DNA from: a virus
Taxonomy: Duplodnaviria; Caudoviricetes
Virus record (IMG/VR): IMGVR_UViG_3300028833_000067
Span: 112,888 to 176,887 of that record
DNA: 64,000 bases
Reading direction: 5' to 3' (one strand)
Shown here: one piece after another, positions 1-64,000 of the stretch
How positions within the stretch are numbered: the stretch's first letter is position 1
Layout: every line of letters starts with the position of its first letter
Position numbers and translations under genes: made by a program
The notes under the pieces: model-generated
Told to the model about the DNA's origin: nothing
The model's input: only the letters and a program-made list of their open reading frames with translations
Database searches by the model: none

Positions 1-1
1 T

Positions 2-3000
2 AATAACTTTGACTGGTATAATGGTGGTTATGGTAGTGATGCTACTGGTAGTTACTTCCTTGTTAAGGCAGGTACTCGTGCGTACTTTGATTATAAAATG
101 TTTAAGAGTTATCAGCACGCTGTTGGTGAGAATACTTACGAAACTCGCAGCGCAGTATTCCGTGATGGCGCAGAAATGAAAATCATCTTCAAGACTGCGG
201 CAGTTCGTGACGCGGGCGCAACTTGGTTTACTAACATGGGTAAAACTAGTGAAAGTGACGCAGCAAAAGAAGTTGGTATTCAATTGAAAGTTCATGAAGG
301 TTGGTTAAGAACTGATTCTGCTTCTGATAAAGAAATTAATGGAGTCGCCGCAACCAATACCTACTTATACTTCCCATATTCTGAAGAAGATAAGATTGAA
401 CTTGATATTAGTATTAACAAACAGGCTGATGCTGCAACTAAGGGTCTCTTCTTAATGTCTTATGAAGATGGTTGCCCAAGTAAAGCATATCCTTACAGTG
501 TTACTGAAGCTTTATATCATACTACTAATGATGAATCCATTATTACAATTGGTTCCGATGACTGTGATGTTTACATTTACAGATTCAAGATTTATACTAC
601 AGCACTTGACACTGAAGATGTATTACGTAACTTCATTGCTGATGGTAAAGATGTTGAAGAAAGTATTAGCCGTTATGAACGCAATAGTATTTATTGGAAC
701 ACTCAGAATGCATCCTATACTCCTTATGAAGGTGAAGATACCGTTCTAGATCCAGAACGTCTTGCTGTAAAGATGCCTGATGTTAAAATCTTAATGTTAG
801 ATACTCCTCATTTCACTACCAGTAAGAAAGATTTCGTTGCTAACTCTAGTTTACGTTGTATTCATGCGCCAGGTGGTAAGGTATATCCAAGTCGCGGCAA
901 GGAAGATAACTGGCTATTCTATAACGGTTATCATGCTGGTCAAGGCACAACTTCTGACAAGTATGGTAATGCTGGACGTAATGTTGACTTCTTATTTGAA
1001 TGCGATGGCATACATAATCCTTCTGATAAGGTTAAGGATGAAAAATTCATTCCTAATTATCAATCCGCATTAATTCGCGGCTATGGTACTGATGAAGCAG
1101 AAGAACCTACTTACTGTTTAGATTGGAAGGACCAGGATACATGGCAGCCAAATACTGATTATACTTTACTATATACTATGTCTGATGATAGTACTCATCC
1201 AATGTTAGTACGTTATAATGGCAAAGTATATAAGTGTTTAGAAGCACATACAAGCGGTGAAACCTTTGATGCGACCAAGTGGGAAGAACAAGAAGGTTAC
1301 TCTAGTAAGGTTTCTTTAACTAGTACCTCTATTCCAAATAACTTCTTCAATTTAAAGGTTAATATCGCATCTTCTGAAAATGTTAATAATGCATTACTAC
1401 AGAAGAGATACAATGACTATCTTACTTATCTATCTCCAGCTTATATGCGTGATCGTCGCATTAAGAATGATATGGAATTTGTTCCTGCACTATTATTTGT
1501 GCGTGAAAATGATGAAGAACATACTACTGAGATGATTGAGGGTAATGAAGTCATTAACTATACTAACCACAAAGAGTTTAATGATACAAACTGGCATTTC
1601 TATGCATTAGGTAATATTGGTGACTCTAAGAAAACCGACTACACTCGTGCATATGATCCAACTGATATTAATGAATTTACTCTTGAAATTTCTGATAACA
1701 ATACCAATAACTCTCAGTTCTAGTCTGGTGTTTACTACTCTACTATTTATTATGATAGTGTAGAAAGCCCAGTAGTTGCTGATATCGGTAAGTATTATGA
1801 AGCTGATGGGGAAGTCACTCTAGTAGAGGACGAATCCAATCGCTACACTGGTACTTTCGTATTAACAACCGATACTGAAATTGATAATGGTAAGACCTAT
1901 TATGTACAAGCTCGTATGATTGAAGCATATCATGCAGAACAAGATAAAGACGATGACGGTACTTTACTTGATACTTTCACCGCTAAATCTGATGCAGGCG
2001 AGAGTGTACAGCCTATGGCTTATGCCTTCCCAATTACAATGGAAGAATGGGCAGGCTTAGATGAAAATGAAGAGCCTCGAAACATGAGATATTGGTCATT
2101 ATATAACGAAGAATTTGATGGTGATCACTCCTTTGAAATGCGTTATGCATATTATGGTAACTATCGTGATGGTAAATTAGTTAATGGTAATAAGGCAGAA
2201 TCTGAAGCTGTACGAAAACGTAATAGCGATGTATGGCGCGCTTTCTACACTTGGCTAATAACTGCAACAGATGAAGAATTTGTTGAACAACTAGATGAGT
2301 GGGTAGTAAGGCGCTCAGTAGCATTCTTCTATGCCTTTACTCATTATTATACCATGATGGATAACCGTGCAAAGAATACATTCTGGCATTTCGCAAAGAC
2401 TGGTAAACACCGTAAGGTGCTACATCCTATGAAGGAAATGATTCATACTTATGATGAAAATCCAAGCGGCGATGCTGTAGCTGATGCACAGGATGCAGAT
2501 ATTTGGAATGGTACATTCGTTCGTACTTCTGATACCGACCTTGACCCTGAAAAGCAATACTATACCGAATACGCTTTCGATATGTGGGTATATGACTGTG
2601 ATACTGCTATTGGTATTGATAATAACGGTGAATTAGTATTCCCATATGGTAAAGAAGATACTGACTATCGTATTGATGGCGATGCTTCTTCTTCCTACGT
2701 ATTTAATGGTGCAGGCTCCATCTTTTGGCGCCGCTTAAGTAAGAGCTGTAATAGTGATATTGTTAGCGCATTTACTGGTGCAAATGAAAGATGTTTCAAT
2801 GCAGAACATTTGATTCAAGAGTTCGATAAGGTACAAGGATGTTATCCAGAAGCAATCTGGAGATTAGATGTAGAACGTAAGTATATTCGTTCCTTCACCG
2901 GTGACTACGGATACACTAAGGCTAACCCATATCAAAAGGTATTCCTTACCCGCCAAGAAACTCGTTTCTTACGTGATATGATGCAAGGCCGTAAGAAATA

Positions 3001-6000
3001 TCAACGTCGTCAATGGTGTAAAGATCAAGATGTTTACTTTGGTAGTAAATATTTACTTCCAAATGTATTCGCTGATCTATTTGAGTTCTCTTGTTATAAT
3101 CCTGGCGGCATGGCTGTAACACCGAACTGGGATTTAACAATTACTCCATATCAGGATATGTACATTAATATATCCTATGCTGAAACGTTTGCCCGTCCTT
3201 TCCGTGCAAAAGCTGGTAAAACATATGAGTTTAAATCTATCTTAAATGATATGAATGATTCTCGTATTCGTATTTATGGTGCAAATCATATTCAAGCTCT
3301 AGCAGGTAAAGCAATCCGTGATGCGGAAACGGGTGAAATTATCGGTGCTGAAGGTCTTGCTTCTTTCTACATGAAGGCAAACAACTTCCAGCATACACAT
3401 AAATTACGTAAGTTAATCATTGGTACTCCTAACACTGCTTATGAAAATGGTAACTTTACTACACTTAATATTACAGATGACAACCCAATCCTTGAAGTTT
3501 TAGATATCTAGAATTGCAATAACTTAGGTGGTCAACTTCCTTTAAGTAAGAGCACTTCTATTCAAAGAATTGAAGCACAAGGTACACAGATTACCTCTGT
3601 TAACTTACCTCCTAACACTGGTATACAAGTACTCCACTTACCAGAAACAATTAATAACATTACTCTATACTCTGCAAAGAGCCTACAAGAAATCACCTTA
3701 AAAGAGCGTGATGGAACAGTTAATACTTCTAATCTAACTACCTTATTAGTTAATGACAGTGACTACTCTTCAGTAAACGGTGAACTGCCAACCGTTAATT
3801 GGATGAAACTCGCGGCAAGTGCCTTGAGTCATATATCTAGCTTACAGTTAATTGGTTTAAGATCCGCTTACATTGGAAACATTTCTGACTTAGAACCTTT
3901 TGCTATGCGTAAGAATCAGTTAGGTACTACCACTAATGAAGCTGGTGACGAAATCTACAGAGTGTGGTTAAGTGGTCAAATCGCAGTTACTGGCGCATGG
4001 TCACAAATTGAGATAGATGATTATCAGTCTATCTGGCCCATAACTTTTACAACAATTCCCGCTAAGGAGCAATAGAAAGTTAAAGTAACTTATATGGAGA
4101 GCGCGCATTGGGAAGGAAATACTTGGGTAGAAGCACAACAAATAGGCGACTCTATATATGTTGCAGCAACTGGTAAAGATAGCGATCGCACTATCCCCGA
4201 TATTTATTATGGTTAGCAGCTTAGCGATTTACCAACTAGACCTTCTACTATTGATGAAGTATTCTCTTTTGGTGAAATTTTAGATGGACAATATTTAATG
4301 TATTCTGGCTGGTCTAAAACTCAAGGGCCTAATGCTGTTCCATTGAATAGTTTAAATGGCGGCAACTATGGTATTAATAATTTATATAGAGCTACTTCAA
4401 ATGATGTTGAAACAGGAATTACATTATATACTTATTATAAAGCATCAGCACATAAGTATACTGTAAGATGGTATTTAGATGATAATACTATAGTTAAATC
4501 CATGAGTAATCAAGATGCACATGGTGGATATACTCTAGAAGCTCCTACTGTTAAAGAAATGAGAACAGGTGTTGTTGATTATTCTAATAAATTAGCTTCA
4601 TATTCCTTTAAAGACGATACAGTAACTTATAAAATTTTTGATGGATGGGAGAAACTTCCTACTGATATTAGTCCAACATTAAAAGAATCAGATACTAGTA
4701 TATATCGTATTGATGCTAAATGGTATGAGGAGACTAAGTCGCTAACTGGAGAAAATGGTCTATTTAAAGATACATCTAATCTTACATTAGATTAGCTATA
4801 TATCTTATCTCATATGGATAGCTCAATGAAAAATAGTTTTACAGATAGTAAGCAAATTACTATTAATTAGAAATTTAGTTATACAATGGGATATGATGGA
4901 TTAAAAGATGGTTTGGTATTTGCTAATAATAAAAACTTTATTAATAGCCCAGCTACTCTCATTGCCGGTGAATATGCTACTGTTAATGGACAACGTATTG
5001 CTCCTTTCTCTAATAATGATGGCTTTACTATTGCAATAGATTATCAATTTGATAAAAATTAGAATTTAAATTCTAAAGCCGCAGTATTAGTAGGCTGTTA
5101 TAATAAAAATGAAGGAAATATTACTGGTTTTGCACTTTATCGAAATGGTGCTTCAACTGGTGAAGTACGTATAGGATATGGAGATTTTATTAATGACAGT
5201 AATAAATCTAAAGTTATTAATAATAGTGGTGCACGAAATATTGTTGTTATACGTCATCCAAAAGGATCATCAATACTATATATTTACTCCAGCGCAGCAA
5301 AGAATGATATTACTGCTATTAATTTACCAAACGTAGAATCAATTGATGTCAATACACAATTAATTGATAACAATGCATTTATTTGTTTAGGGAATTTACG
5401 TACTGATATTAGTGGCGATTCTGCTCTTTCTGATAATCCTTCTTATACTAATGAAATTAATAATGCCGGTAATGCATACGGAACTATTTATTGGGCAAAA
5501 TATTGGCCAGAAGACTTGGGTGCTGGTGAATGTAAACAACTAGCTGCGTGGCCGCATGAATCTATGACTTCTATGATTGCCGCGATAGGTTCTAATCAAA
5601 CAACTCTTCCAAACATTTATTTAAGCAATCTAAATGCTTCTCAGCATGCTTCAGTATAGCCACGAACATTAGGGAATACTACAGCAGAGCTTGGATGGGG
5701 TAATTCTGGAATTAAGTAGATTTGTGATAATCGTATTTTTGCTGGTTTACCAATAAGAATGCAATCTATTATAGGTAAGATTAATATTGGTTATTATAAT
5801 TCATATGTTACTCTTGATGAATATAATGCGCCAAGTTATGGTATAAATAATAATCTATTAACTGATGGGGCCTTTGTATATGTTCCTTCTATTAGTAGCT
5901 TAACATCTAGTATGAATACATATAATAAGGAATCAATAGTTGAACGTACTGGAAATTCTAGCAATGATACCAGTGATATTACTCCTTATCCATGGTTAAA

Positions 6001-6535
6001 TACTCCAATATAGATTTATGATTGGAATATAAATACAGAAACGCATTGGGTAAAATCAGATATGGTTAGTAACTCTAATTATCTTAATATTCGATTCGCA
6101 AATAAATCTTTATTATCTTTAGGAAAAGATAATAATTTAAGAATTTTCTGTATTAATGCTCCTAATCCCACTTTAATTAATGGTAGAATATATGATGAAA
6201 TTAATTCTAATATTACTGATGGTATAAAAACAAATGATATTGTCATATTAAATAATATTGCTTATTTGTATATAAGTAGTACTGATTATACTCCTTATGT
6301 CATGGATATTGTTAGTTCCAATACTGACTCTAGACTTAATACAAATGGTAATGGTGGATGGATTAAAAGTATAGCTTATCCAACTCGTTCAGTTTCTTAT
6401 GGTAACCAATAGAGCAATTTTATTTATATTAAATAGGATGGTAATATGGTGGTTCCAAGTAGTGGAAGCGATTAGGCATATAATCAAAGTAGCTTTGATA
6501 GTAAGCTAAATTTAACTTATGCATACACAATTTAA
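2..6535 (+). CDS. Giant virion/tail-associated protein, 5'-partial, >2170 aa (LamG-like, CBM-like and LRR-like segments); TAG read as Gln
   Basis: Track ORFs 98, 1916, 3803, 4298, 5759 and 6062 share one frame and are separated only by TAG. The frame is open from nt 2 to TAA 6533-6535, followed by a hairpin. Confidence 0.8.
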
Positions 6536-6543
6536 CGTTAAAT

Positions 6544-6574
6544 GGAGGCGGCTATTTTTAGCCGCCTCCTTCTT
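6544..6574 (+). terminator. GC hairpin (possible intrinsic terminator)
   Basis: GGAGGCGGCTA-TTT-TAGCCGCCTCC-type inverted repeat followed by TTCTT. Confidence 0.55.
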
Positions 6575-6586
6575 GGAGGTAATAAC

Positions 6587-7324
6587 ATGAAATATTTTAA
6601 AATCATAAAAGATAACACTATTATTGGTGCAGTTACTTCTTAGAGCTTTGTACGTTATTAGCCTGAAACTGGTAGTTTTACTAGAGCAACAGAAGAAAAT
6701 GGAGAATATTTAGCTTATAACGGTTATTTTTATAGGGCTACTTGGATGGTACCAATGATTAAAACAATATCTCATATTGATGCATTAATACTTGCTATTA
6801 GTGAAGAAGAATATAATATTTATATGGATGCTATTTCTAATCATGAACAGTTGCCTGATGAAGAAGTTATTCCTATAGAACCTGATGAGCCAACTCCAGT
6901 TGATCCAATAGAACAATTATCTATAGATTTTATTCGCTCTTCTAAATTAAAAGAACTGTCTATAGCTTGCCGCCGCGCCATTGAAAATGGAATTGATCTT
7001 ACTATTCGTGGTGAAACTAAACATTTTTCACTAACAGCGCAAGACCAACTTAATCTAATGGATCTTAAAACTCTAGTTGAAACTGAAGACTTCATTCCTT
7101 ATCATGCTGATAATGAAGAACAAATGTTCTATACCGCAGCAGAAATAAAACAAATTATTGCCGCAGCATCTGCGCATAAAATTTATCAAACAACTTATCA
7201 TAATTCTTTAAAAACATATGTAAATAGTTTAGAGACAATAGAAGAAATATCTGCTATTACATATGGAATTTCTATTCCAGAAGAATATAAGACTGAGGTA
7301 CTAAAAACCCTTAAAACTGAATAA
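6587..7324 (+). CDS. DUF4376-like tail assembly protein
   Basis: GGAGG RBS then ATG 6587, in frame with track ORF 6746 through two TAG; FSLTAQDQLNL...YHAD motif. Confidence 0.7.
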
Positions 7325-7338
7325 CGGGGGTGATGTCT

Positions 7339-7698
7339 ATGGCGAATAAAATTGCTGCTGTAGCATTATAGTATAGCAAGTGGCTTAGTCGTTTTATTTG
7401 TTGGATTTGGGCTATTTATCGTTTTGCGACCTTAATTGGTTCAATAATTCGGCCCGAAGCCGCGGAAGCTTTAGCTTCAACTCTATATAATTTAGATTGG
7501 ATTATGCTAGTTAATGAGGGTACTTATTTAGTTAATAGTCTTGGGGAAAAATATCTTTATAGCGATAAGTTTATTCTTAGATGGCTAGATAAAGGCGGCC
7601 TAAAAAATATGATTGGACGTGTAACTTCATTGCGGCATGAACCTAAAGAAGATGAACAAGTGTATGAAGAAGAAGAAGAAGGTGAGGAAAATGGCTGA
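7339..7698 (+). CDS. Membrane protein, holin candidate
   Basis: ATG 7339 in frame with ORF 7504 through TAG; hydrophobic N-terminal helices, acidic tail; overlaps the endolysin start. Confidence 0.55.
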
Positions 7699-8491
7699 TA
7701 TAAAACCATCTGCATTAATTGCTAAATTTTAGTATGCCCTAGATAATAAATGGGGCTATATTTTAGGACAATGGCATGCATAGTGGACACAAGCATTGTA
7801 GAATTAGAAAATTAATTATATAAAAAGTAAATATGGAGATGGCTGGAAAACCAGCTCTAGCGCCAAGAGAGATAAATATTATTATGCCGCTCTTTACGGC
7901 GCAAAATGGATCGGCCATTGGGTCACAGATTGCTCTGGTTTATTTTACTGGGCTTTTAAAGAACTTGGTGGGTATATGTACCATGGTTCTAATACAATGT
8001 GGAATAAATATTGCGTGGCTAAAGGTAAATTATCTGGCGGAAAACGTACTGATGGCAATGAATTAAAGCCGGGAACCGCAGTATTTGTTCTCAAGGGAAC
8101 TTCTGATCGTTCTCATGTGGGCTTATATATTGGCGGCGGTAAAGTTATTGAAGCTTCTGGTACATAGGCCGGTGTTTGTTATAGTAATGTGAGCGATAAA
8201 AAATGGGCAGAATGGGGAGAATTAAAAGGAGTTGATTATAAGAGTATAAACTCAGAAGTTGAACCTACTCCTAGTACTCCATTAACACCAATAGAGCCCG
8301 GCCCTATAACTATAGGTTCTGCACTAGTTAATGCTACCAGAGTTGCTTTACGTTCTGCTCCTTCTACCAGCGCAACAATTCTTACTCGCGTAGATAAAGG
8401 CGAGAGAGTATAGGTATTAGATGATGAATGGACTCGAGTTTCCTATCAAGGGAAAACTGGATATATGATGAGTAAATTTTTAACTCGATAA
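7691..8491 (+). CDS. Endolysin: NlpC/P60 peptidase + C-terminal SH3b
   Basis: With TAG readthrough: DCSGL...HVGLYIGGGKVIEA catalytic motifs, Pro-rich linker, SH3b (VALRSAPS...WTRVSYQGKTGYMMSKFL); six in-frame TAG. Confidence 0.85.
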
Positions 8492-8523
8492 AATAGTGGG
8501 CAATTAAAGCCCACTATTTTTTT
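8490..8523 (+). terminator. Intrinsic terminator
   Basis: AAAATAGTGGGC...GCCCACTATTTT followed by a T-run. Confidence 0.75.
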
Positions 8524-8612
8524 ATATCTTAAAATAAATAGTAATATTTTTCTCTTCTCCTATTACCTTAAAATAGGGAAATATCCTTAAATTTGTTAAA
8601 GGAAGTGATAAT

Positions 8613-8828
8613 ATGGCATATAAAATGACAAAAAGAGGATCATTAGATAATGAAACCACTAATGAATTTTTCTGTGATACTGCCAGTGATTTAAATAAAA
8701 TTCCGGCTTCAGAAATTAATCTTGGGTCTGTTGCTGTTATAGTTGATACTATGGAAGTCTATATTGCAAATAGTAATAAATAGTGGATTAGTATGACTCC
8801 CACTAGTGACGAGGAGAGTGAACCATAA
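8613..8828 (+). CDS. Hypothetical virion-module protein
   Basis: RBS, one in-frame TAG, TAA overlaps next ATG (TAATG). Confidence 0.6.
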
Positions 8829-10657
8829 TGGATATAATTGATATTATGCTCGCGCGTGCTATGACACCGCAAGGGAAGACCGAAACATATGTAGCAAAGG
8901 CCAATGCTGCCGCAGCAAAAGCAGAAAAAGCAGAACAAGATGCAGCAACTGCAATTAGTACTGTTGAGGCGGCCGCAGATGAGATAGCTACCGCACGCGA
9001 GGAAGCCGCGGCATTATTAGAAGAAGCGCAAAATACTTTAGAAACCGCTCAGCAAGCGCAAATTAATTTCCCTGAATCCTATAATACAACAGGACAAAAT
9101 ACAGATGGTTATATGACTCAGAAAGCAGTAACCGACGCTTTAAATGATAAAGTTAGTATAACTAATTTTAATGTTGCTTTATCTCAAAAAGCAGATACTG
9201 CCACTACCGTAACTAAATAGTATGTTGATAGTGCTATTGCTTCAATTTCTAGTGGCAGTACAGTTATAGGAGGCGGCGGAAACACTAATCTTGGAAGTGA
9301 AAACGCCGGTTATTTAGTCGTTGTTGGCGAAGATGGAAATATTAAACCTGGCGATGTAGATGAAATGACTTTAATTAGTTCTTTAATTAATAGTGGTACT
9401 TATGTCGCACGAGAAGCAGTTGGACTAGAAATAGACTATGCCGGTAAAGCAGTTTCTCGTATTCAAGAAGCGGTTGGCCTTAATATGGGTACTGATTTTA
9501 ATAACTATATTATGTATGGCGGCCGTATGCGCTGTAATGTTGCTGATGACGGCACAATAACTGCTTTCTATGGAGACGCAAATTATAAAGAAGATGGATC
9601 GAATGGATAGGTTATGGTTTATTAGCCAAAATTCTATTATCAAAGAATTCCATTAAATGTACAAGATATTGCTAATGGCCGCGCAGTACGTCATGAGACA
9701 TTAATTCTTAGCGCGAAAAAACAAACCGGGTTTAAGCTTCATCCAATTTTTAGTGATGGCAATGGCGGAGAACTTGATTATATATTATTCTCTGCCTATA
9801 ATGGTAGTTTAGTTGATAATAAATTAGCGTCTATTGCAAATGTTAAGCCTGCCGCGAATATGAATATTACTCAGGCAGAAACATATGCTATTGCTCGCGG
9901 AAATGGCTGGCATATTAATAACATGGCCGCGGTTAGTGCTAATTAGATGCTATAGGTTGTAGAATATGGTAGTATGAATGGATAGGCATCTTTTGAAGAT
10001 GGTATATCCAATTTATCTAAAATTACTCCTAATATTAATTGTAGCGCAATTACTGGTTCTACCGCCGCACTTGGTAATGAGAGCGGGCATGCGGAATCTA
10101 CCATTAATGATAATAATGGAGTCGAAGTAACAAACACTCAAGCAGGAGAACGTGCTATTAGTTATCGTGGATTAGAGAATCCTTGGGGCAATTTATGGAA
10201 TTACATTGGTGGATGTAATATTTATGGAGATGGTACTCGTTTTGGTGGTTCTCCATATATTTGTATTGACTTTAATTATACTCCAAGTACCATTGGCGAT
10301 AATTATGAATATATTGGCTTTAATCTACCAAATGCTTATGGTTGGATTAGCGCAATGGGCTGTACTAATTAGAAATATGACTGGATATTTATGCCTATTG
10401 AATGTTCTAATACTGCGAATAGTTTATTACCAGTAGGCGATAATTTATGGACAGTAGCCAATGTAGATGTAATGAAGACAGCGGCAGTAGGCGGTTCATA
10501 TTCTTTTAAAGATAATAATGGATTATTCTATTATGCTTGTGATAATAATGTAACACGCTCTGCTTCTAATTTTGGCGCCCGTCTAATGTATATTCCAACT
10601 AAAAATACAACTTATACAGCTAATATAAATAAATGGAAAAATAAAATAGGAGAGTGA
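8828..10657 (+). CDS. Tail/structural protein (~609 aa), coiled-coil N-terminus
   Basis: Track ORFs 8828, 9365 and 10391 in one frame joined by TAG; YRGLENPWGN motif typical of phage tail proteins. Confidence 0.7.
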
Positions 10658-10662
10658 TAGCT

Positions 10663-10908
10663 ATGCGAGAGTATAAAAATATAAGTAGCTCAATAGAACC
10701 TAGTGAAATAGAGTTTACTCCCAATGCTGTTTACATAGCAAAAAATATTACTCCTTATGAAGAAAATTTAGGTGACCGTGTTATTAGTGGATACAAGTAT
10801 GATTGTACAGAATATAGTAAAGATGAATATATGATTTATTAGAATGAAAAGATAAAATCATTAGAGGATGAATTAAAGGCCGCAAAAATCTTACTAGGAG
10901 TTGATTAA
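10663..10908 (+). CDS. Small tail-module protein
   Basis: Track ORF 10654 extended through TAG to TAA. Confidence 0.6.
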
Positions 10909-10910
10909 TT

Positions 10911-11312
10911 ATGACATTATTAGACTTAGCAAGAAAACTTCGCCCTTTTATAGAGAAAGCGGCTATATCTTTATCTGATGAAGACGCGCTGGAGGCAGTT
11001 AATTTATTTCCTAATTGGCATGAGGGTATAGCCTATGAAAAGGATGCCCGAGTAAAATATGAAGAAATATTATATAAATGCCTTCAAGCGCATACTTCAT
11101 AGAGTGGGTGGACTCCTATCGCCGCTCCAAGTTTATGGGCGAAAGTATTAATTCCTGATGAAAATGTTATTCCTGAATGGGAGTAGCCAGATAGTACTAA
11201 TCCTTATATGAAAGGAGACAAAGTATTATTTAATAATATAGTATACGAAAGTACAATAGACAATAATATATGGTCACCCGCGGACTATCCGGGAGGATGG
11301 CACGCACTTTAA
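10911..11312 (+). CDS. Carbohydrate-binding (CBM5/12-like) phage protein
   Basis: YKCLQAHTS(Q)SGWTP..APSLW...WE(Q)PDSTNPYMKGDKV; TAG falls at expected Gln positions. Confidence 0.75.
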
Positions 11313-11315
11313 TAT

Positions 11316-11345
11316 TTGACAAATTATTATTCAATATGATATAAT
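11316..11345 (+). promoter_or_regulatory. sigmaA-type promoter
   Basis: TTGACA-N18-TATAAT with TG extension. Confidence 0.6.
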
Positions 11346-11367
11346 AAAAGAAAAAGGAGGTAATGGT

Positions 11368-11706
11368 ATGAACATTACTCAAATTTTACTTGGGATTATT
11401 ATTTTAATTGGCGGTGCTATTAGTTTATTTGTAATTCCTTATCTTAAGGCGCATATGACAACAGAGTAGATTGGAATTTTAACTGGTATTGCACAAACTG
11501 TAGTATATGCCGCAGAAAAGATTTTTGGCGCGAAGATGGGCGCAGACAAATTAGCTTATGCTCTAAGAGTGGCTAAAGAATTACTTGCAAAAAAGGGATT
11601 ATCTTTTGATGAAGATATAATTCGTGCAGCAATTGAAGCGCAAGTACAACAATTAACTTTAGAAAAAACTACTGTAGAGAATGCAATTGAGGCTAAGAAA
11701 GACTAA
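11368..11706 (+). CDS. Phage holin, LL-H family
   Basis: N-terminal TM helix; VVYAAEKIFG...GADKL...IRAAIEAQV; one TAG. Confidence 0.75.
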
Positions 11707-11987
11707 TGAAAGCTTCTGTAAAAACAGCTAATAAAGGCGCTTTAAATTTACGTGCTGCACCTTCCTCTTCTGCAAAAATACTTGCACAAATTCCTTATGG
11801 GACAGAATTGGAAGTTTCAACTCTATCGACAGAATGGGTTCCTGTTACTTATGAAAGTGGAACTGGATATGTAATGAGTAAATTTTTAAGTGAATTACAA
11901 GATTCAACAGCTACAAAAGCTAGTTTAAAAAAAGTCTATGATGAGCTATCTATAGCTCTAAAAATGATAGAAGACATTTTAAAGTGA
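11706..11987 (+). CDS. SH3b-domain protein
   Basis: LNLRAAPSSSAKILAQIPYG...GYVMSKFL. Confidence 0.75.
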   Translation: MKASVKTANKGALNLRAAPSSSAKILAQIPYGTELEVSTLSTEWVPVTYESGTGYVMSKFLSELQDSTATKASLKKVYDELSIALKMIEDILK

Positions 11988-11997
11988 GGTTACTTTA

Positions 11998-12192
11998 ATG
12001 GAAGAACAACTATTTGATGAAATTGGATGTTTTTATTGTTATGATAATAAGCATTAGAAAGAAAAGAAACCATTATGGTTTATGGATGCCGCAAATAATT
12101 TAAAAGTATGCGATTATTGCCCTAAGTGCGGGCGAAAATATGGGGAGGTGCCAATGAATGAATAGTTGGAATCAGCCATAGATGTAGAATAA
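11998..12192 (+). CDS. Small Zn-ribbon protein
   Basis: CFYC...CDYCPKCGRK, read through TAG. Confidence 0.55.
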
Positions 12193-12595
12193 TATGACAA
12201 TGGGACAAGCGCAATTTAATCCATATAGTTCTTGGAACTTCCCTAATCCTTAGCCAAGAACTTTTAATTAGCCTTTACCTACTTATCGCGCTGACCCAAT
12301 TCATGGAGAAAATGCCGCGTGGCAATTTCCTATGGGGCCGAATAGTGAGATTTATTTACCAGATAGCGATAAGGATATCATTTGGTGGATTAGAACTGAT
12401 CAAAATAATAATAGATCAGTAATGCCTTTTGATGTTAAACCGCATCAAGAGCCAGCTCCTGTTGATACTAATGATTTAGCCGCAAGGTTAGCAGCTGTGG
12501 AGGAATGGATAAATGGCAAGTAGAATAAGTCAAATGCGAAACGGAATGCAGCAAATGCCGCAGAACAACAATCTGCAAGTGGAAGCAACGCGTAA
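12158..12595 (+). CDS. Gln/Asn/Pro-rich hypothetical protein
   Basis: GGAGG RBS; in frame with ORF 12332 through several TAG. Confidence 0.65.
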
Positions 12596-12782
12596 TTTAA
12601 TGCAGTAGCTAAAAACCGCAACTAATTAGCAAGCAATGTTAAATTAGATTTTACAAGGAAATCCAGCAATTGCAAATTTAGTACGTAGCGGCGGAAGTTT
12701 AGAGGCATATGCAAGATAGATGGCCGCAAGCAAAGGTATAGATATTAATTGGTTATTAAAACAATTGCAAGGAGGAATGTAA
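12513..12782 (+). CDS. Gln/Met-rich small helical protein
   Basis: GAGGA RBS; four TAG in a Gln-rich context. Confidence 0.6.
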
Positions 12783-12783
12783 T

Positions 12784-13077
12784 ATGAATACTATTATTTT
12801 TAATAATGAAAACAGTTTTCAAGTAGAAAGTTATAGTAAGACCACAAATTTTGATGGTGTTAATATATATAGCAATGCTACTGCAACATTATTAGGTTAT
12901 GGAACAGATGTAAATGCTTTAAACGGTATGCTAAATTAGACTATTACTTCTATTAAAATTGTTTCTAATGGTAATACAATTTATGAAATCACTGATCTTA
13001 ATGCTGAAATTAACTCCATTACTGAGTATCTTAGCGGTGATCATATGAGTATCAATTTAAATATGATATTTAAGTGA
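12784..13077 (+). CDS. Hypothetical protein
   Basis: GGAGGA RBS; one TAG; ends TGA. Confidence 0.6.
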
Positions 13078-13088
13078 GGTAATGATAT

Positions 13089-13397
13089 ATGAAAATCATT
13101 TCCGAGATTTGTGATAAAATTGAATGTGAACTTAAATAGGCAGAAAAATATATAGATTGCGCTATTTACGTACAATAGGATTATCCTTAGTTAGCAGAAA
13201 TTTATTATAAATTAAGCGATTAGCGCATGAAAGATTAGAGTATGCTACATGACTAGGTTGTAGCTATAATAAATGAATATAAAAAATCTAATGGTGAGCC
13301 ACCTGAAACTATGAAATTTCTTTATGAATACCTTCATAAAAAATTTATTGACTGGGCTGCATAGATTAAAATTAAACAAAATTTATATAAGACCTAA
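13089..13397 (+). CDS. Ferritin-like/four-helix hypothetical protein
   Basis: GAGG RBS; open only if seven TAG are read as sense. Confidence 0.6.
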
Positions 13398-13400
13398 TAT

Positions 13401-13430
13401 TTGACAATGAGAAATAGAATATGTTATAAT
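13401..13430 (+). promoter_or_regulatory. sigmaA-type promoter
   Basis: TTGACA-N18-TATAAT with TG extension. Confidence 0.6.
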
Positions 13431-13534
13431 AATAAGGTGGTATTGAACTGCAGCTTCGCGCCAGTTTTATACTGCAACAATGAGGGGCCACCTTTTGATA
13501 AGGGCCCCTTATTTTTTTTATGGAGGTGAGGTAA

Positions 13535-16021
13535 GTGACAGCAGGTAATTTCAACTTAACCTCTTATTATGCTAAAAGGATTATAGGTGATACGGCCGCG
13601 GCGAGTTAGAGTAGTGCGCTATTGTAGACTGGAACAAATATTGCAACAGATACATGGATCTTACATAGAACGAATAGGAGTGAGTTGTATGGTATAAAGT
13701 ATTATTATGATACAACTGAAACTGATAATGTAAATAATGGACATGATAGGATTGAATTGTATGGCGGGTAGCAAGATGATCAAGAACATTATATATCAAG
13801 TATTTGGGCATAGTTAGATACTGGTGATACTTATATATTAGGAAAAGTTGGGATTGGATATGATCCAACTACTGACGGAAATACATATAAATTGTATGTA
13901 AATGGTAATTCTTATTTTACTGACCATATGTATATAGGAAGAAATGATAGCGCACATATATATTTAATAAATAAAAATTGGACTAAAGGAACGAATCCTA
14001 GTTCATAGACATATTCTGCTATAGAATATAATGATGTAAATAATAGTCGTGTTGCTTTATTAGAGACTACTTTAGATATATCTGGAAATAGTCGTTTTAA
14101 TATTTATTTAGTTCCAAATGTCGAAAATAGTACAAGTTGGAGCGGTATTGTTTTATAGAAAACAAATGATAATGTTTTGACTGTAAATATTGCAGGAACT
14201 ACAACTGTTAGTGGAACTATACATGCTAATGGTGGTTATTTAAAATCTACTTTAAATAGTAATACTGTATAGATTGGTTCGCAAAATTCTAGTTTTTGTC
14301 ATATTACTAATAGTGCAAATATTCCTTTTTGGTTTAATAAAACTATATAGATAGATGGTAATTTAGTATTATATCAGAAAAATACATCATTAGAACCAGG
14401 ATATTTGCATCTGGGTGGAACTACTGATGCAACTATGACTTCCGCTTCAACTAATCCTAGAATTTGCTTTTCAGAGGGCGCGAGCGCCCAACCTGTATAC
14501 TTGATATATACGGATGCGGATTCCTATCGTGCCCCGGCTGGATTAAAAGTGATTGGAGGGACAAGCGCTACTCCTGCTTGGTTTGAAGTTGAAGGAGATA
14601 TACATGCTGGAGGAAACTTAATATTCGCAAATAGTGGTACGGCTTTCCGCGGTATCAATTATGGAACTATGGGTGACAATGATCAATGGCGTATAGGTGG
14701 GGCAGCAACTGCATCTAATGCTGGATATATGGAATTAGCAACTGCTGACGATGGAAATGAACCTATATATGTTAGACAATACACAGGAGTATTTACTACT
14801 TTAAAAAGAACATTGACATTATTAGATGCTAATGGGAATACAACTTTTCCTGGTAGTTTATATTTAAACAATCGAGGCACAAATATAATTTATAATGGCC
14901 CGAATGATGCCGTAAATGGTGTTGGTGGCGCATTAAATAATTTAGTATTTAGTTCTTGGTATGGTGTATCATTCACTACATCTTGTACTGGACAAACTTA
15001 TACAGGTACCAATGCTGTGTCTATTAACTGCAGAAATGGTAATGTATATGCAGCACATTTTAATGGCCCACTTACAGGTAATGTAACAGGAAATTGTAGT
15101 GGTTCTTCGGGCAGTTGTACAGGTAATGCTGCTACAGCAACAAAATTACAAACCGCCCGAGCAATTAATGGCACTAACTTTGATGGGTCTGCGGCCATTA
15201 CAACCGCTAATTGGGGTACTGCAAGAAATTTCACTATTAAAGATTCATCAAGCACCAATGCGGGTACGGCTGTTAGCGTAAATGGAAGTGGCGCAGTTAC
15301 TTTATTATTACCAGCTACAATTAAAGCAACTATAACTGGTAATTGTAGCGGTTGTGTCGCTACTGCTGCAGGCACAAGTTGGAATAACGGTCATACTGCT
15401 GCTCCTATAAGAATTGCTGGCGGAGCAAATTATCATGTTGCTATGTCTATATAGACTGCTAATGGTTATTGGAGTATTGGTAATCATGGTAGCTCGGGAT
15501 CCAATTCTAATGCGTTAATTTTTAATTATTGGGGATCTGGTCAGTCTAATGCATAGCGTGGTGCACGCATTATGCAAAATGGTACTTTTGTTGCAGTTGG
15601 CGGTGATATTGCAGAATATCGAGAAGGCTTAGAAAATGCTCCAGGTAGAGTTGTTGTAGAATCTGGAAATTCAGATACGTTAGTATTATGCCAAGAACGA
15701 TTAATCTCGGGAGCAAAAGTAATATCTGATACATTTGGTATGGCAGTCGGTAATAATAAGGGCCGCAACACTCCTATAGCTATTAGTGGACGTGTACTCG
15801 TATATCCATATAAAGATCGCAATTTATATCATCCGGGTGATGCTGTTTGTTCCGCGCCCGGAGGCACAGTTGATATTATGACCCGTGAAGAAATTGTGCA
15901 ATATCCAGAAAGAATTATAGGTATCGTTTCAATGGTACCTACATATGATTCATGGTATTTAAACGATGGAGAAGAGAGCCAAATCCCAGTTAATGGCAGA
16001 ATATGGATTTATGTACGATAA
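13535..16021 (+). CDS. Tail fibre/receptor-binding protein with C-terminal chaperone-like (peptidase G2/IMC-like) domain
   Basis: GTG after GGAGGTGAGG; ORFs 14405 and 15572 in frame via TAG; GNAATATKLQTARAINGTNFDGS fibre repeat; GDIAEY...GRV C-terminus. Confidence 0.8.
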
Positions 16022-16230
16022 AAATTTTATTCTTGTATAAATTTTTATCATATATCTCCTCATTCAAAAACACATATTTTATAGGGATAGTAATTAGTAA
16101 AATTTATCATGAAATGAAATCATATAATAGATAAAGGTTCGCGCGAAAGAATATTCAACCTTATCCTCAATTTACTAGTTCATTAATAAATTTTACTATT
16201 TAATATTAATATAAAATGGAGATGATTAAT

Positions 16231-16860
16231 ATGGGTGAAAACGGATTAACTCCAGCTGATATTGCCGCAGTAAATGGTAATAATATGGAAAATGGTTGGG
16301 GCGGTATGATTTGGCTATTTGCAATCCTCGCTATGATGGGTGGCGGCTTTGGCTTTGGTAATGGCTATCGTCCACAGTATGCAACTCAGGATTTTGTGCA
16401 GAATGGTTTCAATTTTAATGATCTTCAAGACCAGAATCGTGATATTATGCAAGCTATTAATTATGGTACTGCTCAGGCAGTAGCTACTACCAACAATGTC
16501 TATCATGATTTAATGAATGGTCTATCTGATAAATATACTGAGCTTCAACGTGATATTGCGGGTTTAGCTGTTGGCCAAGCAAATCAACTTGCTCGTATTA
16601 ATGAATGTTGCTGCAATACACAGGCTGCCATCGCTCAAGTAAATTATGACGCTGCAATGCGCGATGCTGCAACCAATGCTAATATTGTTGCACAGAATCA
16701 GAAGGTTCTAGATGCTATTATGGGTAATAAGATGGAAGCCTTACAGAATCGAGTAAATCAGCTTGAATTACAGAACCAGTTACAGGGTGTTGTACGCTAT
16801 CCACAGGGTTGGACATATAATGCTGGCAATTCTCCATTCTGCGGAGGATGTAATATGTAA
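16231..16860 (+). CDS. Conserved-type phage protein with CCC motif and coiled coil
   Basis: GGAG RBS; N-terminal hydrophobic Gly-rich segment; ECCCNT; no TAG. Confidence 0.75.
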   Translation: MGENGLTPADIAAVNGNNMENGWGGMIWLFAILAMMGGGFGFGNGYRPQYATQDFVQNGFNFNDLQDQNRDIMQAINYGTAQAVATTNNVYHDLMNGLSDKYTELQRDIAGLAVGQANQLARINECCCNTQAAIAQVNYDAAMRDAATNANIVAQNQKVLDAIMGNKMEALQNRVNQLELQNQLQGVVRYPQGWTYNAGNSPFCGGCNM

Positions 16861-16897
16861 TTAAGAGTGTATTAAGTACACCATTACAATATACCAT

Positions 16898-16933
16898 AGG
16901 ACGTACTTAATATAAGTACGTCCTCTATTTTTT
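16898..16933 (+). terminator. Intrinsic terminator
   Basis: AGGACGTACTTA...TAAGTACGTCCT followed by a T-run. Confidence 0.75.
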
Positions 16934-16957
16934 TATATATTATAAGGAGGAATAATT

Positions 16958-17371
16958 ATGTTATAGGCTTATTCAAATAATATAGATGTAGCCGCTGGCG
17001 CGGCTTTCCCACTTAATAATGTAGTAGTAGATAAAGGTTGCGGCGAGGTTCTTAGCGGTCCAGCAACTATTCAGCTCAATAAACGTGGTATTTATCTTGT
17101 TGAAGTAGATGGTTTTGCTACCCCAGATGCAGCCACTATGGTAAGCGCGCAGCTTTATGTAAATGGTGTTCCTCAGCCGCAGGCTATTAGTAGTTTTATG
17201 GGTACTGCGGTAACTGCTACAGATAATTTTGGTTTCAAAACTTTTGTCCGTGTAGCAGAAAATAATTGTAATTGTAATTGTTTTACTTCTCCAACTATTA
17301 TTCAGGTGCTAAATGGAGAAACAGCAATTTCTGATGCCCATATAAATGTTGTAGTAACCCAGATTCGTTAA
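16958..17371 (+). CDS. Beta-sandwich (BclA/C1q-like) protein
   Basis: AGGAGG RBS; TAG at codon 3; in frame with ORF 17138. Confidence 0.6.
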
Positions 17372-17376
17372 TATAA

Positions 17377-17407
17377 GGGCGGGCATGACCCGCCCATTTA
17401 TTTTTTA
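17377..17407 (+). terminator. Intrinsic terminator
   Basis: GGGCGGG...CCCGCCC followed by T-rich tail. Confidence 0.7.
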
Positions 17408-17423
17408 TAAGGAGAGGATTACT

Positions 17424-17966
17424 ATGACTATAGAAGAGATTTTTAATAAAATTGCTTCCCATATGGTAGAAGGTATTATGGTACATGATGAAATGGCAAA
17501 TGCCTATGACTTTTTAGGATTATTTGGTTTTGCTAAATTGCATGACTATTAGCATATAGAAGAAACTTGCGCTTATCGTAAGCTCGCGCACTATTATTCT
17601 ACTCACTATCATAAACTATTAAAAATAGATACTCAAATACGTCAACCTATTATACCTGAAAGTTGGTATAAATACACAACAATGGATGTAGATATAAACA
17701 CCAAGCGTAGCGCAGTTAAGGAAATGATGGGAAAATGGGTAAAATGGGAGCAAGATACAAAGAAATTATACTAGGAAATGCGGCAAGAGCTTTGCGCATT
17801 GGGCGAAGTTGCCGCGGCCTTAGAAATAGATTGCTTTATTAAAGAAGTAGATGATGAATTAGTTCATGCAGAAAAGAAATTCATCAAATTAGAAACAATA
17901 GGATATGATATTGAAACTATTATTAGTTGGCAATAGCATATGTATAAAAAATATAAAAAGGAGTGA
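17424..17966 (+). CDS. Ferritin-like helical protein
   Basis: AGGAGAGG RBS; open with three TAG; His/Glu-rich helices. Confidence 0.6.
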
Positions 17967-17971
17967 TAGCT

Positions 17972-18355
17972 TTGATTAGATTAATTTAGCGTAAACTAAT
18001 AATCCCTCAAGGCGATACTGGTAGTTTTACTATTCCAACCCAAGGTACAGTTGAAGAGGGGGATGTAGCTATTTTCTCTATTTATGATACATTAACACAT
18101 ACAACCGTATTAGAGAAAAAAATTGATGCAACAGCAGAAACATTAACCTTTAATTTTGTATCTGAAGATACATTAAATATAGAACCAGATGAAAAAGAAT
18201 CGGGCGGACGTTATCGTTGGGATGTCGCAATTCAACGTGATCCATTATATGACGAAGACAATAATTTGATTCATTATGATAGCGTAGATTCATATTACGC
18301 CGCTTTTACTTTACCAATCTGTGTGATAAAAAGGGTGACGCGCAATGTATTATAA
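17972..18355 (+). CDS. BppU-N-like baseplate protein
   Basis: TTG start after GGAG; IPQGDT...YRWDV pattern. Confidence 0.5.
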
Positions 18356-18821
18356 AAGTAGTAGAGCGCGCACGCGCGATCTATTGCTTGAGTATGATAC
18401 ACATATCATGCCACCAAGACCGCGCGCGGCGGGCATAGGAATAATATATCCATGGTTACAAAGTAACTATGTTGATGGTAATTGGGTAACTTTACCTATT
18501 CCAGAGACAGCAGAATTTTCTACAGTATACCCATGGGAATCAATTGGTTTAAGTATGCTTGGAGATTAGATTTATTTACTCGCGGCACGAAGCGGATATC
18601 ATGGGACACGCGAAGAATTTCATCGGTACTTTGGCTCATACTTAGAGTCAAATAAATGGGAAATTTTATTTGAAACCTATGATAATTTCCCACAAACAGG
18701 TGAAGTAGATAAATTATATTTTGACTTAAATGAAAAAATACTTTATTATTGGAACAATGAATATATTCCAGTAAACGCAATGCTTATTGCTCGTACTATA
18801 TTAAATGGGGGTGAAGCATAA
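18345..18821 (+). CDS. Tail-module protein
   Basis: Track ORF 18345 extended through TAG; FPQTGEVDKLYFD motif; TAATG coupling to next gene. Confidence 0.6.
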
Positions 18822-19546
18822 TGGCATCTAATACTATACAAGTTACTCTACAAATTCGTCATGACTAGAAAGATGATTGGGTTGCGAGAAATCCGGTATT
18901 AGCAGAAGGTGAACTCGCGCTCGAAACTGATCCCAGTAATGCTAACTCCTTTTTGCTTAAAATTGGAGATGGAGTAAGAAATTGGGAGCATTTACCCTAT
19001 TTAAATAAATTTGATGCTTCATACTTTTCTAAAACAGTAAATGGCGACATTACTCTTAATCCAACTTTTGTAGAACAAATAAATAACTTAATTGCACAGG
19101 CAGGCGGAGATGCTAAAATTATTATTACCGATGATCCGGTTGAGCCAACCGATCCCGTTAATTTACGTTACTTAGAGTGGGCAATAGCCCATGCTGGTCA
19201 TCTTCGCCGCGAAGTAGTAACTAAACTACCAGCGATTGCAGACGCAGATACAAATACTATGTATTTAGTTCCTGTAACTAATGGTGTTGGGTATACTGAA
19301 TATATGCTTATTAATGGCGTTTGGGATACAGTTGGAACTACCAGTGATAGCCATACTGGCTATGAATTACCAGTTGCTACATTTGCTGCGTTAGGTGGAG
19401 TTAGATCTGATGATATTACTCAGCATCCTAATACAGAATATCTTAGTGTTACACAAGAAGGATTTATGACTTTAAATAAAGTATCAACCTCCAAATTATT
19501 TGTACCGACCGGTGATACGCTAATTATTTATGGAGGTACAGCTTAA
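18821..19546 (+). CDS. Tail protein with hyaluronidase/Mtd-type N-terminal domain
   Basis: QIRHD...W..RNPVLAEGELALETD...KIGDGVRNW. Confidence 0.7.
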
Positions 19547-19567
19547 TAAGATAATGGAGGTGGGAAA

Positions 19568-21328
19568 ATGGCTACGAATATATTATAGACTATTATCCAA
19601 TTACGATATGGAACCTTTAACGAATGGATGAATAGTTCTATTATTCTTCATAAAGGTGAAGCCGCGATATGTACTTTTCCAAGTGAAAGTACTATTGAGT
19701 CACTTTCAAATGGAATTCCTTCTAATACTCCTCCTGCTGTTGGAATTAAAATTGGTGATGGACAACATTATTTTTATCAATTACCATGGTTATAGGGAGT
19801 TGCCGCAGATGTATATAGTTGGGCAAAGCGTAGTACAAAACCAACTTATACCGCAGCAGAAATTAGTGGCTTATAGAGTTTTTTAGAGGAAAATTTTCAT
19901 TTAAGTGGAGATATAACCTTTGCTCCTCGTATTTATCAAATAATTGAAGGAACAGGCGATAATATTAATAAATATTATTTACGATATAAAGAAAATAATG
20001 AAGATGCTCAATGGGTAGTTGATACGAATCATCCAATTGATTTATCTATGTATTAGAAAGTTGTTGATTGGATTGGCACTAATATTATTACAAATCCAAA
20101 TTTTCCTACTCTTGGCGCTTTTAGCGGCGCGCATATCGACAGCAAAATTAATGTATTAAATGTAGCAGATACCCCAATAGCAAATCAATTTGTAACTTCT
20201 GTCAATGAAACTGCCGGTAAAATTACTGTTGAACGTGCGAGGCCAACTTTTAGTAATATTGATGGTACATTAAATGTAGAAAAAGGTGGTACCGGTCAAA
20301 CTACTTTAGCTGAAAATCATGTATTAGTGGGTAATGGCACAGATTCTATAAAATTAATTCCAATTGCAGAAACTATTGCCAATAATAATCATCTTGTTCC
20401 TAATAACGTAATAAAAGCATATGTTGATAATGCAGTTGCTGGTTTAAGTGGAGCAATGCATTTTATTGGTGAGGCAGCAGTTGTAATTAGAGAAGGTAGC
20501 GCCGTAGACCCACGTATTCCTGATTATAATTTTGCTTAGGCTCAGCCAGGCGATGTAATCTTATATAATGAAAAAGAATTTGTCTGGAATGGCGGCAATT
20601 GGCAACTATTAGGTGATGAAAGTAGCTATGCTGTAAAAGGTAGCATTAAGGATGTAGACATTGATGCTGAGGCCGCGATATAGCAATCTAAGATTGCAGG
20701 CTTAGCAGAAGCATTTGAGGGAAAAGTAGATAAAAAAGAAGGTAAAACTCTTACTTCAAATGACTTTACTGATGAATTAAAAACTAAATTAGAGAATTTA
20801 CCTGAAAATGCTTAGGCTAATGTTATTGAACATATTTTATTAAATGGCACAGAAATCTCTCCTGCTATTGTAAATGACTTAACTAAAGCCATTAATCTTT
20901 AGATAAATGAATTTGATGACGCATCAAGGACTAAGTTATAGGGTATCTAGGCCAGTGCAGAAGTTAATAAGATAGAAAAAATTATATATGACTCAGAGGA
21001 ATTAGTACCGGATGCAGAGCGTAAGGTAGTAATTACACCTATAAAGCACGAGAATGTAATTGAATCTATTGCTATAAATGGAGTAGTTTGGCCGCCAGAT
21101 ACAAATAAATAGGTCAATATTAGATTGGACCAATCTGCACTTAATTTAGATGTCCTTGAAGGAGCAACAATCCCGACTGCTAGTGGTTATACTAGAGAAG
21201 ATGTTACTTAGGTATCTAAAAAATTACAATTAGAGCGTATCGCAGCTACTGGAAATGTATAGGATTTGCGGCAAACTGCTGATACGTATATTATATTAAA
21301 CTGCGGAAGCAGTACAGATGTTATTTAA
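19568..21328 (+). CDS. Tail protein (Mtd-type N-terminus)
   Basis: GGAGG RBS; QLRY...KIGDG; in frame with ORF 20327 through multiple TAG. Confidence 0.7.
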
Positions 21329-21361
21329 ACTTGACTGGAATGATGTCAAGGAGGTGTTTTT

Positions 21362-21904
21362 ATGGCAACTGCAAATAATACCATAAAGACGAGAATTCAG
21401 TTGAAAAGTGACACTGAAGAAAATTGGAATAAAGCCGGCCCTAAGAATGGGTCTAATGGTTTCGTGCCACTTTTGGGTGAGTTGATCGTCTATACAGCAG
21501 ATGCAACTCACCCTTTTTGTCGTTTAAAGGTGGGCGATGGTATCACTAATGTAGTAGGACTTCCTTTTATTGATAGTGGAACTATTAATGGAGAAGAAGT
21601 CGAGCTTGTAAAGAAAAGTACATTTAATGAGTTTCCCTCTCCGGGAAACTCAGATAAATTATATATAGATTTATCTACGAATAGAATATATCACTATACT
21701 GGAGCTACTGGCTATAAATAGTTGTCTAATTTTAATTATAATATATAGACAGGTTATGTAGAAGGAATTACATATTGGGATGCCGGTAAAACAACTGACA
21801 TACGTATTGCTAATAATACTTTAATCGTTGACCCTGGAATTGTTCCTTCTTTAGGCCATTATAGTGTTTAGGTAGTAACTGGTATTACTAAGGAGGGAGA
21901 ATAA
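21362..21904 (+). CDS. Tail protein (Mtd-type N-terminus)
   Basis: RIQLKSDTEENW...LKVGDG; TAG readthrough to TAA. Confidence 0.7.
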
Positions 21905-22872
21905 TGAGTAGTTATATTGGAAAAGTACAGATAGGTCCTTCAGATTAGGAGCAAATATTAATAGGTTCGACTTTATATGGAACATGTAGTACTCCTGCAA
22001 CGACCGCAGATAAGGTAGTAACTCTACCAGACTTTGATACATTAATGAAAGGTATTACAGTTCATGTACGTTTTATTAATGGTAATAGTATAACTAGTAA
22101 TGTAAGACTTGCAGTAGGTAGCACAACTTCTTATCCAGTTGTTGGCAACTGCGTATGCAATGAAAATGATATTATTCCATTTACGTATTATGAAGACAGT
22201 ACAGAGCATACATGGTATGCGAATACTAATATTGTTGTAGCCGAAGGTACAACCGATGGTACGATTAAAGTTAATGGATAGGACGCAACAGTACATGGTT
22301 TAGGCACTGCAGCATATACACCAGCAACAGATTATGCTACGGCAGCACAAGGAACATTAGCAGATAATGCAATGCCAATTAGTGGCGGTACTTTCACTGG
22401 AGCAGTTAGCGGGCCAGCAGTAAGCGATGCTTCTCCATCTGGCACATTAGCTACAATAGACTATGTGTAGTCCAAAACTGCTGGTTTAAGTGGCCTTACT
22501 GGGGCAATGCATTTCAAAGGAACAACAACGACAGCAGTTACTGATGGAGGTACACAAAATCCAACTATTGGAGGAACAGAAATTACTACTAAAGAGCCCG
22601 GCGATGTAGTACTATACGGAGATAAAGAATTTGTCTGGACCGAAACCGATCCAAATACACATATTGGATACTGGGAACTATTGGGCGACGAGGGAAGTTA
22701 TGTATTAGCAACTTCATAGACTACAGGTAATATTGGTTCTGCTTCTGGATGGAATGCTGGAAGTGCTTCAAGTGCAACAGTAGTTGGCGGAGTATTACAA
22801 ATAACAAATAGTATTGCTCCTAGTTTAACAGTAACCTCTACTAATGTAGTAGTTCCAGTGGCAACGCCATAA
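21904..22872 (+). CDS. Tail fibre-module protein
   Basis: ORFs 22045 and 22507 in frame; GAMHFKG...PGDVVLY..KEFVW domain shared with 19568..21328. Confidence 0.7.
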
Positions 22873-22886
22873 TGGTGGTGAGGTAA

Positions 22887-23531
22887 ATGGGATATATATA
22901 TTCAATATAGACACCAGATAATACTACTCATCTAATTGAACCATTATTATTTGCCACCGCTGGTGGCACTAGAGTAGCGCTAACTGCAGGAATTAATAAT
23001 TTTACTTTAGTTGCTGGAGCTTATGTAAATATAAAAGTAAGTGAAGTTGGATCTAATGCCACACTTAATGTTAGTAATACTGGCGCGAAAGATATATATT
23101 ATAATAATATATAGATTAGCGCCAATATGCTTACTCCAGATAATATATATACATTTATATATGATGGATCACATTGGAATGTTTTAGGTGATATTACTGG
23201 ACAAAATATATTGATTGGTACTACAGCAGAATGGGCAGCGCATAATACATTTGTTGCTCCAGCGGGAACTGTTATTATTTACACTGATAGAGGTAGTTAT
23301 ACTTCTAATAATAGTACAATTGTAGTTCCTGGAATAAAAGTTAGTGACGGATTGGCATATGCAGTAGATTTACCATTTGTAGGTGATGATATTGCTGCGG
23401 CTATTCGTAGCGAATTAAATGATCATATAAATGATAATGTAAAACATATAACAAGTGAAGAACGCACTTTTTGGAATAATAAATTAAATTGTGATGTTAC
23501 AGATGAAATACTGTAGCTAAATAGACTATAA
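22887..23531 (+). CDS. Tail fibre-module protein
   Basis: GAGG RBS; in frame with ORF 23127. Confidence 0.65.
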
Positions 23532-23545
23532 GGAAGTGAATTATA

Positions 23546-24532
23546 ATGGCAGATAATCCAAAAATTAAACAAATTACCCTACCAAATAATACTACATATG
23601 ATATTGTTGACTAGGGCGCACGAGACTTAATTTCTGCATTAAATTCTTTTACATATAAATTATGTACTGTGGCAGCGGATACCCCTTCAGGAGTTACTTG
23701 GACTAGTGGTAGTTCTACTATTACTGGTAGTCTTGCCGCCGCAAGTACAACAATGAATGTAATTTATTTAGTGCCTGTAACTCGTAATAATAAAACTATT
23801 TATAATGAATATATTACTATTGATAAAGGTAGCGGTTCTCCAAGATATTAGTGGGAGATGTTTGGTGATACTGATATCCACTTATCTGATTTTGGCGCGT
23901 TAGCTTATAAAGATAGCGCTTCTGGAACGTATTCAAAATTAAAATCAATTTCAGTTACAACAAATGCCACTACAAATAAAACTGCCTCTGTAACCGGTTC
24001 AGCGGTACCAAGTGGTGGGACTGCAGATTATACTCCAGCAGGAACAATATCATTTACTAATACTAATAAAACTGCAGCAGTTACTGGTTCTGCTGTCCCC
24101 ACTGGAGGCACTGCAAATTATACCCCTGCAGGAAATATCACGGTAAAGACTGCTGGAAGCAATACTACAATTCACAATCCAACTGCAGTTACAGTAGCTA
24201 AAACAGTTGTAGCATAGGCTCCTAGTGCTTCTAGTCATCCTAATAATAATTTAACATATTATTCAGTTTCTGGAGAAGTATTAAGTCTTTATCAATTAGG
24301 ATATACCACTGGAGATTCTATTACAACCTCAGATGTTACTGGTGTACGTACTGGTGATGCGGCGTATCAATTTTCTGGTACAGGAACAATGTTGACTACA
24401 GGGAATATTTCCGTTCCTACTAACGCAACTTTTACTGGAACTGGAACAAAATTAACTACTGGAAATATTCCTGTCCCTTCGAGCTATACTGCTACTCCAA
24501 CATTTGAAGATCAAACAATTACTGTTAGTTAA
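23546..24532 (+). CDS. Thr/Gly-rich tail fibre protein with internal repeat
   Basis: ORFs 23669 and 23858 in frame; TNKTA.VTGSAVP.GGTA.YTPAG present twice. Confidence 0.7.
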
Positions 24533-24547
24533 TAGGAGGTGATTTAA

Positions 24548-27361
24548 ATGGCGGATTATATTAGCCAAATAACACTTCCAGATGAAAGTACATATGATTT
24601 GAAAGACGCCGCTGCCGCGCGTGGTAATGGTAGAGTATTTTATGGAACATGTTCTACTGCTGCTGGTACGGTGCCGAAAGAAGTAATTTGTAATAAATAT
24701 GATACTCTTACTATTGGCGATATTTTGATAGTAAAGTTTGCTAATACTAATAGTGCAGCTGTTAATGATAATTTAAAATTATAGATTACAAATTCAAGTG
24801 GCAGTACAACTGAAGCTAAATCTATTAAATAGCAATATAACTCAACTGGTAATAATAATTTAAATGCTGCCGGACAATTAAATAAAGATAGTATTTCAGC
24901 TTTTATATATAACGGTACATATTGGATTTTATTAAATGGTAATTATAATACTACTTATAGTTATATGCGTCCTTATGGTTCTACTGCAAGCGATATAGCA
25001 GCTAAAACTGGCAGCTCAGGATGGAAATTTTAGTTAACTGCCGGTAAATATTTTATGTTTACGTAGTATTATGACAATACCGCACAATCAGCTTTAACTT
25101 TAAATATTGGCAGTACAGGAGCTAAACCAATTTATATTAATGGTGAACCATCTTCTGCGAATAACTATCTTTTACCGGGAGGATAGTACCTTGTATATTA
25201 CGATGGTACTAATTATCATTTTAGAACTGACGATAAAATACCTGGAAATATTGCAGGAGATGCAGCAACGGTAAACGGTTTAACTGTATAGACGGCGGTG
25301 CCTCAAAATGCTATATTTACGGATACAAAATCTTTTACTATTACTGCTAATGCAACTGATGGATATTGGAATTTAACTGGAACTAATGGAACTAATGCAG
25401 TTACCTATGCTTTAGCTCCATACTCTTCTAAACAATCAGGAGCCAATTTTTATACAGGCACCACCGTACCGGATGGTACTACGCGTCTAAATTATAATGG
25501 TTATTTATATGCTACTAAATTATACAGTGGAGGAACTGAGGTATCTGTTAATGGACATACGCACGATGACAGATATTCTTATAATCATTTAAGTGATTAT
25601 GATTTTACAGATACTCAACCACTAAGTAAATATGTTACTTTTGATAAATCAAGGCCCGTTGGCGCGCCTAAGGAAGAATGGTATAATGGTTTCATTAGCT
25701 CTCATAGTAATTATCATGCTTCTTATATTATAAATGGACACACGCACTAGAATGAATGGTATGTTGGACATGGAATTTGGAGAGAGGCTAATACTCCACA
25801 TGCTACAGCACCTATTTGGTATTTACTGGCACATAGTGGAAATGTAACTACTGGTGATAATAATGGATAGGTAAAGATTGCTGGGTAGAATGTAAGTGTA
25901 AAAGGATTAAAAGACCTTGCATATATAGCAAAGCCTACTTCTAATACTACCACTACTTTCTTACGTGGGGATGGTACATGGCAAACAGCATTAACTGCTC
26001 ATTAGAGTCTAGCCGCTTATGCCCCACTTGCTTCTCCAGCTTTAACTGGTACGCCTACCGCCCCTACCGCGGTGAATGGAACGAATACAACTCAAATTGC
26101 TACAACAGAATTTGTTAATAATACATTATCATATGTAAATGCAATGCGCTTTAAAGGTACATTAGGCACTGGCGGTACTATTACCGCATTACCAGCATCT
26201 CATGAAGCAGGTGATACATATCGTGTAATAACTCCTGGTACTTGGGCAGGTAAGTATTGTGAAGAAGGTACCTTAATAATCTGTGTTAAAGATGGTACTG
26301 TTGCATCAAATGATGACTGGACTTCAGTTGAAACTAACGAAGATGGAGCAGTAATTGGTCCATCAACAGCAACAAATGATGGCATTGTTTTATTTAGCGG
26401 TAATACCGGTAGAATTATAAAAAATAGTAGTAAAACACTCACAACAACCGCTCCTTCCACTGATTCAGATGATACAACAATTCCAACTTCTAAAGCAGTT
26501 TGGACTACAGTTAATACTGCAATTACTGGGCTTGACTTTACCGCAGTTGGTGGTGATACTGGAGAATATATTAGTAAAATTTCTCAAACTGATGGTAAAA
26601 TAAGTGCTACTAAAGCTACTACTTCTGTATCAAATACTTGGACTGCAGGGACAACAGCAGGCCCGACAATAAAAACTACAGTAAATGGAATAGCTGGCAC
26701 AGCGGTAGCAATACCATCTGCTAGTAATACTGCTAGTGGTATTATTACTACTGGAGAGCAAACTTTTGCTGGAATAAAAACTTTTGCTAATACTACTGCT
26801 TCTACCTCTACAGATACTGGGGCGGTTTTAGTCGGTGGCGGATTAGGAGTAACAGGATAGATAACCGCTGCTCGTCTTGCCGCAAATGGCAGCAATACCT
26901 CTTATAATTTATATGTAAACGGAACATCCCTATTAAATGGAAATACTACCGTTAATGGAAACTTAATTCCTGGCGCGAATAATACTAAAATATTAGGCTC
27001 TACTGATGATAGATGGGCCAAATTATATATTGGTAATGCCAATAATCATGGAGATGCCTATACTCCAATATATTGGGATGATGGCGTCCCCACAGTGGTG
27101 ACTCCTGTATAGTATTGTGAATTCACTATTAATGAAGGAACAACTGGAGTAAAACTTGAGCATACAGCTTTTACCACAGCTTCATATGTTATTTAGATTG
27201 TAGTTACTAGTGGTGAATCTAATCTTAATTCTACTATTACATGGGGAAGTGCGGCAGGCTATATCAATTTAACTTGTAGTGCTACTTCTGGCGCAGTAAG
27301 TGGTTATATTTTAGTAAGTAGAGGCGGAGCAATTACTGCAATCGCAACTGATATAACTTAA
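24548..27361 (+). CDS. Long tail fibre protein (~937 aa)
   Basis: ORFs 24548, 25298 and 26072 in frame via TAG; APLASPALTGTPTAPT...NTTQIATTEFV fibre motif. Confidence 0.8.
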
Positions 27362-27364
27362 TAT

Positions 27365-27393
27365 TTGACTTTTTTCAAATTCCATGATATAAT
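27365..27393 (+). promoter_or_regulatory. sigmaA-type promoter at the start of the early/tRNA island
   Basis: TTGACT-N17-TATAAT with TG extension. Confidence 0.7.
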
Positions 27394-27467
27394 ATTTACA
27401 GAAGATGAGGAAAGGAACTCACCTTCTATAAAATAATTTTTTTCATTACATAAGGAGGTAATGAGAT

Positions 27468-27806
27468 ATGATTAAAATCTACAGTGATAAGACCGGAAAG
27501 TTCTATAATACAGTAGACGAAGCAAATCGTGCTGAATTTGAACTGAAGGAAAAGGAAAACCTAGCTCGTATTGAGAAGGAACGCAAAGAGCGTGAACTCA
27601 AGGAAAAGAAGGATAAGGAAGCCGCTGAGCGTAAGGCTGCTGCTGAAAAGGTAGAAGCCGCGCGCAAAGCAATGGTAGATGCCCAGAAAGCATATAAGGA
27701 AGAACTGGATAAGTTCATTAAGACTTATCATACTTATCATTTCTCTTCTAATAATGTAGAAGATTTTCCGCATCTGTTTGACGTACTAAACGTATTCAGC
27801 TGGTAA
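27468..27806 (+). CDS. Coiled-coil hypothetical protein
   Basis: AGGAGG RBS; Lys/Glu-rich; no TAG. Confidence 0.75.
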   Translation: MIKIYSDKTGKFYNTVDEANRAEFELKEKENLARIEKERKERELKEKKDKEAAERKAAAEKVEAARKAMVDAQKAYKEELDKFIKTYHTYHFSSNNVEDFPHLFDVLNVFSW

Positions 27807-27812
27807 TGGCTC

Positions 27813-27837
27813 GGGCTGAGCCTAATCAGCCCTTTTT
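27813..27837 (+). terminator. Intrinsic terminator just upstream of the suppressor tRNA
   Basis: GGGCTGA-GCCTAA-TCAGCCC-TTTTT. Confidence 0.65.
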
Positions 27838-27841
27838 CTGG

Positions 27842-28104
27842 TGCCCTGCGGTCCGTGGCGGACAGACGGTCTCTAGGCTTAATTGGAGCCTTATATGGGG
27901 ACATATAAGTGAAAACGTCGCTAAGTCGGTGAAGGCTTAACTGCTAATACCGAGCAAGGGATAAATCCTATGTGTAGAGACTTTACACGACGCATCTAGA
28001 ACAGATGAAGATAAAGTCCAGACCACAATACGAAAGTAATGTGATATAGAAAACCGTGGCCTCTGAAGCAAACGAAGTTGGTTCGATTCCAACCAGGGCA
28101 GCCA
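27842..28104 (+). tRNA. Amber suppressor tRNA(CUA), presumably Gln; exons 27842-27874 and 28050-28104
   Basis: Acceptor TGCCCTG/CAGGGCA + G-CCA; D arm GTCC/GGAC; spliced anticodon arm ACGGT-CTCTAAA-ACCGT; T arm GTTGG-TTCGATT-CCAAC. Confidence 0.85.
27875..28049 (+). ncRNA. Group I intron (compact, 175 nt, IC3-like) in the suppressor tRNA anticodon
   Basis: P1 CTCT/GGAG with U.G at the splice site; P2 CTTATATG/CATATAAG; P3 CGTCG/CGACG; P4 TCGGT/ACCGA; P7 GACTTT/AAAGTC within GTAGAGACT and AAGATAAAGTCC; P8 CATCT/AGATG; P9 with GAAA loop; terminal G 28049. Confidence 0.88.
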
Positions 28105-28435
28105 TTAGGTTCTTCTCTCAACCTATCGCGACAATAGAGAAGCGGCATGAAAGCGCCGTATAAGTACTTCGGGCACTAATACTATGCCTTAGCTTGCCTA
28201 GGAAAGCAAAGTATCCGACGAGTTATAACGTCTGTAAAAATGATATAACCGTATTAATGCTACGTATGTGTATTCGCAGTACCGCTAAGGCGTTATGGAG
28301 CGGCGTAAGGTGTCACGATATCGCATCATTAGTGGATAAGGGAATTGCGAACCCTTATGGCCATGATTTTCCGTATTTTGAACGTCATTGCAAGTGGCTT
28401 AGTAGAAATGCGGAATTTTTTATAGGAGAGAGAAT

Positions 28436-28603
28436 ATGGAAGATTTAAAGAAAGAATTGGCGCGAGTAGGACTAGATAAAGATGATACAACTGAAAGTAT
28501 ATTACAGGAACTTGCGCTAGAATGGAATAGCATGTCCCAAGAGCAGAAAGATCATTTTATTGAATTATTCACTCAAGCAGATTTAAACAAAATAATTATT
28601 TGA
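28436..28603 (+). CDS. Small acidic hypothetical protein
   Basis: AGGAG RBS; 55 codons. Confidence 0.5.
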   Translation: MEDLKKELARVGLDKDDTTESILQELALEWNSMSQEQKDHFIELFTQADLNKIII

Positions 28604-28649
28604 CATATAATAAAATTTTTGTTATAATTTATTCGTAAGGAAGGGAGAG

Positions 28650-28760
28650 ATGAGAATGTTAGATGATTTCATTATGAATTTCTCTTGGGAAGAGCTTGAA
28701 GACGAATATTACACAATTGAAGATTTGGAAAATGATTATTTGACAGAAGAAGAAAATTAA
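28650..28760 (+). CDS. Very acidic 36-aa peptide
   Basis: Own promoter (28600-28628) and GGGAG RBS; MRMLDDFIMNFSWEELEDEYYTIEDLENDYLTEEEN. Confidence 0.5.
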   Translation: MRMLDDFIMNFSWEELEDEYYTIEDLENDYLTEEEN

Positions 28761-28781
28761 TGTATAATAAAGGAGTAAGAG

Positions 28782-28982
28782 ATGGAAAGTATTAAGTTTT
28801 GGTACAATTTCACCGATGAAAAGAAACAGATGCCTGATTTCGATTTTGATTTGTCAGTATCTGATGAAAATGGTGTTCATCTTGAAGATGTATGTGAGAC
28901 ATTTATTAAATTTCTTAAAGTAATTGGATATTCACCTGAAAAAGCAAAGGAATATTTTCCAGACGAGCTAGATTATGATTAA
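28782..28982 (+). CDS. Small acidic hypothetical protein
   Basis: Promoter 28740-28768; AGGAG RBS. Confidence 0.6.
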   Translation: MESIKFWYNFTDEKKQMPDFDFDLSVSDENGVHLEDVCETFIKFLKVIGYSPEKAKEYFPDELDYD

Positions 28983-28989
28983 TAAATAT

Positions 28990-29018
28990 TTGACTTTTCA
29001 CAGAATTTAAGATATAAT
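28990..29018 (+). promoter_or_regulatory. sigmaA-type promoter for the RNA cluster
   Basis: TTGACT-N17-TATAAT. Confidence 0.65.
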
Positions 29019-29161
29019 TAGTATGTTAAAAGGGCAGGAACGTAGTGTAGAGGTTCAAATCCTCTTGCGGTGGCTCAAAGTAACAAGTTGGTCACTTGTG
29101 CTCGCCGCACGGATATAGGCGATACCGCGTTTGGCAAGATCACCGCTTGCACTACTTATAT

Positions 29162-29238
29162 CGGGCACTAGCTCAGCAGGTTAGAGCAGCATCCTTATAA
29201 GTTGTGTGTCCCTGGTTCGAGTCCAGGGTGCCCGACCA
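29162..29238 (+). tRNA. tRNA-Ile(TAT)
   Basis: Cloverleaf; loop CTTATAA; encoded CCA. Confidence 0.85.
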
Positions 29239-29240
29239 AT

Positions 29241-29305
29241 TAGGCACGCGCAGCAAACTTTTTTTGAACAATTGTCTGCTAAACAATTAAGTTTATCGTG
29301 CCTAG
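29241..29305 (+). ncRNA. CAGCA-family RNA copy 1 (Ser-GCU anticodon-loop mimic)
   Basis: TAGGCACG/CGTGCCTA helix, CAGCAA, hairpin AATTGT-CTGCTAA-ACAATT. Confidence 0.6.
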
Positions 29306-29772
29306 TATTTCCCAATAGGGTAGCATGGATGAGCGCGAACTGAAGTGCTTGAGGGACAGGAACTACCATCTATAGGGCCTGTGAGTAAAGATAGATGGCG
29401 TGTGAGAGAAGGTAAACCTAGACTCCCCACTCAGCTAAACGGATTAGCAAAAGGTGTCGGCTAGGTCGCGGAATGGTTTTATCGGTTATACGACGGAGTG
29501 TGAAGGCAAATGGAAACCGAAGATAGCTATCGTTCACTGCTCGGAGAGACCGAGGATAAATAATCAAGCCCATTCTATGAAATGGTACGGCGCAAAGTTT
29601 TGGATGTTCTTCCAGCATTTGATCGGCGCATTATAAAAGAGGATTAAATCAAAGAATATTGTCCGAAAACCATAGGGAGGAATGGAGTTCCTCGGCGGCC
29701 AGTAAACTGCAATAAATGGTTCGATTCCATATGTGGCGTACCGATATGAAGTTCGGAGTAGGGCAATTTTAT

Positions 29773-29843
29773 GCGATTATAGTATAGTGGTAATACGCGG
29801 CCTTGCCAAGGCTGAATCACGAGTCCGAATCTCGTTAGTCGCT
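29773..29843 (+). tRNA. tRNA-Gly(GCC)
   Basis: Cloverleaf; loop TTGCCAA; U73; no CCA. Confidence 0.85.
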
Positions 29844-29847
29844 CTTG

Positions 29848-29967
29848 TAGACGTATCAGCAATCTTCTTTTGCATGTGAGAGCCCGTCAAGTGTTGGTTC
29901 AACTCCAACCCTCCCAACAGTTGGGAGGTCGCTCAATTGGCAGAAGCGCGGTTATAAGTACGTCTAG
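29848..29967 (+). ncRNA. CAGCA-family RNA copy 2 with permuted tRNA-like (YrlA-like) domain
   Basis: TAGACGTA/TACGTCTA helix, CAGCAA; T arm, then loop-closed acceptor stem, then D arm. Confidence 0.7.
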
Positions 29968-29973
29968 TTTTAT

Positions 29974-30046
29974 CGCACCTAGGACAAACAGTTAAGTCAC
30001 GGCGCTCATAACGCTTGAGGAATCGGTGCAACTCCGATAGGTGCTA
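29974..30046 (+). tRNA. tRNA-Met(CAT), possibly initiator-like
   Basis: Loop CTCATAA; C1:U72 mismatch; T loop TGCAACT. Confidence 0.7.
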
Positions 30047-30129
30047 CTCTCACCTTAGCAAAAGCGGTGACTAAACCGATGTGCGGCTAGCAACCTACTG
30101 CTATTTGGTGTATAAAGGAGGATGAATGA

Positions 30130-31833
30130 GTGAGAGCAGCAGTTTATAGTGGCACACGCAACATTTACGATAAAATGTTAATTGCGGCAAAATCTTTACT
30201 TATGCATTCAAATGTGGAAAAAATATATTTTCTTATTGAAGATGATTAGTATCCGTATGAGTTGCCAGAAGAAATAGAATGTATGAATATTAGCGGTCAA
30301 ACTTATTTTCCTAGTAGCGGCCCTAATTTTAATAATGTATGTACTTATATGGTATTAATTAGAGCCGCATATTCTAAAATATTTCCAGAATTAGATCGTA
30401 TTTTAAGTATTGACATGGATACCGTTGTTAATGAAAATATATCTGATTTATGGGATTTAGATTTAACAGATTATTATTTGGCCGCGGTTGAAGAATAGGA
30501 ACTATCAGAAAAAGAAGGCTCCTATATCAATATGGGTGTGGCAATGTTAAATCTAAAAAAAATTCGTGAAGATAAAAAAGATGATGAATTAATTAGTTCT
30601 TTAAATAATTATTGGTATAGATATAAAGAACAAGATTGTTTCAATGAAGTTTTTCGTGGAAATATTTTAATTTTACCAAGTGATTATAATGCGTGTATTT
30701 AGGCGGCTCCACCCAAACATGAGAAGATTACTCATTTTGCTGGACATTATGAATTAAATAAATTTCCTCATTTTAATTATTATAAAGAATTACCCATAGC
30801 TGAACTATAGAGAAATGTTCCAACACCAGTTACTTTAGATATTATTATTCCAACATATAAAAATAAAAAAGGATTAAGACGAACATTAAATTCTATTCCT
30901 TCTAATCCAAATGTTAATGTAATAGTAGTTGATGATGCATCAGAGTTAGATTATTCTGATATATTAATAGATTATCCTCAATTACATTTTTATTCATTAT
31001 CAATTAATCAAGGGCCAGGTATGGCTCGACAATATGGATTAGAACACAGTAATGGAATGTATATTACATTCCTTGATACTGGTGATTATTTTTATGAAAA
31101 TGGACTTCAAACTATATTAAATGCTATTAATGAAAATACATACATTAAACTATATACATTTTCTTATGTATATGATGATAGGAATATATTAAGTGATAGG
31201 CCAGATGATAAAACTATTGGGTCGGTATATAAACGTTCTTTTATTGAAATGTATAATATTCATTTTAGTAAAGAAGGTTCATACGCTAATGAGGATTATG
31301 GTTTTAGTCGTGCTTGTAAATTAATTTTAGATTAGTGGGAAAGATACCATTTTTCAGATGCTAGAAAGCATATAAAAATACCAGTATTTTATGAGCATAT
31401 TGATTCTCATTCTTTAACAAAAGCAAATAATGATGAATTTTTCTTTACCAAATTAAGTCCAGGAATTATTACAAATGGGATTCACGCAATCAATATCGCG
31501 CGAAAAGCGGGCATTAAAGAAGAATATTTAATAGAAGAATATAATTATATTATGGCTCAAGAATATTTCTTCTTTTTATGTATAATATAGGAACGTCCAG
31601 ATTTAGCTGATGATATATGGACAGTGATACGTAATTATTATTTAAATTGTTATCGTACGTATGAAAAATTTGCTTTACGAAATTTATCTACTTATTTCTC
31701 TTAGGTTAGTTTACCAAGAATTCGTAGTAGAATGAAGCGCTGGCCAAAAAATATTTCTTTTAATATTATGCGCTTTATTAAAGAATTACAAAATGAAGAA
31801 TTTACCCCAATTAGATATTTGACTTTAAATTAA
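30130..31833 (+). CDS. Fused glycosyltransferase GT8 + GT2
   Basis: ORFs 30262 and 31021 in frame via TAG; GT8 SIDMD, YINMGV, EQDCFN; GT2 IIIPTY, VVDD, FLDTGD. Confidence 0.8.
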
Positions 31834-31960
31834 ATTTAATGTATAATTATTATGTTGAGAGGGAGAAATTCCTCTTATATGGGTAGCGTTGGAGTCATGA
31901 CCAACGAGGTGAAGATGCTCCTATCATCGGCCATAATTTTAATTCATAGGAGGAATTATT

Positions 31961-32566
31961 ATGAGTAGAGCAGAAGATGTAAGTAATTATCGTAGAAGAA
32001 GAAAACAAAATCTTATTGAGGTTTTGGGTGGAAAATGTTAGATATGTGGTTTTGATTTATTTGCAGATGCATTAGAATTTCATCATGAAGACCCGACTAA
32101 AAAAGATTATGGAATTTCTTCAAAAGGGACTTGCCATGATATTGAAACTGACCTGAATGAAGTAAAAAAATGTTTTTTATTGTGTGCAAATTGTCATAGA
32201 GGAGTTCATAGTGGTTATTATGATGCTCCTACAGAACATATATTCAATAATGAATTAGCGCAAAGATTAATTAATGAACGCAATGATAAAATGACTGCTA
32301 AATTAAATTATTGTATTGATTGTCATTGTCAAATAGACTCTACAGCAACTCGCTGTCCAAGTTGTGCAGCAAAAGCCAGACGAGTTTGTGAAAGACCTTC
32401 ACGAGAAGAATTAAAGAAATTAATTCGCACATTACCATTTACTCAAATTGGAGAACATTTTGGCGTTAGAGATAATACAATACGTAAATGGTGTGATAAT
32501 ATGAATTTACCAAAAACTAAAAAAGAAATTAATTCTTACTCTGATGAAGAATGGGAAAAAATTTAA
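31961..32566 (+). CDS. HNH endonuclease with Zn-ribbon/HTH C-terminus
   Basis: AGGAGG RBS; KC(TAG=Q)ICG...LEFHH...LLCANCHRGVH. Confidence 0.8.
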
Positions 32567-32569
32567 TTT

Positions 32570-32598
32570 TTGACTTTCTTACAAAAATATACTATAAT
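32570..32598 (+). promoter_or_regulatory. sigmaA-type promoter
   Basis: TTGACT-N17-TATAAT. Confidence 0.6.
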
Positions 32599-32617
32599 AT
32601 ATTTGTAAGAAAGGTAT

Positions 32618-32735
32618 GGGAGATTCGCTAATCGGAATAGCACGCGGCTGGCCTGATACCAAAGAGATATAATAGGGGCAGGTCCTATATCAGACAATTA
32701 ACCGCGCCAGAGAGGTTCAACTCCTCTATCTCCCG
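32618..32735 (+). tRNA. tRNA-Asn(GTT) with a 47-nt insertion (32651-32697) in the anticodon loop
   Basis: Acceptor GGGAGAT/ATCTCCC + G73; D arm GCTA/TAGC; stem CGCGG/CCGCG; CTG|insert|TTAA; T arm AGAGG-TTCAACT-CCTCT. Confidence 0.75.
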
Positions 32736-32830
32736 CTCGTGCTTTGATGACCAAATGTAGCTTGGCAGTAAATAAACATTAATGCAGATGTGGGGTTATG
32801 ATGAAAGCCTTTACCTTAAAAGGCTATTAT

Positions 32831-32905
32831 GCCCTATTGGACAATCGGTTAAGTCACGTGCCCTTCAAGCACGAGGGCCCGGATCATCCCCGGGATAGGG
32901 TACCA
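32831..32905 (+). tRNA. tRNA-Glu(TTC), atypical T loop
   Basis: GCCCTAT/ATAGGGT-A-CCA; CGTGC-CCTTCAA-GCACG; T loop ATCATCC. Confidence 0.75.
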
Positions 32906-33161
32906 TTCAACCACATAAAGCCTGAATTGACAGGATATGACTGGCCAGTTGAGGTCTGGCGGCATACCCAGTGTGGACTTGTTGAAGCATTGGATATGTG
33001 TCTCGTGAGCGATGACAGCCGTGGTGAGGCAACTATGCCAAAAGAGTGATACTAAAATAGTAAGTGTGTGGAAAGGATGGATTCCCACTAACCTACGGGT
33101 AGCGCCCGCTTAGTCATTTAGTAGCACACTATAATAAAAAGACAACGAAAGTAAGTGGGTC

Positions 33162-33225
33162 AGGCGCATACAGCAAATTCTTATAAGATATTGATAATAT
33201 TTATGGCTACATTATTTGCGCCTAG
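33162..33225 (+). ncRNA. CAGCA-family RNA copy 3 (Ile-GAU anticodon-loop mimic)
   Basis: AGGCGCA/TGCGCCT helix, CAGCAA, AGATA-TTGATAA-TATTT. Confidence 0.55.
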
Positions 33226-33833
33226 TATTTTTGGTAGTATGCTAGAGCCATCGCGAGGAGAGTTATCTATAACATCCTACGTTCTACCATATGAGATGGC
33301 CACCGCCCCTGCGCTTCGGAAAGCGGTATATAAATTGGAGTAGGGCCACCCGCTATAGGGGATGGAGAAATATGTAGCTTGCGCTTTCGATGCACAGTGG
33401 CAGTAGCAAGTAAAAAATAGACCATCTGGCCGTGCAATAGAGCAGTAAAGTGTACGTTAAAGAATCGGATTCTGCTATGGGTTGTGTTTAATGAGCACGA
33501 TCTTCGTATATACTACGATCTCCAGTATGAGGAAAAACTACCGTTTGGATTGGTTGTAAGGCCATGGTCCACCCCTACGCCGGACACCGCTGAGACGTGC
33601 AGCAACCGCGCCGTAGATGAGTTTCTCTTGACTCTGGGATGTTCCCTAAATAAGAGCGGGATGAATATCCCGCAAATGGTCCCCGAGACAGTAAAGCTGG
33701 CGTTTCTAGAGCGCAAAGATAGTTCGCATACGGGGTTACATACTATCATAAGTACAGGAGCGATGAGCAGTTATTTCGCTTAATATTCGACTAGACCATG
33801 GACGCATGGCGGACAAATCCTGTATTTTTCTAT

Positions 33834-33916
33834 GCCCAAGTGGCGTAACGGCAGCCGCCAGGGACTTAAAATCCCTTGCTCGTATGAGCGTGCCGGTTCG
33901 AATCCGGCCTTGGGCA
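33834..33916 (+). tRNA. tRNA-Leu(TAA)
   Basis: Cloverleaf with long variable arm; loop CTTAAAA. Confidence 0.88.
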
Positions 33917-33966
33917 CTTTCCATTAGGTGGAGCTTGGAACCTACCGCCTTTTGGCTGTGATGTAC

Positions 33967-33996
33967 GGGACGTCATAATTTGGCGTCCCTATTTTT
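33967..33996 (+). terminator. Intrinsic terminator
   Basis: GGGACGTCA...TGGCGTCCC followed by TATTTTT. Confidence 0.65.
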
Positions 33997-34018
33997 AAAT
34001 CAAAAAGGAGGAATTTTT

Positions 34019-34393
34019 ATGAAGAAATTTATCGCACTACTAATAACTTTTATGCTATGTTTTTCTTTAACTTATGCAGAATAGACTGAAGACGTAATAA
34101 GTAAACCGCATTCTGAAACCGTAACAGTTCTGGCACCAAAAGGTGATTGGAGCGTAACCATCACTTCATCCTTAGATGGAAAAGAAAGTGTTATATCTGG
34201 TACAGAAGTAACTTTAACTGCGCACTTTTCTGGCAAGCGTGAAGGCGATACTTTACAGTATATTTGGCAAGAGCGCAAGAGTGAAAACGATAAGTGGAAG
34301 GAAATTGGTACAGATTCTACCGAATATAAATTTAATATTACAGCTGAAAATGTAACACATCAATGGCGAGTAATAGTTCGTGTGACTTGGTAA
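34019..34393 (+). CDS. Secreted Ig-like domain protein
   Basis: Signal peptide MKKFIALLITFMLCFSLTYAE; VTLTAH...YIWQ...W..I; one TAG. Confidence 0.7.
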
Positions 34394-34406
34394 GGAAGGT
34401 GGGAGT

Positions 34407-35720
34407 ATGAAGAAACTCATAGCATTCCTTTTATGCTTCCTACTAGGCTCCGTAAGCTATGCAGAAGAGTTAATTACTTCTGAATTATTTTTTACTAATA
34501 TACATATAATTCCAACATCGAATTATGTAGTAAAATAGTCTAATTTAAATGATTTTAGTATAGTAGCGTTACAAGATGCTACTATACAAGGTCATATTCG
34601 TGGCTCTCTTTGGGTTGGGGGAACTTTAAGAAGTGCTGATTGGATATTTGTAGATGATGGGTCTATCAATCATTCAGGCGCGAAAACCAGTTATATTTAT
34701 AACAATGAGTCCTCAATCCAATTTAAAAGTAGAACTAGCGAGCAGAGTAAATACGCATATAATGGATTAACAGATGAGGCGGTACATAAGACTACTAATT
34801 ATTGGATAAATATACTTGATAAATTAAAAGAGAGTAATTGTGTTTATATTGAGCCAGATAGTAATGGACATGCTGATATTGTAGGTTGGTCGACGCCTGG
34901 TATTACGCAATATCAGGCGCAGGGAAATGATGAAACAAAACAATCAAGTAATATTGTATATTGGACTGATGCTACATCAGTAACAATTGCAGGAATTATT
35001 GGGTTCGTTATAGCGCCAAAAGCAAATATAATAATACAATCTTCTAATAATAGAATTTCTGTAGTAGGTAAGACAGTAACAGTTAATTGGGCGGAATTAC
35101 ATGTAAATTATGGTATTCCTAATATTCCTACCCCAACTCCGTCTCCTACTCCAACTCTATCTCCTACCCCGACTCCAACTACAACTGCAACGCCTACTGC
35201 AACACCTACTTAGACATTTACTCCAACGCCTAAAATAACTAATAGTCCATCGCCAACTCCTACTAATAAAATACCAAGCCCAATATTAACTCCAGTTATT
35301 ACAATAGTAACAATTGTTACTTATACTCCATAGCCTAAAATTACTCCAACACCTACTACAACTTTAGTTAAAACAAATACACCACGACCAAGTTTAATTC
35401 CATTAACTCCAACTCCAACCCCAACTCCTAAAATTACTATAACTCCAACACCAACCCATACATCAACTCCTAAGATTACAAATACTCCATCTAATACTCC
35501 TATTATAACACCCAAACCAACCCCAACTTTTACCCCAAAAAAGACTCCATCTACACCTACTATTATACCTACTTCTACTCCTACCCCTACTATAACGCCT
35601 ACTATTGATCCAAAACGGATTCCAAAAAGACCTGGCATACCAATTCATATTATTAATGAATATGATACGCCACTAGGTTTAGAAATTATAATAAATCATG
35701 TAGGAGATTGTTTTGATTAA
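34407..35720 (+). CDS. Secreted surface protein: beta-rich N-domain, Thr/Pro mucin-like stalk, C-terminal YDTPLG...HVGDCFD motif
   Basis: Signal peptide [20 protein letters not shown]; PT repeats ~35125-35610; several TAG. Confidence 0.7.
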
Positions 35721-35842
35721 TGTATTTTATTATTCATACTTTGCTTGAAACAGATATAGGCTTAATTTTAGTAGGGCTTTTAATATTTATAGGACTAGTA
35801 GTAGAATTTTTAGATAACAATAATAATAGACCACAATTTTAA
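35720..35842 (+). CDS. Small membrane peptide
   Basis: TAATG coupling; single hydrophobic helix. Confidence 0.45.
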   Translation: MYFIIHTLLETDIGLILVGLLIFIGLVVEFLDNNNNRPQF

Positions 35843-35845
35843 TAT

Positions 35846-35874
35846 TTGACTTATAATAAAAATTTTGTTATAAT
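35846..35874 (+). promoter_or_regulatory. sigmaA-type promoter
   Basis: TTGACT-N17-TATAAT with TG extension. Confidence 0.65.
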
Positions 35875-36001
35875 ATTTATGTTGAAAGGGAAACTGAGTA
35901 AAAGTCCTTTACAGTTTGGCGCCATCCCAGTTAGGACTCTAAACTGAACTGTTGTAAGACCGCCGCCCAGCTTAGGGGATGTAAAATATACTAAGCAATA
36001 T

Positions 36002-36074
36002 GCTTCCATAGCTCAACTGGCAGAGCAATACTCTTGTAAAGTATAGGTTGTAAGTTCGATTCTTACTGGGAGCT
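36002..36074 (+). tRNA. tRNA-Thr(TGT)
   Basis: Cloverleaf; loop CTTGTAA. Confidence 0.88.
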
Positions 36075-36326
36075 CTATACCAACGGACAAGGCTTTGGCG
36101 CATGACAATATCAGCGAAGAGGGAGCGTAAGCGTTATTAACCTATAAGTGATATTGAACAGGGCGGTGGGACGCGAGTGGTTGGTAATTTATAGCAGAAG
36201 GCGCGGCAGTATAGCACCCTGAAAGGACAAAACCATTACAATATTCTGCTTATTATATGGAACTAATCTATCCGGAGTTCCTGCGGTTCAAGGATAGGGT
36301 TTGCGGCACCTTAGACCGCATCATAT

Positions 36327-36400
36327 GCCTCTCTAATCCAACTGGAAGAGATAGCACGCTTAGAACGTGTACAGTGTAAGTTCAAATCTTACGAGAGGTA
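36327..36400 (+). tRNA. tRNA with TAG (Leu) anticodon, short variable loop
   Basis: GCACG-CTTAGAA-CGTGT; 5-nt variable region; A73. Confidence 0.8.
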
Positions 36401-36620
36401 CGATTGTTGTTCAGCTGACAACCCAGTGGATGGATTTGACGCATCCCGTGCTACTACTGCGAGAGGGTTCACGCCTAGGCTTTGCATGCGGACCACGGCC
36501 CATGAAGGTAGCACATTATATCATCTCTCTTGGCGTATGGCAAGACCGAAAGGATAGAAGCTTGGGTTGGTACCAGATTCCGTTATAACAAGAGCCCACG
36601 GGAAAGAGATGGTAATATTA

Positions 36621-36693
36621 CTCTCCGTAAGCTAACTGGATAAACTCCAACGCTACGAACGTTGCATTGAAGGATCGTACCCTTCCGGGGAGA
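36621..36693 (+). tRNA. tRNA-Arg(ACG), atypical T loop
   Basis: CAACG-CTACGAA-CGTTG; T loop ATCGTAC. Confidence 0.8.
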
Positions 36694-36736
36694 CTTCGCG
36701 CGAAAAGCGCAAATTCATTTTGGAGGTACCTATAAT

Positions 36737-37276
36737 ATGAATGAACCAAGACTAAAGATTCTTCCCCCATGGACGATTCTAGTAAGGAAGCTAGAGGCTC
36801 TATTTGATGGTGACCCTCAGATTGCTTTCAATGTTGACTTTAGCGGCGAGCATCCATCTGTTGTTCTTTCCTGTAATAATGGAGACAAAGTTGCTGCACT
36901 AATGCAGATTCTACCTGAAGAAATTAACTTTGGCAATGTTACATTAAAGGTAATGGTTGATGGCACGCCTAGCAATCGCGCCTTTAAGAGCAAGGTTGAA
37001 CTATTTAGTACTGCTTTTGCTAAGAATCCTGCCTATGCGTATTCTGTATGCCCCGCAGAAGAGGGCTATCAGTGGATTGGTACTACTTATGTTGTATTTA
37101 ATAATTGTGTAGTACAGTTCGCGGCTGATAATCTAAATGACTGTCATGGAGTAATTAGTACTCTATATGAGACAATTGCCAGCGAGCTTCTAACTGGACC
37201 CGCAACTGAAGGTGTATTCTTTAATACTAATGTTGAACGCGCGGGACTTGGGATGCCGCTTGGGGAGTGGCCGTAA
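36737..37276 (+). CDS. Hypothetical protein
   Basis: GGAGG RBS; 179 aa; no TAG. Confidence 0.75.
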   Translation: MNEPRLKILPPWTILVRKLEALFDGDPQIAFNVDFSGEHPSVVLSCNNGDKVAALMQILPEEINFGNVTLKVMVDGTPSNRAFKSKVELFSTAFAKNPAYAYSVCPAEEGYQWIGTTYVVFNNCVVQFAADNLNDCHGVISTLYETIASELLTGPATEGVFFNTNVERAGLGMPLGEWP

Positions 37277-37569
37277 TTTAATATTTTGAGAATAGGTGCT
37301 TTCGTAACGAATCAAGGATATGGTAAGAGTGCAGTTTGACGAGCTGTACCAAAAGACTTGGGCGCCAAAAGGCAGAAGTTAAATGGTATTGAAAACCAGC
37401 CTATTCCGCCGAGATGTCGGTAGTAGCAAATATTCATACGCGAGTAAATGCAAACATCATAAATCCTACAATAGCCAGCGATAGCATGGACGCTATGGAC
37501 GCCCTTTAAAGTTGTTCGCGGTAGTGAGAATAACCTTCGCCGTGGCGAAGTAAAAGAGCCACGGAATAT

Positions 37570-37642
37570 GCGCCATTAGCTCATCTGGTAGAGCACAGCA
37601 CTTTTAATGCTGGCGTGCGGAGTCCGAGTCTCCGATGGCGCA
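37570..37642 (+). tRNA. tRNA-Lys(TTT)
   Basis: Cloverleaf; loop CTTTTAA. Confidence 0.88.
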
Positions 37643-37709
37643 CTAATAATTGACATTAAATAAAATTTATAGTATAATTATTTCAGTAAGAAGGAAAGGA
37701 AGTAAGAAT

Positions 37710-37940
37710 ATGAGAGATCCAAATCGTATTGATAGGTTTTGTGATGAGCTTAAAGCGATTTGGCATCAAGTGCCAGATTGGCGCTTTGGGCAACTCATGG
37801 AAAATATGCTTAGTGCAAGGCTACAAGCAGTACAAAATCCCAATGGTTTCTTTTATACTGAAGATGAAGAATTGTTTGCCTTCTTTGAAAGCTATATAAA
37901 AGAAATTGTAAAAGATGGCAGACAAAATAAAGATTGGTAA
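37710..37940 (+). CDS. Small phage protein (MRDPNRID...PDWRFGQL family)
   Basis: Promoter 37650-37678; AGGA RBS. Confidence 0.7.
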   Translation: MRDPNRIDRFCDELKAIWHQVPDWRFGQLMENMLSARLQAVQNPNGFFYTEDEELFAFFESYIKEIVKDGRQNKDW

Positions 37941-38146
37941 TAACTAATCCACCTGACATGGCTGTGACTACAAGGCGCGGAAAGGTGGCGGCAATCTCTA
38001 GCCCAAGCAAGTTGAAACGATATACACCCTTGGGATGAAAGCTCAACACAGAGCAGAGCGAGATATAACGTGAGTTTTATATACATATGTATGTAGTCGG
38101 TCTCCCTGTGGCCCGTTACGTTATAGGTTGGCACAGGGGAAGCTTC

Positions 38147-38223
38147 CGGGCATTGGCGCAATCGGTTAGCGCGCAGACCTGATAAGTCTGAGGTTTCTGG
38201 TTCGATTCCAGAATGCCCGACCA
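38147..38223 (+). tRNA. tRNA-Ile(GAT)
   Basis: Cloverleaf; loop CTGATAA; CCA. Confidence 0.9.
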
Positions 38224-38313
38224 CCGAGGCGGGAAGCTCAAAGATACGTGGATGGCCAACACGGTCGTGCGAGTAAAATCCAGCGCAAATAGCCCGTAGG
38301 ATCCTCGGGCCAT

Positions 38314-38459
38314 AGGAGAATCATATAACGGTAGTATGGCGGTCTCCGGGGCGATAGTGTAAAGAACACACTAGGAAAGCAAGGACCTAGTAATTGAAGG
38401 GCAGTACTGAGGCGCTCCACCAAAAACCGTTCGTCCTGGTTCAAATCCAGGCTCTCTTG
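38314..38459 (+). tRNA. tRNA-Trp(CCA) interrupted by a 75-nt tRNA-like insert (38348-38422)
   Basis: AGGAGAA/CTCTCTT + G73; GCGGT-CTCC|insert|AAA-ACCGT; T arm CCTGG-TTCAAAT-CCAGG. Confidence 0.78.
38348..38422 (+). ncRNA. Nested degenerate tRNA-Ala-like RNA
   Basis: GGGGCG/CGCTCC-A-CCA with G3.U70; D arm GTGT/ACAC; stem CTAGG/CCTAG; weak T stem with GGCAGTA loop. Confidence 0.7.
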
Positions 38460-38463
38460 CTTA

Positions 38464-38527
38464 AAGACTCGTCAGCAACATTTTTCAAGCATCTAATTGT
38501 TAATTTGACTAGCTATAAACGAGTCTT
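38464..38527 (+). ncRNA. CAGCA-family RNA copy 4 (Asn-GUU anticodon-loop mimic)
   Basis: AAGACTCG/CGAGTCTT helix, CAGCAA, TCTAA-TTGTTAA-TTTGA. Confidence 0.55.
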
Positions 38528-38534
38528 GTTTTAT

Positions 38535-38608
38535 ACCCTACTACCCCAATTGGCAGAGGGAACTGACTCAAAATCAGTAAAGTCTCGGTCCGAATCCGAG
38601 GTGGGGTA
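38535..38608 (+). tRNA. tRNA with CAA (Leu) anticodon, short variable loop
   Basis: ACTGA-CTCAAAA-TCAGT; 5-nt variable region; A73. Confidence 0.8.
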
Positions 38609-39008
38609 CTATTTAAACCGAGTGTCTGGGGCCTTCTTCGCTCTTTTCCCAGCCGAAACGCACAAAGACTCCTGCGTCTGAGCGAGGCGGAAGTGGAGTT
38701 GCCGGGTTTACATCCCTGCGGTTTACCGGCTATTTTATACTTATCTGATTTAAGCCCAGTATACTAAAGCGATATAACTTTTATGGGCTTCGTGCAATAA
38801 GATAAGTATTGCGCCAAGAGATTTAAAGGTTATGCATTGAGGCGCGCTGAGCGAGCTCCAGCTCACATTATTAAACAATTTATTGGAGCATGATTGGTGA
38901 ATAGAGTGCGATCGGTAACACTGTAAATAATTCCGGAAGTAATAGCACAGGTTAGAGTCGCCGGACCTCTGTTAATTGGGGCGAAAACACCATCCAAAGT
39001 GCTGTTAT

Positions 39009-39079
39009 GGGGATATAGTATAACAGTAAAACAGTAGCTTTGCAAGCTTCAGACCGGGGAGCGTCACCCCGTATCTCCA
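39009..39079 (+). tRNA. tRNA-Ala(TGC), atypical T loop
   Basis: GGGGATA/TATCTCC with G3.U70; loop TTTGCAA; T loop AGCGTCA. Confidence 0.8.
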
Positions 39080-39100
39080 CTTCATTTAGGAGGACTATAT

Positions 39101-39397
39101 ATGAAATATAAAGTAATTACATTATGTGGTTCAACGCGCTTTAAGGAAGATTTTGAACGTATTAATCGAGAACTTACACTTTAGGGCAATATAGTAATTA
39201 GTGTTGGTTGTTTTGGCCATGCCGGAGATGTATTTACAGAAGAGTAGAAAGAAATGCTCGATGATATCCATAAGCGTAAGATTGATATGGCTGATGAGAT
39301 CTTCGTTATTAATAAAGGTAAATATATTGGCACAAGTACCCGTAATGAAATTGAATATGCAATTTTGCATGATAAACCAGTGAGGTATATGGAATAA
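39101..39397 (+). CDS. DUF4406/nucleoside deoxyribosyltransferase-like fold protein
   Basis: ITLCGSTRFK...ELTL(Q)GNIVIS...HKRKIDMADEIFVIN...YIG.ST..EI; two TAG. Confidence 0.7.
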
Positions 39398-39422
39398 TTT
39401 ATATCAGATGGAGTTGATGTGT

Positions 39423-39728
39423 ATGCGTAATCGTGCAGAAAAGCGTCATAATGATTGGAAAAAGGCTATTCGTAAGCGTCGTATTGATCGAGAAACGCAA
39501 GGTACTTCTTTATTTTCCCATGATACTTTTGAATATTTACATCAATATTCTAAAGGGCATTGGGCTTGTGGTTGTGGCATGTGTAAACGATATAATAAGA
39601 CCAATAATCGTGGACGGAAACGGAAAATTCATGGTAATTATGCGCCATCTAAAAATTGGTCAGTACAAGATGAACGCCGTATCGAAGAAATGGAAGATCA
39701 AATACTTGACAATGAACAAGATTTCTGA
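39423..39728 (+). CDS. Basic hypothetical protein with CxCxxC
   Basis: GGAG RBS; ORF track. Confidence 0.65.
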   Translation: MRNRAEKRHNDWKKAIRKRRIDRETQGTSLFSHDTFEYLHQYSKGHWACGCGMCKRYNKTNNRGRKRKIHGNYAPSKNWSVQDERRIEEMEDQILDNEQDF

Positions 39729-39843
39729 TATAATTATTATAGAAAAAGGGAGATAAGATATACATAAGAGGCAACTTGATAGAGTTTGTTGCAAAACATT
39801 AAATAGTAAACATCTCCTTTCTCGCGGCGAAAGCCGCATTTAT

Positions 39844-39918
39844 CGGGGCGTAGCTCAGTTTGGCTAGAGCGGGTGGTTTGGGACCATCAGGTCGCGTGTT
39901 CGAATCGCGTCGCCCCGA
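39844..39918 (+). tRNA. tRNA-Pro(TGG)
   Basis: Canonical cloverleaf; loop TTTGGGA. Confidence 0.9.
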
Positions 39919-39922
39919 CTTA

Positions 39923-39987
39923 TAGGCCATTACAGCATAATCATATTTAAATGGAAAGAATAATTGCATATTATTAAAATGGCCTAG
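39923..39987 (+). ncRNA. CAGCA-family RNA copy 5 (Cys-GCA-like loop)
   Basis: TAGGCCATT/AATGGCCTA helix, CAGCAT, AATAA-TTGCATA-TTATT. Confidence 0.5.
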
Positions 39988-40104
39988 TATTTAAATATTC
40001 GCGCTTCGGCGTAAATAGATTACCGCGTTGGGATCCGTATAGGTGAAAAGCCCTATTTGAAAGAGGCGGAGTAGTATCCGCAACTCTTCCGCGGCGTTTT
40101 TAAT

Positions 40105-40255
40105 TTAGAACTGTAGGCTTAGAAGCAGCCATCAGCTAAAGAGTTTTCTTTTCTCCATGCGTGCGAAATGTATTATGGGCTTACAATTATTTGTCCTATA
40201 AGTATGATGTGCGGTGGGTAATAGAAAAAGAAATTTGGCGTAATAGCACATCTAA
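40105..40255 (+). ncRNA. Mimic of the 23S rRNA L11-binding domain (H43/H44) with an inserted long hairpin
   Basis: TGTAGGCTTAGAAGCAGCCATCA..TAAAGAGT and GCGTAATAGC match the conserved 23S GTPase-associated centre; closed by TTAGA/TCTAA. Confidence 0.75.
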
Positions 40256-40270
40256 TTTTAAGGAGTATTT

Positions 40271-40447
40271 ATGGAAGATAAACTACATGAAGTTTATAAT
40301 TGTCTAAAAGTGATAGATATGATGCTTTATAAACATGCTTATGAACCAGAAACGGTAAAAGGATTTGAATCTACCTCTGATATGGCTAAATACTATAGAG
40401 AATTTCTTCATGTTATTCTTCCAGAGGAATATCAATATCAAAAATGA
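40271..40447 (+). CDS. Small hypothetical protein
   Basis: AGGAG RBS; 58 codons. Confidence 0.55.
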   Translation: MEDKLHEVYNCLKVIDMMLYKHAYEPETVKGFESTSDMAKYYREFLHVILPEEYQYQK

Positions 40448-40530
40448 CACTATGGCGGAATGGTAACGCACCAGATTGCTAATCTGCGGTTACTTAAAAG
40501 GGTATGCACGTTCGAGCCGTGCTAGTGTCG
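40446..40530 (+). tRNA. tRNA-Ser(GCT)
   Basis: Long variable arm; loop TTGCTAA; G73. Confidence 0.85.
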
Positions 40531-40532
40531 CT

Positions 40533-40681
40533 TTGCGGTGGCGGAAAAGGTGTAGACGCTAAACATTCATTAGGGTCCGCAGTGGTTCGATTCCACCTAC
40601 TCTAATTATGCGGTGGAGCAACAGAGTAAGAATGTGTAGGCATGAACGGATCTATGTGAGGTGCAAATCCTCACCCGCATT
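40533..40681 (+). ncRNA. tRNA-like RNA with an expanded anticodon arm
   Basis: TGCGG/CCGCA acceptor; type II D arm; T arm GTGAGG-TGCAAAT-CCTCAC; ~90-nt interior containing a second T arm. Confidence 0.55.
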
Positions 40682-40692
40682 TTATCTAGTAT

Positions 40693-40763
40693 TGGGGTGT
40701 AGCCAAGCGGCAAGGCACAGGACTTTGACTCCTGCATCGTTGGTTCAAATCCAACCACCCCAG
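40693..40763 (+). tRNA. tRNA-Gln(TTG)
   Basis: TGGGGTG/CACCCCA-G; loop CTTTGAC. Confidence 0.9.
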
Positions 40764-40820
40764 CTGATTCCGTATGTGTTGGTCCGATTCCAACAGGGAC
40801 TGCTTTTAGGAGGGATTATT

Positions 40821-41138
40821 ATGGATAAGAATGAAACTCCAATCTATGAAATTTATGTAATGAGTTATCCTTGGTATCTAGATGATAAAAAGATGCCAAA
40901 TTGTGGTATACGAGAACGAGTTGGGTTTTATTATGATAAAGAAGATGCTATCCGAGCGGTAGAAGAAAATTGGTGTGACTTGCAAGACCACTATGCCCAA
41001 GCCGCAGAGATTTGTAAAGTAGAACCCGGTCTTTATTCCGTTCCCTCTCGGCGCGAATATTGGTACTTTCTATGGAATCAAAAAGAAGAAAAATTTGAAA
41101 TTGCGCGGAAACCGAAGTTTGAAGGATGGGATTATTAA
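40821..41138 (+). CDS. Hypothetical protein
   Basis: AGGAGG RBS; true start lies downstream of the tRNAs within track ORF 40608. Confidence 0.7.
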   Translation: MDKNETPIYEIYVMSYPWYLDDKKMPNCGIRERVGFYYDKEDAIRAVEENWCDLQDHYAQAAEICKVEPGLYSVPSRREYWYFLWNQKEEKFEIARKPKFEGWDY

Positions 41139-41561
41139 GTGAAAGTATATACATCATATTGGGCTCAAGTAAAGAAATTTCCTACTAATTTAATCGGCTT
41201 AAATACTACAATGTTTCCTCCGCGTTATAGACCACTTGGGTATGATAATAATGGAGTACTTGTTTTAAATTGTAAACCTTTAGTGCCCGGAAATGCTTGT
41301 GGTCATTTGTGTCGAGGAGAGTGTGACCCTCCTCATCCACAAGATTGTGCTTTTCTTCAAACCTATAAAGCACAACTAGAAAAGATTAATTTTAATGAGT
41401 TTTATTCTTATATGGAAGAATTAAGTAAGAAATATAATAATTCCGATTTTGCTTTTATTGTATTTGAACCACCATATCGACCTTGTAGTGAACGTGGAGT
41501 AATTCAAAATTGGTTTCATACGTATAATATTGAATGTGAAGAATGGAATCCTAATATTTGA
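41139..41561 (+). CDS. DUF488-like protein
   Basis: VYTSYWA...FEPPYRPCSERGVI. Confidence 0.55.
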   Translation: MKVYTSYWAQVKKFPTNLIGLNTTMFPPRYRPLGYDNNGVLVLNCKPLVPGNACGHLCRGECDPPHPQDCAFLQTYKAQLEKINFNEFYSYMEELSKKYNNSDFAFIVFEPPYRPCSERGVIQNWFHTYNIECEEWNPNI

Positions 41562-41611
41562 CTTTATCTAAATTTTCTGTTATAATATATTTACAGAAAG
41601 GGGAGATAGAG

Positions 41612-41974
41612 ATGCGTAAGTATAGTATGAAGTCTCATAAGCGTAAGAACCATCAGCGTTGGTTTAATCAGTATGTACGTTATATCAACAAGAGCGTGGA
41701 AGAAGATGACCTTTGGCTTGGGCGTTTTTATGTAACTCAAAATGAAACCCGTATGGAATGGTTTGAAGATGGAAGTGGCGGCATAATGCGCGCTTATCTT
41801 ACTATGCATGACCATAAGACTGGAATTACTCGTAATAAATGGTATGATGGGCTTGATATGGATTGGCGCTTTTGGCAAGACTTTAATGACTTTATTATCG
41901 AAGATTGTAAAGTCTGGGAAGAAGTTCCTGATGTACGTATAAATCGCATCGACTATCGAAAGGAGAAGAAATAA
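41612..41974 (+). CDS. Hypothetical protein
   Basis: Promoter 41558-41586; GGGAG RBS. Confidence 0.7.
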   Translation: MRKYSMKSHKRKNHQRWFNQYVRYINKSVEEDDLWLGRFYVTQNETRMEWFEDGSGGIMRAYLTMHDHKTGITRNKWYDGLDMDWRFWQDFNDFIIEDCKVWEEVPDVRINRIDYRKEKK

Positions 41975-42201
41975 TGTTTTATAAGTATAAGGTTGGTTGG
42001 TATGATTCTTATCAGGATAAGGAAACTTACAGCGAAGGTATTGTATGCGCTAACGACTACGGTACCGCCGCGAATCGAGTAATTTATTCATATGGTAAAG
42101 ATACTGTATTTAATCTTTACCTTGAAGAAATTATAGTGAATGATGATGAAGATTATTGTCTTTCTAAGGAAGATCTTGAATCTACTTTCAAGGAAGATTA
42201 A
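41974..42201 (+). CDS. Hypothetical protein
   Basis: Translationally coupled to previous gene; ORF track. Confidence 0.65.
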   Translation: MFYKYKVGWYDSYQDKETYSEGIVCANDYGTAANRVIYSYGKDTVFNLYLEEIIVNDDEDYCLSKEDLESTFKED

Positions 42202-42546
42202 TAATATAGCGCTTGATGGGTGCAGGCGCATTAAAAATATGTAACCATCTCTCGTAAGTAGGGGATAGGGAGTATGAATCCAGCTATACGAGATGAGTCC
42301 TGAAGCCCATGACTCTAATGGACTATGCGTGATTGGATATTAATCCTAAAAAGAGTTTGAAACGCTAGGCGCCTTCGAGTACGCGGCCAGCTCGTTAAAT
42401 CGGCCTCAGAGGTACCAGTCACTCTGTATAATAACGACTGTGTATCATAGGTGTGATGGCGGCGGCACCTAAAATCGCCACCGTACGGCGTCAGTGGGAT
42501 AATGCTTTAAGCAAAAGTTGCCCCTTAAGACTGGCAAATTTACTTC

Positions 42547-42573
42547 GGGACAGCAATAGCTGTCCCACTTTTT
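42547..42573 (+). terminator. Intrinsic terminator
   Basis: GGGACAGC-AATA-GCTGTCCC followed by a T-run. Confidence 0.75.
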
Positions 42574-42631
42574 ATTTGACTTTTAACTAAAATTAATGTA
42601 TAATTTTTATATAAGAAAAGGAGTTGATATT

Positions 42632-43099
42632 ATGCCGATTTTGTATATTCTCTGCGGACCGAGTGGATGCGGAAAAACTACCTGGGCTATGAATTTTATG
42701 AAAGAACATGATAATATTCATTATGTATCTCGGGATGAAATTCGTTTTGAATTGGTAAAACCCGATGAGAGTTATTTTTCGCGCGAAAAAGAAGTCTTTC
42801 GGTGCTTTGCTAATACCATTCGGCATACTCTTGTTGATGGCTTTGATTGTATTGCCGACGCCACTCACTTAAATGAATTTTCGCGTCGTAAGCTAACACA
42901 AGCAATTGATATGTATTTTAAAGATTATGAAATTGTTTATGTTAGTTTTAATGTAAGCGCAGATACATGTATTGAACATAACGCCAATCGTGAAGGCAGG
43001 GCGAATGTGCCTGAAACTGTAATTCGTAATATGTGCCGTGATTTTAGAACTCCTTCTATTGAAGAAGATGAACGTGTGAAAGAGGTAATTGAAGTATGA
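42632..43099 (+). CDS. P-loop polynucleotide kinase (AAA_33, Pnk-like)
   Basis: GPSGCGKTT, SRDEIR, DATHL...R motifs; promoter 42576-42604. Confidence 0.8.
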   Translation: MPILYILCGPSGCGKTTWAMNFMKEHDNIHYVSRDEIRFELVKPDESYFSREKEVFRCFANTIRHTLVDGFDCIADATHLNEFSRRKLTQAIDMYFKDYEIVYVSFNVSADTCIEHNANREGRANVPETVIRNMCRDFRTPSIEEDERVKEVIEV

Positions 43100-43716
43100 G
43101 CGAGATTTTCTTCACGAGTGATACTCATTTCGGGCACCAGCCCGAGTTCCTTTGGAAGCCTAGAGGTTTTTCTTCTGTAGAAGAAATGGATGAAGCCATT
43201 ATTGAAAATTGGAATAAAGTAGTAAAACAAGGAGATATAGTATATCATCTTGGAGATACTATGCTCAACGATAATGTACATGGACTTGAATGTTTCAAGC
43301 GGTTAAATGGACAGATTTTTCTTATCTACGGAAACCATGATACTAATGCTAGAAATAATTTGCTTTTTACAGATGACCGTACCATACATAAAATGCTCGG
43401 CGGCTGGTATGCTTGGCTTATTAAATATGGTAAACTTTCCATTTACATGAGCCACTATCCCACGCTTACAAGCAATTATGATCAGAAACACTTCAGCCAG
43501 CATGTACTGAGCCTTCACGGGCACACTCATCAGAAAACAAATTGGCTTGACCCGAAAAACCCCTTTCTTTATCATGTTGGCCTAGACTCCCATAATAATA
43601 CGCCAGTTCATATTGATGAAGTAATCACAGATATTCGTCAGCGTTGGGAAGAAATTGGGCGTCTGCCAGTACCAGTTCAGCCGCAAGATACTTATCCATA
43701 TACTTCTATTATTTGA
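43096..43716 (+). CDS. Calcineurin-like metallophosphoesterase
   Basis: SDTHFGH, LGD, GNHD, HGHTH. Confidence 0.88.
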   Translation: MSEIFFTSDTHFGHQPEFLWKPRGFSSVEEMDEAIIENWNKVVKQGDIVYHLGDTMLNDNVHGLECFKRLNGQIFLIYGNHDTNARNNLLFTDDRTIHKMLGGWYAWLIKYGKLSIYMSHYPTLTSNYDQKHFSQHVLSLHGHTHQKTNWLDPKNPFLYHVGLDSHNNTPVHIDEVITDIRQRWEEIGRLPVPVQPQDTYPYTSII

Positions 43717-43744
43717 CTTTATTTAAATCTATGGTATAATAATT

Positions 43745-43960
43745 ATGTTAGAAGATAATAAGTGCTTAATTGGGTCGCCATGTGAACATTGTATAAGTAG
43801 CTGTACATTTAGAATAAGAAAGGATAAAAATATGGAACAAGATAAACATCCATGTGATAATTGTCCACCTCCGCATATGTGCGGTCATTGTACTTTATGT
43901 GAAGAATGGGAAAAAACTCATCCTAAAAAAGAAATCAAAGAAAAATATGAATGGGAATAA
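43745..43960 (+). CDS. Cys-rich small protein
   Basis: ORF track; CxxC clusters. Confidence 0.45.
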   Translation: MLEDNKCLIGSPCEHCISSCTFRIRKDKNMEQDKHPCDNCPPPHMCGHCTLCEEWEKTHPKKEIKEKYEWE

Positions 43961-44002
43961 CCTACGGTCTTGATAAAGACTAAGATGAAAAGGAGAATGA
44001 AA

Positions 44003-45493
44003 ATGAACAAACTACTAAAGAATCTAAAAACTGAAACCAATTATACTCATACTGAAAATGGCGCCCTTACTCATAAGTCGACCCTTAATAAGGTGCTGGA
44101 TATGTTTGCTATGGGCGGTTCTATGCGGAATCGCTCGGACGATGACGTTATTAATATGTTCAAGCAGGCATACGAAGAGAATAAGACTCTCGCACTAAAG
44201 TGCCTCTTCTATATGCGCGATATACGTGGTGGCGCAGGCGAGAGACGTTTTTTCCGCATTTGCATCAAGTGGCTCGCTAATGAGTATCCAGAAGAGATGG
44301 AGCACCTAATTCCTTTCATTAGTGAATATGGCCGCTATGATGATCTTTTTGAGCTATTTGATACTCACTGCGAAGCCGCGATGATGGGATATATCTTTCA
44401 TGTTCTTAATAAGAATGAAGATCATCTTATTTATAAATGGATGCCTTCGATCAACGCATCTTCTAAAGAAAGCAAGATTCGTGGGCGTAAATTCGTGCGT
44501 GAATTTGGCATGACAGAGCGTCAGTATCGTCAGATGCTTTCTGAAGGTCGTAAAGCTTGCCATCTGGTTGAAACTCTTATGAGCCAGAATCAGTGGGATC
44601 AGATTGCGTTTGATCATCTGCCTTCTCGCGCAGGACTTCTTTATAAGAATGCCTTCATGCGCCGTGAAGAAACTAAAGAGCGCTATGCTGAATTTATGTC
44701 CCGCAAGGACGCTAAAGTAAATGCAAGTGTATTGAATCCTGTCGAAATCGCGCACCAGATTCTCAATACATGGCGCACTCCCTCTGCTACTGAACGTCAG
44801 GCTTGGCAGAAGTATTGGGATAATCTAAAAGATTATTACAATGGCCGCGAAGAGCCTGGCATCGCAGTAGTTGATGTAAGTGGTAGTATGAATGGCACTC
44901 CTATGGAAGCCGCAGTTTCTATGGGCGCGTATATTGCCGAACGTGGAAAAGGCCCGTTCCAGAACCACTTTATTACCTTTAGTGCTAATCCACAGCTTGT
45001 AGAATTCGAAGGCGTGGATATTTATGACAAGTTTAAGCGCGCAATAGAAGCAGACTGGGGACAGAATACGAACCTCGAAGCAGTATTTGATATGCTGCTG
45101 GAGACTGGTCTACGTAATCATGTGCCAGACGCTGAAATGCCTAAAACAATTTACATATTTTCAGATATGGAATTTGATGACGGCTTGACTTGCGGCGCAC
45201 GTACCACTGATCGTTGGGGACGCGTTCATTCGATGAATCGCTCACAGATTGATACACTCATTGAAGCCAAAACTAAAGAGTGGATGCGGGCAGGATATAC
45301 AGTACCAAGAGTAATCTTTTGGAATCTTGACGCTCGTCAGCCTAATATTCCAGCTATTGGCCCGGGGTTCTCTTATTGCAGTGGTTTCTCTATGAGTGCG
45401 CTTGAAGGAGTACTCTCTGGTAAAGATGGCGTCGAAATGATGCGAACTGTACTAGAAGGAGAGCGCTATGCGCCAATTTCTAGTGTTCTATAA
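44003..45493 (+). CDS. DUF2828 family TROVE-like + vWA protein (Ro60-related architecture)
   Basis: TENGA, RDIRGGAGER, YGRYDDL, KWMPS; vWA MIDAS DVSGSM, NTNL..VF, SDMEFD, IFWNL. Confidence 0.8.
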   Translation: MNKLLKNLKTETNYTHTENGALTHKSTLNKVLDMFAMGGSMRNRSDDDVINMFKQAYEENKTLALKCLFYMRDIRGGAGERRFFRICIKWLANEYPEEMEHLIPFISEYGRYDDLFELFDTHCEAAMMGYIFHVLNKNEDHLIYKWMPSINASSKESKIRGRKFVREFGMTERQYRQMLSEGRKACHLVETLMSQNQWDQIAFDHLPSRAGLLYKNAFMRREETKERYAEFMSRKDAKVNASVLNPVEIAHQILNTWRTPSATERQAWQKYWDNLKDYYNGREEPGIAVVDVSGSMNGTPMEAAVSMGAYIAERGKGPFQNHFITFSANPQLVEFEGVDIYDKFKRAIEADWGQNTNLEAVFDMLLETGLRNHVPDAEMPKTIYIFSDMEFDDGLTCGARTTDRWGRVHSMNRSQIDTLIEAKTKEWMRAGYTVPRVIFWNLDARQPNIPAIGPGFSYCSGFSMSALEGVLSGKDGVEMMRTVLEGERYAPISSVL

Positions 45494-45580
45494 ATTCTCT
45501 CTTTTTGAAAAGTCAAGCAACTTATTGCTTGACTTTTTTCTTAATTTCGAGTATAATTATTATAGTAAGGAGATGATAGT

Positions 45581-46480
45581 ATGTGGACAGAAGATGAAAT
45601 TTTAGCTATTCCAGATAAAGGCATAGATTGCCGAGGAATAACATATCAAAGAGTCTCTTTATCTTCTCGTATGGAAGATTAGAGCGGTATTATACATGGA
45701 CGTTTATTACCATTATTTCCGATATTAAAACCTAATACTAATAAAAAAGAATGGTTGTGCTTATGCTCATGTGGTAATATAAAAGTAGTAAATAGTTCTA
45801 ATCTAAAGTCTGAAAAAATTACTAGTTGTGGTTGTTTACGCTCTGAAACTACTGCCAATCATATTACTGCGATTAACCATGCTAGAAAAGAAGATTTTAC
45901 TGGTAGAACTATAAAAGACTTATATGTTTTAGAACTAGATAAGGAAATGTCATTTACTCATTCTCAAAATGGGTCAATACATTATTATTGGAAGTGTCAA
46001 TGTACTAATTGTAATAATATTATGTCATTACGCGTTGATACTCTAAAAGATACCAAAAGAGTTTATTGTCGTTTTTGTAATGCCACCAAGTCAGTAGGCG
46101 AAATATTAATTAGAAATCTATTATTACAGAATAATATTCCTTTTACAGAAGAACAAACATTTTCCAATTGTATTTTTCCAGACACTAAAGCTAAAGCTAA
46201 ATTTGATTTTTATGTCAATAATCAATATTTAATAGAGTATGATGGAACTCAACATTTTAGAGCCTCAAGTATGTTTCCTGATATTAGTAAAATTCAAGAA
46301 CATGATTATATAAAGAATTTATGGTGCTATCAGAATAATATACCACTAATTAGGATTCCGTATAGTCATGTAGAAAATATAAAAATAGAAGACTTACGGC
46401 TTGAGACAACTCAGTATAGAATGGAGTATGAAAATGGAAGATTTATTATCAAAAGTAAAGCAACATCACTTTATTGTTAA
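45581..46480 (+). CDS. Homing-type endonuclease (Cys clusters + PD-(D/E)XK/DUF559-like domain)
   Basis: WLCLCSCG...SCGC; FDFYV...IEYDGTQH...LIRIPY; extended through one TAG. Confidence 0.7.
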
Positions 46481-47201
46481 AAAACATTTACCCGAAACCA
46501 GCCCCGTAATGACGGTATTAATAGGTTCGAACAATTATGAATTAGATACTCCCGAAAGTGATGTAGATACTTTTACATTTGTCTTTCCTAGTTTTAAGGA
46601 TATGGCGTTCGCGCGCGATCCTATCAGTGGAGAAGTTGAGGTAGCCGATGGAAAATGTATGTATAAAGATATTCGTCTTGCTCTAAATCTGCTCAAGAAG
46701 ACTTCTCCTAATAGTCTTGAATGCTTTGCTAGTAAGCATCGTTATTATGAGCCAAAATATGCTAGTATTTTAACAAAGTATTTAGATAATGAAAATACAC
46801 TAAATAAAATGGTTCATTGCAACTATGAACATATGCTTTACGCAATGGCGGGAATGGCTCATTAGCTTACTAAACGCAATATGTCCGCAGGAAAACGTTA
46901 TTCACACGCGCTACGGCTTTATAGTATGAAAGATAACTTCTTAAATTTTACAGATACTTTTCAGCTGCTTAAACTCTTACCGCGCGATTATCAAGAGGCA
47001 CTTCATGCAAAGCGTGATACTATGGAGTCGCATGATGCATACTACAATGATGGATGCGTAAGTATTGCAAATATTCTAGACGATTGCCGTGATAAATTTA
47101 AAAAGACTTCTATTCAGCATGCAATTGAAATAGAAGGCTTTAAACTAATTGAAGAAATGCAACAAGAATTGATGCATTACTATATTAAATATATTTTATA
47201 A
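46428..47201 (+). CDS. Pol-beta-superfamily nucleotidyltransferase (RlaP/YcgL-like)
   Basis: GSNNYELDTPESDVD; ORFs 46401 and 46881 joined through TAG. Confidence 0.7.
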
Positions 47202-47212
47202 GAGGAGTTAAA

Positions 47213-47617
47213 ATGGAACTAGATATCCACGAAGGAAAACGAGTACTATATAAGCATAATGGTCAGTGGAAAGTTGGCGAACTTACTGAAGCACATAATA
47301 CTAAACTTACTAATAAAGGACTTTATCTTTCTATTATTCCAAAAGAATTTATTGGTCAAGATGCTTCATATTTGCATGATGCAGAAATAAATGATATTTT
47401 TCTAGACGCAACGCCCGTAGAAGACTATTGGCGCGATTACAAAGATATTTTCATGACCAAAGAAGAATATATTAAGTTTATTGAAAGTGAAGACTTTATT
47501 AAAGCTTCCGAACAGGCTTATGTATCAGATGGAGAATATTATTATTATCCTATAAGTAAATATAATAAAAATTGGATTGAAAAACAACCATTTGAATATG
47601 TAGTAAGGATGGTATAA
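47213..47617 (+). CDS. Hypothetical protein
   Basis: GAGGAG RBS; ORF track. Confidence 0.7.
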   Translation: MELDIHEGKRVLYKHNGQWKVGELTEAHNTKLTNKGLYLSIIPKEFIGQDASYLHDAEINDIFLDATPVEDYWRDYKDIFMTKEEYIKFIESEDFIKASEQAYVSDGEYYYYPISKYNKNWIEKQPFEYVVRMV

Positions 47618-47826
47618 TGAAAAGAGTAATTGAATTAGAAGATTTACCTGCTTTCAAAAATGTTTTTTCTATAAAAGTTCGCAACGGTGAAGATGGATTA
47701 GATAATTTAATGTGTTCATTTAAAATTAAAGATGACCCGCTTATATATCTATATCCAATTCTTAACTGGCTTGATTTAAAAATTCCATTAGATAATTTTG
47801 AATTTTTTAATTTTTATCAACCTTAA
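47617..47826 (+). CDS. Hypothetical protein
   Basis: Coupled ORF. Confidence 0.6.
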   Translation: MKRVIELEDLPAFKNVFSIKVRNGEDGLDNLMCSFKIKDDPLIYLYPILNWLDLKIPLDNFEFFNFYQP

Positions 47827-47888
47827 TGGTTGATTTTTTTTTAATTTATGATATAATAATTATAGAAAATGAGAAAGGAAGTAAGAAA

Positions 47889-48611
47889 ATGCCTGTAGCG
47901 AAAACGTATAGTAAGTTAGAACTTAGCGGCGAGCCATTTAAAGAAAATGGACGTATGTATGTCAACGTTATCGCACCAAAAGGCATTAAGAAAGTACGTT
48001 GGTATACAGATTCTGAATATCAGCGGATGTATCCAACTGAACAAAAAGAAAATGATATAATGGATTTTAATGCTCGTTATGCTTTTGGCTTTCGTGAGCC
48101 TGGGTATATAACGATTTATCGCGGCGATGAAAATCTTCTCGAAAGGTTCGTTGAATCTCATCATACATCATTTTGGCGCAATCTTACTTTTAATTACTAT
48201 ACTCCTTCTCATATTGAAGTTCCAGAACTTCCTAAAGGAATCGAAGCTATTCAACTTAAATGGGAAGAAGTACAAGATCATGATGATAGGATGAAACCAC
48301 ATGAAGAAGTGGCTAAATATATTGCCGATCATTATAGTAGCACTATTAATAATATTAGTACCTATCAAGGACAAGAAAATGATTGGCTTGAAAAAGAAGT
48401 TACTATTACAAAAAATACAAAGCGTGAAGATCATTTCGGTGAAAAGCATACGCATATTATGTGCGATACCGAAGATAATATCTATGTATGGGAGACAGGC
48501 GCCAAGAATTTTGAAGTTGGTATGGTTATTAACTTAAGGATGAAAGTAAAGGCGCATAAAGAAATTAATGGAGAGAAATGTACTATTGTTTGGTACTGTA
48601 AGGAGTTTTAA
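47889..48611 (+). CDS. Hypothetical protein with OB-fold-like C-terminus
   Basis: AGGA RBS; track ORF 47826 trimmed to ATG 47889. Confidence 0.65.
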   Translation: MPVAKTYSKLELSGEPFKENGRMYVNVIAPKGIKKVRWYTDSEYQRMYPTEQKENDIMDFNARYAFGFREPGYITIYRGDENLLERFVESHHTSFWRNLTFNYYTPSHIEVPELPKGIEAIQLKWEEVQDHDDRMKPHEEVAKYIADHYSSTINNISTYQGQENDWLEKEVTITKNTKREDHFGEKHTHIMCDTEDNIYVWETGAKNFEVGMVINLRMKVKAHKEINGEKCTIVWYCKEF

Positions 48612-48818
48612 ATGAAAATGTTATATTCACGCTATGCAGGATGGATCGCGCGATGTCCATGTTGCTATGCTATTATTGGATATGGGCCTGATGACGTGCC
48701 AAAGACACAAATAATAAATTGCCCACAGTGCGCTACCCCAATTTGGGTTCCTTTTGACCCAACATATAATGGAATAATTAAAGAAGAGGAGAAAGATAAG
48801 AATGAAACTGTGGTTTGA
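48612..48818 (+). CDS. Zn-ribbon protein
   Basis: CPCC...CPQC. Confidence 0.6.
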   Translation: MKMLYSRYAGWIARCPCCYAIIGYGPDDVPKTQIINCPQCATPIWVPFDPTYNGIIKEEEKDKNETVV

Positions 48819-49077
48819 AAATTCTGATGGAAATGAAAGGCTTATCGCTGACTGCCGCGATTGGAAAGATGTTAATGAAACAATTGATGATTTTATCGAA
48901 AATTGTAATGCACGAAAGATTGCTGCGGCAATAGATAAGCATGGCAATGACTTTGATATTTCTAAAGTACCACTTTTTAAACGCTATTATACTCGAACTT
49001 GGAAGCAAGATGATGGGCGAACTAAAATAGATGTAGGATCACATACTGAATTTTTTATAACGCAGGAGGAAGAATGA
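48802..49077 (+). CDS. Hypothetical protein
   Basis: DVGSHTEFF C-terminal motif; RBS. Confidence 0.65.
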   Translation: MKLWFENSDGNERLIADCRDWKDVNETIDDFIENCNARKIAAAIDKHGNDFDISKVPLFKRYYTRTWKQDDGRTKIDVGSHTEFFITQEEE

Positions 49078-49340
49078 TAGTTAAAGCCGCAGTTCGTATA
49101 GCAGATTTGCGCCAAAATAAAGAAGTTATTATTCCATGTATGAGACATTGTGATGCCTTTTATATTCTTCATGAACTTGGATATAAGAAAAACATTGATT
49201 ATAAAGAATTAGATCAAGGGTTTATTGATGAAAATGGTATTTTTTATAATCGTATAGCAGCATATAAACATGCTTGGGCACATAAACAATTAAAGGAAGA
49301 ATATAATGTACAACCGCTCTTTAGTGAAGATTTGTGGTGA
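49074..49340 (+). CDS. Hypothetical phage protein
   Basis: RHCD...QGFIDENG.F.NR..A...LFSEDLW. Confidence 0.7.
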   Translation: MIVKAAVRIADLRQNKEVIIPCMRHCDAFYILHELGYKKNIDYKELDQGFIDENGIFYNRIAAYKHAWAHKQLKEEYNVQPLFSEDLW

Positions 49341-49349
49341 GGTAAGAAA

Positions 49350-49556
49350 ATGTGTGATTATGAATCATGGATATATACAAAAATTGAAGATGTTATTTTT
49401 GAACATCATCTAATGGATGAAATTTATGAATTTTATCATACAGAAGATACTACAGATAAAATCGTAAAGGGACGTTTAGGAAATAAAACTAAGTTTTACC
49501 GTGTGTGGCGTACAATTGGTGAAGAATGGGTATTTAAGGAAATAGAGTATGAGTAA
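49350..49556 (+). CDS. Hypothetical protein (paralogue of next)
   Basis: ORF track; similar pattern to 49549..49761. Confidence 0.6.
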   Translation: MCDYESWIYTKIEDVIFEHHLMDEIYEFYHTEDTTDKIVKGRLGNKTKFYRVWRTIGEEWVFKEIEYE

Positions 49557-49761
49557 TGAAATGCATGATTATTTATATGATAAAATATGTGAAGTTGTTT
49601 TAGAATATGGAACAATGGATACGATAGAAGAAGTATGTTCTACTTCATATTCTGCGCGCAACTATGTATATGGTTGGAAGAATGGGCAAAGAGTTGTATT
49701 AATGGTTTGGTTTGATGATGAGTTAGGCGAATGGCGAATTGAACATAGAGAAAGTAATTGA
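49549..49761 (+). CDS. Hypothetical protein
   Basis: ORF track. Confidence 0.6.
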   Translation: MSNEMHDYLYDKICEVVLEYGTMDTIEEVCSTSYSARNYVYGWKNGQRVVLMVWFDDELGEWRIEHRESN

Positions 49762-49806
49762 CATTTTTTAAATTTATGATATAATTATTATGTAAGAAAG
49801 AGAGGA

Positions 49807-51024
49807 GTGAAAAATATGTTGAACGCAGCTTCTGAGCGCGAACTTGCTTATGTAGTAATTGTAGATGGAATTGAACCTATTCCTGGTTATGACCGCGTAG
49901 AACACGCAATTGTTGGCGGCTGGCGTGTAATTGTGCAGAAAGGCCAGTTTAAAGTGGGCGATCCCGCTATTTATTTTGAAATTGATTCTCGTGTTCCTTC
50001 TGATAAGGAATGTTTTGCTTTCCTTGAGAAGCGCAATTATAAAGTTAAGACTTTGAAGATGTGCAAAACTATTTCTCAGGGCTTGCTTATGCATCCCTCT
50101 GATTTTGGTTGGCATGTTACTCTTCAGGGTGAAATTGATGACGGGGAGCAGATTCATACTCCTGTAGATGAATCGCGCTTTCTTACTAAGCAGTTGGGTG
50201 TAACTTATGCAGATGAAGAAGATAATGCTCGTAAGGCTGCACCAGTTGATAAGTATAAGAAAATGGCTCAGCGGCATGCAGTTATCTTTAAAAAGCCTTG
50301 GGCACGTTGGATGATGCGTCGTGAATGGGGCCGTAAGATTATGTTTTTCTTCTTTGGTAAGAAGAAAGATAAGAAGAATGGATGGCCTTCTTGGGTACAA
50401 AAAACAGATGAAGAGAGAATAGAGAATATGCCTTTTGTGCTTCAGAATAAGCATCCTTGGATAGTTACTGAGAAATGCGATGGTTCCAGCACTACTTTCA
50501 CCATGAAACGTAGAAAGTTCAAAAAGAAAGATTTCTACGTTTGTTCTCGGAATGTTTGTTTTGATAGCGTAGATAAGCCTTGTTATTATGATACTAACAT
50601 TTATTGGGAAATGGCACAGAAATATCATATGTTTGAAGTTCTTTCACAGCTCCTTGATATTTTACCCGCGGCTGAATGGGTGACTATTCAGGGCGAAACT
50701 TATGGTGAAGGAGTTCAGCGTAATACTTATGGACTTAATGGTCATGATTTTATGGCTTTTAACTTGATTACTTCTGATAAAGGCCGCTGGAATAGTTGTG
50801 ATATGAAGGAGATCCTTGAAAAGGGTTACAATATTCCTTGCGTGCCTATTCTCAATGATAATTATATCCTTCCTGATACTGTAGAAGAACTTCGTGAATA
50901 TGTAAATAGCCAGCCTTCAGTTATTGATGGTGAGATGAAAGAAGGTATTGTATGCCGGTCTCCTGATGGTATTCATTCTTTCAAGTGCGTCTCTCCAGAG
51001 TACCTACTCAAATATCATAGCTAA
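49807..51024 (+). CDS. ATP-dependent RNA ligase (DRB0094/Rnl2-like, N-terminal OB domain)
   Basis: IEPIPGYDRVE; KTDEERIEN; motif I TEKCDGSS; QGETYG; FMAFN; EGIV; FKCVSPEYLL. Confidence 0.85.
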   Translation: MKNMLNAASERELAYVVIVDGIEPIPGYDRVEHAIVGGWRVIVQKGQFKVGDPAIYFEIDSRVPSDKECFAFLEKRNYKVKTLKMCKTISQGLLMHPSDFGWHVTLQGEIDDGEQIHTPVDESRFLTKQLGVTYADEEDNARKAAPVDKYKKMAQRHAVIFKKPWARWMMRREWGRKIMFFFFGKKKDKKNGWPSWVQKTDEERIENMPFVLQNKHPWIVTEKCDGSSTTFTMKRRKFKKKDFYVCSRNVCFDSVDKPCYYDTNIYWEMAQKYHMFEVLSQLLDILPAAEWVTIQGETYGEGVQRNTYGLNGHDFMAFNLITSDKGRWNSCDMKEILEKGYNIPCVPILNDNYILPDTVEELREYVNSQPSVIDGEMKEGIVCRSPDGIHSFKCVSPEYLLKYHS

Positions 51025-51034
51025 GGAGTAAATA

Positions 51035-51241
51035 ATGACTGTTAAAGAATTGCGTGAAGTTATTTCTAAATATGATGATGATAAAGAAATTAACATTATG
51101 ATTGAAGATGTACATGGACTTCAATCTCCATTACATATGGCGCTTGCTCCACTTCAATATCATGGATTACTAAATGATGGAAAAGTATTTCTTGGCGGTT
51201 ATGATTTTTATAAAGGTGAAAATATAGATGACAAAAGCTGA
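51035..51241 (+). CDS. Hypothetical protein
   Basis: MTVKELREVI start; RBS. Confidence 0.65.
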   Translation: MTVKELREVISKYDDDKEINIMIEDVHGLQSPLHMALAPLQYHGLLNDGKVFLGGYDFYKGENIDDKS

Positions 51242-51398
51242 AGTAATTCATATATTAGAAATCGAACGTGAATGCATTAGCCGTGATTGTGATCGCAATT
51301 GCGGCCAATGCGATTTGGTTCAAGAGCAAGAAACACTTCTTAAAGTATATGATGAAGCTATTAGATTATTGGAGCGAATGGAATATGGTAATAAGTAA
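51228..51398 (+). CDS. Small Cys-containing protein
   Basis: MTKAEVIHILEIERECI..CDRNCGQCDLV. Confidence 0.55.
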   Translation: MTKAEVIHILEIERECISRDCDRNCGQCDLVQEQETLLKVYDEAIRLLERMEYGNK

Positions 51399-51600
51399 AT
51401 ATAGTTTTCCCTTGCCAAACAACGGAGATAGATATGATTTATCTCAAAATGAACTTGTAGAACTATTAGATAATGCTTATAATTGTGGTTTTGAACATGC
51501 AAGGGATGCTTATGATCCCTCGCGACAAGGCACAATAACTTGGGCATCATCTGAAGATAAAGATGATAATACTAAATGGGATAAGGAGTGGATAAAATGA
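51385..51600 (+). CDS. Hypothetical protein
   Basis: 3' part of track ORF 51268 with GGAG RBS. Confidence 0.5.
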   Translation: MVISKYSFPLPNNGDRYDLSQNELVELLDNAYNCGFEHARDAYDPSRQGTITWASSEDKDDNTKWDKEWIK

Positions 51601-51737
51601 GTGAATATGCTAAGTATCTCAGATGGATATACCGTCGGAACCTATTGAAAGCCCGCGGTGAAGAAGTAAATCGTGGTATTATTGCTAAATTGAATCGTAA
51701 AATTCGGCAGTATGAGGGTTCCCATCCGGAACCCTAA
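51597..51737 (+). CDS. Small basic protein
   Basis: AGGAG RBS; ATGA overlap. Confidence 0.5.
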   Translation: MSEYAKYLRWIYRRNLLKARGEEVNRGIIAKLNRKIRQYEGSHPEP

Positions 51738-51799
51738 TTTTTATTTGACTTTTTATATATTTTAGTGTATAATTTTTATACAAGAAGAGAGGTGAGATT

Positions 51800-52633
51800 A
51801 TGCATGATGTCTTTTTTTTCACGGATATTCATGGTTGTCGTCTATTATTTGATGCTATTATGAAATATTGTTATGAAATGGAGGACACACCTTGGATTAT
51901 ATTTGGCGGTGATGCAATTGACCGCGGACCAGATGGATATAATATTATGAAGCAACTTCTAGATGACCCACATATTACATATTTAATGGGTAATCATGAA
52001 GATATGTTCACAAAAGCGGCGCGAGAAATTAAACAGATGTTTAATTTTGAAAATGCAGATCGAGATCGAGTGAAAACGGTTCTTTCTGCTTGTAAGAATT
52101 TTGATTATAGATACACCGCTATTCAAGATTCATTATATAATGGTGGTATGTCGACTCTATTAGATTGGATTATGGATGGAATGCCAATGGATTTAATTGA
52201 ACGTATTGAAAAATTGCCGCGCACAATTAGTATTGGTAATCGAGATTTTTGTCATAGCGGTGGACTATATAATACATTTAAGCGTGTTGCTGACTGTGAA
52301 TATGATAATCTTCCAATAGATCCATGGACCGGTGATGCAATAATATGGAACCGATCTGCATTAAATATAGGTTGGGCGCCAAATCGTATAGCAATTTTTG
52401 GGCATACACCTACTCCGTACCTCCCAGATTATATTGATATTCAAGTTAATAAAATTCAGCCAATTAAATACGCGCCTACTAGTAATCCAGCGTATACTGG
52501 TGAAAAATTAGATATGGATACTGGTGCAGCTTTTACTGGTCGTGCTTTTGTTTTAAATGTACTTACAATGCAAGCGCAAGGATTTGAATTGAAAGATAAT
52601 CAAGTTGAAAAAATTGAAGTGATTCAGTTTTAA
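51800..52633 (+). CDS. Ser/Thr protein phosphatase-type metallophosphoesterase
   Basis: DIHG, GDAIDRGPD, GNHE, FGHTPT, DTGA. Confidence 0.85.
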   Translation: MHDVFFFTDIHGCRLLFDAIMKYCYEMEDTPWIIFGGDAIDRGPDGYNIMKQLLDDPHITYLMGNHEDMFTKAAREIKQMFNFENADRDRVKTVLSACKNFDYRYTAIQDSLYNGGMSTLLDWIMDGMPMDLIERIEKLPRTISIGNRDFCHSGGLYNTFKRVADCEYDNLPIDPWTGDAIIWNRSALNIGWAPNRIAIFGHTPTPYLPDYIDIQVNKIQPIKYAPTSNPAYTGEKLDMDTGAAFTGRAFVLNVLTMQAQGFELKDNQVEKIEVIQF

Positions 52634-52701
52634 TAAAAATACATATTTTTATAGAGGAAAAGCCATCAATTTTGATGGCTTATTTTAATGGAGGTGACAC
52701 A

Positions 52702-54723
52702 ATGGCCAGAAATTTAAATCCACATTATTTTACTTATGGTATTCCAGCATTTAATGCAGCTCATAAATTTGTATACATGAATGATTTATTAAATACTGGT
52801 AATAATAGTCCTTGGGTCGCTGCATTAAAAGAAAATTTATATGCTTCTGCAAGTGAAATGGTTGCTTCAGTTGGCGCTGATATAGGAGCAAAAGATAGTT
52901 CTATTATTTAGTCCGCATTGACTTTTTTAAGCAATGCTGCTGAAAGTGAGCGTTTAAAAGAATTAACTGTTATTAAAGAATATCGTGATTCATTAAAAAA
53001 AGCTTTACCTAATAATAAAAAATTGAATACTTTTTTGAAGCAATTAGATGCCGGAGCATTAGATAATCCAAAAAATCTTACTTCATTTTACATTGAGTTA
53101 ACAAATTATTTAAATGTAATACGTTCATCTACAAAAGATTTTCGTAAACGTTTAGAAAATCTTAAAAAACATAGTAAAGTAAAAATGAAAGATTTGGCAA
53201 AAGATGATTATCGTTTTCGCGCCGCTGGTGATACGTAGGCATTATTAAATAATATTACTGGACGAGCAACACGCGCATAGGAGCGCCTTGCAGATAGTTA
53301 TGCTTCAAGAATACGATAGGCAGCAAAAGATTTTGTTGTATCGTCTGGATTAATTGAAATGTTAACTTCTGGAGAAGATATCGCCGCAGCTATTGCAGTA
53401 GTCGCTTTAGATATGCAACAAAAAATGCAAGAGGAAGTTGATAAAAACAATTTAATGGATTTAACAGAAATTAGTTCGGATACTTTTAATGCAATTATTA
53501 CAAACTATAATAATACTAGCCAACAGTACTAGAGTAATTTATAGCACGCTATTAATGAAGATAAAACAGAATTACGTAATATTCTTAATGCTGCTCGTAC
53601 TATTTTAAATATTGAAAGTGTAGAAAGTGGTCGCAGTAGAGCTAATAAAGATAATATTATTAATAAACGAAAACGTGAGTTATCAGAAGAGCATAATTTA
53701 AATAAATAGCTTATTAAAGAATTTCAAAATAATCAAGCAGTTCAAAATTTAAAATATATTGAATTTAATGTTGGCGCAAAGTCTAGTGCACATGGCAACT
53801 TATTTGAATTAATTAATATTATTTAGGATGGAAATAGTATTAAAATACGTGGAGCCACTGGTGCCGACATATTACATTTGGGTTCAATTTTAGTAGATAT
53901 AAATAAACCAGATATTAAAAATCAATTAATGCCAGCGCTATCACAAATTGAATCTATTCTAACTAAATATGAGCAAGAATAGCGAAAAAATAGATTTGAT
54001 GATAGAACCGAATAGGAAATTGCTATGAATGATGAAATTCAAGCAGTTATTAATCAATTAGATTAGGATATAAAAGATTTAGAACTACCAATTAATAACT
54101 TATTCGTTTATCATGAAAGTTTAAAATTATATAAATCTGCTGAAACAAATGATATGGGTGGATTCCATGGACGTGAATTAACTATTATGAACTATTTAGA
54201 TAAAATATATAGTGCTAATGGTTTAGCAAAACTAACATTACCTTAGCGTGATGCATTAGATTTTTTATCAATGAATTTATCATCCTTGGCGGTTGGCGGT
54301 CAATTAAAAGGAACTATGGAATAGTATCTTTCAATATTTGCTGGACTATTAATGTTTGATGACGTTAGATTAATTGCAGAAAATGCCGCATAGTAGTTAT
54401 CAAAAGAGGGTACTGGATTAGGAATTACTAAATAGATTCATTTATATAATTTAAATGGAGTATATGTACCAGCTTCTATGCTATTAAGTTTTACATATGA
54501 AGGCATGAAAGATATTAGTCATTAGGTTATTAATGGGTAGGCAGCGAGAGCTACTATTAGTACCACTGCGGTGGATAACGCAATTTCATCCTATTTAACT
54601 AATAGACCATTACCAATTATAGCGCAATGGTAGTCTGTAGCCGAAACTGCTGCAAGTGGAACCAAAGTTCGTATTACAATTCTAGCAGCTTTTAATGAAT
54701 TTTTAAAAAATTTAGGAGTATAA
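52702..54723 (+). CDS. Large hypothetical protein (~673 aa), TAG-rich
   Basis: GGAGG RBS; ORFs 52672 and 52918 in frame; open to TAA 54721 only with TAG as sense. Confidence 0.7.
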
Positions 54724-54767
54724 TACCAATTGGTATTTATATATTTCTTCCAAAGGAGGTGATACCA

Positions 54768-55208
54768 ATGTCCAAAATAGGCGACTTCTTCAAATATTTC
54801 AAGAACAGATATGATGAAGAGCAAAAACGATTAATGCGTATGGATAAATTTCTCGATAAAGCCGAAAAGAATAGTGAAACATTATAGGGAGTAGTAAACT
54901 CAGTCGATAAAATGAGCGGCTAGATTGCAGAAATTCAAACTAAAGTCGATAATCTTCAAAATCATATTACTCATATTGATGGAAGACTTGCAATTATTGG
55001 AGAAGGCACAAAAATGGAACTATTTGATACATTATATAATTGGAAGAAAATTCTAGTAGATGAGCGTAAATGGGCTTCCGCGGCAGAGAAAAAGGAAGTC
55101 AGCGACATTTACCAAGTCTATCATGAAGGTTTAAATGGAAATGGGCAAGGCAAAGTTTATTATGATTAGATTATTAACTTGCCTGAAACGCCGCCCGCAA
55201 ATAGTTGA
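54768..55208 (+). CDS. Coiled-coil protein with YH.L.GNG motif (holin-associated type)
   Basis: AGGAGG RBS; three TAG. Confidence 0.6.
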
Positions 55209-55257
55209 CTTTTTTCTTAAATTAAGTTATAATTAATTTAAGTAAAAGGAGGATAAA

Positions 55258-55776
55258 ATGATTCAGAGTAAACGAAGCAAAGCACAAGTTGCACAATTAG
55301 AAATTTATACTGATGGATCTTGTAAAAAATTAGGATCGAAAGCAACATTTGGTGGCTGGAGTTTTATTGCTCTGCGCGGCGGTGAACGAATTTACGAGAT
55401 CGCCGGTTGCGAATATGGGACCACAAATCAACGTATGGAATTGTTAGCGATACGTAATGCTTTAGAATTCGCGCAAAAAAACCGGCATCCAAATGAAAAT
55501 GTAATTATTTATAGTGATTCAGCATATGCTATTAATTGCTATCTACAAGAATGGTACATTAAATGGCAACAAAATGGCTGGATTAATTCTAAAGGCGAAG
55601 ATGTAGCCAATCAAGATTTATGGATACAAATTATTCCTTATTTTGATAACTTTTGGTATCATTTTTCTAAGATAAAGGGCCATGGAGATAGTTATTGGAA
55701 TAATGAATGTGATAGATTGGCGCAAGCAGCCTCACAAAATATGAAAGAAAATTTTCAAGGAGAAGAAAATTTATAA
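55258..55776 (+). CDS. rnhA: Ribonuclease HI
   Basis: YTDGSC, TTNQRMEL, YSDSAY, NQDLW, KGH...NNECDRLA. Confidence 0.92.
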   Translation: MIQSKRSKAQVAQLEIYTDGSCKKLGSKATFGGWSFIALRGGERIYEIAGCEYGTTNQRMELLAIRNALEFAQKNRHPNENVIIYSDSAYAINCYLQEWYIKWQQNGWINSKGEDVANQDLWIQIIPYFDNFWYHFSKIKGHGDSYWNNECDRLAQAASQNMKENFQGEENL

Positions 55777-56099
55777 TGGAGAATAATATTTATGAAGTTG
55801 AGAAAGACGATTACAAAGCATTTTTAGGGCAATTAAATACGTCAAAAACTCATATAGAAGAATCTTAGGAAGGCCAAATTCATATAATAAAAATCATCAG
55901 CAATAAATCCAATAAGCATCTTTGTAGCCGAATTAACAATACGGAATTAGAGGAAGAACGTTATTATATATTCAATTATCCCGATGCGGATGAAAGAATC
56001 GCGCCAAAACAAATATTAAAAATTAATTTAGACTCACGAGAAGAAGTACAAGCTTTTTTTAATGCTATTAGTAAAATTCAAAAGGAGCATCAAAAATGA
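55776..56099 (+). CDS. Hypothetical protein
   Basis: Coupled; one TAG. Confidence 0.6.
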
Positions 56100-56302
56100 C
56101 AGAGATATTTAAAAATATAAGCCCGTAGACGCGTGAATACGCAGAAGTAGCTTGGGAGTGCGCATTAATGTTTGATAATCCTATTGATATGGCCAAATTT
56201 TTAAATGCTGTTACCAATTATTATATGGTTACTGGAACCCAAGAAGAAGTAGATTTTCTCCGTTTCTACTTTAACATACAAATGGAGATGATGAATAAAT
56301 GA
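56096..56302 (+). CDS. Hypothetical protein
   Basis: ATGA overlaps at both ends; one TAG. Confidence 0.6.
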
Positions 56303-56859
56303 AAGGCACAATTATATTAAGTGGAAAATCTGGTAGTGGGAAAGATACAGTAGCTAAATTCATGAAAGAAGAATTAGCTAAGCATGGTAAAAAAACTTTA
56401 ATTATTCATTACGCAGATGCGGTAAAATGGTTTTGTAGAGATTTTCTAGACTGGGATGGAAAGAAAGATCAAGTTGGCCGATCTTTACTATAGCTAGTTG
56501 GTACAGATTTAGTAAGAAAGATTCATCCCAATTTTTGGACTGGTATTGTAGTAGGATTAATTCAAGCTTTTGAACCAACTAGTGATTTTGATGTCGCTAT
56601 AATTCCTGATGCTCGTTTTCCTAATGAAGTAGATATATCTTTAGCCAGTTTAAAAAATAGTGTTAGTGTACGTATTGAGCGTACAAATGCCGATGGTACC
56701 CCTTGGATAAATCCTGCTTTAACAGAAACGCAGCGCGAACATCCTAGTGAAACTTCATTAGATGTTTTTGCTTTTGATTATGTAATTCATAATGACGAAG
56801 ATTTAAATACTTTACAGGAAAGCGCTATTACAATACTTAAAGATTTAAAATATATTTAA
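56299..56859 (+). CDS. Deoxynucleoside monophosphate kinase
   Basis: GKSGSGKDT; RSLL(Q)LVGTD; PDARFPNE; HPSE. Confidence 0.85.
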
Positions 56860-56869
56860 GGAGAATAAT

Positions 56870-57997
56870 ATGATAGATTATGCAACCTCAGAACCAATGA
56901 AATATTGGTCTATGCCGACTACAATGACTCCTGAATCGCGGCGCCTTAAGTTAGAGCAGCTTGCTGAATCAGGAGATTATCTATTCGGTATTAAAACCGA
57001 TGGAAATTGGAGTAGAGCTATAATTTCCCCTACTCAAGCGCTCCTTCAAACACGAGGTATATCAAAAACTACTGGTACTTATGGAGAAATTCAAGATAAA
57101 GTATTTTTTTGGTCCGATGTAATAAGACCTTTTAATAAAACCACTGTAATACTTGGAGAAACTTATCTTCCAGGAGGCATTGATAAAGATACCGGATCTA
57201 TACTTAGATGCCTCCACGAAAAAGCACTCGCGCGGCAAAAGGTTAATCCGCTTCGTTGGCGTATTTTTGACGTACTTGCACTAGATGGCATAGACTATAT
57301 GAATACTCATTTTGAAGAACGTGTTAAGCTTATCCCTCAGGTTGTAAAGCGTATTAATTCTCCACTAGTAGAAGGAGTAACCTATTATGAAATGGATTTT
57401 ACCTTTTTTGATAAAATGGGTAAAATTTTTGAATCCGGTGGAGAAGGCGCAGTTTGTTATCGCAAAGATTCTGTGTATGTGCCAGGGAAACGTGGACCGC
57501 ACGCATGGGACACAGTTAAGGTAAAACAAGAAATCTCATCTGAAATTGATGCCTTTATTACAGGTATTATTCCCGGTGAAAAAATTTATACAGGTAAAGA
57601 CCTCGCCAGTTGGGATATGTGGGAGAAACAACGTACCGGCGAATTAGTACGAGGTTTATATTTCGGAGAGTATCAATCCGGAGGCGCGTATATTCCAGTG
57701 ACCCGCAACTATTGGAATGGATGGCCTGGTGCTATACAAGTCTCCGTTTATGATAAAGATATGAATGAAGTTCCATTGTGTAAAGTTGCAGGACTTACAG
57801 ATGAATTTAAGACTGAATTACGTGATAATCCATCACGCTGGATGAAAGTTCCTGTAGCAATTAGTGGCATGATGGTTTCTTCAGCTAAAGCAGACTCAGA
57901 GGGAAATGGCATCTCGATTCGACATCCGCTTTTAAAACGAATCCGAGAAGGCGATATTGATCCTAAAGACTGTACTTTAGCTAAAATATTTAATTAA
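56870..57997 (+). CDS. ATP-dependent DNA ligase
   Basis: KTDGNW, LGET, IFDVL, EGAV, Y.PGKR, VKVK, IRHP. Confidence 0.82.
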   Translation: MIDYATSEPMKYWSMPTTMTPESRRLKLEQLAESGDYLFGIKTDGNWSRAIISPTQALLQTRGISKTTGTYGEIQDKVFFWSDVIRPFNKTTVILGETYLPGGIDKDTGSILRCLHEKALARQKVNPLRWRIFDVLALDGIDYMNTHFEERVKLIPQVVKRINSPLVEGVTYYEMDFTFFDKMGKIFESGGEGAVCYRKDSVYVPGKRGPHAWDTVKVKQEISSEIDAFITGIIPGEKIYTGKDLASWDMWEKQRTGELVRGLYFGEYQSGGAYIPVTRNYWNGWPGAIQVSVYDKDMNEVPLCKVAGLTDEFKTELRDNPSRWMKVPVAISGMMVSSAKADSEGNGISIRHPLLKRIREGDIDPKDCTLAKIFN

Positions 57998-58030
57998 GCG
58001 CGAGTAAGACTCACGCTGAAGGAGGTTCTT

Positions 58031-58636
58031 ATGGATTTAGAAGAACTATTTGGTGAGGTAGAAAAATTTTCTTTTGACCCTCAAACATATCAGTATTTTC
58101 ATCAATTATTTAATAAGCGTACAATTATATTAAATGATTATGTATGCGATGAAACGGTTGAAAAAGTATTTCTACCGCTACGTGAATTTGAAATGGATGA
58201 TTCTACTGAACCGGTTACTCTTATTTTAAATTCTGCGGGTGGTAGTGTTACAAATGGATTCTACCTCGCTCAATATATTTCACAATATTCCAAACCTTTA
58301 AATATTATTGTACCCGGTATGGCCGCGAGTATGGCAGGAATTATTCTTGCAGGAGGCGGTAAAAACGAAAATGTAATTAGATATGGCTTTCCTGCTTCTT
58401 ATGTTCTACTTCATGATGGATATGTAGCATTAGAATCTAGCGAAGCTCGTACTGCAGATGATATTATGGAATTTAATAAAGGAGTAGATGCAGATATTCG
58501 TGAATTTATACTCACTAATACTAACATTACTCCTGAAGAATATGATAGCCACGCTCGTAAGCAATGGTTCTTGAAGGCTCATGAATGTGTTAAAGTTGGC
58601 CTTTTAGATCATATTTATGGAGTTGATGACAAATGA
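58031..58636 (+). CDS. clpP: ClpP-like protease
   Basis: LNSAGGSV, GMAASMA, LLHDG, GLLDHI. Confidence 0.8.
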   Translation: MDLEELFGEVEKFSFDPQTYQYFHQLFNKRTIILNDYVCDETVEKVFLPLREFEMDDSTEPVTLILNSAGGSVTNGFYLAQYISQYSKPLNIIVPGMAASMAGIILAGGGKNENVIRYGFPASYVLLHDGYVALESSEARTADDIMEFNKGVDADIREFILTNTNITPEEYDSHARKQWFLKAHECVKVGLLDHIYGVDDK

Positions 58637-59853
58637 TTACTCACTGGGCAGATACATCTGCTATATTGCATCAAAATCTTGAAGGAAGCCATATTGCAAT
58701 TAGTCCTTTAACTTTATCCGAATTAGAACATATAAAAACTAACGAGTATAATTTAGAAATTAAGTATCAAGCACGAGAAGCGATTAGAAAAATTATAGAA
58801 AATAATGTATATACGACAGTAATAGTTGATAATAAAAAGATTGATAAACTATTAAAAAAGTATAATTTTCTAAGCAACATTAATGATCATAGGATTTTAC
58901 TCGCGGCAGAAGTTACTGCAATAGAATAGGGCAATAATATTGTTTTTATGACTAGTGATGCAGCACAATATACTTTTGCATTACAAATGCCGCACCTTAC
59001 GGCGGAATATACCTCTGCAAATAAAAAAGAAGATGAGCACTGGTGCGGCTGGGCTAAATATTATCCTACTGAACAAGAAATGGCGATGCTTTATACTGAC
59101 TCGAAAATTAATATACTAAAAGCTAAAACAAATGAATTTTGTAAAATATATGAAGGCCCAGAATTAAAAGATATATTATTTTGGACTGGGAGCGAATATC
59201 GCCCGCTAAAATATAAAGATTTACATTCTGACTTTCTTGGACGAACAATTTCTCCTTTAAATCTTGAGCAAAAAATGGCTTTTGATTTACTACAAAATCC
59301 TAATATTCCAGTTAAGCTTCTATCTGGAGTGCCCGGTGGAGGCAAAGATTTCCTTATGTTTTTACATGCTTGGGAACTTATCCAACGAGGTAAAAAAGAT
59401 AAAATTATTTTTATTCGTAATTTAGTACCTTTTAAAGATGCTCCAGAAATAGGATTCCTACAAGGATCATTACAGGAGAAAATTGCTTGGGGATTAGGCC
59501 CCATTGAAAGTATATTAGGGGAAGAAGGCTTGTATATAGCCCAACAAGCAGGTCAAATTGAAGCTGTGAATTTGGGTTTTATTCGCGGCTGTAGTTGGGA
59601 TAATGCTATTCTATATGTATCTGAAGGACAGAATATCACTGGCGGCGGCTATAAACTACTTGTCAGTCGTTGTGGTAAAAATTCTGAACTTTGGGTTAAT
59701 GGGGATACTTATTAGACAGATGGGAAAAAGTTTGAAAGTAATAATGGCCTTGAAAGATTAGTTAAATCGCTCGCTGGTAATAAATTATTTGGTAGTGTTA
59801 AATTATTAAAGACAGAACGTTCCGAAATTGCGGAATTAGCTTCTATAATATAA
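58633..59853 (+). CDS. phoH: PIN-PhoH (PhoH2-type) ATPase/RNase
   Basis: PIN DTS...NDHRIL; GVPGGGKD, IGFLQG, FIRGCS, EGQN, GDTY(Q)TD, RSEIA; joined through two TAG. Confidence 0.85.
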
Positions 59854-59883
59854 AATGGCGCCTTCGGGCGCCATTTATTTTTA
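59853..59883 (+). terminator. Intrinsic terminator
   Basis: AAATGGCGCC-TTCG-GGCGCCATTT followed by a T-run. Confidence 0.8.
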
Positions 59884-59939
59884 TATATTTGACTTTTTCC
59901 TAAATTCATGATATAATAAAAGAAAAATGGAGGAATAAA

Positions 59940-60242
59940 ATGAGTTATAAATACTTTACTACTTTTTGGTCTGATTTTGATATTGCCGAACATTTTGGCA
60001 GCGCGGCTATTGATGACACAGCTAAACGCGCATACGATGAATGGAAGAACGATGTTAAGTATCTGACAGAATTAGTAATGATAATTAATCATAAGTGTTG
60101 GGATCATTATCATAAAGGAAATGATATATTATCAGAGCATTATGGTAATTTATATTACGAGTATTATGAAAAAGCATTAGATTATTTGGACAAGAAAGGT
60201 AATAAAGAGGATATAAGTTATTTTATTCAGACATTAGATTAA
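59940..60242 (+). CDS. Hypothetical phage protein
   Basis: Promoter 59889-59917; TTFWSDFDIAE...YLTELVM.INHK.W. Confidence 0.7.
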   Translation: MSYKYFTTFWSDFDIAEHFGSAAIDDTAKRAYDEWKNDVKYLTELVMIINHKCWDHYHKGNDILSEHYGNLYYEYYEKALDYLDKKGNKEDISYFIQTLD

Positions 60243-60253
60243 GGAGAAATGAT

Positions 60254-60412
60254 ATGGAAAATATATATAATAAAATGATTGAAGAATATTTTAATCGTCA
60301 TCCAGATGCAGGACTCGCTTGGTGGATGCTACCACTTGAACAGCAACCAGAAGGATTTAAGCTAGAGATGTATGATATTCTATGGGATTTGACGCATAAG
60401 GAGGCAAAGTAA
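60254..60412 (+). CDS. Small hypothetical protein
   Basis: AGGAG RBS. Confidence 0.5.
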   Translation: MENIYNKMIEEYFNRHPDAGLAWWMLPLEQQPEGFKLEMYDILWDLTHKEAK

Positions 60413-60413
60413 T

Positions 60414-60959
60414 ATGAAAATTTACTTAGCTGGCCCAATCTTTACTTATGGGGATCTTTTACGCAACACAGAATGGGCACAAAAACTAAGAGCCGCATTA
60501 CCAGGCGTAGATTTATATTCTCCTGTTGAAAATACAGATATCAATGGAGTTGAAGGAAAGAAAAAATTTGCAGGCTCTCAAGAAATTGCAAATGGAGATA
60601 ATATACGCTTAAATAAAACCGATATTCTTGTAGCTTGTATAGATGGAGATGTTCTTCCCGCGGGAACTTGCGCTGAAATTGGTAAGTTCCATGAAAAAAT
60701 TGAACGCGGCGATCATAAGTATATTGTCGGAATTTGTACTGACAATAGACAAATGTTCTTAACACATAGTGAAGCAAAAGATAAGGGCGGTGCAGCCTCA
60801 CTTGGCGAGCAGCAATACAGCTATCAGAATCTATATGTTACTGGTTTAATTAAACAAGGCGGCATTCTTGTTAGTAATATTGATGACGCTATTACATTTA
60901 TTAAAGAACATGAAAATGAGTTTCATGAACATAATGAATATACATCAGATTGGAGGTAA
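60414..60959 (+). CDS. Nucleoside 2-deoxyribosyltransferase family
   Basis: KIYLAGPIF, YSP, D...GTCAEIG, TDNR, NLYV.G. Confidence 0.8.
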   Translation: MKIYLAGPIFTYGDLLRNTEWAQKLRAALPGVDLYSPVENTDINGVEGKKKFAGSQEIANGDNIRLNKTDILVACIDGDVLPAGTCAEIGKFHEKIERGDHKYIVGICTDNRQMFLTHSEAKDKGGAASLGEQQYSYQNLYVTGLIKQGGILVSNIDDAITFIKEHENEFHEHNEYTSDWR

Positions 60960-60961
60960 AT

Positions 60962-61384
60962 ATGAATACTACAGATAAAATTTAGGTTGGAGATTCAACC
61001 ACAAGTACAAGTACAAGTACAACTTGGCATTGCCCATATACTCAACCTAAGGCAGAGCAAGGTTGGGAATGCCCTCGTTGCGGCCGCATCAATGCGCCTT
61101 GGGTAAGACAATGTGATTGTTCTAGAAATGATAAATGGGATAAATGGGATATTACTTGGACCAAAGATGATTGTACAAAACCATGGTGGTATGATTATAA
61201 AGTTACTTGTGTTGACACCTCGGCATAGGCACAAATTGATTCAGATACTTTTAAAATTCATCCGGAATCTACAGTCTATACTACTCATGTAAATCCAGTA
61301 GTTGGTGGTAGTGATTATAAAGATTCAGTCACTGGAACTTGGGTAAATGTTCCTAAAACTTATACTAATTCAGTAAAGAGGTAA
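60962..61384 (+). CDS. Zn-ribbon protein (GWECPRCG)
   Basis: GGAGG RBS; read through TAG. Confidence 0.6.
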
Positions 61385-61389
61385 ATATT

Positions 61390-62652
61390 ATGTTATATGG
61401 AATTAATGATAAACTTCCTGCAAAACGACTATTCGTAGCGGCGATGCAACAGGTTATTGCTTGCTTTGTGGCTACAGTACTAATTCCACAGATTTGTGGA
61501 GTGCCTATCGCGCCAGCTATGTTAGGTGCTGCTTTGGGCACATTGCTCTATCAGCTATTTACTAAAGGCCAATCACCAATGTTTATTAGCTCTTCTGGTG
61601 CTTTTGTCGCGGCCGTACTTGGGGCATTGGCACTTGGAACCGCACCTAACTATCTTGCAGTATTTATTGGTGGTTTAATTGTATGCTTTGTGTATTTTGC
61701 TGTAGGTTTAGCAATCAATCATTTTGGTACTGCTTGGATTAATAAAGTTTTGCCGCCTGTTGTAATTGGGCCAATTGTAGCCGTTATTGGTCTTAATCTA
61801 GCAACATTCCTGCCAACCTATTTTCAAATTAATGGCCAGTACAGTTTAATTGGATTTGGACTTGGAATGTTGACACTACTTATTACTGCACTAATTTCTC
61901 ACTATGGAAAAGGATTTATCAAGAATCTACCATTCCTTGTAGCAATCCTAATTGTATATGCTTTCGCAGCATTACTTACAGTATGCGGCGTAAAAATTAT
62001 TGACTTTAGTGTATTCAATGGCGTAAAACTATTCCAACTACCAGATTTTGCTTTCCTACATTTTGGTTCTTGGGACTGGAGTTATCTACCACAGATTCTA
62101 CTATTATTCCTACCATTAAGCCTTGTTACAATTTGTGAGCATACATCAGACCACAAGGCACTAAGTGCTGTTATCGGAACTGATTTAACACAGAAACCCG
62201 GCCTCGGCTACACTCTAATGGGTGATGGCGCTGCAACTGCTCTTGGCACTCTAATTGGCGCGATGCCAAATACTAGCTATGGTGAGAGCGTTGGTACCAC
62301 AGGCTTTAGTAAAATTTGTTCTAAATATGTAATCACATTAGCTGCTATCATTATGGGTATTGCCGCATTTATTGGGCCGTTACAGGCTTTCCTTGTAAGT
62401 ATTCCAAGTGCCATTTTTGGCGGCTGCGCTACGGTGCTCTACGGGTACATTACATTAAGCGGTATTAGAACTATTATGGATAATCATATTGATTTAGTTC
62501 ACAATAATAAAAATATTACTATTGTCGCAGCTGTCCTCACATTAGGCGTATCAGGCGCAATTTGCGACTTTGGAATTGTTAGTATCGGTACGACTGCACT
62601 AGCAATGATTGTAGGAATTGTTTTGAATCTTATTTTAAAGGAGCATAAATAA
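61390..62652 (+). CDS. Uracil/xanthine permease (NCS2, UraA/PyrP-like)
   Basis: Multiple TM helices; QQVIACFVATVLIP, SSGAF, PPVVIGP, GDG, PNTSYGES. Confidence 0.88.
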   Translation: MLYGINDKLPAKRLFVAAMQQVIACFVATVLIPQICGVPIAPAMLGAALGTLLYQLFTKGQSPMFISSSGAFVAAVLGALALGTAPNYLAVFIGGLIVCFVYFAVGLAINHFGTAWINKVLPPVVIGPIVAVIGLNLATFLPTYFQINGQYSLIGFGLGMLTLLITALISHYGKGFIKNLPFLVAILIVYAFAALLTVCGVKIIDFSVFNGVKLFQLPDFAFLHFGSWDWSYLPQILLLFLPLSLVTICEHTSDHKALSAVIGTDLTQKPGLGYTLMGDGAATALGTLIGAMPNTSYGESVGTTGFSKICSKYVITLAAIIMGIAAFIGPLQAFLVSIPSAIFGGCATVLYGYITLSGIRTIMDNHIDLVHNNKNITIVAAVLTLGVSGAICDFGIVSIGTTALAMIVGIVLNLILKEHK

Positions 62653-62861
62653 TGTGCGGAATTGGAAACAGAGCTTGCGGAATATGTGCTAATGCTAATG
62701 GCTGTCTTGCTTCTATGAGTGAGGATTATTTCTGTCTTGCTTCTAAACAAGAAGTACAAAAACGTTTAGAAGAAGGCCGTTATGCTGATGATGCATTGAT
62801 CATGAAGCAATATCTAGAAGTTCCAGATAATTATATTAAATTATGTATGACATGGATATAA
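62652..62861 (+). CDS. Small Cys-rich protein
   Basis: Coupled ORF. Confidence 0.55.
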   Translation: MCGIGNRACGICANANGCLASMSEDYFCLASKQEVQKRLEEGRYADDALIMKQYLEVPDNYIKLCMTWI

Positions 62862-62952
62862 ATAAGAGGAGTTCAATTTTGAACTCCTCTTATTTGACAT
62901 TTTTATAATTTGTGATATAATTATTATAGAAAAAGAGAAAGGACGATGAATA

Positions 62953-63276
62953 ATGGGAATGGATTTTACACTCTATAGCGCACGTAATCGTGAAGTTTTC
63001 AAACACGAAGGGTGGTATGATTCTCCTCAAGTACAGGAAGAATTTTATTCTCGTAAGGCATGGCATTTTGTTGAAGAATGTCCTTTTATTCCAAATAATG
63101 AAGAAGATTGCCCAGTAGAAATTACTCAAGAAAATCTTGAAGATATGATTAAAGTTGCCTGTGCGCGCCGGAATTACTTTGGAACTTATGATGATGTACC
63201 TAAGCTTTGTGAACTGCGTGATAAGTATGAGGAATTGGAAGAAGAAGGAAAGAAACTTTTTTGTATATATGGATAA
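62953..63276 (+). CDS. Hypothetical protein
   Basis: Promoter 62894-62921; MGMD start. Confidence 0.65.
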   Translation: MGMDFTLYSARNREVFKHEGWYDSPQVQEEFYSRKAWHFVEECPFIPNNEEDCPVEITQENLEDMIKVACARRNYFGTYDDVPKLCELRDKYEELEEEGKKLFCIYG

Positions 63277-63350
63277 AATTAGTAGAATTTAAGATTAATA
63301 ATATTACTTATTCTATGAAAGAATAGGTAATATTTTCTTTTATAGGAGGT

Positions 63351-63542
63351 GTGGGAATATTGATTGAGGAAACAATAGCAAAATTTAAAAAATTTATGGA
63401 AGAACATTTTCCAAATCAAGGTATCGCGGCGGAAGCATTACATATTAGCCGCTCGCATTTAAACAAAATCATCAATAGGAGAGATAATCCGTCCACGACA
63501 TTATTAATTAGGATGGAGAAACTTATGGAGGACGAAAAATGA
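63351..63542 (+). CDS. XRE-family HTH protein
   Basis: QGIAAEALHISRSHLNKIINRRDNPS. Confidence 0.75.
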   Translation: MGILIEETIAKFKKFMEEHFPNQGIAAEALHISRSHLNKIINRRDNPSTTLLIRMEKLMEDEK

Positions 63543-63733
63543 CAAAGAAAGAATATCGTGTATATACTCGTTGGCTTGCTTATGAATTACGAAAATATGG
63601 ATTTTCTATTATTCGCACTGAAGTCAATGAGTATCATCCACAATTTGATGTATATATTTTTGAAGATACAGCGGAATTACATCAAAGAATAGTGGAATTA
63701 TCTGCCGAGCGAAAAGCAAGGCAAGGAGGCTAA
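63539..63733 (+). CDS. DUF5659-like small protein
   Basis: VYTRWLAYELRKYGF...VYIFEDT. Confidence 0.6.
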   Translation: MTKKEYRVYTRWLAYELRKYGFSIIRTEVNEYHPQFDVYIFEDTAELHQRIVELSAERKARQGG

Positions 63734-63738
63734 TATTT

Positions 63739-64000
63739 ATGGCAAATTATGCAAATCAAAAAACTATTGAAGTTCCAAAAGAAGCTATTGATAAAGTAGC
63801 TCATTCTACAAATAGTAAAGAATCATTTTTACGCGCTATAGATTGGAAATATATTGAGCAAGCTCAACAAGTACTAACAGGAAATGAATTTACTTTACTT
63901 GTATATATACTCAAGTGGGCCGGTAAGGGAGTGTTTGATTTTTCTCCAGCTGCTGTAGAAATCGCTACTCAGATGTCCGATAGTACCGCTACCCGCGCGC
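63739..64000 (+). CDS. Hypothetical (possible wHTH/replication) protein, 3'-partial
   Basis: AGGAGG RBS; MANYANQKTI; open to window end. Confidence 0.55.
   Translation, partial: MANYANQKTIEVPKEAIDKVAHSTNSKESFLRAIDWKYIEQAQQVLTGNEFTLLVYILKWAGKGVFDFSPAAVEIATQMSDSTATRA

Follow-up and report, generated by a model that had tools for sequence, protein, structure and literature searches.

Group I introns of the IC3 type interrupt the anticodon loop of several bacterial and plastid tRNAs, including tRNA-Leu(UAA), where the insertion lies between positions 34 and 35 ('Leu.3Ug'), tRNA-Arg(CCU), tRNA-Ile(CAU) and tRNA-fMet; the sections of Williams (2020, 10.1101/2020.01.27.920355) on which we draw distinguish 21 types and describe a survey of bacterial and archaeal genomes, not of phages. 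In phages, group I introns are known from mRNAs, such as those of T4 td and nrdB, of Zeta crAss-like phages and of Jug phages, and they are phenotypically neutral because they splice (PMC3984707, PMC7886860, PMC12363816). Crass-like, Lak and phAss-1 phages that use code 15 encode a tRNA-Sup(CUA) (PMC7886860, PMC9523058, PMC10607447), and for theta (HDV-like) ribozymes a role in setting off the code switch has been considered (PMC10879173). Other recoded phages, with TAG or TGA reassigned, have been reported without a detectable suppressor, and host suppressors or very divergent tRNAs have been offered as explanations (PMC7886860, PMC10607447, PMC12386605). Our literature search found no paper on an intron-split amber suppressor tRNA or on a variable arm that resembles the anticodon loop of tRNA-Gln, the two features of the gene described here.

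The window, a stretch of 64,000 nucleotides to which all coordinates refer, belongs to a 177-kb phage genome (a linear record, 98% complete) and carries on its plus strand a tRNA(CUA) gene at 27842-28104 with a 175-nt insert (27875-28049) directly after U35, recovered by intron-aware ARAGORN in both the region and the whole genome. The 5' exon (27842-27874; ARAGORN and direct reading) contains the 5' strand of the acceptor (27842-27848, U1 to G7), the D arm (27851-27863, a 4-bp stem with a 5-nt loop), the 5' strand of the anticodon stem (27866-27870) and C32 U33 C34 U35 (27871-27874). The 3' exon (28050-28104; same methods) opens with A36 A37 A38 and continues with the 3' strand of the anticodon stem (28053-28057), the variable region (28058-28076), the T arm (28077-28093), the 3' strand of the acceptor (28094-28100), G73 (28101) and an encoded CCA (28102-28104). 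Joining the end of the first exon (...ACGGU-CUCU) to the start of the second (AAA-ACCGU) produces the loop CUCUAAA, with C34 and U35 on one side of the junction and A36 on the other, in a cloverleaf that has a 7-bp acceptor, a GTTCGA-type T loop and, in the anticodon arm, a loop of 7 nt that has U33 and, at position 37, a purine. The junction is fixed by an uninterrupted identical allele in a sister phage of 190 kb (G010, loci L007 and L124), where the site reads CGGTCTCT/AAAACCG. The 5' exon is 100% identical to L124 and L007 and the 3' exon to L124 1501-1552; L124, with its intronless allele at 1468-1552, differs from the split gene by exactly 175 nt, and the upstream flank is only 76.6% identical. 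The gene is a predicted phage amber suppressor tRNA split between U35 and A36 by an ORF-less group I intron, and the arrangement proposed in the initial annotation, a CUA tRNA split at 35/36, is borne out by both ARAGORN and the uninterrupted relative. A terminator-like hairpin with a U-run (27813-27839, plus strand) stops 2 nt short of the tRNA 5' end; the equivalent place in G010 is also occupied by a hairpin, without a U-run. The ORF further upstream (27468-27806) has no Pfam match above cut-off.

The intron starts with A, ends with the omega G (G28049) and has no room for an ORF. The group I covariance model, suggested as a check with the initial annotation, does align with it: RF00028 (Intron_gpI) matches 27870-28042 over the full model with 36.5 bits (E 7.7e-8 for the 451 nt searched, 7.1e-9 per genome), although this score stays below the curated gathering threshold of 50. 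In the parts of Williams (2020, 10.1101/2020.01.27.920355) that concern thresholds, the Rfam seed is described as devoid of bacterial introns, and 18-20 bits were used for tRNA introns. A hand-drawn P1-P10 structure has 95% of its cells paired across nine related introns, compared with 34-43% in slid controls, and 17 pairs are changed on both sides, a score reached by none of 500 shuffles. The minimum free energy (MFE) fold (z = -3.8) recovers P2, P4-P6, P8 and P9. P1 (27868-27890) pairs the exon segment GG.CUCU (27868-27869 and 27871-27874) with the internal guide GGAGCC (27885-27890), and its wobble U27874.G27885, a U.G in 9/9 related introns, marks the 5' splice site; the pair made with anticodon base 34 switches from C-G in the six copies hosted by CUA tRNAs to G-C in the three hosted by tRNA-Asn or tRNA-Tyr. 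U27883-U27884 can pair with A28050-A28051 as a candidate P10. P2 (27891-27908) is a 7-bp hairpin with the GNRA loop GGGA, three of whose seven pairs are changed on both sides. P3 (27916-27920 with 27988-27992; span 27916-27992) is 100% paired, with four of five pairs changed on both sides, and encloses P4 (27926-27930/27949-27953), P5 (27934-27936/27943-27945) and P6 (27958-27961/27966-27969), which are 89-100% paired, as well as the 5' strand of P7. The P7 pseudoknot (27977-28019) joins G27977 and G27979-U27982 to A28015-C28019 around the bulged A27978; it is invariant in 9/9 introns and so uninformative either way on covariation. By textbook group I anatomy, G27979-C28018 would be the guanosine-binding pair. 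P8 (27993-28007), inside the P7 span, is 100% paired and has a single pair in which both bases have changed. P9 (28024-28043) is a hairpin with the GNRA loop GAAA seen in both the covariation alignment and the MFE fold. The ORF-less group I core that had been read by eye in the single sequence (U.G in P1, P2-P9, terminal G) holds up across the homologues.

Inspection of this fold reveals IC3-type features (P2 and P9 capped by GNRA loops, a short P5, no P5abc), and we tentatively class the intron as a compact, IC3-like member of the bacterial tRNA anticodon-loop type, following the types set out in the cited sections of Williams (2020, 10.1101/2020.01.27.920355). It shares with the IC3 tRNA introns the site in the anticodon loop, the U-1.G wobble, the terminal G and the small ORF-less core, and its core motifs TGTGTAGAGACT...GAAGAYAWAGTCC are common to bacterial tRNA-Leu(UAA), tRNA-Arg(CCU) and tRNA-Asn(GUU) introns. 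By contrast, it is smaller, at 173-177 nt against 202-295 nt for the ORF-less bacterial copies in this analysis; the Azoarcus intron, at 205 nt, is also longer. Moreover, its host gene is a phage-encoded stop-codon suppressor, and its site is 35/36 ('Sup.4Ug' in the notation of the sections of Williams cited above), with a guide longer by one G that pairs with C34.

The CUA anticodon occurs in a genome with TAG at glutamine positions. In codon alignments with relatives, TAG stands opposite CAA or CAG in 1054 of 2274 sense-codon cells, and glutamine is the majority residue at 33 of 62 TAG positions, rising to 17 of 18 among positions with at least 80% agreement; with the phage's own Gln codons as a yardstick, glutamine is the majority at 64 of 113, and serine is the majority at three of the 62 TAG positions. 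On these alignments TAG is glutamine in this phage, in agreement with the code 15 of the initial annotation. Pooling the relatives' sequences, TAG is opposite TAG in 647 cells, and the relatives also appear to recode it. The genes of the phage are rich in TAG, with for example 125 inside one 5232-codon frame and hundreds to be read overall, and these codons are concentrated in structural genes. Like the tRNA-Sup(CUA) of described code 15 phages, the tRNA combines a CUA anticodon with TAG read as Gln mainly in late structural genes, and it lies within a phage tRNA array and is presumed to be charged by host enzymes; unlike them, it is intron-split, hence invisible to the tRNA finders of those studies. 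An uninterrupted suppressor elsewhere in the genome had been named as evidence that would weaken the idea of a gated code switch, and ARAGORN, Rfam and a custom scan found none in the 98%-complete genome, nor any second tRNA with a stop anticodon; the host may encode a suppressor of its own.

Default ARAGORN does not detect the split tRNA, and Rfam at the gathering threshold detects neither the tRNA nor the intron; as foreseen in the initial annotation, a gene split in this way is invisible to standard tRNA finders. The mature form also lies below the Rfam tRNA clan cut-offs, a consequence of the 19-nt variable region and of a D arm in which 4 bp enclose 5 nt: in the Rfam scan, the identical intronless allele matches best RF01852 (tRNA-Sec; 34.1 bits against 47, E 2.4e-5), and RF00005 is not listed for it. 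A gene that exists but is interrupted by a group I intron provides a third, computer-checkable reason for 'missing' suppressors, and an intron-aware pass (ARAGORN -i plus a model built from these introns) over recoded phages would improve code prediction and annotation. The odd D arm and variable region and the sub-threshold scores could also be taken as signs of a disabled gene, in which intron or exons are defunct and the reading of TAG falls to a host suppressor or an unrecognised phage tRNA, for which a linear record that is 98% and not 100% complete would leave space. We consider this highly improbable, given that every core helix is intact, that the U.G, P7 and terminal G are kept in all nine homologues, that the exons are 100% identical to the uninterrupted allele despite a flank at ~77%, that hundreds of TAG codons must be read, that an alternative suppressor is absent by three methods, and that recoded phages are reported to infect hosts with the standard code (PMC10607447; Borges preprint 10.1101/2021.08.26.457843).

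If the intron follows standard group I chemistry, it would self-splice. In the precursor, the exon segment would pair with its guide as P1, which places U35.G at the splice site; free guanosine would then bind the P7 site, at G27979-C28018 beside the bulged A27978, and cut after U35; the terminal G28049 would next occupy the same site while a short P10, in which UU pairs with A36 A37, brings the 3' exon into line, and U35 would finally be ligated to A36, creating the CUA anticodon of a tRNA that host enzymes would finish and charge. Since ligation creates the anticodon, splicing would be obligatory for reading the TAG-rich late genes. In this respect the intron differs from those of the T4 td/nrdB type, which interrupt mRNAs: its host is a tRNA, whose anticodon comes into being only when the intron is removed. 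The initial annotation had gone further and seen here a gated code switch, the ribozyme step delaying or conditioning the suppressor and, with it, the virion and lysis proteins. The logical need for splicing in a 98%-complete genome that lacks an uninterrupted suppressor and the concentration of TAG in structural genes are both consistent with such a gate, as is the precedent of theta ribozymes, which likewise link a ribozyme to tRNA-Sup maturation in recoded gut phages and have been proposed as a switch; they belong, however, to another class, being self-cleaving elements located beside the tRNA and proposed to process it, not anticodon introns (PMC10879173).

The distribution of the intron argues against this gate. 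A gating function would predict an intron kept in all relatives that share the recoding, and it occurs in only two of seven related phages with an identified CUA tRNA (G000 and G005); the other five (G001, G004, G006, G007 and G010) lack it yet appear TAG-recoded, and G010 has the identical tRNA. For G002, G003, G008 and G009, whose tRNA arrays are covered in part, a DNA search found no homologue of the tRNA, and there was no group I match. The intron family also resides in tRNAs for ordinary sense codons (Leu, Tyr, Asn), which have no switch to control, and often comes with HNH endonuclease genes, and the 175-nt core is minimal, with no extra domain or sensor recognised in it. The gated switch of the initial annotation is not supported and is considered here very unlikely. 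Splicing is necessary, with no sign of regulation. Given an identical intronless tRNA in a sister phage, the intron resembles a mobile passenger more than a device for timing, and the reading that we favour, with considerable confidence, is that of a working glutamine amber suppressor with an ORF-less group I intron whose splicing is obligatory but which is a passenger without a timing role. The two natural alleles, with the intron in this phage and without it in G010, constitute a ready-made experiment on its cost or timing.

Several observations on the wider family fit a mobile passenger. The introns are 82-86% identical to each other, compared with 52-61% for the host exons outside the anticodon arm. 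By one strict motif, IMG/VR contains 73 loci with the core motifs. Most of them lie within tRNA-Leu(UAA), the other hosts being tRNA-Leu(CAA/UAG), tRNA-Asn, tRNA-Tyr and other CUA tRNAs; with one phage tRNA-Leu(UAA) intron the present intron shares 71% identity across 67 nt. Exact copies of the two-part core motif also occur in 20 bacterial contigs, 10 of them called tRNA-Leu(UAA) with the intron at CUU/...G/AAAA (34/35) and five tRNA-Arg(CCU), and tRNA-Asn(GUU) was seen as well; the Leu(UAA) and Arg(CCU) introns are classical IC3 types in the cited sections of Williams (2020, 10.1101/2020.01.27.920355). The range of hosts known for these classical tRNA introns of bacteria thereby widens to the tRNA arrays of phages, in which the family is frequent. 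Within the genome of this phage, RF00028 and the core motifs match at this site only, with no other intron. Long members of the family encode HNH endonucleases, and phage mRNA introns are likewise mobile, self-splicing, abundant in large phages and often accompanied by HNH or other homing endonucleases. The present intron has no endonuclease gene inside it and none is tied to it, which makes its route of mobility a conjecture: it may have homed with the help of an endonuclease that a related intron provides, or it may have moved by reverse splicing. Most likely, to judge from these comparisons, it is a tolerated mobile element and a recent arrival in the suppressor gene, with the conserved anticodon arm as its point of entry; precise loss of the intron in the G010 lineage would yield an identical pattern. 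ARAGORN also labelled hosts of the family as Phe, Lys, Gln and 'tta', but the junctions that we read are those expected of Leu(UAA) when the splice call is shifted, and these labels were not counted as separate host types. A P1-based pattern (GGTCTCTN{6,10}TTGGAGCC) was too loose, giving at least 108 matches in IMG/VR, mostly by chance; among the matches listed, only L147, L238, L244 and L302 are real.

The identity of the tRNA deserves separate consideration. The initial annotation held that it fits a Gln acceptor, and it does have the U1-A72 and G73 of bacterial tRNA-Gln, together with a T arm nearly identical to that of the phage's own tRNA-Gln(UUG) (40693-40764), but the long variable arm had been overlooked: the variable region measures 19 nt, against 4-5 nt in a class I tRNA-Gln body. 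On this region (28058-28076) and on the short D-loop, which make an atypical tRNA-Gln, the annotation was silent. In bacteria, seryl-tRNA synthetase recognises its tRNA by a long variable arm and not by the anticodon, which, with the 19-nt region, G73 and the tRNA-Sec-like best Rfam match, would suit a class II-type suppressor charged with a residue other than glutamine, serine being the candidate. Such charging seems extremely doubtful, as TAG is about as Gln-aligned as the phage's own Gln codons and rarely Ser-aligned, as U1-A72 and the T arm match the phage's own tRNA-Gln(UUG), and as the variable-arm stem has only 2 bp and conserves the sequence of its loop, not its length. Serine, tyrosine and leucine identities, all suggested by the long variable region, were rejected on the codon alignments, which indicate that the tRNA(CUA) is probably charged with glutamine. 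No glutamyl- or glutaminyl-tRNA synthetase, GatB or release factor encoded by the phage was found in its genome.

The variable arm itself contains a hairpin (28059-28069, plus strand), with pairs G28059-C28069 and C28060-G28068 closing a 7-nt loop, CUCUGAA (28061-28067). This is the decoding loop CUCUAAA with a G at position 36, and it resembles the anticodon loop of tRNA-Gln(CUG), so that a long variable arm with a Gln-anticodon look-alike replaces here the short variable loop of tRNA-Gln. Among 16 distinct phage tRNA(CUA), UCUGA is invariant and the closing pair is C-G in 16/16, and the next pair varies (GC in 12, CG in two, AU in one, UA in one). The host enzyme that charges glutamine normally reads the anticodon. 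We tentatively suggest, as a possibility that we find somewhat less probable than its opposite, a 'two-headed' Gln amber suppressor, in which the variable arm would be a mini tRNA-Gln(CUG) anticodon stem-loop kept so that GlnRS or GluRS/GatCAB accepts the tRNA, and the intron would target the decoding head only; that the intron also times the code switch would be a less likely addition. Taken jointly with that same tentative reading, the 'two-headed' tRNA would be an undescribed design. If functional, the look-alike loop would offer a novel means by which a tRNA with an altered anticodon retains its identity, of relevance to suppressor-tRNA engineers.

Concerning the phage that carries this gene, a blastn search of the split tRNA gene against 50,697 deposited phage records gave no match. 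A crAss-like affiliation, first guessed from the recoding and the size of the genome, was rejected, since the nearest named terminases come from phages of Bacillota and from phAss-1, namely Geobacillus E3, Enterococcus phages and phAss-1, with 31-36% identity (34% for phAss-1). The promoters of the phage fit the sigma-70 consensus.

The amber suppressor tRNA(CUA) gene of this phage (27842-28104) is split by an insert of 175 nt (27875-28049) between its two exons. When read directly, the 5' exon consists of the acceptor strand UGCCCUG, the D arm, and ACGGU-CUCU, and the 3' exon of AAA-ACCGU, a 19-nt variable region, the T arm GUUGG-UUCGAUU-CCAAC, the acceptor 3' strand CAGGGCA, G73, and CCA. 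ARAGORN with introns allowed retrieved exactly this gene and this intron, with the junction tctct/aaaac, both in the window and in the whole genome (a single IMG/VR virus record of 176,887 bp, 98% complete according to CheckV, of which the window is the last 64 kb). An Rfam search in E-value mode matched the whole Intron_gpI model to 27870-28042 (36.5 bits, E 7.7e-8), below the curated 50 bits. All three approaches agree with the coordinates and description in the initial annotation, which had also suspected that standard scanners could miss the gene. Indeed, it is absent from the 13 tRNAs that default ARAGORN predicts in the window, and Rfam at the gathering threshold reports neither a tRNA nor an intron at 27842-28104.

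A full group I core had also been claimed for the insert, and its helices P1-P10 were drawn by hand. P1 involves the exon GG.CUCU and the guide GGAGCC, with U27874.G27885 at the splice site, and is followed by P2 (27891-27908, GNRA loop GGGA), P3 (27916-20/27988-92), P4 (27926-30/27949-53), P5 (27934-36/27943-45), P6 (27958-61/27966-69), P7 (27977-82/28015-19, with bulged A27978), P8 (27993-28007), and P9 (28024-43, loop GAAA); a P10 of 2 bp joins U27883-84 to A28050-51, and the omega G, G28049, is the last intron base. Across nine distinct homologues (from six CUA tRNAs, one tRNA-Asn(GUU), and two tRNA-Tyr(GUA)), 95.0% of the cells contain standard pairs; sliding the 3' partners by 1-3 columns lowers this share to 34-43%. 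Both sides have changed at 17 pairs, with P3 showing such changes at four of its five, and the covariation score was reached by none of 500 shuffles, while the U.G wobble, P7, and the terminal G never vary. Where P1 meets anticodon base 34, the six CUA hosts have a C-G pair and the three GUN hosts G-C, so that the guide sequence tracks its host. A plain MFE fold recovered P2, P4-P6, P8, and P9 (z = -3.8). The claimed core is well borne out: the insert is a group I intron, predicted from its sequence to be self-splicing.

The predicted spliced junction, ACGGTCTCTAAAACCGT, is present in 36 IMG/VR loci. Locus L007 corresponds to the same place as L124, in the 189.6-kb record of the sister phage G010, whose terminase is 84% identical to that of our phage. 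The G010 tRNA(CUA) is uninterrupted and reads as our exon 1 joined directly to exon 2, down to the odd variable region of 19 nt; the proposed junction reading CUA is thus found in a natural gene. In blastn comparisons, 28050-28101 is 100% identical to L124 1501-1552, whereas identity in the upstream flank drops to 76.6%, with the alignment stopping exactly at the intron. Since the intron and the 3' exon both start with A, the deletion comparison alone permits a 1-nt shift, and the boundaries 27875-28049 were chosen according to group I rules (U before the 5' splice site, G as last intron base). The simplest account would be that the intron was gained recently in this phage or lost precisely in G010.

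A two-part core motif of the intron, ATGTGTAGAGACT...GAAGAYAWAGTCC, was found in 73 IMG/VR loci; intron-aware ARAGORN locates the majority within tRNA genes, chiefly tRNA-Leu(UAA). Further IMG/VR hosts of the family are Leu(CAA), Leu(UAG), Asn(GUU), Tyr(GUA) (recognized by eye), and more CUA tRNAs. Many copies are 700-880 nt long, and the two long ones checked encode HNH endonucleases (Pfam HNH 22.9 and 26.1 bits, cut-off 21.4). The motif was also found in 20 bacterial contigs, in hosts called tRNA-Leu(UAA) (10, split CUU/...G/AAAA), tRNA-Arg(CCU) (5), and tRNA-Asn(GUU) (1, split CUGU/...G/UAA). Over IMG/VR loci L128-L199 and bacterial contigs L306-L325, the family is common among phage genes for tRNA-Leu(UAA/CAA/UAG), Tyr, and Asn, and an HNH gene often lies inside the intron; here ARAGORN often misplaces the splice site and takes Leu(UAA) hosts for Phe, Lys, Gln, or 'tta'. 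The related phage G007, whose CUA suppressor has no intron, shows three Rfam group I matches (L326, L327, L328); the one of 62.8 bits is an intron of 261 nt in tRNA-Leu(UAA). Introns in tRNA-Leu(UAA) and tRNA-Arg(CCU) are classical types, assigned to subgroup IC3 by a curated database (Williams 2020, 10.1101/2020.01.27.920355); that survey of bacterial and archaeal genomes, not phages, raised the known bacterial tRNA-intron settings from 4 to 21. In its notation, the phage CUA case is position 4, U-1, omega G (CUCU/a...g/AAA). It belongs to a compact subfamily (173-177 nt in CUA hosts, about 190-195 nt in Asn and Tyr hosts) that inserts at 35/36, whereas classical introns insert at 34/35, and that has the guide GNAGCC, in which N pairs with base 34. 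The split suppressor gene is real: a group I intron of the classical tRNA type here has a new host, the phage amber suppressor, and full-text searches retrieved no paper that describes a phage suppressor tRNA interrupted by a group I intron. Its practical weight concerns the annotation of recoded phages, some of which have no detectable suppressor (PMC7886860, PMC10607447, PMC12386605).

When TAG is read as sense, fragmented frames fuse into long genes in the window and the whole genome, including those for portal (6 TAG), terminase (5 TAG), and tail proteins. Giant late frames read through TAG comprise one of 5232 codons with 125 TAG (genome 37249-52947, minus strand, outside the window), one of 2642 codons with 56 TAG, and one of 3220 codons with 21 TAG that ends in the window (1-6535, plus strand). 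For the identity of TAG, 15 proteins were compared by tblastn with 80 related IMG/VR loci. The 2921 aligned TAG cells include CAA (839), TAG (647), and CAG (215); counted by residue, Q accounts for 1054, against 156 for K, 151 for E, 145 for L, 124 for S, and 28 for Y. Most relatives have Q at 33 of 62 TAG sites, and Q is also the majority at 17 of the 18 where relatives show at least 80% agreement; the same measure for the phage's own Gln codons gives 64 of 113. These comparable majorities indicate that TAG encodes Gln, in agreement with the code 15 initially assigned. The genome lacks a Glu/Gln-tRNA synthetase, a release factor, and GatB; without the synthetase and GatB, charging must fall to host enzymes. 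A second, uninterrupted suppressor was sought in this 98%-complete genome, and no other stop-anticodon tRNA was found by ARAGORN with or without introns, by the Rfam tRNA model, or by a custom scan for a stop-anticodon hairpin followed by a T arm.

For this suppressor, splicing is required. The initial annotation went further and saw in it a control of the code switch, an idea that resembles a proposal for theta ribozymes adjoining tRNA-Sup (PMC10879173). We consider this reading unsupported: nothing indicates regulated splicing, and the family also resides in ordinary sense tRNAs, where no code switch exists to gate. Moreover, a CUA tRNA was identified in seven of ten large relatives, and the intron is present only in this phage (G000) and G005 (L120; 177 nt, same site), being absent from G001, G004, G006, G007, and G010. 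Other intron-bearing CUA tRNAs lie on IMG/VR contigs L147, L185, L238, L244, and L302. Between this gene and those, introns are 82-86% identical but exons outside the anticodon arm only 52-61%, and the exons here match an intronless allele at every position. These sequences would be most simply explained by a mobile intron targeting the conserved anticodon arm CGGUCUCU/AAAACCG.

The suppressor departs from an ordinary tRNA-Gln. It matches the phage's own tRNA-Gln(UUG) (40693-40764) in U1-A72, G73, and the T arm, but the D arm has a 4-bp stem and a 5-nt loop, the variable region spans 19 nt (28058-28076), and the best Rfam match of the intronless allele is the tRNA-Sec model (34.1 bits, under its cut-off). 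In 16 distinct phage tRNA(CUA) with long variable regions, this region forms a hairpin with an invariant closing C-G pair, a covarying second pair (GC 12, CG 2, AU 1, UA 1), and a 7-nt loop YUCUGAN, of which UCUGA is invariant. Here (28059-28069), G28059-C28069 and C28060-G28068 enclose CUCUGAA, which differs from the decoding loop CUCUAAA by a G at position 36 and copies a tRNA-Gln(CUG) anticodon loop. Since the anticodon is read by GlnRS and GluRS, a spare Gln anticodon head could keep the suppressor chargeable, and the variable-arm loop may serve the Gln-charging enzyme as a spare identity element. No description of such a Gln-anticodon look-alike arm was found in the literature, and this tRNA design may be more novel than the intron. 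YUCUGAN-type arms also occur at L006, L008, L023, L027, L121, L126, L120, L147, L185, L302, and L332. Around its ACGGTCTCTAAAACCGT match, L015 carries a tRNA(CUA) with a variable region of ~34 nt, uncalled by ARAGORN. At L004, L005, L009, L014, L018, L024, and L032, the same junction lies in a CUA anticodon-arm look-alike lengthened by a CTCG/CGAG stem, in a conserved non-tRNA context (...cccatcccca...), which may be a mimic or regulatory element.

On the plus strand directly upstream of the tRNA lie, in order, a sigma-70-like promoter (27365-27393), a cow-rumen-4 RNA motif (27398-27464, 57.6 bits), an ORF of 112 codons that matches no Pfam family (27468-27806), and a terminator-like hairpin with a U-run (27813-27839) ending 2 nt before the tRNA 5' end. 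This hairpin, whose counterpart at the same site in G010 has no U-run, might weigh more on expression than the intron. In G010, a cow-rumen-3 motif follows the intronless tRNA (L124 1557-1640); this assigns the two orphan rumen RNA motifs to this phage group. Two promoters that match the sigma-70 consensus perfectly (TTGACA-17-TATAAT; 28600-28628 and 28740-28768, plus strand) lie downstream of the suppressor gene and fit a Bacillota-type host rather than a Bacteroidota one. The nearest terminases are those of Bacillota phages and phAss-1 (31-36% identity), and a crAss-like affiliation was rejected on this basis. Elsewhere in the window, a tRNA-Asn(GUU)-like gene (32618-32736, plus strand), intact in a relative (L125 148-219), is broken between G34 and U35 by a hairpin-forming insert of 47 nt (32651-32697). 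Too small for a group I intron, without Rfam family match, and absent from all 343 loci compared, it could be a mini-intron, an intron remnant, or the mark of a dead gene. Another tRNA-like element (38348-38459, plus strand), which scores 16.9 bits against the Rfam tRNA model (E 0.39), combines D and T arms and a poor acceptor stem with an 'anticodon' loop of 10 nt and a variable region of 41 nt.

What the first reader, a model, noticed from the sequence alone, without database searches (positions are those of the whole stretch)
29241..39987. Five-copy small-RNA family (helix + CAGCA) presenting anticodon stem-loop mimics
Seen: copies at 29241-29305, 29848-29967, 33162-33225, 38464-38527 and 39923-39987 share one scaffold. 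It is a 7-9 bp closing helix starting AGRC whose sequence differs while pairing is kept, then 1-2 nt, CAGCA(A), a U/A-rich linker, a payload, the 3' strand ending in YCT, and a T-rich tail. Four payloads are 5-6 bp hairpins with 7-nt loops shaped like anticodon loops: CUGCUAA (Ser), UUGAUAA (Ile), UUGUUAA (Asn), UUGCAUA (Cys-like). The fifth is a tRNA elbow. Four copies start 4-5 nt or fewer after a tRNA 3' end, so tRNA processing would release them. Inference: a modular tRNA-decoy family. The constant part may bind a protein, with the Ro60-like DUF2828 protein at 44003 as candidate, and the variable part may bait host anticodon nucleases or tRNA enzymes. I know of no description of this family.
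Basis: partly seen in the sequence, partly recalled or inferred. Interest (0 to 1): 0.9.

Follow-up and report, generated by a model that had tools for sequence, protein, structure and literature searches.

The report
Partner RNAs of phage Ro60-like protein
Five small RNA genes in this phage's tRNA cluster share one conserved "handle" and each carries a different piece of tRNA; they are most likely the RNA partners of the phage's Ro60-like ring protein, a widespread branch of the Ro60/Y-RNA system that I did not find in Rfam or in the papers searched.

Summary
Exactly five elements in the 176.9-kb phage genome share a closing stem (W-AGRC-N4 / N4-GYCU-W), then 0-2 nt, then CAGCA(A), a variable insert and a WGUWUU tail. 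All five lie on the tRNA strand. About 60 further copies occur in over 20 metagenomic phage contigs, and the stem shows strong compensatory change.

The inserts are tRNA parts. Some are anticodon-arm look-alikes (loops YU-NNU-AA). Copy 2 is a permuted T-arm/acceptor-hairpin/D-arm body with the YrlA layout. Relatives carry T arms or near-complete tRNA bodies.

The DUF2828/vWA protein at 44003-45493 is predicted to fold like Ro60; its ten best PDB matches are all Ro60/TROVE. Handle RNAs lie next to the DUF2828 gene in 8 of 9 cultured phage lineages checked.

My best reading, at about 0.65, is that these are Y-RNA-like partner RNAs of a Ro60-like protein, released by tRNA processing. The gene sits in an RNA-repair gene island. 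The decoy function is plausible but untested.

None of the copies reaches an Rfam threshold (YrlA, Class I, tRNA). The handle resembles Dictyostelium Class I RNAs (UUACAGCAA). This scan has already reported the same RNA-protein pairing on other genomes. I rate it a new variant of a known kind.

The parts
29241..29311 (+). Handle RNA copy 1. Stem UAGGCACG/CGUGCCUA, then CG, then CAGCAA. A second helix AACUU/AAGUU encloses a 6-bp hairpin with loop CUGCUAA. Tail GUAUUUC.
   Evidence: Model R1 scores it 59 bits. It starts 2 nt after tRNA-Ile(UAU), which includes CCA.
29848..29973 (+). Handle RNA copy 2 (YrlA-type). Stem UAGACGUAU, then CAGCAA, a V region, a T arm (GUUGG-UUCAACU-CCAAC), an 8-bp closed acceptor-like hairpin, a D arm, and the 3' strand.
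   Evidence: The best Rfam match is YrlA at 17.5 bits, E 0.17, covering the T-AS-D part only. It starts 3 nt after tRNA-Gly and ends 7 nt before the Rfam-only tRNA(CAU) at 29974-30046.
33161..33231 (+). Handle RNA copy 3. 7-bp stem AGGCGCA/UGCGCCU, then UA, then CAGCAA. Hairpin with loop UUGAUAA (5 bp), or a 7-bp stem with a 3-nt loop.
   Evidence: R1 scores it 51.1 bits. It is not next to a tRNA: 255 nt of GC-rich, ORF-less RNA follow tRNA-Glu.
38464..38534 (+). Handle RNA copy 4. Stem AAGACUCGU/ACGAGUCUU, then CAGCAA directly. Anticodon-arm look-alike UCUAA-UUGUUAA-UUUGA with a central U.U.
   Evidence: R1 scores it 68.7 bits. Three nt upstream is the 3' half of a tRNA-Trp-like gene. tRNA-Leu(CAA) starts 7 nt after it.
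39923..39993 (+). Handle RNA copy 5. Stem UAGGCCAUU/AAUGGCCUA, then A, then CAGCAU. Payload has UGGAAAGAAUAA and a hairpin with loop UUGCAUA.
   Evidence: R1 scores it 66.1 bits. It starts 3 nt after tRNA-Pro(UGG).
44003..45493 (+). DUF2828 + DUF7788 (vWA) protein, predicted to fold like Ro60. Proposed protein partner of the handle RNAs.
   Evidence: Pfam hits PF11443 at 2.8e-25 and PF25043 at 6.4e-41. AlphaFold model with pLDDT 73. The ten best Foldseek PDB matches are all Ro60/TROVE, E 1e-7 to 7e-4, over the full length. No Pfam TROVE match anywhere in the genome.
42596..43716 (+). P-loop kinase (AAA_33) and calcineurin-like phosphoesterase, a polynucleotide kinase/phosphatase-like pair just upstream of the DUF2828 gene.
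   Evidence: AAA_33 9.5e-22, Metallophos_2 2.1e-9.
46401..47201 (+). RlaP-family (RNA-repair-pathway Pol-beta) nucleotidyltransferase.
   Evidence: PF10127 at 1.9e-5, 25 bits against a cut-off of 23.
49807..51024 (+). RNA ligase (PF09414 plus the PHA02142 OB fold).
28990..29018 (+). Sigma-70-like promoter match (TTGACT-17-TATAAT) upstream of the unit that holds copies 1 and 2. Similar matches at 32570, 37650 and 39706 precede copies 3, 4 and 5.
   Evidence: These are consensus matches only; expression is not shown.

Best explanation
The five elements are genes for Y-RNA-like small RNAs.

Inferred steps. They are transcribed with the tRNAs from sigma-70-like promoters. They are cut out when RNase P and the 3'-end tRNA nucleases process the neighbouring tRNAs. 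This would leave RNAs of about 65-125 nt with a short 5' leader and a 6-9 nt U-rich 3' tail. The constant handle is the binding site for the phage's Ro60-like ring protein (DUF2828 + vWA, 44003-45493). The handle is a 7-9 bp terminal stem with conserved AGRC/GYCU, single-stranded CAGCAA next to its 5' strand, and WGU after its 3' strand. The variable module is built from tRNA parts: an anticodon arm, a T arm, or a T-acceptor-D body. It presents a tRNA-like surface to tRNA-binding proteins. It either tethers them to the ring, as Y RNA tethers PNPase to Rsr, or titrates them. The gene island around the protein (kinase, phosphoesterase, RlaP, RNA ligase) points to tRNA/RNA damage surveillance or repair during infection.

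Shown here: the family, its covarying stem, the tRNA-like payloads, the tight spacing to tRNAs, the Ro60-like predicted fold, and the conserved placement of handle RNAs beside DUF2828 genes.

Not shown: transcription, processing, binding and function.
For: (1) The family is real and structured.

(2) The layout is that of Y RNAs. Copy 2 and 12 relatives have the order V, T arm, closed acceptor hairpin, D arm inside a terminal stem, and 16 of 21 predicted pairs show compensatory change. This is the YrlA order (PMC4201824). Rfam YrlA is the best match for copy 2. A close relative's copy aligns over the whole YrlA model at 34.9 bits, E 2.7e-6 in a 231-nt search.

(3) The protein is Ro60-like by predicted fold.

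(4) Co-occurrence. Of 10 contigs found through the RNA pattern alone, 8 encode a DUF2828 homologue, including all 5 that are at least 90% complete. Of 5 contigs with only chance pattern matches, none does. My one-sided Fisher test gives about 0.007.

(5) Conserved neighbourhood in distant cultured phages. Stem + N0-3 + CAGCAA elements lie on the same strand right beside the DUF2828 gene in Mycobacterium phage Zakai (3), E. coli phage CL1 (4), Listeria WIL-1 (3, with no tRNAs annotated nearby), Bacillus Thrax1 (5), Campylobacter CP81 (2), Fusobacterium Fnu1 (1), Synechococcus B3 (2) and Vibrio R10Z (1). That is 8 of 9 lineages, against 0.3-0.85 chance hits per 9-13 kb locus in shuffles.

(6) Precedent: a phage Ro60 binds two phage-encoded Y-like RNAs and recruits host PNPase (PMC12135203).

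(7) Spacing fits release by tRNA processing. Of 62 copies, 23 start 2-6 nt after a tRNA and 15 end 5-9 nt before one.
Against: No copy reaches the YrlA gathering score of 69 bits. The YrlA 5' motif GNCGAAN0-1G is absent, and only G-R-C lines up with it. In this genome the RNAs lie 4-15 kb upstream of the gene rather than next to it. The metagenomic co-occurrence is confounded by relatedness. One lineage (Staphylococcus phage Alsa_4) showed no handle under my criteria, and one fragmentary contig with a 33%-identical DUF2828 gene had none. The protein matches Pfam DUF2828, not TROVE. The fold comparison rests on a model with pLDDT 73 and TM-scores of about 0.5.
Confidence: 0.65

Rival explanations
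1. The RNAs are decoys against tRNA-targeting host defences, with or without the Ro60-like protein. The anticodon-arm look-alikes bait anticodon nucleases or tRNA-modifying enzymes and so spare real tRNAs. This can coexist with the best explanation, as its effector function.
For: Loops of the form YU-NNU-AA are strongly enriched: 9-10 of 36 short payloads against 0.08-0.22 in shuffles. Positions 34/35 change between close relatives while U33, U36, A37 and A38 stay. Copy 4 reads GUU here and UUU in a relative whose DUF2828 protein is 93% identical. All 4 differences between those two 76-nt elements fall in the 17-nt arm, two of them compensatory; by my arithmetic the chance of that is (17/76)^4, about 0.0025. 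An RNA healing and sealing gene set lies next door. From general knowledge, Lys(UUU)- and Asn(GUU)-type loops are classic anticodon-nuclease targets.
Against: No nuclease or target is identified. Only about a third of short payloads are anticodon-like. Copy 5's orthologues and several distant handles carry other motifs. Variation at positions 34/35 can equally be neutral drift at unconstrained positions.
Confidence: 0.2
2. The elements are processing or insulating spacers of the tRNA operon. They would be stable hairpins that keep neighbouring tRNAs folding independently or that guide RNases, and would have no function once released.
For: Fixed short distances to tRNA ends. Location only inside tRNA arrays in this phage clade.
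Against: Conserved single-stranded CAGCAA and AGRC/GYCU across phages of Actinobacteria, Firmicutes, Proteobacteria and Cyanobacteria hosts. In Listeria WIL-1 and Fusobacterium Fnu1 the handles lie beside the DUF2828 gene with no tRNA annotated within 6 kb. The T-loop, D-loop and acceptor-hairpin features of the payloads are conserved with covariation. Most tRNA junctions have no such element.
Confidence: 0.08
3. The elements are decaying tRNA pseudogenes or DNA-level inverted repeats (mobile-element ends or recombination sites), with no RNA function.
For: The payloads are plainly tRNA-derived. Some relatives keep a near-complete tRNA body: L103 4411-4475 matches positions 5-66 of the tRNA model at 52 bits.
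Against: The stem sequence differs between copies within one genome while pairing is kept. G-U pairs occur but not A-C. Strand bias is strict. The family is conserved across very distant phages. There is no reverse transcriptase in the genome, so it is not a retron.
Confidence: 0.03

Closest known systems
Bacterial and phage Y RNAs bound by Ro60/Rsr: YrlA and YrlB (Rfam RF02553; Chen et al. 2014, PMC4201824) and Thermus phage phiLo Yrl1/Yrl2 with phiRo60 (PMC12135203)
   Same: The 5' and 3' ends pair in a terminal stem. A short conserved motif sits on the 5' side next to that stem. There are several paralogues per genome with different effector modules. One paralogue carries a permuted tRNA body in the order V, T arm, closed acceptor hairpin, D arm. 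The RNAs are encoded near a Ro60-fold protein and RNA-repair genes. Rfam YrlA is the best, though sub-threshold, match for copy 2 and for a relative's copy.
   Different: The conserved motif is AGRC...CAGCAA, not GNCGAAN0-1G or CGAA. The protein belongs to Pfam DUF2828/DUF7788 rather than TROVE. There are five to seven paralogues spread through a tRNA array. The payloads include isolated anticodon-arm and T-arm mimics and near-complete tRNA bodies. No copy reaches the Rfam threshold.
Dictyostelium Class I RNAs (Rfam RF01414; Aspegren 2004; Kjellin et al. 2021, PMC7919456; search pattern GTTGRCCTTACAGCAA...GTCAACTG in PMC5054030)
   Same: About 60 nt long. A short covarying stem joins the 5' and 3' ends. 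The RNA starts A-A-G and ends C-U-G-U, against W-A-G and C-U-W-G-U here. Next to the 5' strand is a conserved motif ending (U)UACAGCAA. The remainder is variable. Genes are clustered and multi-copy. The Rfam Class I model gives a sub-threshold match to a mycobacteriophage handle: 20.9 bits, E 0.15 in 331 nt.
   Different: The Rfam model does not match any of the five copies of this genome. The stem is longer here, and CAGCAA follows it after 0-3 nt rather than about 5. Class I RNAs are eukaryotic, have their own promoters, and their known direct binder is the RRM protein Rnp1A. Whether dictyostelids have a DUF2828 protein was not tested here.
Stable small RNAs co-transcribed with phage tRNA genes (T4 species 1 and 2, rnaC/rnaD; from my own knowledge, not checked here)
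   Same: Small stable RNAs of unknown function that lie inside a phage tRNA operon and are released by tRNA-processing enzymes.
   Different: As far as I know they have no shared handle and no reported Ro60-like partner. No sequence comparison was made.

Membership tests
YrlA (Rfam RF02553) | Covariance-model score at or above the gathering score of 69 bits | tested here: not met
   Copy 2 scores 17.5 bits, E 0.17, over model positions 30-81 only. There was no match at E<=5 in the 15.5-kb scan. A relative, L028:18395-18505, scores 34.9 bits over the full model.
YrlA (Rfam RF02553) | tRNA-like module in the order (V) - T arm - closed acceptor stem-loop - D arm, enclosed by a stem formed from the RNA's two ends | tested here: met
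   Met for copy 2 and for 12 homologous copies; 16 of 21 pairs show compensatory change and the cmscan alignment agrees. Not met by copies 1, 3, 4 and 5, which would correspond to YrlB-type short Y RNAs.
YrlA (Rfam RF02553) | 5' motif GNCGAAN0-1G (the proposed Ro60 contact) | tested here: not met
   The handle reads W-AGRC-N4-(N0-2)-CAGCAA. Only G-R-C lines up with G-N-C in the cmscan alignment.
YrlA / Y RNA | Encoded near a Ro60 orthologue and bound by it | tested here: inconclusive
   The Ro60-fold DUF2828 gene lies 4-15 kb downstream on the same strand. Handles are directly adjacent to the gene in 8 of 9 cultured lineages. Binding cannot be tested with these tools.
Dictyostelium Class I RNA (Rfam RF01414) | Covariance-model score at or above 41.5 bits | tested here: not met
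   The best matches in the whole genome score 12.6 bits or less and none lies on the five copies. There was no match in an 86-nt scan of copy 4.
Dictyostelium Class I RNA (Rfam RF01414) | Terminal stem plus adjacent 11-nt motif (T3, C6, C9, A10, A11; CCUUACAGCAA), about 60 nt, ending CUGU | tested here: inconclusive
   CAGCA(A) is present in all five copies; UUACAGCA is present in copy 5; four copies are 63-64 nt; the ends read CUAGU or CUUGU. The spacing between stem and motif differs.
tRNA (Rfam RF00005) | Complete cloverleaf scoring at least 29 bits, with free acceptor ends | tested here: not met
   None of the five copies is called by ARAGORN or by Rfam at the gathering score. Copy 2 gives 12.2 bits for the T arm only.
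Ro60 / TROVE proteins (for the proposed partner) | Helical-repeat ring plus a vWA domain | tested here: met
   The predicted model matches 9kop, 9l5y, 2nvo, 1yvr and 9nen over about 520-590 aligned columns, E 1e-7 to 7e-4, TM about 0.3-0.5. A vWA domain is seen by Pfam as DUF7788, with a weak VWA_2 match. The model's mean pLDDT is 73.
Ro60 / TROVE proteins (for the proposed partner) | Match to Pfam TROVE (PF05731) | tested here: not met
   No TROVE match in the genome. The protein matches DUF2828. A sequence search of the PDB found nothing relevant.
Retron ncRNA | Cognate reverse transcriptase in the genome | tested here: not met
   No RVT_1 match in the 98%-complete genome.

The most novel reading that the evidence does not exclude
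The CAGCAA-handle RNAs would be the universal RNA partners of DUF2828-type Ro-like proteins in phages, giant viruses and cells, and Dictyostelium Class I RNAs, unexplained for twenty years, would be the eukaryotic members of the same family. In phages the ring-plus-handle particle would display fast-evolving anticodon-arm baits. These would capture host anticodon nucleases, or hand broken tRNAs to the neighbouring kinase, phosphatase and ligase. The bait triplet (GUU against UUU between near-identical phages) would be tracking the host's defence repertoire.
Probability: 0.1. Interest if true: 0.9.

Novelty: new variant of a known kind. Interest (0 to 1): 0.66.

Why it matters
Ro60/Y-RNA particles are known in animals, some bacteria and a few phages, but the RNA partners of the much larger DUF2828 branch have not been described in the sources I searched. 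That branch has 709 cultured phage records with a homologue and over 6,000 metagenomic proteins at E<=1e-5 among the 8,000 best candidates scored.

If the handle RNAs are those partners, three things follow. Many phage "intergenic" stretches, and some features now annotated as tRNA or pseudo-tRNA, become RNA genes; examples are the feature annotated tRNA-Thr in Zakai and possibly the tRNA-Pseudo-GCA feature next to a handle in Synechococcus phage B3. A modular way of displaying tRNA parts comes into view. And there is an entry point for asking how large phages guard or repair tRNAs during infection.

Cultured model phages of E. coli, Mycobacterium smegmatis and Bacillus carry the same pairing, so the idea can be tested directly. 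The likeness to Class I RNAs, if it reflects homology, would give those RNAs a candidate protein partner.

Tried and rejected
- Retron reading (closing repeats plus an AGC-type branch site): rejected, because there is no reverse transcriptase in the genome.
- Promoter or terminator reading: none of the five copies contains a strong sigma-70-like match or a terminator-like site.
- Rfam membership: no match at gathering scores. Only sub-threshold YrlA matches were found, and there was no Class I match on the window's copies.
- Megablast of the region against GenBank phages found nothing.
- A PDB sequence search with the protein gave only chance matches to aspartokinase.
- The ESM Atlas feature search returned only DUF2828 clusters and said nothing about eukaryotic members.
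- No supplementary files of Chen et al. 2014 are held, so I could not check whether their mycobacteriophage ET08 YrlA has a CAGCAA handle.
- Literature searches for DUF2828 and for 'Ro-like RNA-binding protein' found no paper on the RNA partner.
- There is no handle over the start of the DUF2828 gene in this window.
- MAFFT misaligned CAGCA where the spacer length differs, so I used model-based realignment.

Full report
**Setting.** The window is the last 64 kb of a 176,887-bp phage contig that is 98% complete. Long genes are open only if TAG is read as a sense codon. The stretch 29-41 kb holds 13 ARAGORN tRNAs plus two seen only by Rfam. Between them lie GC-rich stretches without ORFs. Rfam also finds the cow-rumen-4 RNA and a sub-threshold cow-rumen-3 match.

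**The observation.** They share this plan:
- a closing pair W-W;
- A-G-R-C on the 5' strand paired with G-Y-C-U on the 3' strand;
- three to four further variable pairs;
- 0-2 unpaired nt, then CAGCA(A);
- an insert;
- the tail W-G-U-W-U-U after the 3' strand.

A script that asked only for a helix followed by CAGCA found 64 places in the genome, and only these five have the conserved ends. A covariance model of the stem (R1) finds these five and nothing else at E<=1 in the whole genome. The word ACAGCAA by itself is not enriched.

**Relatives.** Using the neighbouring DUF2828 protein I fetched eight related IMG/VR contigs. Using an RNA-only pattern I fetched more. After a pairing filter this gave about 60 distinct copies in over 20 contigs, usually 2-7 per contig and always among tRNAs.

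On 42 model-aligned copies the stem is 90.5% paired, and 8 of 9 pairs carry changes on both sides. The covariation score is 0.586, against 0.156 in shuffles (0 of 500) and 0.13 or less for slid partners. That alignment is fitted to the model, which favours the structure. The orthologous series ACUCGU/ACGAGU, ACUCAU/AUGAGU and ACCUGU/ACAGGU is visible in the raw sequences too. G-U pairs occur without A-C pairs, and each locus shows a single orientation. Both point to RNA rather than DNA structure.

**Payloads.** The inserts are pieces of tRNA.
- *Anticodon-arm look-alikes.* Of 36 short payloads, 12-13 have a stem of at least 4-5 bp with a 7-nt loop YUNNNRN (shuffles 0.9-2.3, maximum 6). Nine or ten read YU-NNU-AA (shuffles 0.08-0.22). 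The triplets seen are GUU, UUU, GAU, GCU and AUU, and more rarely UCC and AAC.
- *Permuted tRNA bodies.* These have a T arm, a closed acceptor-like hairpin and a D arm. Copy 2 and 12 others are of this kind, and 16 of 21 consensus pairs show compensatory change.
- *Near-complete tRNA-Ile(GAU)-like bodies lacking the outer acceptor stem.* L103 4411-4475 matches tRNA model positions 5-66 at 52 bits.
- *T-arm-only payloads*.

Within one orthologous slot the payload can change class. Copy 5 has lost the T arm that its orthologues carry. What it shares with them, and with handles of very distant phages, is a GGAUAAAAGAAA-like motif.

Copy 4 and its orthologue in a phage whose DUF2828 protein is 93% identical differ at four positions. 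All four lie in the 17-nt arm, and two of them are compensatory.

**Spacing.** Of 62 copies, 23 begin 2-6 nt after a tRNA 3' end and 15 end 5-9 nt before a tRNA 5' end. In the window this holds for copies 1, 2 and 5, and for copy 4, which follows the 3' half of an interrupted tRNA-Trp. Sigma-70-like promoter matches precede each unit, and none of the copies looks like a promoter or terminator. Release by RNase P and 3'-end processing is therefore plausible, but it is an inference.

**The protein.** The ORF at 44003-45493 matches Pfam DUF2828 and DUF7788, a vWA-type domain. An AlphaFold model built from 18 homologues has pLDDT 73. Its ten best PDB matches are all Ro60/TROVE proteins, aligned over the full length. 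They include the Ro60 of Thermus phage phiLo, Deinococcus Rsr, and Xenopus and human Ro60. There is no canonical TROVE gene in the genome. Around the gene lie a P-loop kinase, a phosphoesterase, an RlaP nucleotidyltransferase and an RNA ligase, which together look like an RNA healing and sealing set.

**Link between RNA and protein.**
- *Metagenomic contigs.* Of ten contigs found through the RNA alone, eight encode a DUF2828 homologue, and all five complete ones do. The two misses are fragments estimated at 7% and 54% complete. Five control contigs that matched the pattern only by chance have none.
- *Cultured phages.* DUF2828 homologues occur in 709 GenBank phage records. In nine lineages I looked at 4-6 kb on each side of the gene. 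Eight have stem + N0-3 + CAGCAA elements on the gene's strand, immediately beside it. They are Zakai, CL1, WIL-1, Thrax1, CP81, Fnu1, B3 and R10Z (one element, doubtful, because its 3' strand lies inside the coding sequence). Shuffled loci give 0.3-0.85 hits each. In WIL-1 and Fnu1 no tRNA is annotated within 6 kb, so the constant companion of the handle is the DUF2828 gene, not tRNAs.
- *The mycobacteriophage protein.* It is annotated 'Ro-like RNA binding protein', and Pfam places it in DUF2828, not TROVE. The RNAs next to it are unannotated or called tRNA.

**Comparison with known families.**
- *Y RNAs.* The plan matches Y RNAs, and YrlA in particular (PMC4201824): a terminal stem, a conserved 5'-side motif and a variable effector module, with one paralogue carrying a permuted tRNA. 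Phage Ro60 is known to bind phage Y-like RNAs (PMC12135203). Rfam YrlA is the best match for copy 2 (17.5 bits) and aligns end to end with a relative's copy (34.9 bits). Both are below the gathering score of 69, and the GNCGAA motif is replaced by AGRC...CAGCAA.
I checked it. The published pattern is GTTGRCCTTACAGCAA...GTCAACTG. The family is about 60 nt, with a covarying end stem, an AAG start and a CUGU end. The Rfam Class I model gives 20.9 bits on a mycobacteriophage handle but nothing on this genome's copies. It is a real resemblance and an untested homology.

**Verdict.** The decoy function is neither shown nor excluded. I read the elements as Y-RNA-like partner RNAs of a Ro60-like protein, at confidence 0.65. 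They are a new variant of a known kind and are not catalogued in Rfam. Earlier reports of this scan describe the same handle-RNA/DUF2828 pairing on other genomes. What this window adds:
- a case where the RNAs are spread through a tRNA array 4-15 kb from the gene;
- statistics for the anticodon-arm payloads;
- a comparison between close relatives that shows change concentrated in the mimic arm.

Noticed in passing
window 24548-35720 and elsewhere: Long ORFs are open only if TAG is read as a sense codon. Examples: 24548-27361 with 13 in-frame TAGs, 30130-31833 with 7, and 52672-54723 with 19. The phage uses a recoded amber codon.
   Followed up: partly
window 27398-27464 and 33479-33573: Rfam cow-rumen-4 RNA above threshold (57.6 bits). 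A cow-rumen-3 match just below threshold (79.2 against 86.7 bits) lies inside the GC-rich stretch after copy 3.
   Followed up: no
window 29306-29772, 32906-33160, 33232-33833, 36076-36326, 36402-36620, 37277-37569, 37941-38146, 38224-38460, 38610-39008, 39994-40270: ORF-less stretches of about 45-47% GC, in a genome of about 30-37% GC, fill the gaps between tRNAs. They look like large structured RNAs. Apart from cow-rumen-3 they match no Rfam family.
   Followed up: no
window 32618-32752: A tRNA-like sequence: acceptor strands GGGAGAU/AUCUCCC, a D arm, a T arm GAGAGGUUCAACUCCUCU, and about 55 extra nt between the two strands of the anticodon stem. Neither ARAGORN nor Rfam calls it.
   Followed up: no
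window 38381-38460: The 3' half of a tRNA-Trp (CCA anticodon region, T arm, acceptor strand) aligns with the intact tRNA-Trp of relatives, but the 5' part is displaced by extra sequence. The tRNA-Trp gene here is interrupted.
   Followed up: partly
window 29974-30046 and 39009-39079: Two tRNAs found by Rfam (36.8 and 46.1 bits) but not by ARAGORN. The first has a CAU anticodon loop.
   Followed up: no
window 42596-51024: An RNA-repair-like gene island around the DUF2828 gene: AAA_33 kinase, calcineurin-like phosphoesterase, RlaP nucleotidyltransferase and RNA ligase with a PHA02142 OB fold.
   Followed up: partly
L103:4376-4490, L067:11911-12034 (-), L091:456-578: In other phages the same handle encloses a near-complete tRNA-Ile(GAU)-like body (D arm, anticodon arm, T arm) that lacks the outer acceptor stem. 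The handle can therefore take the place of either the anticodon arm or the acceptor stem.
   Followed up: partly
window 39945-39960; L153:7881-7976; L152:5430-5479; L154:5622-5679: A purine-rich motif, (U)GGAUAAAAGAAA-like, recurs in one handle-RNA subtype from this phage, E. coli phage CL1, mycobacteriophage Zakai and Listeria phage WIL-1. It may define a conserved short subtype.
   Followed up: no
L152:5492-5562 (Zakai); L159:7830-7939 (Synechococcus phage B3): In Zakai a handle RNA is annotated as tRNA-Thr (tRNA-Asn in two related phages). In Synechococcus phage B3 a handle lies right beside a feature annotated tRNA-Pseudo-GCA. Elsewhere the handle RNAs are not annotated at all.
   Followed up: partly

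Follow-up and report, generated by a model that had tools for sequence, protein, structure and literature searches.

A tRNA-shaped insert in the anticodon of the tRNA-Asn gene of a TAG-recoded rumen phage

How can a phage obtain a working tRNA from a gene whose anticodon is interrupted by an insert that itself resembles part of a tRNA? The question is raised by the tRNA-Asn(GUU) gene at positions 32618-32735 of a 64,000-nt stretch of phage DNA (the window), in which G34 and U35 are separated by exactly 47 nt (32651-32697). The window is the final 64 kb of a 176,887-bp record, a single contig judged 98% complete by CheckV, and has a G+C content of 36%; the tRNA-Asn gene, its promoter, the tRNA-Trp insert, and the HNH endonuclease and RNA end-healing and sealing genes described below lie on the + strand.

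The split tRNA-Asn gene and its splice register

The gene was not detected by plain ARAGORN, which makes no intron search, or by Rfam. With the intron search (-i), ARAGORN predicted a tRNA at 32618-32736 with a 47-nt anticodon-loop insert at 32652-32698 and called it Thr-GGT, which is one base off the true register. The original prediction, made without database searches, had read the gene as a tRNA-Asn interrupted in its anticodon, with removal of 32651-32697 restoring CTGTTAA (CUGUUAA in the RNA), and had proposed a comparison of orthologues with and without the insert. That comparison was run and confirmed the register: an exon search in IMG/VR recovered an intronless tRNA-Asn(GTT) gene (L001:3922-3993) that is identical to the window exons at 71/71 positions, with flanks that are 77-90% identical. 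Because only excision of 32651-32697 reproduces the L001 sequence, both the predicted junction (G34/U35) and the Asn identity are right. Exon 1 (32618-32650, positions 1-34, 33/33 identical to L001) comprises the acceptor 5' strand, the D arm, the anticodon stem 5' strand, and C32, U33, and G34. Exon 2 (32698-32735, 38/38 identical) comprises U35, U36, A37, and A38, the anticodon stem 3' strand, the variable loop, the T arm, the acceptor 3' strand, and the discriminator, a G73 that fits Asn identity. When spliced in silico, the gene gives a cloverleaf with a GUU anticodon and an ARAGORN score of 117.1 as tRNA-Asn. About 20 nt 5' of the tRNA lies a putative sigma-70-type promoter (TTGACT-17 nt-TATAAT, 32570-32598), which matches the consensus at 11/12 positions and rests on that match only. 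Because the promoters are of the sigma-70 type, the host is presumably bacterial.

The late (virion) genes of the phage, at 1-27361, are open only when TAG is read as sense. The longest TAG-readthrough frame has 2,177 codons, and 250 in-frame TAGs occur across the long frames, with up to 13-19 in a single late gene. TAG is nearly missing from the replication and RNA-repair genes (41000-62700), and such split usage between gene sets is known for other recoded phages. The tRNA array spans 27.8-40.8 kb, with 13 tRNAs found by plain ARAGORN and two added by Rfam. Rfam also matched a cow-rumen-4 RNA at 27398-27464 (57.6 bits, above the gathering score) and a cow-rumen-3 RNA at 33479-33573 (79.2 bits, just under the gathering score of 86.7), so that both orphan motifs sit within the phage tRNA array. 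The array further holds an amber-suppressor tRNA(CUA) at 27842-28104, which has a long variable arm and a 175-nt insert in its anticodon loop; relatives carry versions with inserts of 173-177 nt as well as intronless versions, and no Rfam group I match was obtained for the 175-nt insert at E <= 1. Directly 3' of the tRNA-Asn gene is an element of ~95 nt (32736-32830) that is 96.8% identical in the metagenome contigs L002 and L003 and 97.8% identical in L013, with adjoining DNA far more diverged, and that is missing from L001. It holds two UGAUGA motifs and one GGCAGUA; by energy, it shows no significant folding. GGCAGUA is present in intergenic RNAs of the tRNA array at 32764, 33399, and 36205.

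To place the gene among its relatives, loci were recovered by the exon searches and by a protein-anchored search, the latter giving 70 loci from rumen phages of roughly 130-190 kb. Within these loci, the G34/U35 site of tRNA-Asn is occupied by 11 distinct insert alleles of 46-91 nt, which yield 11 different spliced tRNA-Asn sequences. Intron-plus Asn genes spliced in silico score 110-120 with ARAGORN, and intronless Asn genes score 103-124. The window gene is the sole tRNA-Asn gene of the 98%-complete genome, in which Asn accounts for 6.5% of codons in long frames, and no second tRNA-Asn gene was found in the locus for 13 of the 15 loci with an Asn insert. Between the window and L002, a coding sequence upstream of the tRNA gene (an HNH endonuclease gene, see below) is 83.8% identical and the spacer is 90.2% identical, against 71/71 positions in the exons and 46/47 in the intron; roughly 7 exon changes would be expected at the divergence of the spacer, a rough Poisson estimate made without a formal test. 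The exons of a further relative, L006, show two differences, one in the D region that lengthens its stem and one in the variable loop, neither of which breaks a pair. Decaying exons had been named beforehand as the sign of a pseudogene, and on the DNA side this sign is absent, the exons being intact and more conserved than their flanks. On this indirect evidence of exon conservation, and without RNA data, the insert is probably removed from the RNA to give a working tRNA-Asn.

The fold of the insert and the class to which it belongs

The 47-nt insert begins with the 5' strand of an acceptor-like helix (32651-32657), which pairs with 32689-32695 in 6/7 positions, the exception being a C2.A mismatch. 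A single-stranded linker of 14 nt (32658-32671) occupies the place of the D and anticodon arms and is 13-21 nt long among the aligned Asn insert alleles. It is followed by a T-arm-like hairpin (32672-32688), in which a 5-bp stem (32672-32676 with 32684-32688) closes a 7-nt loop, GGCAGGU (32677-32683), and then by the acceptor-like 3' strand and, in place of the NCCA or NCAA of sister alleles, a 2-nt tail, AA (32696-32697). The fold proposed at the outset, GCCTGAT/ATCAGAC with 6 of 7 pairs followed by ATAGG-GGCAGGT-CCTAT and AA, was exact. Among the features considered for the class to which such an insert would belong, the window copy shows three: it interrupts the anticodon loop of an otherwise intact tRNA that has an intronless orthologue, it begins at base +1 of the acceptor-like helix, and its T-arm-like hairpin is stacked directly on that helix. 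It departs from two others, since the loop GGCAGGU is not a canonical T-loop (UUCRANY) and the tail AA lacks a discriminator followed by CCA. Sister Asn alleles have the tails ACCA, GCCA, ACAA, and GCAA and the loops UGCAAGU or UUCAACU; the lineage of the window insert ends in AA. The word "reduced", by which the insert had been described, is therefore apt for the window copy.

The folding energy of the insert is not unusual (z = -0.21 alone and z = -1.6 for the pre-tRNA) and was therefore not used as evidence; the reality of the fold rests on covariation. For this purpose, the 10 distinct short Asn alleles were aligned and counted against a two-helix model. Pairing holds in 96.7% of cells, and changes on both sides are seen at 6 of the 12 pairs (22 cells). 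Helix 1, the acceptor-like helix, is paired in 94.3% of cells and helix 2, the T-arm-like helix, in 100%, with 3 pairs changed on both sides in each. The covariation score was reached by 0 of 500 shuffles, and controls in which the 3' partners were slid by one to three columns gave only 19-42% paired cells and 0-2 two-sided pairs. L002 and L003 share the window insert; in one of them the loop-closing G.U has become G-C, and in the outer helix of L003 both sides of a pair have changed, from G-C to A-U. A U.G wobble is found at pair 2-71 in 6 alleles, and since this pair would be a C.A mismatch on the opposite strand, the fold appears to be selected in the sense-strand RNA. Bases G1, U2, and G5-A6-U7-A8 are conserved in the alignment of the Asn alleles. 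No Rfam family was matched by the insert at gathering thresholds or at E <= 1, no DNA match was found in the INPHARED phage collection, and an exact search of IMG/VR with the insert core gave no match.

Inserts of the same shape were then sought in other tRNA genes. ARAGORN -i predicted 82 intron-bearing genes among 1,160 tRNAs across all loci, and the register was validated for 23 distinct short inserts (43-105 nt), for which comparison with an intronless orthologue showed no more than 10 mismatches. The genes concerned encode the tRNAs for Asn, Gln, Glu, Leu, Lys, Pro, Trp, and Val, and the insertion points range from 32/33 to 36/37 and are nearly always inside the anticodon. All 23 start at nucleotide 1 of a terminal helix with at least 6/7 pairs, a property seen in 7% of shuffled inserts. 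A CCA end is frequent and not universal, as it is present in just 12 of the 23; the remaining tails are ACAA, AA, AC, and similar. There is no clear link between the tail of an insert (CCA or not) and whether the outer tRNA encodes CCA (table 7/5/3/8). By a stricter script, most of the 23 were also found to have, immediately 5' of the 3' strand, a hairpin with a perfectly paired stem of 4-6 bp and a loop of 7 nt; the loops are either T-loop-like (UUCAACU, UUCGAUU, UGCAAGU) or GGCAGYR, and longer inserts carry additional D-arm-like parts.

The window contains a second member of the class, a tRNA-like intron of 75 nt (38348-38422, G1...ACCA) in tRNA-Trp(CCA) at 38314-38459. It lies between C35 and A36, starts with GGGGCG, and ends with CGCUCC-ACCA, and the gene without it is scored 108 by ARAGORN. 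This split gene was missed by ARAGORN -i in the window, and its copy in L004 was called 'Leu-CAA'. A GGCAG loop common to the Asn and Trp inserts had been noticed at the outset; it is present in the latter at 38400 and recurs as GGCAGYR at the T-loop position of many related inserts. On a 4-6-bp stem, the GGCAGYR loop replaces the T-loop in a large subset (e.g. L012:11274-11407, L015:4378-4526, and L046:11781-11901, as well as window positions 32677 and 38400), and it may be bound by a specific factor. R1, a covariance model derived from the Asn inserts, also recognises the inserts of tRNA-Gln, tRNA-Glu, and tRNA-Leu, with lower scores. Its other matches were weak and confined to the 3' halves of genuine tRNA-Leu genes, and R1 found no free-standing minihelix copies in 1.2 Mb of related DNA. 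The tRNA-Trp insert, the family inserts, and the R1 matches thus all support the earlier inference of a shared class of tRNA-shaped introns, and we are highly confident that the window insert is a real, structured member of it. The window copy could nevertheless be a decaying, splicing-defective member, given that it lacks CCA, has a C.A mismatch in its helix, and carries the non-canonical loop GGCAGGU.

Possible removal of the insert and competing explanations

With some reserve, we lean towards a genuine tRNA-shaped mini-intron in the only tRNA-Asn(GUU) of a TAG-recoded ~177-kb rumen phage, one that is excised, most likely by a protein or RNP, and resealed; splicing is here inferred without RNA data. 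In the pathway envisaged, the pre-tRNA would be transcribed from its own promoter, and the tRNA-like top half of the insert would recruit RNase P for a precise cut at the 5' junction, leaving a 3'-OH on exon 1 and a 5'-phosphate on the intron. An acceptor/T-arm stack is a minimal RNase P substrate, and the sole invariant feature of the inserts is a 5' junction located at base +1 of this stack. A second, unidentified nuclease would cut the 3' junction 2-4 nt beyond the helix, and the exon halves would be kept together by the tRNA body. The anticodon loop would then be sealed by an Rnl5-type ligase of the phage; should the ends require healing, the kinase and phosphatase encoded nearby would provide it. 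The assignment of the 5' cut to RNase P and of sealing to the phage ligase is a tentative inference that falls short of being probable, as the enzymes remain untested.

Candidates for the later steps are encoded downstream. An ATP-dependent RNA ligase (49807-51024) with an N-terminal OB fold and a PF09414 domain, which resembles the Naegleria gruberi RNA ligase (Rnl5; 5cot, E = 1.2e-30), is the candidate exon sealer. A polynucleotide-kinase-like P-loop protein (42596-43099) and a metallophosphoesterase (43096-43716) are candidate RNA end-healing enzymes, and the RNA-repair gene set also holds a DUF2828/DUF7788 protein and an RlaP nucleotidyltransferase. Of 20 near-complete relatives, 12 have a PF09414 ligase scoring above the cut-off; minihelix introns are found in 9 of these versus 1 of the 8 relatives lacking such a ligase (one-sided Fisher test, ~0.01). 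This association is suggestive only, because ancestry was uncorrected, 20-kb loci rather than whole genomes were sampled, and L067 is a counter-example. L067:3519-3676 (= L068) carries an 81-nt, apparently complete tRNA-like insert in a tRNA-Ile-like gene, the register of which was not validated; no PF09414, RtcB, or Rnl1 ligase was detected in L067, with the qualification that the control for the Rnl1 search matched nowhere. The healing and sealing enzymes are, moreover, sufficiently explained by defence against anticodon nucleases.

The 3' junction cannot be assigned to any known enzyme. The 3' junctions lie 2-4 nt past the helix, and the tails preceding them vary (ACCA, GCCA, ACAA, GCAA, AA, AC), so that no fixed ruler runs from helix to junction. 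RNase Z, cutting after the discriminator, was rejected as the general 3' nuclease because its boundary does not fit and 1-3 extra bases would be left. An after-CCA cutter, RNase III, or an unrecognised phage nuclease are all possible. Near the RNA-repair genes lies a PIN-domain/PhoH-like ATPase fusion (58633-59853), a candidate RNA helicase-nuclease and, untested as it is, a candidate for the missing 3' nuclease. The phage was found to lack EndA (PF01974), RtcB, an RNase Z-type MBL protein, and a CCA-adding enzyme.

The gap at the 3' junction, where no splicing enzyme has been identified, is one of several observations that would also fit an insert that is never removed. A selfish, mobile tRNA-derived element may have killed a dispensable tRNA-Asn, its fold being needed by the element itself, e.g. 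for recognition during mobility, and may have spread by recombination or by homing with the adjacent HNH endonuclease. The latter is encoded by a free-standing homing-endonuclease gene (31961-32566) that ends 51 nt upstream of the tRNA-Asn gene. The gene is present in the window, L002, L006, and L029 and absent from the intronless L001 and L026, and L003 has a different HNH-like gene at the same place. More broadly, an HNH homologue is found at most 100 nt upstream of 7 of 15 intron-plus and 2 of 49 intronless Asn genes (Fisher test, 3e-4, with ancestry uncorrected). For several tRNA-Asn sequences, intron-plus and intron-minus alleles occur with identical exons (0 mismatches), which also fits recent insertion. 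Phage tRNAs are, in addition, often dispensable, and the tail and loop of the window copy are degenerate.

Several results nevertheless speak against a dead gene. In the intron-bearing lineage, both exons and intron are far more conserved than the linked HNH gene, and all 11 of the different spliced tRNA-Asn sequences keep full cloverleaf scores. The intron-bearing gene is nearly always the sole Asn gene in its locus, the G.U wobbles show selection on sense-strand RNA and not on DNA, and many intron-bearing alleles have no nearby HNH gene. Insertion without removal is accordingly regarded as unlikely, if still to be reckoned with. Within the mini-intron reading, too, the insert behaves at the DNA level as a mobile or easily lost element, linked in the window lineage to the upstream HNH endonuclease, whose target it may interrupt. 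HNH homologues or fragments were also observed 3-70 nt upstream of tRNA genes for Gln, Lys, Pro, Thr, and Asn (L008, L013, L014, L036, L042, L047, L052, L069, and other loci), and in this phage family free-standing homing endonucleases seem to use tRNA genes generally as landing sites.

The conservation of the fold and of parts of the insert sequence could alternatively mean that the minihelix is itself the product, with the tRNA gene serving as a processing scaffold from which a small tRNA-like RNA is released. Such an RNA might be a regulator, or it might serve as a decoy, either for anticodon nucleases or for defence proteins that bind tRNA, and re-joining of the tRNA halves would then be secondary or would serve as a timing switch for the supply of tRNA-Asn. 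The boundaries of the insert do correspond to the mature ends of a tRNA-like RNA, many copies are CCA-ended, and the recurrent GGCAGYR loop suggests a specific binding partner. The element is found only inside anticodon loops, however, with the 1.2 Mb of related DNA yielding no free-standing copies; its tails are degenerate in the window lineage, and the perfect exons are left unexplained. A released product is hence considered a fairly slim prospect.

Excision by RNase III followed by ligation, as for the intervening sequences of bacterial 23S rRNA, would account for the ends required, since RNase III leaves 5'-phosphate and 3'-OH ends that can be sealed by an ATP-dependent ligase. RNase III would act on one irregular helix of ~20 bp, to which the anticodon stem, two pairs of the loop, and the 12-bp stack of the intron would all contribute, and would leave a 2-nt 3' overhang. 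In the window copy the two cuts are indeed staggered across the helix by exactly 2 nt, the 3' cut lying beyond the 5' one. This stagger is not matched by the 4-nt tails (NCCA) of most family members, both cuts would be placed at the duplex edge and not within the duplex, and the likeness to a T arm is left unexplained, all of which makes RNase III excision improbable.

In favour of self-splicing (group I or II), of a small ribozyme that cleaves itself, or of an archaeal-type bulge-helix-bulge intron, it can be said that other tRNAs of the phage family carry group-I-sized inserts (173-364 nt). Such readings are nonetheless hardly credible here, because, as had been argued from its size at the outset, 47 nt is too small for group I or II, the 5' exon ends in G and not U, the intron ends in A and not G and has no GUGYG start, and neither RF00028 nor any other Rfam family, known small ribozymes included, was matched at E <= 1. 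A bulge-helix-bulge, which requires a pair of 3-nt bulges with a 4-bp helix between them at the splice sites, was rejected because the start of exon 2 (UUAAC) cannot pair with the start of the intron (GCCUG) and because EndA is missing from the phage. On sequence grounds, a hammerhead and a box C/D RNA were likewise excluded.

Relation to known tRNA introns and significance

Inserts of a comparable kind have been seen before. The tRNAs of Lak megaphages carry 'enigmatic', highly conserved introns, one of which 'itself may encode a tRNA'; intron-free alleles were also reported, and the actual point of excision lay one base off the software call (Devoto et al. 2019, PMC6784885). A 2026 survey of jumbo phages likewise states that such introns 'could encode another tRNA' (PMC13037316). 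Neither report gives an architecture rule, a covariation analysis, or a mechanism, and targeted literature searches found no paper with a mechanism or architecture rule for tRNA-shaped introns. The present insert resembles the Lak introns in lying in an anticodon loop in a stop-recoded phage, in segregating as alleles with and without the intron, and in the one-base offset of the software. It differs in being a 47-nt top-half minihelix without CCA and with a GGCAGGU loop, and it belongs to a family of 177-kb rumen phages unrelated in size to the Lak phages. The window insert is thus a new, reduced variant (no CCA, GGCAGGU) of a kind that has been seen, unexplained, in the literature.

Comparison with the protein-spliced introns of archaea and eukaryotes (EndA/Sen with RtcB or Trl1) shows a similar mixture. 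Those introns, too, are short, do not self-splice, and lie in the anticodon loop, and the shared logic of removal by an endonuclease and an RNA ligase likely applies here as well. The window insert, unlike them, is tRNA-shaped, has no bulge-helix-bulge, and is not at site 37/38, and the phage has neither EndA nor RtcB and presumably a bacterial host. With the group I introns of bacterial, plastid, and phage tRNAs, it shares its location in the gene, mobility, sporadic occurrence, and association with homing endonucleases. A group I intron, however, requires a P3-P9 catalytic core of roughly 200 nt, with U before the 5' splice site and G as the last nucleotide, and the window insert meets none of these requirements.

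Two phage systems are also instructive. Phage T4 repairs the anticodon loop cut by PrrC with Pnkp and Rnl1, and a comparable set of kinase/phosphatase and ligase is encoded here 10-18 kb downstream of the tRNA-Asn gene; damage repair is nevertheless not the programmed removal of an intron, and the window ligase is Rnl5-like (Naegleria type) and not Rnl1. In collaborative homing, free-standing homing endonucleases are paired with introns that lack an endonuclease, as for cyanophage psbA and in the T-even phages. The HNH gene adjoining tRNA-Asn and the segregation of intron-plus and intron-minus alleles with the endonuclease are consistent with this arrangement, from which the present case departs in that many intron-plus alleles have no HNH gene and the HNH cleavage site is unknown.

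A bolder reading is a third, so far undemonstrated route of tRNA splicing in phages of bacteria, in which a top-half disguise, RNase P, an unknown nuclease, and a phage repair ligase would remove introns that are mobile among tRNA genes, partly with HNH endonucleases. This proposal is conjectural and less likely than not. The tRNA-shaped introns may themselves have arisen from tRNA fragments ligated into nuclease-cut anticodon loops. What the relatives provide is a comparative set of 10 alleles of one intron, with intronless twins and tails from ACCA down to AA, which defines the features that a splicing machinery could read and makes the question testable in vitro. Standard tRNA finders miss or misname such genes (Thr for Asn), and tRNA inventories and code predictions for recoded phages are distorted as a result.

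Bacteria and their viruses are not known to possess tRNA introns other than self-splicing ones, and we know of no view of phage RNA-repair ligases so far other than as counter-defence. If tRNA-shaped, non-ribozyme inserts of 40-120 nt are widespread, they would imply enzyme-dependent splicing in the bacterial world, and the pathway, if true, would link the mimicry of RNase P substrates with phage RNA-repair ligases and with mobility by homing endonucleases.

Follow-up and report, generated by a model that had tools for sequence, protein, structure and literature searches.

The tRNA-Trp(CCA) gene of this virus is split in its anticodon loop by a 75-nt derivative of a tRNA-Ala, and the insert belongs to a class of mobile, ORF-less elements that mimic the top half of a tRNA. 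We propose, tentatively and with a confidence somewhat short of even, that such elements are a further kind of tRNA intron in gut and rumen phages, which would be cut out by tRNA-end nucleases and rejoined by a repair ligase. Known tRNA introns are of two main kinds, namely self-splicing ribozymes (mostly group I), and bulge-helix-bulge (BHB) introns, which are removed with the help of a dedicated endonuclease. To our knowledge, bacteria and phages are thought to have the self-splicing kind only.

The window, by which we mean the whole stretch of 64,000 nt that was analysed, is part of a virus record of 176,887 bp (about 177 kb). Long reading frames appear in its genes only if TAG is taken to encode an amino acid. 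Together with the genome size, this recoding raises a suspicion, though no more than that, of a crAss-like affiliation. The sequencing runs that contain the window sequence derive from the gut of sheep and cattle. A tRNA cluster occupies approximately 27.8-40.8 kb of the window, and the features relevant here are collected in Table 1. An earlier note on this DNA had placed a 75-nt interruption between positions 35 and 36 of tRNA-Trp, and its coordinates are exact. As that note had also claimed, deletion of the insert restores the anticodon loop CUCCAAA (7 nt), in a 72-nt product that ARAGORN calls as tRNA-Trp(CCA) at default thresholds. The unspliced gene (38314-38459) is not called under the same default settings. 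CCA is not encoded in the 3' exon.

Table 1. Split tRNA genes of the window, the related standalone tRNA-Ala gene, and candidate genes for RNA end healing and sealing
Feature	Position	Strand	Evidence or remark
Amber suppressor tRNA(CUA)	27842-28104		compact 175-nt group I intron at 27875-28049
tRNA-Asn(GUU) 5' exon	32618-32650	+	intronless relatives read CTGTTAA, e.g. L010:3922-3993
tRNA-top-half intron in tRNA-Asn at 34|35, 47 nt	32651-32697	+	parse; relatives
tRNA-Asn(GUU) 3' exon	32698-32736	+	ARAGORN -i; intronless relatives
tRNA-Trp(CCA) 5' exon, positions 1-35, 34 nt, ends ...CUCC	38314-38347	+	ARAGORN on spliced sequence; intronless orthologues
tRNA-Ala-derived intron, 75 nt	38348-38422	+	sequence; L002/L030 alignment and consensus fold; covariance model R1; top-half parse
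tRNA-Trp(CCA) 3' exon, positions 36-73, 37 nt, starts AAAACCG	38423-38459	+	ARAGORN; orthologues
Standalone tRNA-Ala(UGC), G3.U70, A73, odd T-loop AGCGUCA, no encoded CCA	39009-39079	+	RF00005 46.1 bits; sequence
P-loop kinase (AAA_33, polynucleotide-kinase-like), end-healing candidate	42596-43099	+	PF13671 E=9.5e-22
Calcineurin-type phosphoesterase adjoining the kinase, end-healing candidate	43096-43716	+	PF12850 (Metallophos_2) E=2.1e-9
RlaP-like nucleotidyltransferase	46401-47201		
ATP-dependent RNA ligase, Rnl5 (Naegleria NgrRnl) type, candidate sealing enzyme	49807-51024	+	Pfam, PDB, PHROG 968

Uninterrupted tRNA-Trp orthologues are present in two related loci (L028:12024-12080 and L004:8485-8541), where the sequence reads ...GGTCTCCAAAACCG... 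The spliced tRNA-Trp of the window is 91% identical to this intronless gene, and the empty site is reproduced by the junction 35|36 and by no other. This makes the 75-nt piece a discrete insertion that is present in some relatives and absent from others. An assembly artefact, which the earlier note had considered, is unlikely in view of independent assemblies from other samples. One of them (L002) has the same insert in tRNA-Trp, at 97% identity, and L030/L032 carry a 90% identical copy at 35|36 of tRNA-Lys(UUU). There is no other Trp or Asn tRNA in the whole genome to which the window belongs.

The insert reads GGGGCGA-UA-GUGU-AAAGA-ACAC-A-CUAGG-AAAGCAAGGA-CCUAG-UAAUU-GAAG-GGCAGUA-CUGAG-GCGCUCC-A-CCA. 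The acceptor-like strands GGGGCGA and GCGCUCC form six of seven pairs, including G3.U70. They enclose a D-like stem (GUGU/ACAC), a 5-bp stem (CUAGG/CCUAG) with the 10-nt loop AAAGCAAGGA, and a T-like hairpin (UGAAG-GGCAGUA-CUGAG) with a 7-nt loop and a weak stem of three out of five pairs. The tail is A73-CCA, with its last base at 38422. This anatomy agrees with the earlier description (GGGGCG at the start, CGCTCC-A-CCA at the end, a D arm, a 10-nt loop and a degenerate T stem), also in that the insert begins and finishes as a tRNA acceptor helix does, at +1 and with NCCA. The canonical elbow residues are missing from the D and T loops. By itself, the insert is not called as a tRNA by ARAGORN, and it has no standalone match to Rfam RF00005 at E up to 10, the only hit being a 16.9-bit hybrid with the Trp T arm. 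With its 10-nt loop, its three T pairs out of five and the negative ARAGORN and Rfam results, the 75-mer is no working tRNA.

The origin of the insert can be traced with a covariance model, R1, built from the three closest copies. R1 also matches standalone tRNA-Ala(UGC) genes in L026 and L031 (30 bits), which have G3.U70, A73 and an odd T-loop similar to that of the insert. The insert is thus a tRNA-Ala derivative, as had been suspected. The standalone tRNA-Ala(UGC) of the window is the kind of gene from which it derives. In tRNA-Lys genes, R1 finds the copy of L030/L032 (102.6 bits), a 73-nt relative at 36|37 in L014 (61.8 bits) and, far more weakly, a 47-nt miniature at 34|35 in L045 (16.1 bits, E=0.79). 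All these copies start with GGGGC and end with NCCA. The Ala determinant that had been read from the sequence is indeed present in the window copy, which has G3.U70 together with A73 and CCA. However, L030 and L014 have G3-C70 with G73, and L010 has A3-U70. Since position 3 is occupied by five pair types across the family and G3.U70 is not conserved, alanylation is no family feature.

The insert resembles the group I introns of bacterial and phage tRNA genes in its location in the anticodon loop and in its presence/absence polymorphism, and in both cases removal restores the loop exactly. A group I intron depends on a U ahead of the 5' splice site, a G as its last base and a catalytic P3-P9 core. 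The 75-mer has none of these, and the core alone fills 175 nt in the compact copy in the amber suppressor gene of the window. The classification as group I was rejected, because the 5' exon ends with C, the insert ends with A, and a search of the region 38300-39100 up to E=10 gave no hit to RF00028. Some other self-splicing or self-cleaving ribozyme is very improbable as well, despite the true group I intron in the same tRNA cluster. The insert has only 75 nt and the smallest family members have 43 nt, the search of 38300-39100 at E up to 10 gave no Rfam ribozyme match of any sort, and the thermodynamic fold of the pre-tRNA is no more stable than that of shuffled sequences (z = -0.11).

The suppressor intron does have the U before the 5' site and the terminal G. 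Its RF00028 match reaches 36.5 bits (E=4.8e-8 when 281 nt are searched), which is below the gathering score of 50. An intronless suppressor allele in L053 is 100% identical to the spliced form.

Like BHB introns, the insert is small and ORF-less, and its removal would depend on proteins, with ligation of the tRNA halves. A BHB has two 3-nt bulges 4 bp apart, is cut by the splicing endonuclease, and the exons are joined by RtcB or Trl1. In contrast, both junctions of the insert are at the base of a single 7-bp helix, which has 4 nt to its 5' side and 7 nt to its 3' side. The BHB assignment was rejected because no such motif is seen by inspection, and because the phage genome has no PF01974 protein. 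In this search, matches were obtained only in the four archaeal control genomes.

The insert in tRNA-Trp is one of many. In 70 related phage loci (1.23 Mb), all deletions of 30-135 nt that would create a 7-nt loop closed by a 5-bp stem were enumerated, without any filter on the structure of the insert. Among these 1.22 million candidates, the ones whose product was accepted by ARAGORN were kept, and tandem-tRNA artefacts were removed. This brute-force scan replaced a half-tRNA BLAST, which had missed several members. Boundaries were placed according to the loop of the most similar tRNA without an intron. The result is a set of 33 distinct, independently bounded inserts, or 39 with six further ones that were found by eye. 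The 39 inserts interrupt tRNAs of ten species (Asn, Gln, Glu, Ile, Leu, Lys, Pro, Thr, Trp and Val). Insert length varies between 43 and 117 nt, with a cluster at 43-50 nt, and the insertion points are 32|33, 34|35, 35|36 or 36|37, so that 1, 3, 4 or 5 loop nucleotides precede the insert. A blastn search against the INPHARED phage records returned only distant tRNA-Leu matches.

All 33 independently bounded inserts follow the same plan. A 7-nt strand starts at the first base and is followed by a variable middle, a hairpin with a 5-bp stem and a 7-nt loop, directly thereafter a 7-nt strand complementary to the first, and a short tail. By eye, the six additional inserts have the same parts. In a formal top-half test, 29/33 inserts pass, and all 33 at a looser setting (at least 6 acceptor pairs and at least 3 T pairs), compared with 0.9% to 3.1% of length-matched random segments, the upper value being that of the looser setting. 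The insert of the window is thus beyond chance expectation. The acceptor-like helix has on average 6.73 of 7 pairs, against a mean of 3.72 and a maximum of 4.58 in 2000 shuffles of the partner strands. The corresponding values for the T stem are 4.58 of 5 pairs, 2.97 and 3.58 (again 2000 shuffles).

The pairing is maintained although the sequences differ, with 4-8 base combinations for each acceptor position. At a single Leu site, the helix strand may be ACUCGGU, GGUCGGU or AGCAGGU, each with the matching partner strand. T-loops range from the canonical UUCAACU and UUCGAUC to UGCAAGU and GGCAGCA. Loops of the GGCAGCA type also occur in ordinary tRNAs of the clade. In the members of 43-50 nt, the middle is reduced to as little as 11-14 nt, and not one of the 39 inserts is called as a tRNA by ARAGORN on its own. 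The conserved part is therefore the top half only, the module that is read by RNase P, RNase Z and the CCA-adding enzyme.

These data bear on the idea that the inner RNA is the purpose of the arrangement, the outer tRNA being a scaffold that releases a CCA-ended top-half RNA, with rejoining of the exons secondary or absent. The released RNA could be a decoy for defence nucleases that target tRNAs, or a chargeable minihelix, and several members indeed combine G3.U70 with A73. The 10-nt loop, AAAGCAAGGR, is invariant in the copies of the window, L002, L030 and L014, while its stem covaries (CUAGG/CCUAG versus UUUGG/CCAAA), which suggests a function of the insert itself. However, most members have only the 11-14 nt middle without a common loop motif, G3.U70 is variable as described above, and a free-standing gene would serve equally well at no cost to a tRNA. 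As the exact restoration of the loop is also left unexplained, we consider it quite improbable that the inner RNA is the purpose.

For the reading that the inserts are introns, the position of the 5' junction is central. In every case, 33/33, it coincides with base +1 of the acceptor helix of the insert, whereas the position in the host tRNA varies. The junctions are thus defined by the top half of the intron itself and not by the host tRNA. We take +1 of the insert helix to be the RNase P cut site, and the junction rule is what excision by tRNA-end nucleases, above all by RNase P, would predict. The minimal RNase P substrate consists of an acceptor and a T arm with RCCA. Bacterial RNase P cleaves such acceptor/T-arm minihelices, pairs with the RCCA, and leaves 3'-OH and 5'-phosphate ends, which are joined by ATP-dependent RNA ligases. 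The architecture of the inserts, with an acceptor/T-arm coaxial helix of about 12 bp, is compatible with an RNase P substrate. Since the conserved module equals the minimal substrate, and +1 the cut site, RNase P is likely to make the 5' cut. Moreover, the short inserts appear to be reduced to the nuclease-recognition module, which argues for selection on excision.

That the inserts are removed at the RNA level at all is probable in our opinion. The discrete insertion, the intronless alleles, the architecture and covariation of the family and the 5' junction rule are observations, whereas splicing itself and each of the following enzymatic steps are inferred. After transcription of the tRNA cluster, the RNase P of the host would read the acceptor/T-arm helix of the intron and cut at +1, so that the 5' exon would end at C35 with a 3'-OH. 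A 3' tRNA-processing endonuclease, possibly of the RNase Z/BN type with its cut behind CCA, would then cleave directly after the intron CCA and leave a 5'-phosphate on A36. The exon halves would be held together by the acceptor, D and T arms of tRNA-Trp, until an ATP-dependent RNA ligase, for which the phage Rnl5-type enzyme is a candidate, seals the nick in the anticodon loop. For this complete pathway of RNase P, 3' tRNA nuclease and RNA ligase, we see about an even chance.

The 3' side is less uniform. In an automated tally, the tails of the 33 inserts are ACCA (16), GCCA (4), NCAA (3), CC (2) and 1-2 nt (8). The two CC tails represent ambiguous Leu boundaries and can be read as ACCA, so that 23-25 of the 33 tails have 4 nt (ACCA, GCCA, ACAA or GCAA). 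The tails of 1-2 nt (AA, AT, AC or A) make up about a quarter and include that of the Asn intron of the window. TCCA and ACTA are found among the six inserts identified by eye. NCCA, present in about 60% of the inserts, is only in modest excess, since 41% of the ordinary tRNA genes of the clade encode CCA. For the same reason, CCA was rejected as a strong intron-specific signal.

For some RNase Z/BN enzymes, cleavage behind CCA has been reported, but we know of no 3' nuclease rule that would account for both tail types, with cleavage at 74|75 on CCA-less tails too. The earlier proposal that tRNA-maturation nucleases excise the insert is thus supported by the 5' junctions, but the 3' tails fit no single rule. 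Neither an archaeal-type splicing endonuclease nor an RNase Z-like gene was found in the phage genome, and host enzymes would therefore be needed for cutting. The 3' tails could alternatively point to another protein route, in which a dedicated endoribonuclease of host or phage would recognise either the tRNA-like helix or the enlarged loop and generate a 2',3'-cyclic phosphate and a 5'-OH. The ends would then be healed by the phage kinase and phosphoesterase and sealed by the ligase, or else joined directly by the RtcB of the host. A full heal-and-seal set (kinase, Metallophos_2 protein, RlaP-like protein and ligase) is encoded in the window, and the products of RNase P and RNase Z would need no healing. 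Genomes that have inserts but no ligase could use host RtcB, and the RtcB family is represented in a Bacteroides control genome. On the other hand, no candidate for the endonuclease was found, the archaeal-type enzyme being absent from the phage, and the junctions form no BHB. The invariant +1 at the 5' junction is exactly the cut site of RNase P, and the repair module could be mere defence against anticodon nucleases of the host. We therefore regard this other protein route as unlikely.

By sequence, the candidate ligase is of the Rnl5 type, with an N-terminal OB domain (PF21189, residues 14-95) followed by a nucleotidyltransferase domain (PF09414, residues 217-402) and homology to NgrRnl (E=1.2e-30 to the Naegleria RNA ligase, PDB 5cot), and its activity is predicted on this basis. 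It is encoded near the P-loop kinase, two calcineurin-type phosphoesterases, a DUF2828/DUF7788 RNA-binding protein and the RlaP-like nucleotidyltransferase. Rnl5-type ligases prefer nicks in duplexes, and the published work on them that we know of concerns the sealing of duplex nicks and not of anticodon loops. The 405-aa ligase is present in 10/29 genomes of relatives. Five complete insert-bearing genomes lack it and have a shorter PF09414 protein instead, four of them together with a T4 Rnl1-like ligase. Among genomes that are at least 90% complete, inserts are carried by 11/13 with an RNA ligase, but only by 2/7 without (one-sided Fisher p=0.022, ignoring phylogeny). The two exceptions, G023 (100% complete) and G027 (92%), have inserts, yet no PF09414, PF09511, RtcB or PF01068 ligase. 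A strict dependence on the ligase was rejected after whole-genome scans of ten relatives. In view of the exceptions and of the other ligases in relatives, a phage ligase is plausible but not obligatory, and the specific assignment of the sealing step to the ligase at 49807, made in the earlier note, is weakened.

It may be asked whether the split genes are still in use. For 42 of 43 split tRNAs, there is no intact copy with the same anticodon in the same locus. The canonical 7-nt loop is restored exactly in 33/33 of the independently bounded inserts. In several Asn genes, the exons match those of intronless alleles at every base, although the introns have diverged from each other beyond easy alignment, with helices kept by compensatory change. 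The pattern of exons and introns fits a lateral spread of introns into diverged alleles, with continued selection on the exons, but since intact exons are favoured by both methods of detection, it is short of proof.

The opposite reading is that of an inert or destructive insertion, in which a mobile tRNA-like element is never removed and the outer tRNA-Trp is dead, looking intact only because the event is recent. Recent lateral spread is suggested by a comparison of the window with L002, where the inserts differ at 2/75 positions and the Trp exons at 14/71, although the L002 exons still fold as tRNA-Trp. The Trp acceptor stem of the window contains an A7.C66 mismatch and a G2.U71 pair, whereas the intronless allele pairs perfectly at both positions, and the variable tRNA content of these phages indicates that the loss of one tRNA could be tolerated. 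Against this stand the exact loop restoration in all 33 independently bounded inserts, the lack of an intact copy beside nearly all split genes, and the deeply diverged Asn introns with compensatory changes next to exons identical to those of functional alleles. The reduction of many inserts to a nuclease-recognition module also argues for selection on excision, with the reservation that detection favours intact exons. Overall, an inert insertion appears improbable.

RNA data were available from two sheep-rumen metatranscriptome runs, which were compared, as Logan contigs and together with two DNA runs, with window positions 27300-41000. The only relevant joint in the contigs, 27874->28050, skips the 175-nt suppressor intron. 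As it is also present in the DNA runs, it reflects intronless strains rather than splicing. Among the joints listed for the contigs of the two RNA and two DNA runs, there is none for Trp or Asn, and one contig from an RNA run contains the Asn intron in unspliced form, so that these contigs weigh neither for nor against splicing.

With respect to the combination of enzymes, the window is similar to phage T4, which encodes Pnkp and Rnl1, so that ligase, kinase and phosphoesterase occur together in both, and T4 also seals a break in an anticodon loop. T4, however, repairs the damage done by a host nuclease and no intron is involved, and its ligase is Rnl1 instead of an Rnl5 (NgrRnl) type enzyme. 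Embedded tRNA mimics with ends set by tRNA-end maturation enzymes are known from eukaryotes. The tRNA-like mascRNA is released from MALAT1 by RNase P and RNase Z. The same two enzymes release a tRNA-like small RNA from an intron of GUT15 (PMC6152437). In both these eukaryotic cases, the pieces on either side stay separate, and the surrounding transcript is something other than a tRNA interrupted in its anticodon.

The closest precedent is found in the Lak megaphages (Devoto 2019, Nat Microbiol, PMC6784885), for which 'enigmatic' tRNA introns were described (Fig. 4, Table S6). The insert in the Lak tRNA-Thr(UGU) was described as possibly encoding a tRNA, alleles with and without the intron were found, and the intron itself is near-identical across cohorts (PMC6784885). 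In the Lak tRNA-Tyr intron of Table S6, an acceptor-like helix abutting a TTCGAAT hairpin can be recognised by inspection. Lak phages share with the present ones the short ORF-less inserts in the anticodon loop, the gut or rumen environment and the alternative genetic code. They differ in lineage (about 540 kb versus about 177 kb), the boundaries of their introns come from the eukaryotic mode of tRNAscan, and the Lak paper gives no family architecture, junction rule, covariation or mechanism. In the literature that we searched, these introns are the sole description found, and there is no mechanism for them. The novelty that the earlier note had claimed for the intron type is therefore to be qualified: introns that 'may encode a tRNA' were already in print, but a mechanism was not.

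If the proposal is correct, tRNA maturation enzymes together with an RNA-repair ligase would act as a splicing machine, as a further solution to the intron problem, and the bacterial world would have a protein- and RNase P-dependent pathway of tRNA splicing. Phage RNA ligases and repair modules would gain a housekeeping role beyond countering anticodon nucleases. The elements may stem from repair ligases that stitched tRNA-like RNAs into broken anticodon loops, and they may persist because they destroy the sites in these loops that are targeted by invading PD-(D/E)XK homing endonucleases.

Finally, the inserts would explain why some tRNAs are missed by annotation pipelines. The Trp, Asn and amber suppressor tRNAs of the window are all left uncalled by default ARAGORN. 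It has been noted as puzzling (PMC7886860) that a suppressor tRNA often appears to be missing from recoded phages, and split tRNAs that escape detection would help to explain this apparent absence. The Asn gene illustrates the difficulty. ARAGORN -i reads 32618-32736 as Thr(GGU) with a 47-nt intron, and this was rejected because the intronless relatives, with CUGUUAA, identify the gene as tRNA-Asn(GUU). Its intron is parsed as GCCUGAU...AUAGG-GGCAGGU-CCUAU-AUCAGAC-AA, with a 2-nt tail, and is 98% identical in L004/L028. In the case of tRNA-Trp, ARAGORN -i misses the intron at default thresholds, misplaces it at -ps90 with Leu(CAA) as the result, and at -ps80 returns predominantly false positives.

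The amber suppressor tRNA(CUA) of the window, which has a long variable region, is interrupted between positions 35 and 36 by a very compact group I intron of 175 nt, which scores 36.5 bits with RF00028, below the gathering score. A related phage has the same gene without the intron, and its sequence matches the spliced form at 100% identity. The split gene is overlooked by default tRNA finders, and this may be a reason for the 'missing' suppressors of TAG-recoded phages.

Relatives carry inserts of about 470-490 nt in the anticodon loops of several tRNAs (Arg, Thr, Pro, Asn and Asp); the window has none of these. Each is filled nearly completely by an ORF of ~143 aa, which leaves no space for a ribozyme. 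The ORF belongs to the PD-(D/E)XK homing endonuclease family, as judged from a match of the L004 copy only (PF11645, E=5e-17).

The tRNA-Ala-derived 75-mer in the tRNA-Trp anticodon shares an unchanged 10-nt loop, AAAGCAAGGR, with its copies in three relatives (L002, L030, L014), whereas the stem under the loop covaries (CUAGG/CCUAG versus UUUGG/CCAAA). This pattern hints that the 75-mer may do more than get excised, and may have a function of its own.

Many otherwise ordinary tRNAs of the same phage clade have a GGCRGYA or GGCAGAA T-loop in place of UUCRANY, and ARAGORN tends to overlook them.

Other RNAs are located within the tRNA clusters: a cow-rumen-4 RNA and a cow-rumen-3-like RNA in that of the window, and ROOL RNAs (RF03087) and a drum RNA in those of relatives. 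ROOL was not detected in the window at the gathering score. The depth of sheep-rumen metatranscriptome contigs peaks at window ~32.8-33.7 kb.

An RNA-repair-like gene block in the window encodes an AAA_33 kinase, a Metallophos_2 protein, a DUF2828/DUF7788 (vWA) RNA-binding protein (PHROG 850), an RlaP-like nucleotidyltransferase, an Rnl5-type RNA ligase and a second Metallophos protein.

Coordinates of features in the window and in loci of related phages (L0xx)
Feature	Location	Detail
Split suppressor tRNA(CUA)	window 27842-28104	intron 27875-28049
Intronless suppressor allele	L053:3455-3539	
Anticodon-loop inserts	L004:5908-6386, L028:9447-9925, L020:7291-7784, L024:4511-4996, L049:5584-6055, L061:1201-1676, L066:12878-13348	~470-490 nt
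75-mer	window 38348-38422	
tRNAs with non-canonical T-loop	L013:11555-11644, L034:17025-17099, L035:10762-10835, L003:603-689	
cow-rumen-4 RNA	window 27398-27464	57.6 bits, above gathering score
cow-rumen-3-like RNA	window 33479-33573	79.2 bits, slightly below gathering score
ROOL RNAs	L015:6797-7381, L016:5892-6475, L055:12743-13316	325-346 bits
drum RNA	L015:6308-6401	
RNA-repair-like gene block	window 42596-52633

Follow-up and report, generated by a model that had tools for sequence, protein, structure and literature searches.

A 151-nt non-coding RNA encoded at 40105-40255 on the plus strand of a rumen phage with a 177-kb genome can be aligned, base for base, with nucleotides 1051-1108 of Escherichia coli 23S rRNA, which comprise the top of H42, H43, the junction and H44, and covariation and conservation among its relatives show that the predicted fold of its ends is a copy of this 58-nt domain, the GTPase-associated centre (GAC), with a variable hairpin leaving the domain between U1090 and G1091. 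(Phage coordinates throughout are those of the window, the whole 64,000-nt stretch of DNA that was analyzed; numbers in the thousand to eleven hundreds are E. coli 23S positions.) The element is a selected, structured RNA, the product of a small stable RNA gene, and not a remnant of rRNA. The resemblance is more than chance because the same architecture is found in more than 100 distinct viral relatives, whose variable helices all show compensatory changes. Phage RNAs which mimic the GAC in this way form a large family that we could not find described: the full-text literature searched, whose coverage leaves out most subscription journals, yielded no description of a phage mimic of the GAC or of the uL11 site.

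The E. coli 23S sequence used as the reference came from an annotated genome, and local alignment to it gives identity over 19 consecutive bases at 1062-1080 and over 10 at 1091-1100. A blastn query spanning 40095-40265 matches the annotated 23S rRNA gene in 5426 of 5426 E. coli genomes. Alignment to E. coli 23S rRNA finds no rRNA on either side of the element, the flanks being unrelated to it, and the element matches neither LSU rRNA nor any other Rfam family, whether the window is scanned at gathering scores or 39900-40460 is scanned permissively, with E values up to 10. There is one copy in the phage genome: a 14-mer from the element occurs once in the 176,887-bp virus record, which is rated 98% complete, and the exact 13-mer GCTTAGAAGCAGC has a single occurrence in the window. 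The parts of the RNA are listed in Table 1. A first-pass annotation made from the sequence had already named H43, the junction and the H44 loop of 23S rRNA, all of which are found in place; the compensated base pair that it reported is C1057-G1081 where E. coli has A-U, its new closing helix does pair TTAGA with TCTAA, its hairpin of about 90 nt before H44 measures 89 nt, and the absence of flanking rRNA that it remarked upon is confirmed, together with the absence of an LSU match.

Table 1. Parts of the GAC-mimic RNA and the promoter-like site upstream of it (window coordinates; E. coli 23S numbering for individual nucleotides)
Feature	Position	Strand	Remarks
Sigma-70-type promoter-like site: TTGACA, 17 nt, TG-TATAAT, 12/12	39706-39734	+	Upstream of tRNA-Pro
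Whole GAC-mimic RNA core	40105-40255	+	Corresponds to E. coli 23S 1051-1108 plus 89-nt insert
Closing helix P1, 5' strand, TTAGA	40105-40109	+	Replaces H42 nucleotides 1051-1055; pairs with 40251-40255
H43-like hairpin (1057-1081), loop 1065-1073 including A1067	40111-40135	+	19 bases identical to E. coli 23S
Junction CUAAA (1082-1086), C1082-G/A1086-type closing pair	40136-40140	+	
G1087, A1088, G1089, U1090: base of H44, and A1088 as partner of U1060	40141-40144	+	
Insert, irregular hairpin, 89 nt, specific to the window subfamily	40145-40233	+	Sits between U1090 and G1091
Linker UUUG, family-specific, between insert and G1091	40234-40237	+	No rRNA counterpart
Top of H44, G1091-C1100, loop GUAAUA including A1095	40238-40247	+	10 bases identical to E. 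coli 23S
A1101, C1102, A1103	40248-40250	+	A1101 where rRNA has U
Closing helix P1, 3' strand, TCTAA (1104-1108)	40251-40255	+	Covariation in family

The first sample used to assess conservation consists of 58 members and is anchored on the H43 motif only. Within it, all four types of Watson-Crick pair occur at 1051:1108 to 1053:1106 in P1, and the four basal pairs of the insert covary freely. The pair 1057:1081 is A-U in 45 members, C-G in 7 (the form taken in the window) and G-C in 2, while 1058:1080, which is U-A in the window, is G-C in 25 members, U-A in 22, A-U in 6 and C-G in 4. Positions 1082 and 1086, which are C and A in the window, form U-A in 31 members and C-G in 17, a switch which is explained only by a GAC-type junction. 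For the covariation test, the GAC structure was imposed by hand on a 22-sequence MAFFT alignment; paired cells make up 91.1% in the data, compared to 66.0% in shuffles, none of the 500 of which reaches the observed value, and to 33-52% in slid controls, and the covariation score is 0.659 versus 0.177. The view taken from the outset, that the element is a free-standing mimic of the L11-binding domain whose structure is under selection, is upheld by the covariation in P1, at the base of H43, at 1082:1086 and at the base of the insert, and by the retention of the tertiary-core nucleotides.

Conservation at single positions is informative where it is not forced by the search pattern, and on this footing G1059, U1060, G1062, U1083-A1085, G1087 and A1088 are nearly invariant, as are G1071, C1072 and A1073 in the sample anchored at the 3' motif. 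The tertiary-core nucleotides G1059, U1060, G1071, C1072, A1073 and A1088 reach 97% conservation or more in samples that are not anchored on them. G1087, A1088, G1089 and U1090 are each present in 55-57 of the 58 members and the positions of the UUUG linker in 51-56, the UUUG and UAAA columns are near-invariant, and GCGUARYAGCACA is conserved across the 3' part (the top of H44 plus A1101), where rare loop variants occur. The least conserved positions of the H43 loop, in the 3'-anchored sample, are 1067 (87%), 1068 (81%) and 1070 (86%), and the factor-facing A1067 and A1095 are conserved at 87-97%.

These patterns can be read against what has been established for the ribosomal domain. The isolated 58-nt domain folds by itself, binds both uL11 and thiostrepton, and has its tertiary fold stabilized by the substitution U1061A (PMC2719339); the window RNA carries A1061, which is the fold-stabilizing variant. 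The U1060-A1088 pair is contacted by Gly130-Thr131 of uL11 (PMC2175356), and the fold has A1067 and A1070 at its surface (PMC2719339, PMC2175356). At the level of sequence and covariation, the core features of a uL11-binding RNA, including U1060-A1088, are present in the window. The combination of a relaxed 1067, 1068 and 1070 with a core conserved at 97% or more leans towards selection for the fold and for uL11 docking over selection for the face that meets factors and antibiotics.

The extent of the family was established by two scans of viral contigs. A query with the H43 17-mer returned at least 118 loci, nearly all of which are not rRNA and have the same layout as in the window, and a query with the family-specific 3' motif TTTGGCGTARYAGCACA revealed an H43-like hairpin no more than 520 nt upstream of the motif in 108 of 119 distinct cases among the matches listed. 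When both scans are pooled, there are at least 127 distinct complete members, 108 of these on viral contigs. Bacterial genomes searched with the 3' 17-mer have an H43-like stretch upstream in about 36 of 121 places, some 25-30 of them convincing, the remainder being mostly chance matches; the convincing members on bacterial contigs come mostly from tRNA-rich MAG contigs of many phyla. The loci of the carriers range in G+C content from 25 to 69%, and their hosts belong to several phyla. Among cultured phages the RNA is carried by Cronobacter phage GAP32, Pectobacterium phage CBB and Pseudomonas phage pf16 (in a tRNA cluster), and similarity to the CBB locus adds Serratia phage BF and jumbo phages of Erwinia and Yersinia. 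In the records of the carriers the RNA is either unannotated or overlaid by a "hypothetical protein". No Rfam 15 family falls on the element in the window or, at the gathering score, on the loci of 20 relatives; the families that these scans did report, all of them elsewhere, are tRNAs, one GOLLD and cow-rumen-4. A match in Paenibacillus phage Pd_22F was rejected as a family member: it runs on into genuine 23S sequence.

Judging from the sequences of its members, the family looks like one old invention that has spread among phages, and not like the outcome of repeated captures, because derived features which are absent from rRNA are kept whatever the host. These are the insertion site U1090/G1091, the UUUG linker, A1101 and G1089-U1090. 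GAP32, for instance, carries the form with G1089-U1090 and A1101, at positions where the rRNA of its enterobacterial host has A1089-A1090-U1101.

The insert is the variable part, running from 41 to 346 nt (median 128 nt) over 127 members; one apparent member, L011, is almost without it. In the subfamily to which the window belongs, a conserved GYGCGAAAUG lies opposite UGAUGUGC in what would be a non-canonical helix, and RNAalifold applied to 10 members of this subfamily returns 47 pairs, 19 of them with compensatory (double) changes, mostly in the hairpin of the insert. Other subfamilies have other insert modules, among them a GUCACCCCGUAACUGGUAAGGAC hairpin found in 13 members. A reading of GUGCGAAAUG...AAGUAUGAUG in the window as 23S nucleotides ~1247-1267 was dropped, since it consists of only two 7-mers with E=22 each, and readings of the window insert as a K-turn, an S-turn or a tetraloop receptor, worked by hand, do not fit the consensus.

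The genomic setting of the RNA is a tRNA array. The window contains 13 tRNA genes at 29162-40764, all on the plus strand, and the element lies between tRNA-Pro (39844-39919), 185 nt upstream, and a 58-codon open reading frame (40271-40447), with tRNA-Ser 190 nt downstream. With the window left out, a tRNA is present in the retrieved locus of 92 of the 126 members, and in all 92 the nearest one is on the same strand; the median distance from member to nearest tRNA is 17.5 nt for these 92 and about 11-18 nt over the family as a whole, 51 members lie within 50 nt of one, and 52 of 125 loci have at least five tRNAs. In L020 and L022, the closest relatives of the window RNA among the matches listed, tRNA-Ser follows the RNA directly (distance 0) and there is no open reading frame, so the small frame in the window is a local addition. 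An all-against-all blastp of 1522 open reading frames identifies no recurrent neighbour protein, the commonest family being present at 8 of 118 loci, and no phage-encoded uL11 gene was found in five carrier genomes. Control phage loci picked by a common tRNA motif contain no GAC-mimic RNA (0 of 117), and the RNA is therefore a minority feature even among phages that bear tRNAs.

The promoter-like site in Table 1 is the likely start of the transcript which carries the RNA, and a search for terminator-like sites from there to 40800 found none. Contigs from sheep and bovine gut RNA libraries cover 40104-40255, one of them with zero mismatches over 40129-40255; being assembled contigs, they attest to presence in the libraries only. 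A spike in depth at 40110-40150 in the gut RNA libraries was set aside as a signal of the element, as it comes from true rRNA contigs. The same locus has been recovered in independent assemblies.

The explanation of the RNA that we favour is that it imitates the GAC off the ribosome, withholds uL11 and thereby blunts the stringent response. Taken as a whole, this chain, which is built from sequence comparison, stands a little short of an even chance in our judgement; that the free RNA would bind host uL11 has, on its own, roughly an even chance. The RNA would be co-transcribed with the tRNAs of the phage, the strong promoter at 39706-39734 being the probable start in the window, and since it abuts tRNAs in most relatives, the enzymes that process tRNAs would there cut it out. 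Once free, it would present the surface that the domain has in the ribosome. Its likeliest ligand would be host uL11, to our knowledge the one universal protein that binds the isolated domain tightly, and at an abundance like that of tRNA it might keep uL11 that is free or in exchange from joining the ribosome. When ribosomes are short of uL11, as in relC/rplK mutants, RelA activation and RF1-dependent termination are both poor. The expected effect would be a blunted stringent response during infection, to which a side benefit for the amber suppressor may be added in a TAG-recoded phage. A universal host partner is favoured by the wide range of hosts in conjunction with the lack of a recurrent neighbour protein or a phage uL11 gene, and the same-strand tRNA neighbours are counted in favour of a stable RNA that is made along with tRNAs.

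Several observations count against uL11 capture, at least in its simplest form. There is about one copy of uL11 per ribosome, so that titration would require very high levels of the RNA, which weighs against a simple sponge. Conservation of A1067 and A1095 remains high, although the C-terminal domain of uL11 should not need either of them, and the variable insert, the invariant UUUG, A1101 and G1089-U1090 are left without a role. Nor do the folding calculations favour it: the GAC structure is not the minimum free energy (MFE) structure, and both the MFE fold and RNAalifold prefer to pair the UUUG linker with the junction. For the window RNA, nearest-neighbour folding yields -18.8 kcal/mol for the GAC-type structure and -37.0 kcal/mol for the MFE (z-score -1.3); a comparable difference is seen for the authentic E. 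coli 58-mer (-4.6 and -16.0), so that the thermodynamics speak neither for nor against the fold. A more far-reaching version of uL11 capture would make the off-ribosome GAC copy an RNA-only weapon of large phages across many phyla, which captures uL11 (plus translation factors where a sarcin-ricin loop has been added), switches off the RelA-dependent stringent response, alters termination and, in TAG-recoded phages, aids the amber suppressor over RF1. We regard this full version as improbable.

The domain that the RNA copies is also a target, and the RNA could be a decoy or competitive substrate for the enzymes or antibiotics which attack the GAC, such as Tre23-type ADP-ribosyltransferase toxins, nucleases or thiopeptides, with the surplus of free sites shielding the ribosomes of the host. 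This proposal, which by analogy is modelled on phage tRNAs thought to counter tRNA-directed defences and which accords with the location of the RNA in tRNA arrays, is unlikely in our estimation. A bacterial toxin that ADP-ribosylates nucleotides 1095-1098 in H44 of the same domain exists (PMC8661411), and Tsr and thiostrepton recognize the isolated domain (PMC2719339). The H44 loop and A1067 are conserved in the family though they are perhaps dispensable for the fold or for uL11. A precedent for a phage RNA mimic which overcomes an abortive-infection toxin is reportedly provided by the pseudo-ToxI RNA of phage PhiTE. We know of no anti-phage defence that targets the GAC domain, however, and a stoichiometric trap is poorly suited to stopping a catalytic toxin when tens of thousands of ribosomes are exposed to it. 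Moreover, A1067, G1068 and A1070 are the least conserved positions in the H43 loop, and an attacker would have to be as widespread as the carriers, which occur in many phyla.

A direct imitation of the factor site, in which the RNA would bind EF-G, IF2, RF3, EF-Tu or RelA with or without uL11 and the insert would add contacts, is distinctly unlikely. What speaks for it, besides the conservation of the factor-facing A1067 and A1095, is a sarcin-ricin-loop-like hairpin (AGUA-C-GNRA-G-GAA) in the inserts of two of the 127 members, L035 and L066, compared to 0.06 expected in shuffles; in these two members the hairpin points to translation factors rather than to uL11. It is nevertheless absent (searched as AGUA-N-GNRA-N'-GAA) from the window insert and from 125 of the 127 members, and a blastn-short comparison of the 127 inserts with E. 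coli 23S rRNA gives no region that recurs more often than in the reverse-strand control (16 versus 17 members). Translation factors, furthermore, bind the GAC only weakly outside the context of the 70S ribosome.

The GAC-like fold could alternatively be a scaffold, that is, a compact and nuclease-resistant handle, perhaps coated with uL11, for an insert which is specific to each lineage and which does the work. The range of insert lengths, the modules that belong to particular subfamilies and the compensatory changes within the insert of the window subfamily would all be consistent with this idea, but conservation of the core greatly exceeds that of any insert and extends to bases which a scaffold alone could spare, the copying of rRNA letter for letter is hard to explain on such grounds, and L011 appears to be a member that has almost dispensed with an insert. 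We give the scaffold little credence.

It is highly improbable that the RNA is a cis-acting, uL11-responsive leader which controls the small open reading frame at 40271-40447. The ribosome-binding site of the frame, AAGGAG, does lie 4 nt past the RNA and 7 nt ahead of an ATG, and the leaders of ribosomal-protein genes operate in just such a way, but the frame is missing from the two closest relatives, where tRNA-Ser follows at once, the usual neighbour in the family is a tRNA at the short distances given above, and no downstream protein family recurs. That the element is dead 23S rRNA captured from a host, or an artefact of assembly, can be dismissed, because, even though phage records can hold true rRNA pieces (as Pd_22F does), it has no flanking rRNA, shares the derived UUUG linker, A1101 and insertion site with its family, is present in independent assemblies, and belongs to more than 100 relatives whose compensatory changes refute the idea.

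The first-pass annotation had further proposed that the RNA serves the recoding of UAG. Its premise holds for the host phage, which looks TAG-recoded: reading through TAG nearly doubles the content of long open reading frames and opens a frame of 2177 amino acids. The tie between the RNA and recoding is weak for the family, given that most carriers have no signs of recoding and that amber-suppressor tRNAs are only marginally commoner near the RNA. The predicted enrichment in recoded phages is visible in the raw comparison, in which 10 of 108 viral member loci and 3 of 117 control phage loci with tRNAs have a CUA tRNA nearby (p=0.044, calculated over non-independent loci), but fades when loci with at least five tRNAs alone are compared (8 of 45 members versus 3 of 39 controls, p=0.20). 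About 6 of 146 loci are flagged as TAG-type by a crude read-through metric, which is noisy and confounded with G+C content and so gives a rough indication, and the records of GAP32, CBB and pf16 have ordinary gene annotation. Because the family occurs mostly in phages without signs of recoding, the weakening of RF1 can bring this phage a side benefit at best, and is not the reason for which the family exists.

The family is widespread, strongly conserved and located in tRNA arrays that are devoted to translation, and its function is therefore probably important for the takeover or the protection of host protein synthesis. If the reading of the RNA as a weapon against uL11 is true, these phages would be the first viruses found to imitate a functional centre of rRNA; we know of no virus that encodes a copy of a functional rRNA domain. 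The RNA offers a handle on how phages may manipulate uL11, the stringent response or termination by RNA mimicry, as well as on what phage tRNA arrays are for, and it is a naturally occurring form of a classic RNA tertiary fold that tolerates insertions. The cultured carriers, which include pf16 on P. putida, Cronobacter GAP32 and Serratia BF, open these questions to genetics and biochemistry.

A virus-encoded copy of a functional rRNA domain that acts in trans has no counterpart among the described kinds of system. With the GAC of 23S rRNA itself the phage RNA has in common the secondary structure, the 1082:1086 pair, the nucleotides of the tertiary core and the two loops, including A1067 and A1095. 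It differs in being a separate small gene in tRNA arrays, in having a short helix of free sequence in place of H42, so that the uL10 site is missing, and in its insert of 41-346 nt, its UUUG, its A1101 instead of U and its somewhat relaxed 1067, 1068 and 1070. The leaders of ribosomal-protein operons (L10, L1, L20 and S15; "rRNA mimicry", Meyer 2018; PMC7247131) are likewise off-ribosome RNAs that copy the rRNA site of a ribosomal protein, but they are cis-acting 5' UTRs of bacterial operons in which few contact nucleotides are copied, whereas the phage RNA would by comparison act in trans, copies the entire domain and has no ribosomal-protein gene nearby. The window RNA is not in the 5' UTR of a ribosomal-protein gene, its neighbours being tRNAs or unrelated small open reading frames, and the literature searched contains no description of a uL11-binding leader of the rRNA-mimic kind.

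The proposed decoy logic, in which an abundant small RNA holds a host protein, is shared with 6S RNA, which imitates an open promoter for RNA polymerase, with the CsrA sponges CsrB and RsmZ, and with the pseudo-ToxI RNA of PhiTE; what sets the phage RNA apart is that the ligand imitated would be an rRNA domain, and that binding is in this case a prediction. The niche within phage tRNA arrays, beside tRNAs in phages and prophages, is shared with the large, structured GOLLD and ROOL RNAs (RF02032, RF03087), from which the GAC mimic differs in being much smaller, in having the copy of a ribosomal domain as its core and in showing no relation in sequence or structure by cmscan. In one locus, L021, a GOLLD RNA is found in the same array as a GAC-mimic RNA.

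The linker UUUG (40234-40237), which stands between the variable insert hairpin and G1091, is complementary to the UAAA of the junction (within 40136-40140); both elements are invariant, and UUUG is specific to the family. Pairing between the two is favoured over the junction of the GTPase-associated centre (GAC) both by minimum free energy (MFE) folding and by RNAalifold, but the covariation of the pair 1082:1086 lies on the side of the GAC junction, against this preference. The complementarity of linker and junction may reflect a switch between two states or, alternatively, base triples.

Recurrent modules are found within the inserts of related RNAs. A GGUAA-like motif located about 12 nt upstream of the UUUG linker is common among members, and the window carries GGGUAAUAG at this site. 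A conserved hairpin, GUCACCCCGUAACUGGUAAGGAC, is present in 13 members (among them those at loci L004, L115, L195 and L262), where it occupies the 3' part of the insert, immediately 5' of the insert's basal helix. Two members with long inserts, L035 (309 nt, position ~223) and L066 (346 nt, position ~245), carry a hairpin that follows the sarcin-ricin-loop pattern, AGUA-C-GNRA-G-GAA; in these RNAs the factor-binding site is thus copied in both of its halves. At the other extreme of size, L011:3713-3775 (+) appears to be a minimal relative of about 60 nt which is almost devoid of an insert and has a divergent H44 base. Two loci, L044 and L280, each hold two copies of the RNA within ~1.2 kb.

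The features that surround the GAC-mimic RNA in the window are collected in the table. The sigma-70 consensus match at 39706-39734 suggests that transcription in this region of the array is carried out by the host RNA polymerase. The closest relatives of the window RNA do not have the 58-codon ORF, and in them tRNA-Ser lies directly 3' of the RNA. The cow-rumen-4 match stands immediately upstream of the tRNA array, and the disagreement between Rfam and ARAGORN over five array genes suggests that these encode unusual or interrupted tRNAs. One phage tRNA array combines a GOLLD RNA (L021:685-1176, minus strand, 164.8 bits) with another GAC-mimic member.

Features of the tRNA array and of the flanks of the GAC-mimic RNA
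Feature	Window position	Strand	Remarks
cow-rumen-4 RNA	27398-27464	+	Rfam, 57.6 bits (gathering score 48.5)
tRNA, Rfam only	29974-30046; 39009-39079		
tRNA, ARAGORN only	32831-32905; 36621-36694; 38535-38609		
sigma-70 promoter-like site	39706-39734	+	12/12 consensus match, extended -10; upstream of tRNA-Pro
58-codon ORF	40271-40447	+	AAGGAG site 4 nt past 3' strand of GAC-mimic RNA

When TAG is read through, ORFs of 150 aa or more almost double in total length, from 9,159 to 17,165 aa (window 1-27000 and whole window), and a 2177-aa frame is opened; this is consistent with TAG recoding in the phage. Since no CUA tRNA was found by ARAGORN in the window, the suppressor, if there is one, would have to be interrupted or located elsewhere.

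Genuine 23S rRNA sequence was encountered in one phage record, that of Paenibacillus phage Pd_22F (MZ092003; locus L120), where several hundred bases at ~83500-84040 fall in an unannotated part of the record and may represent host DNA or an assembly issue.
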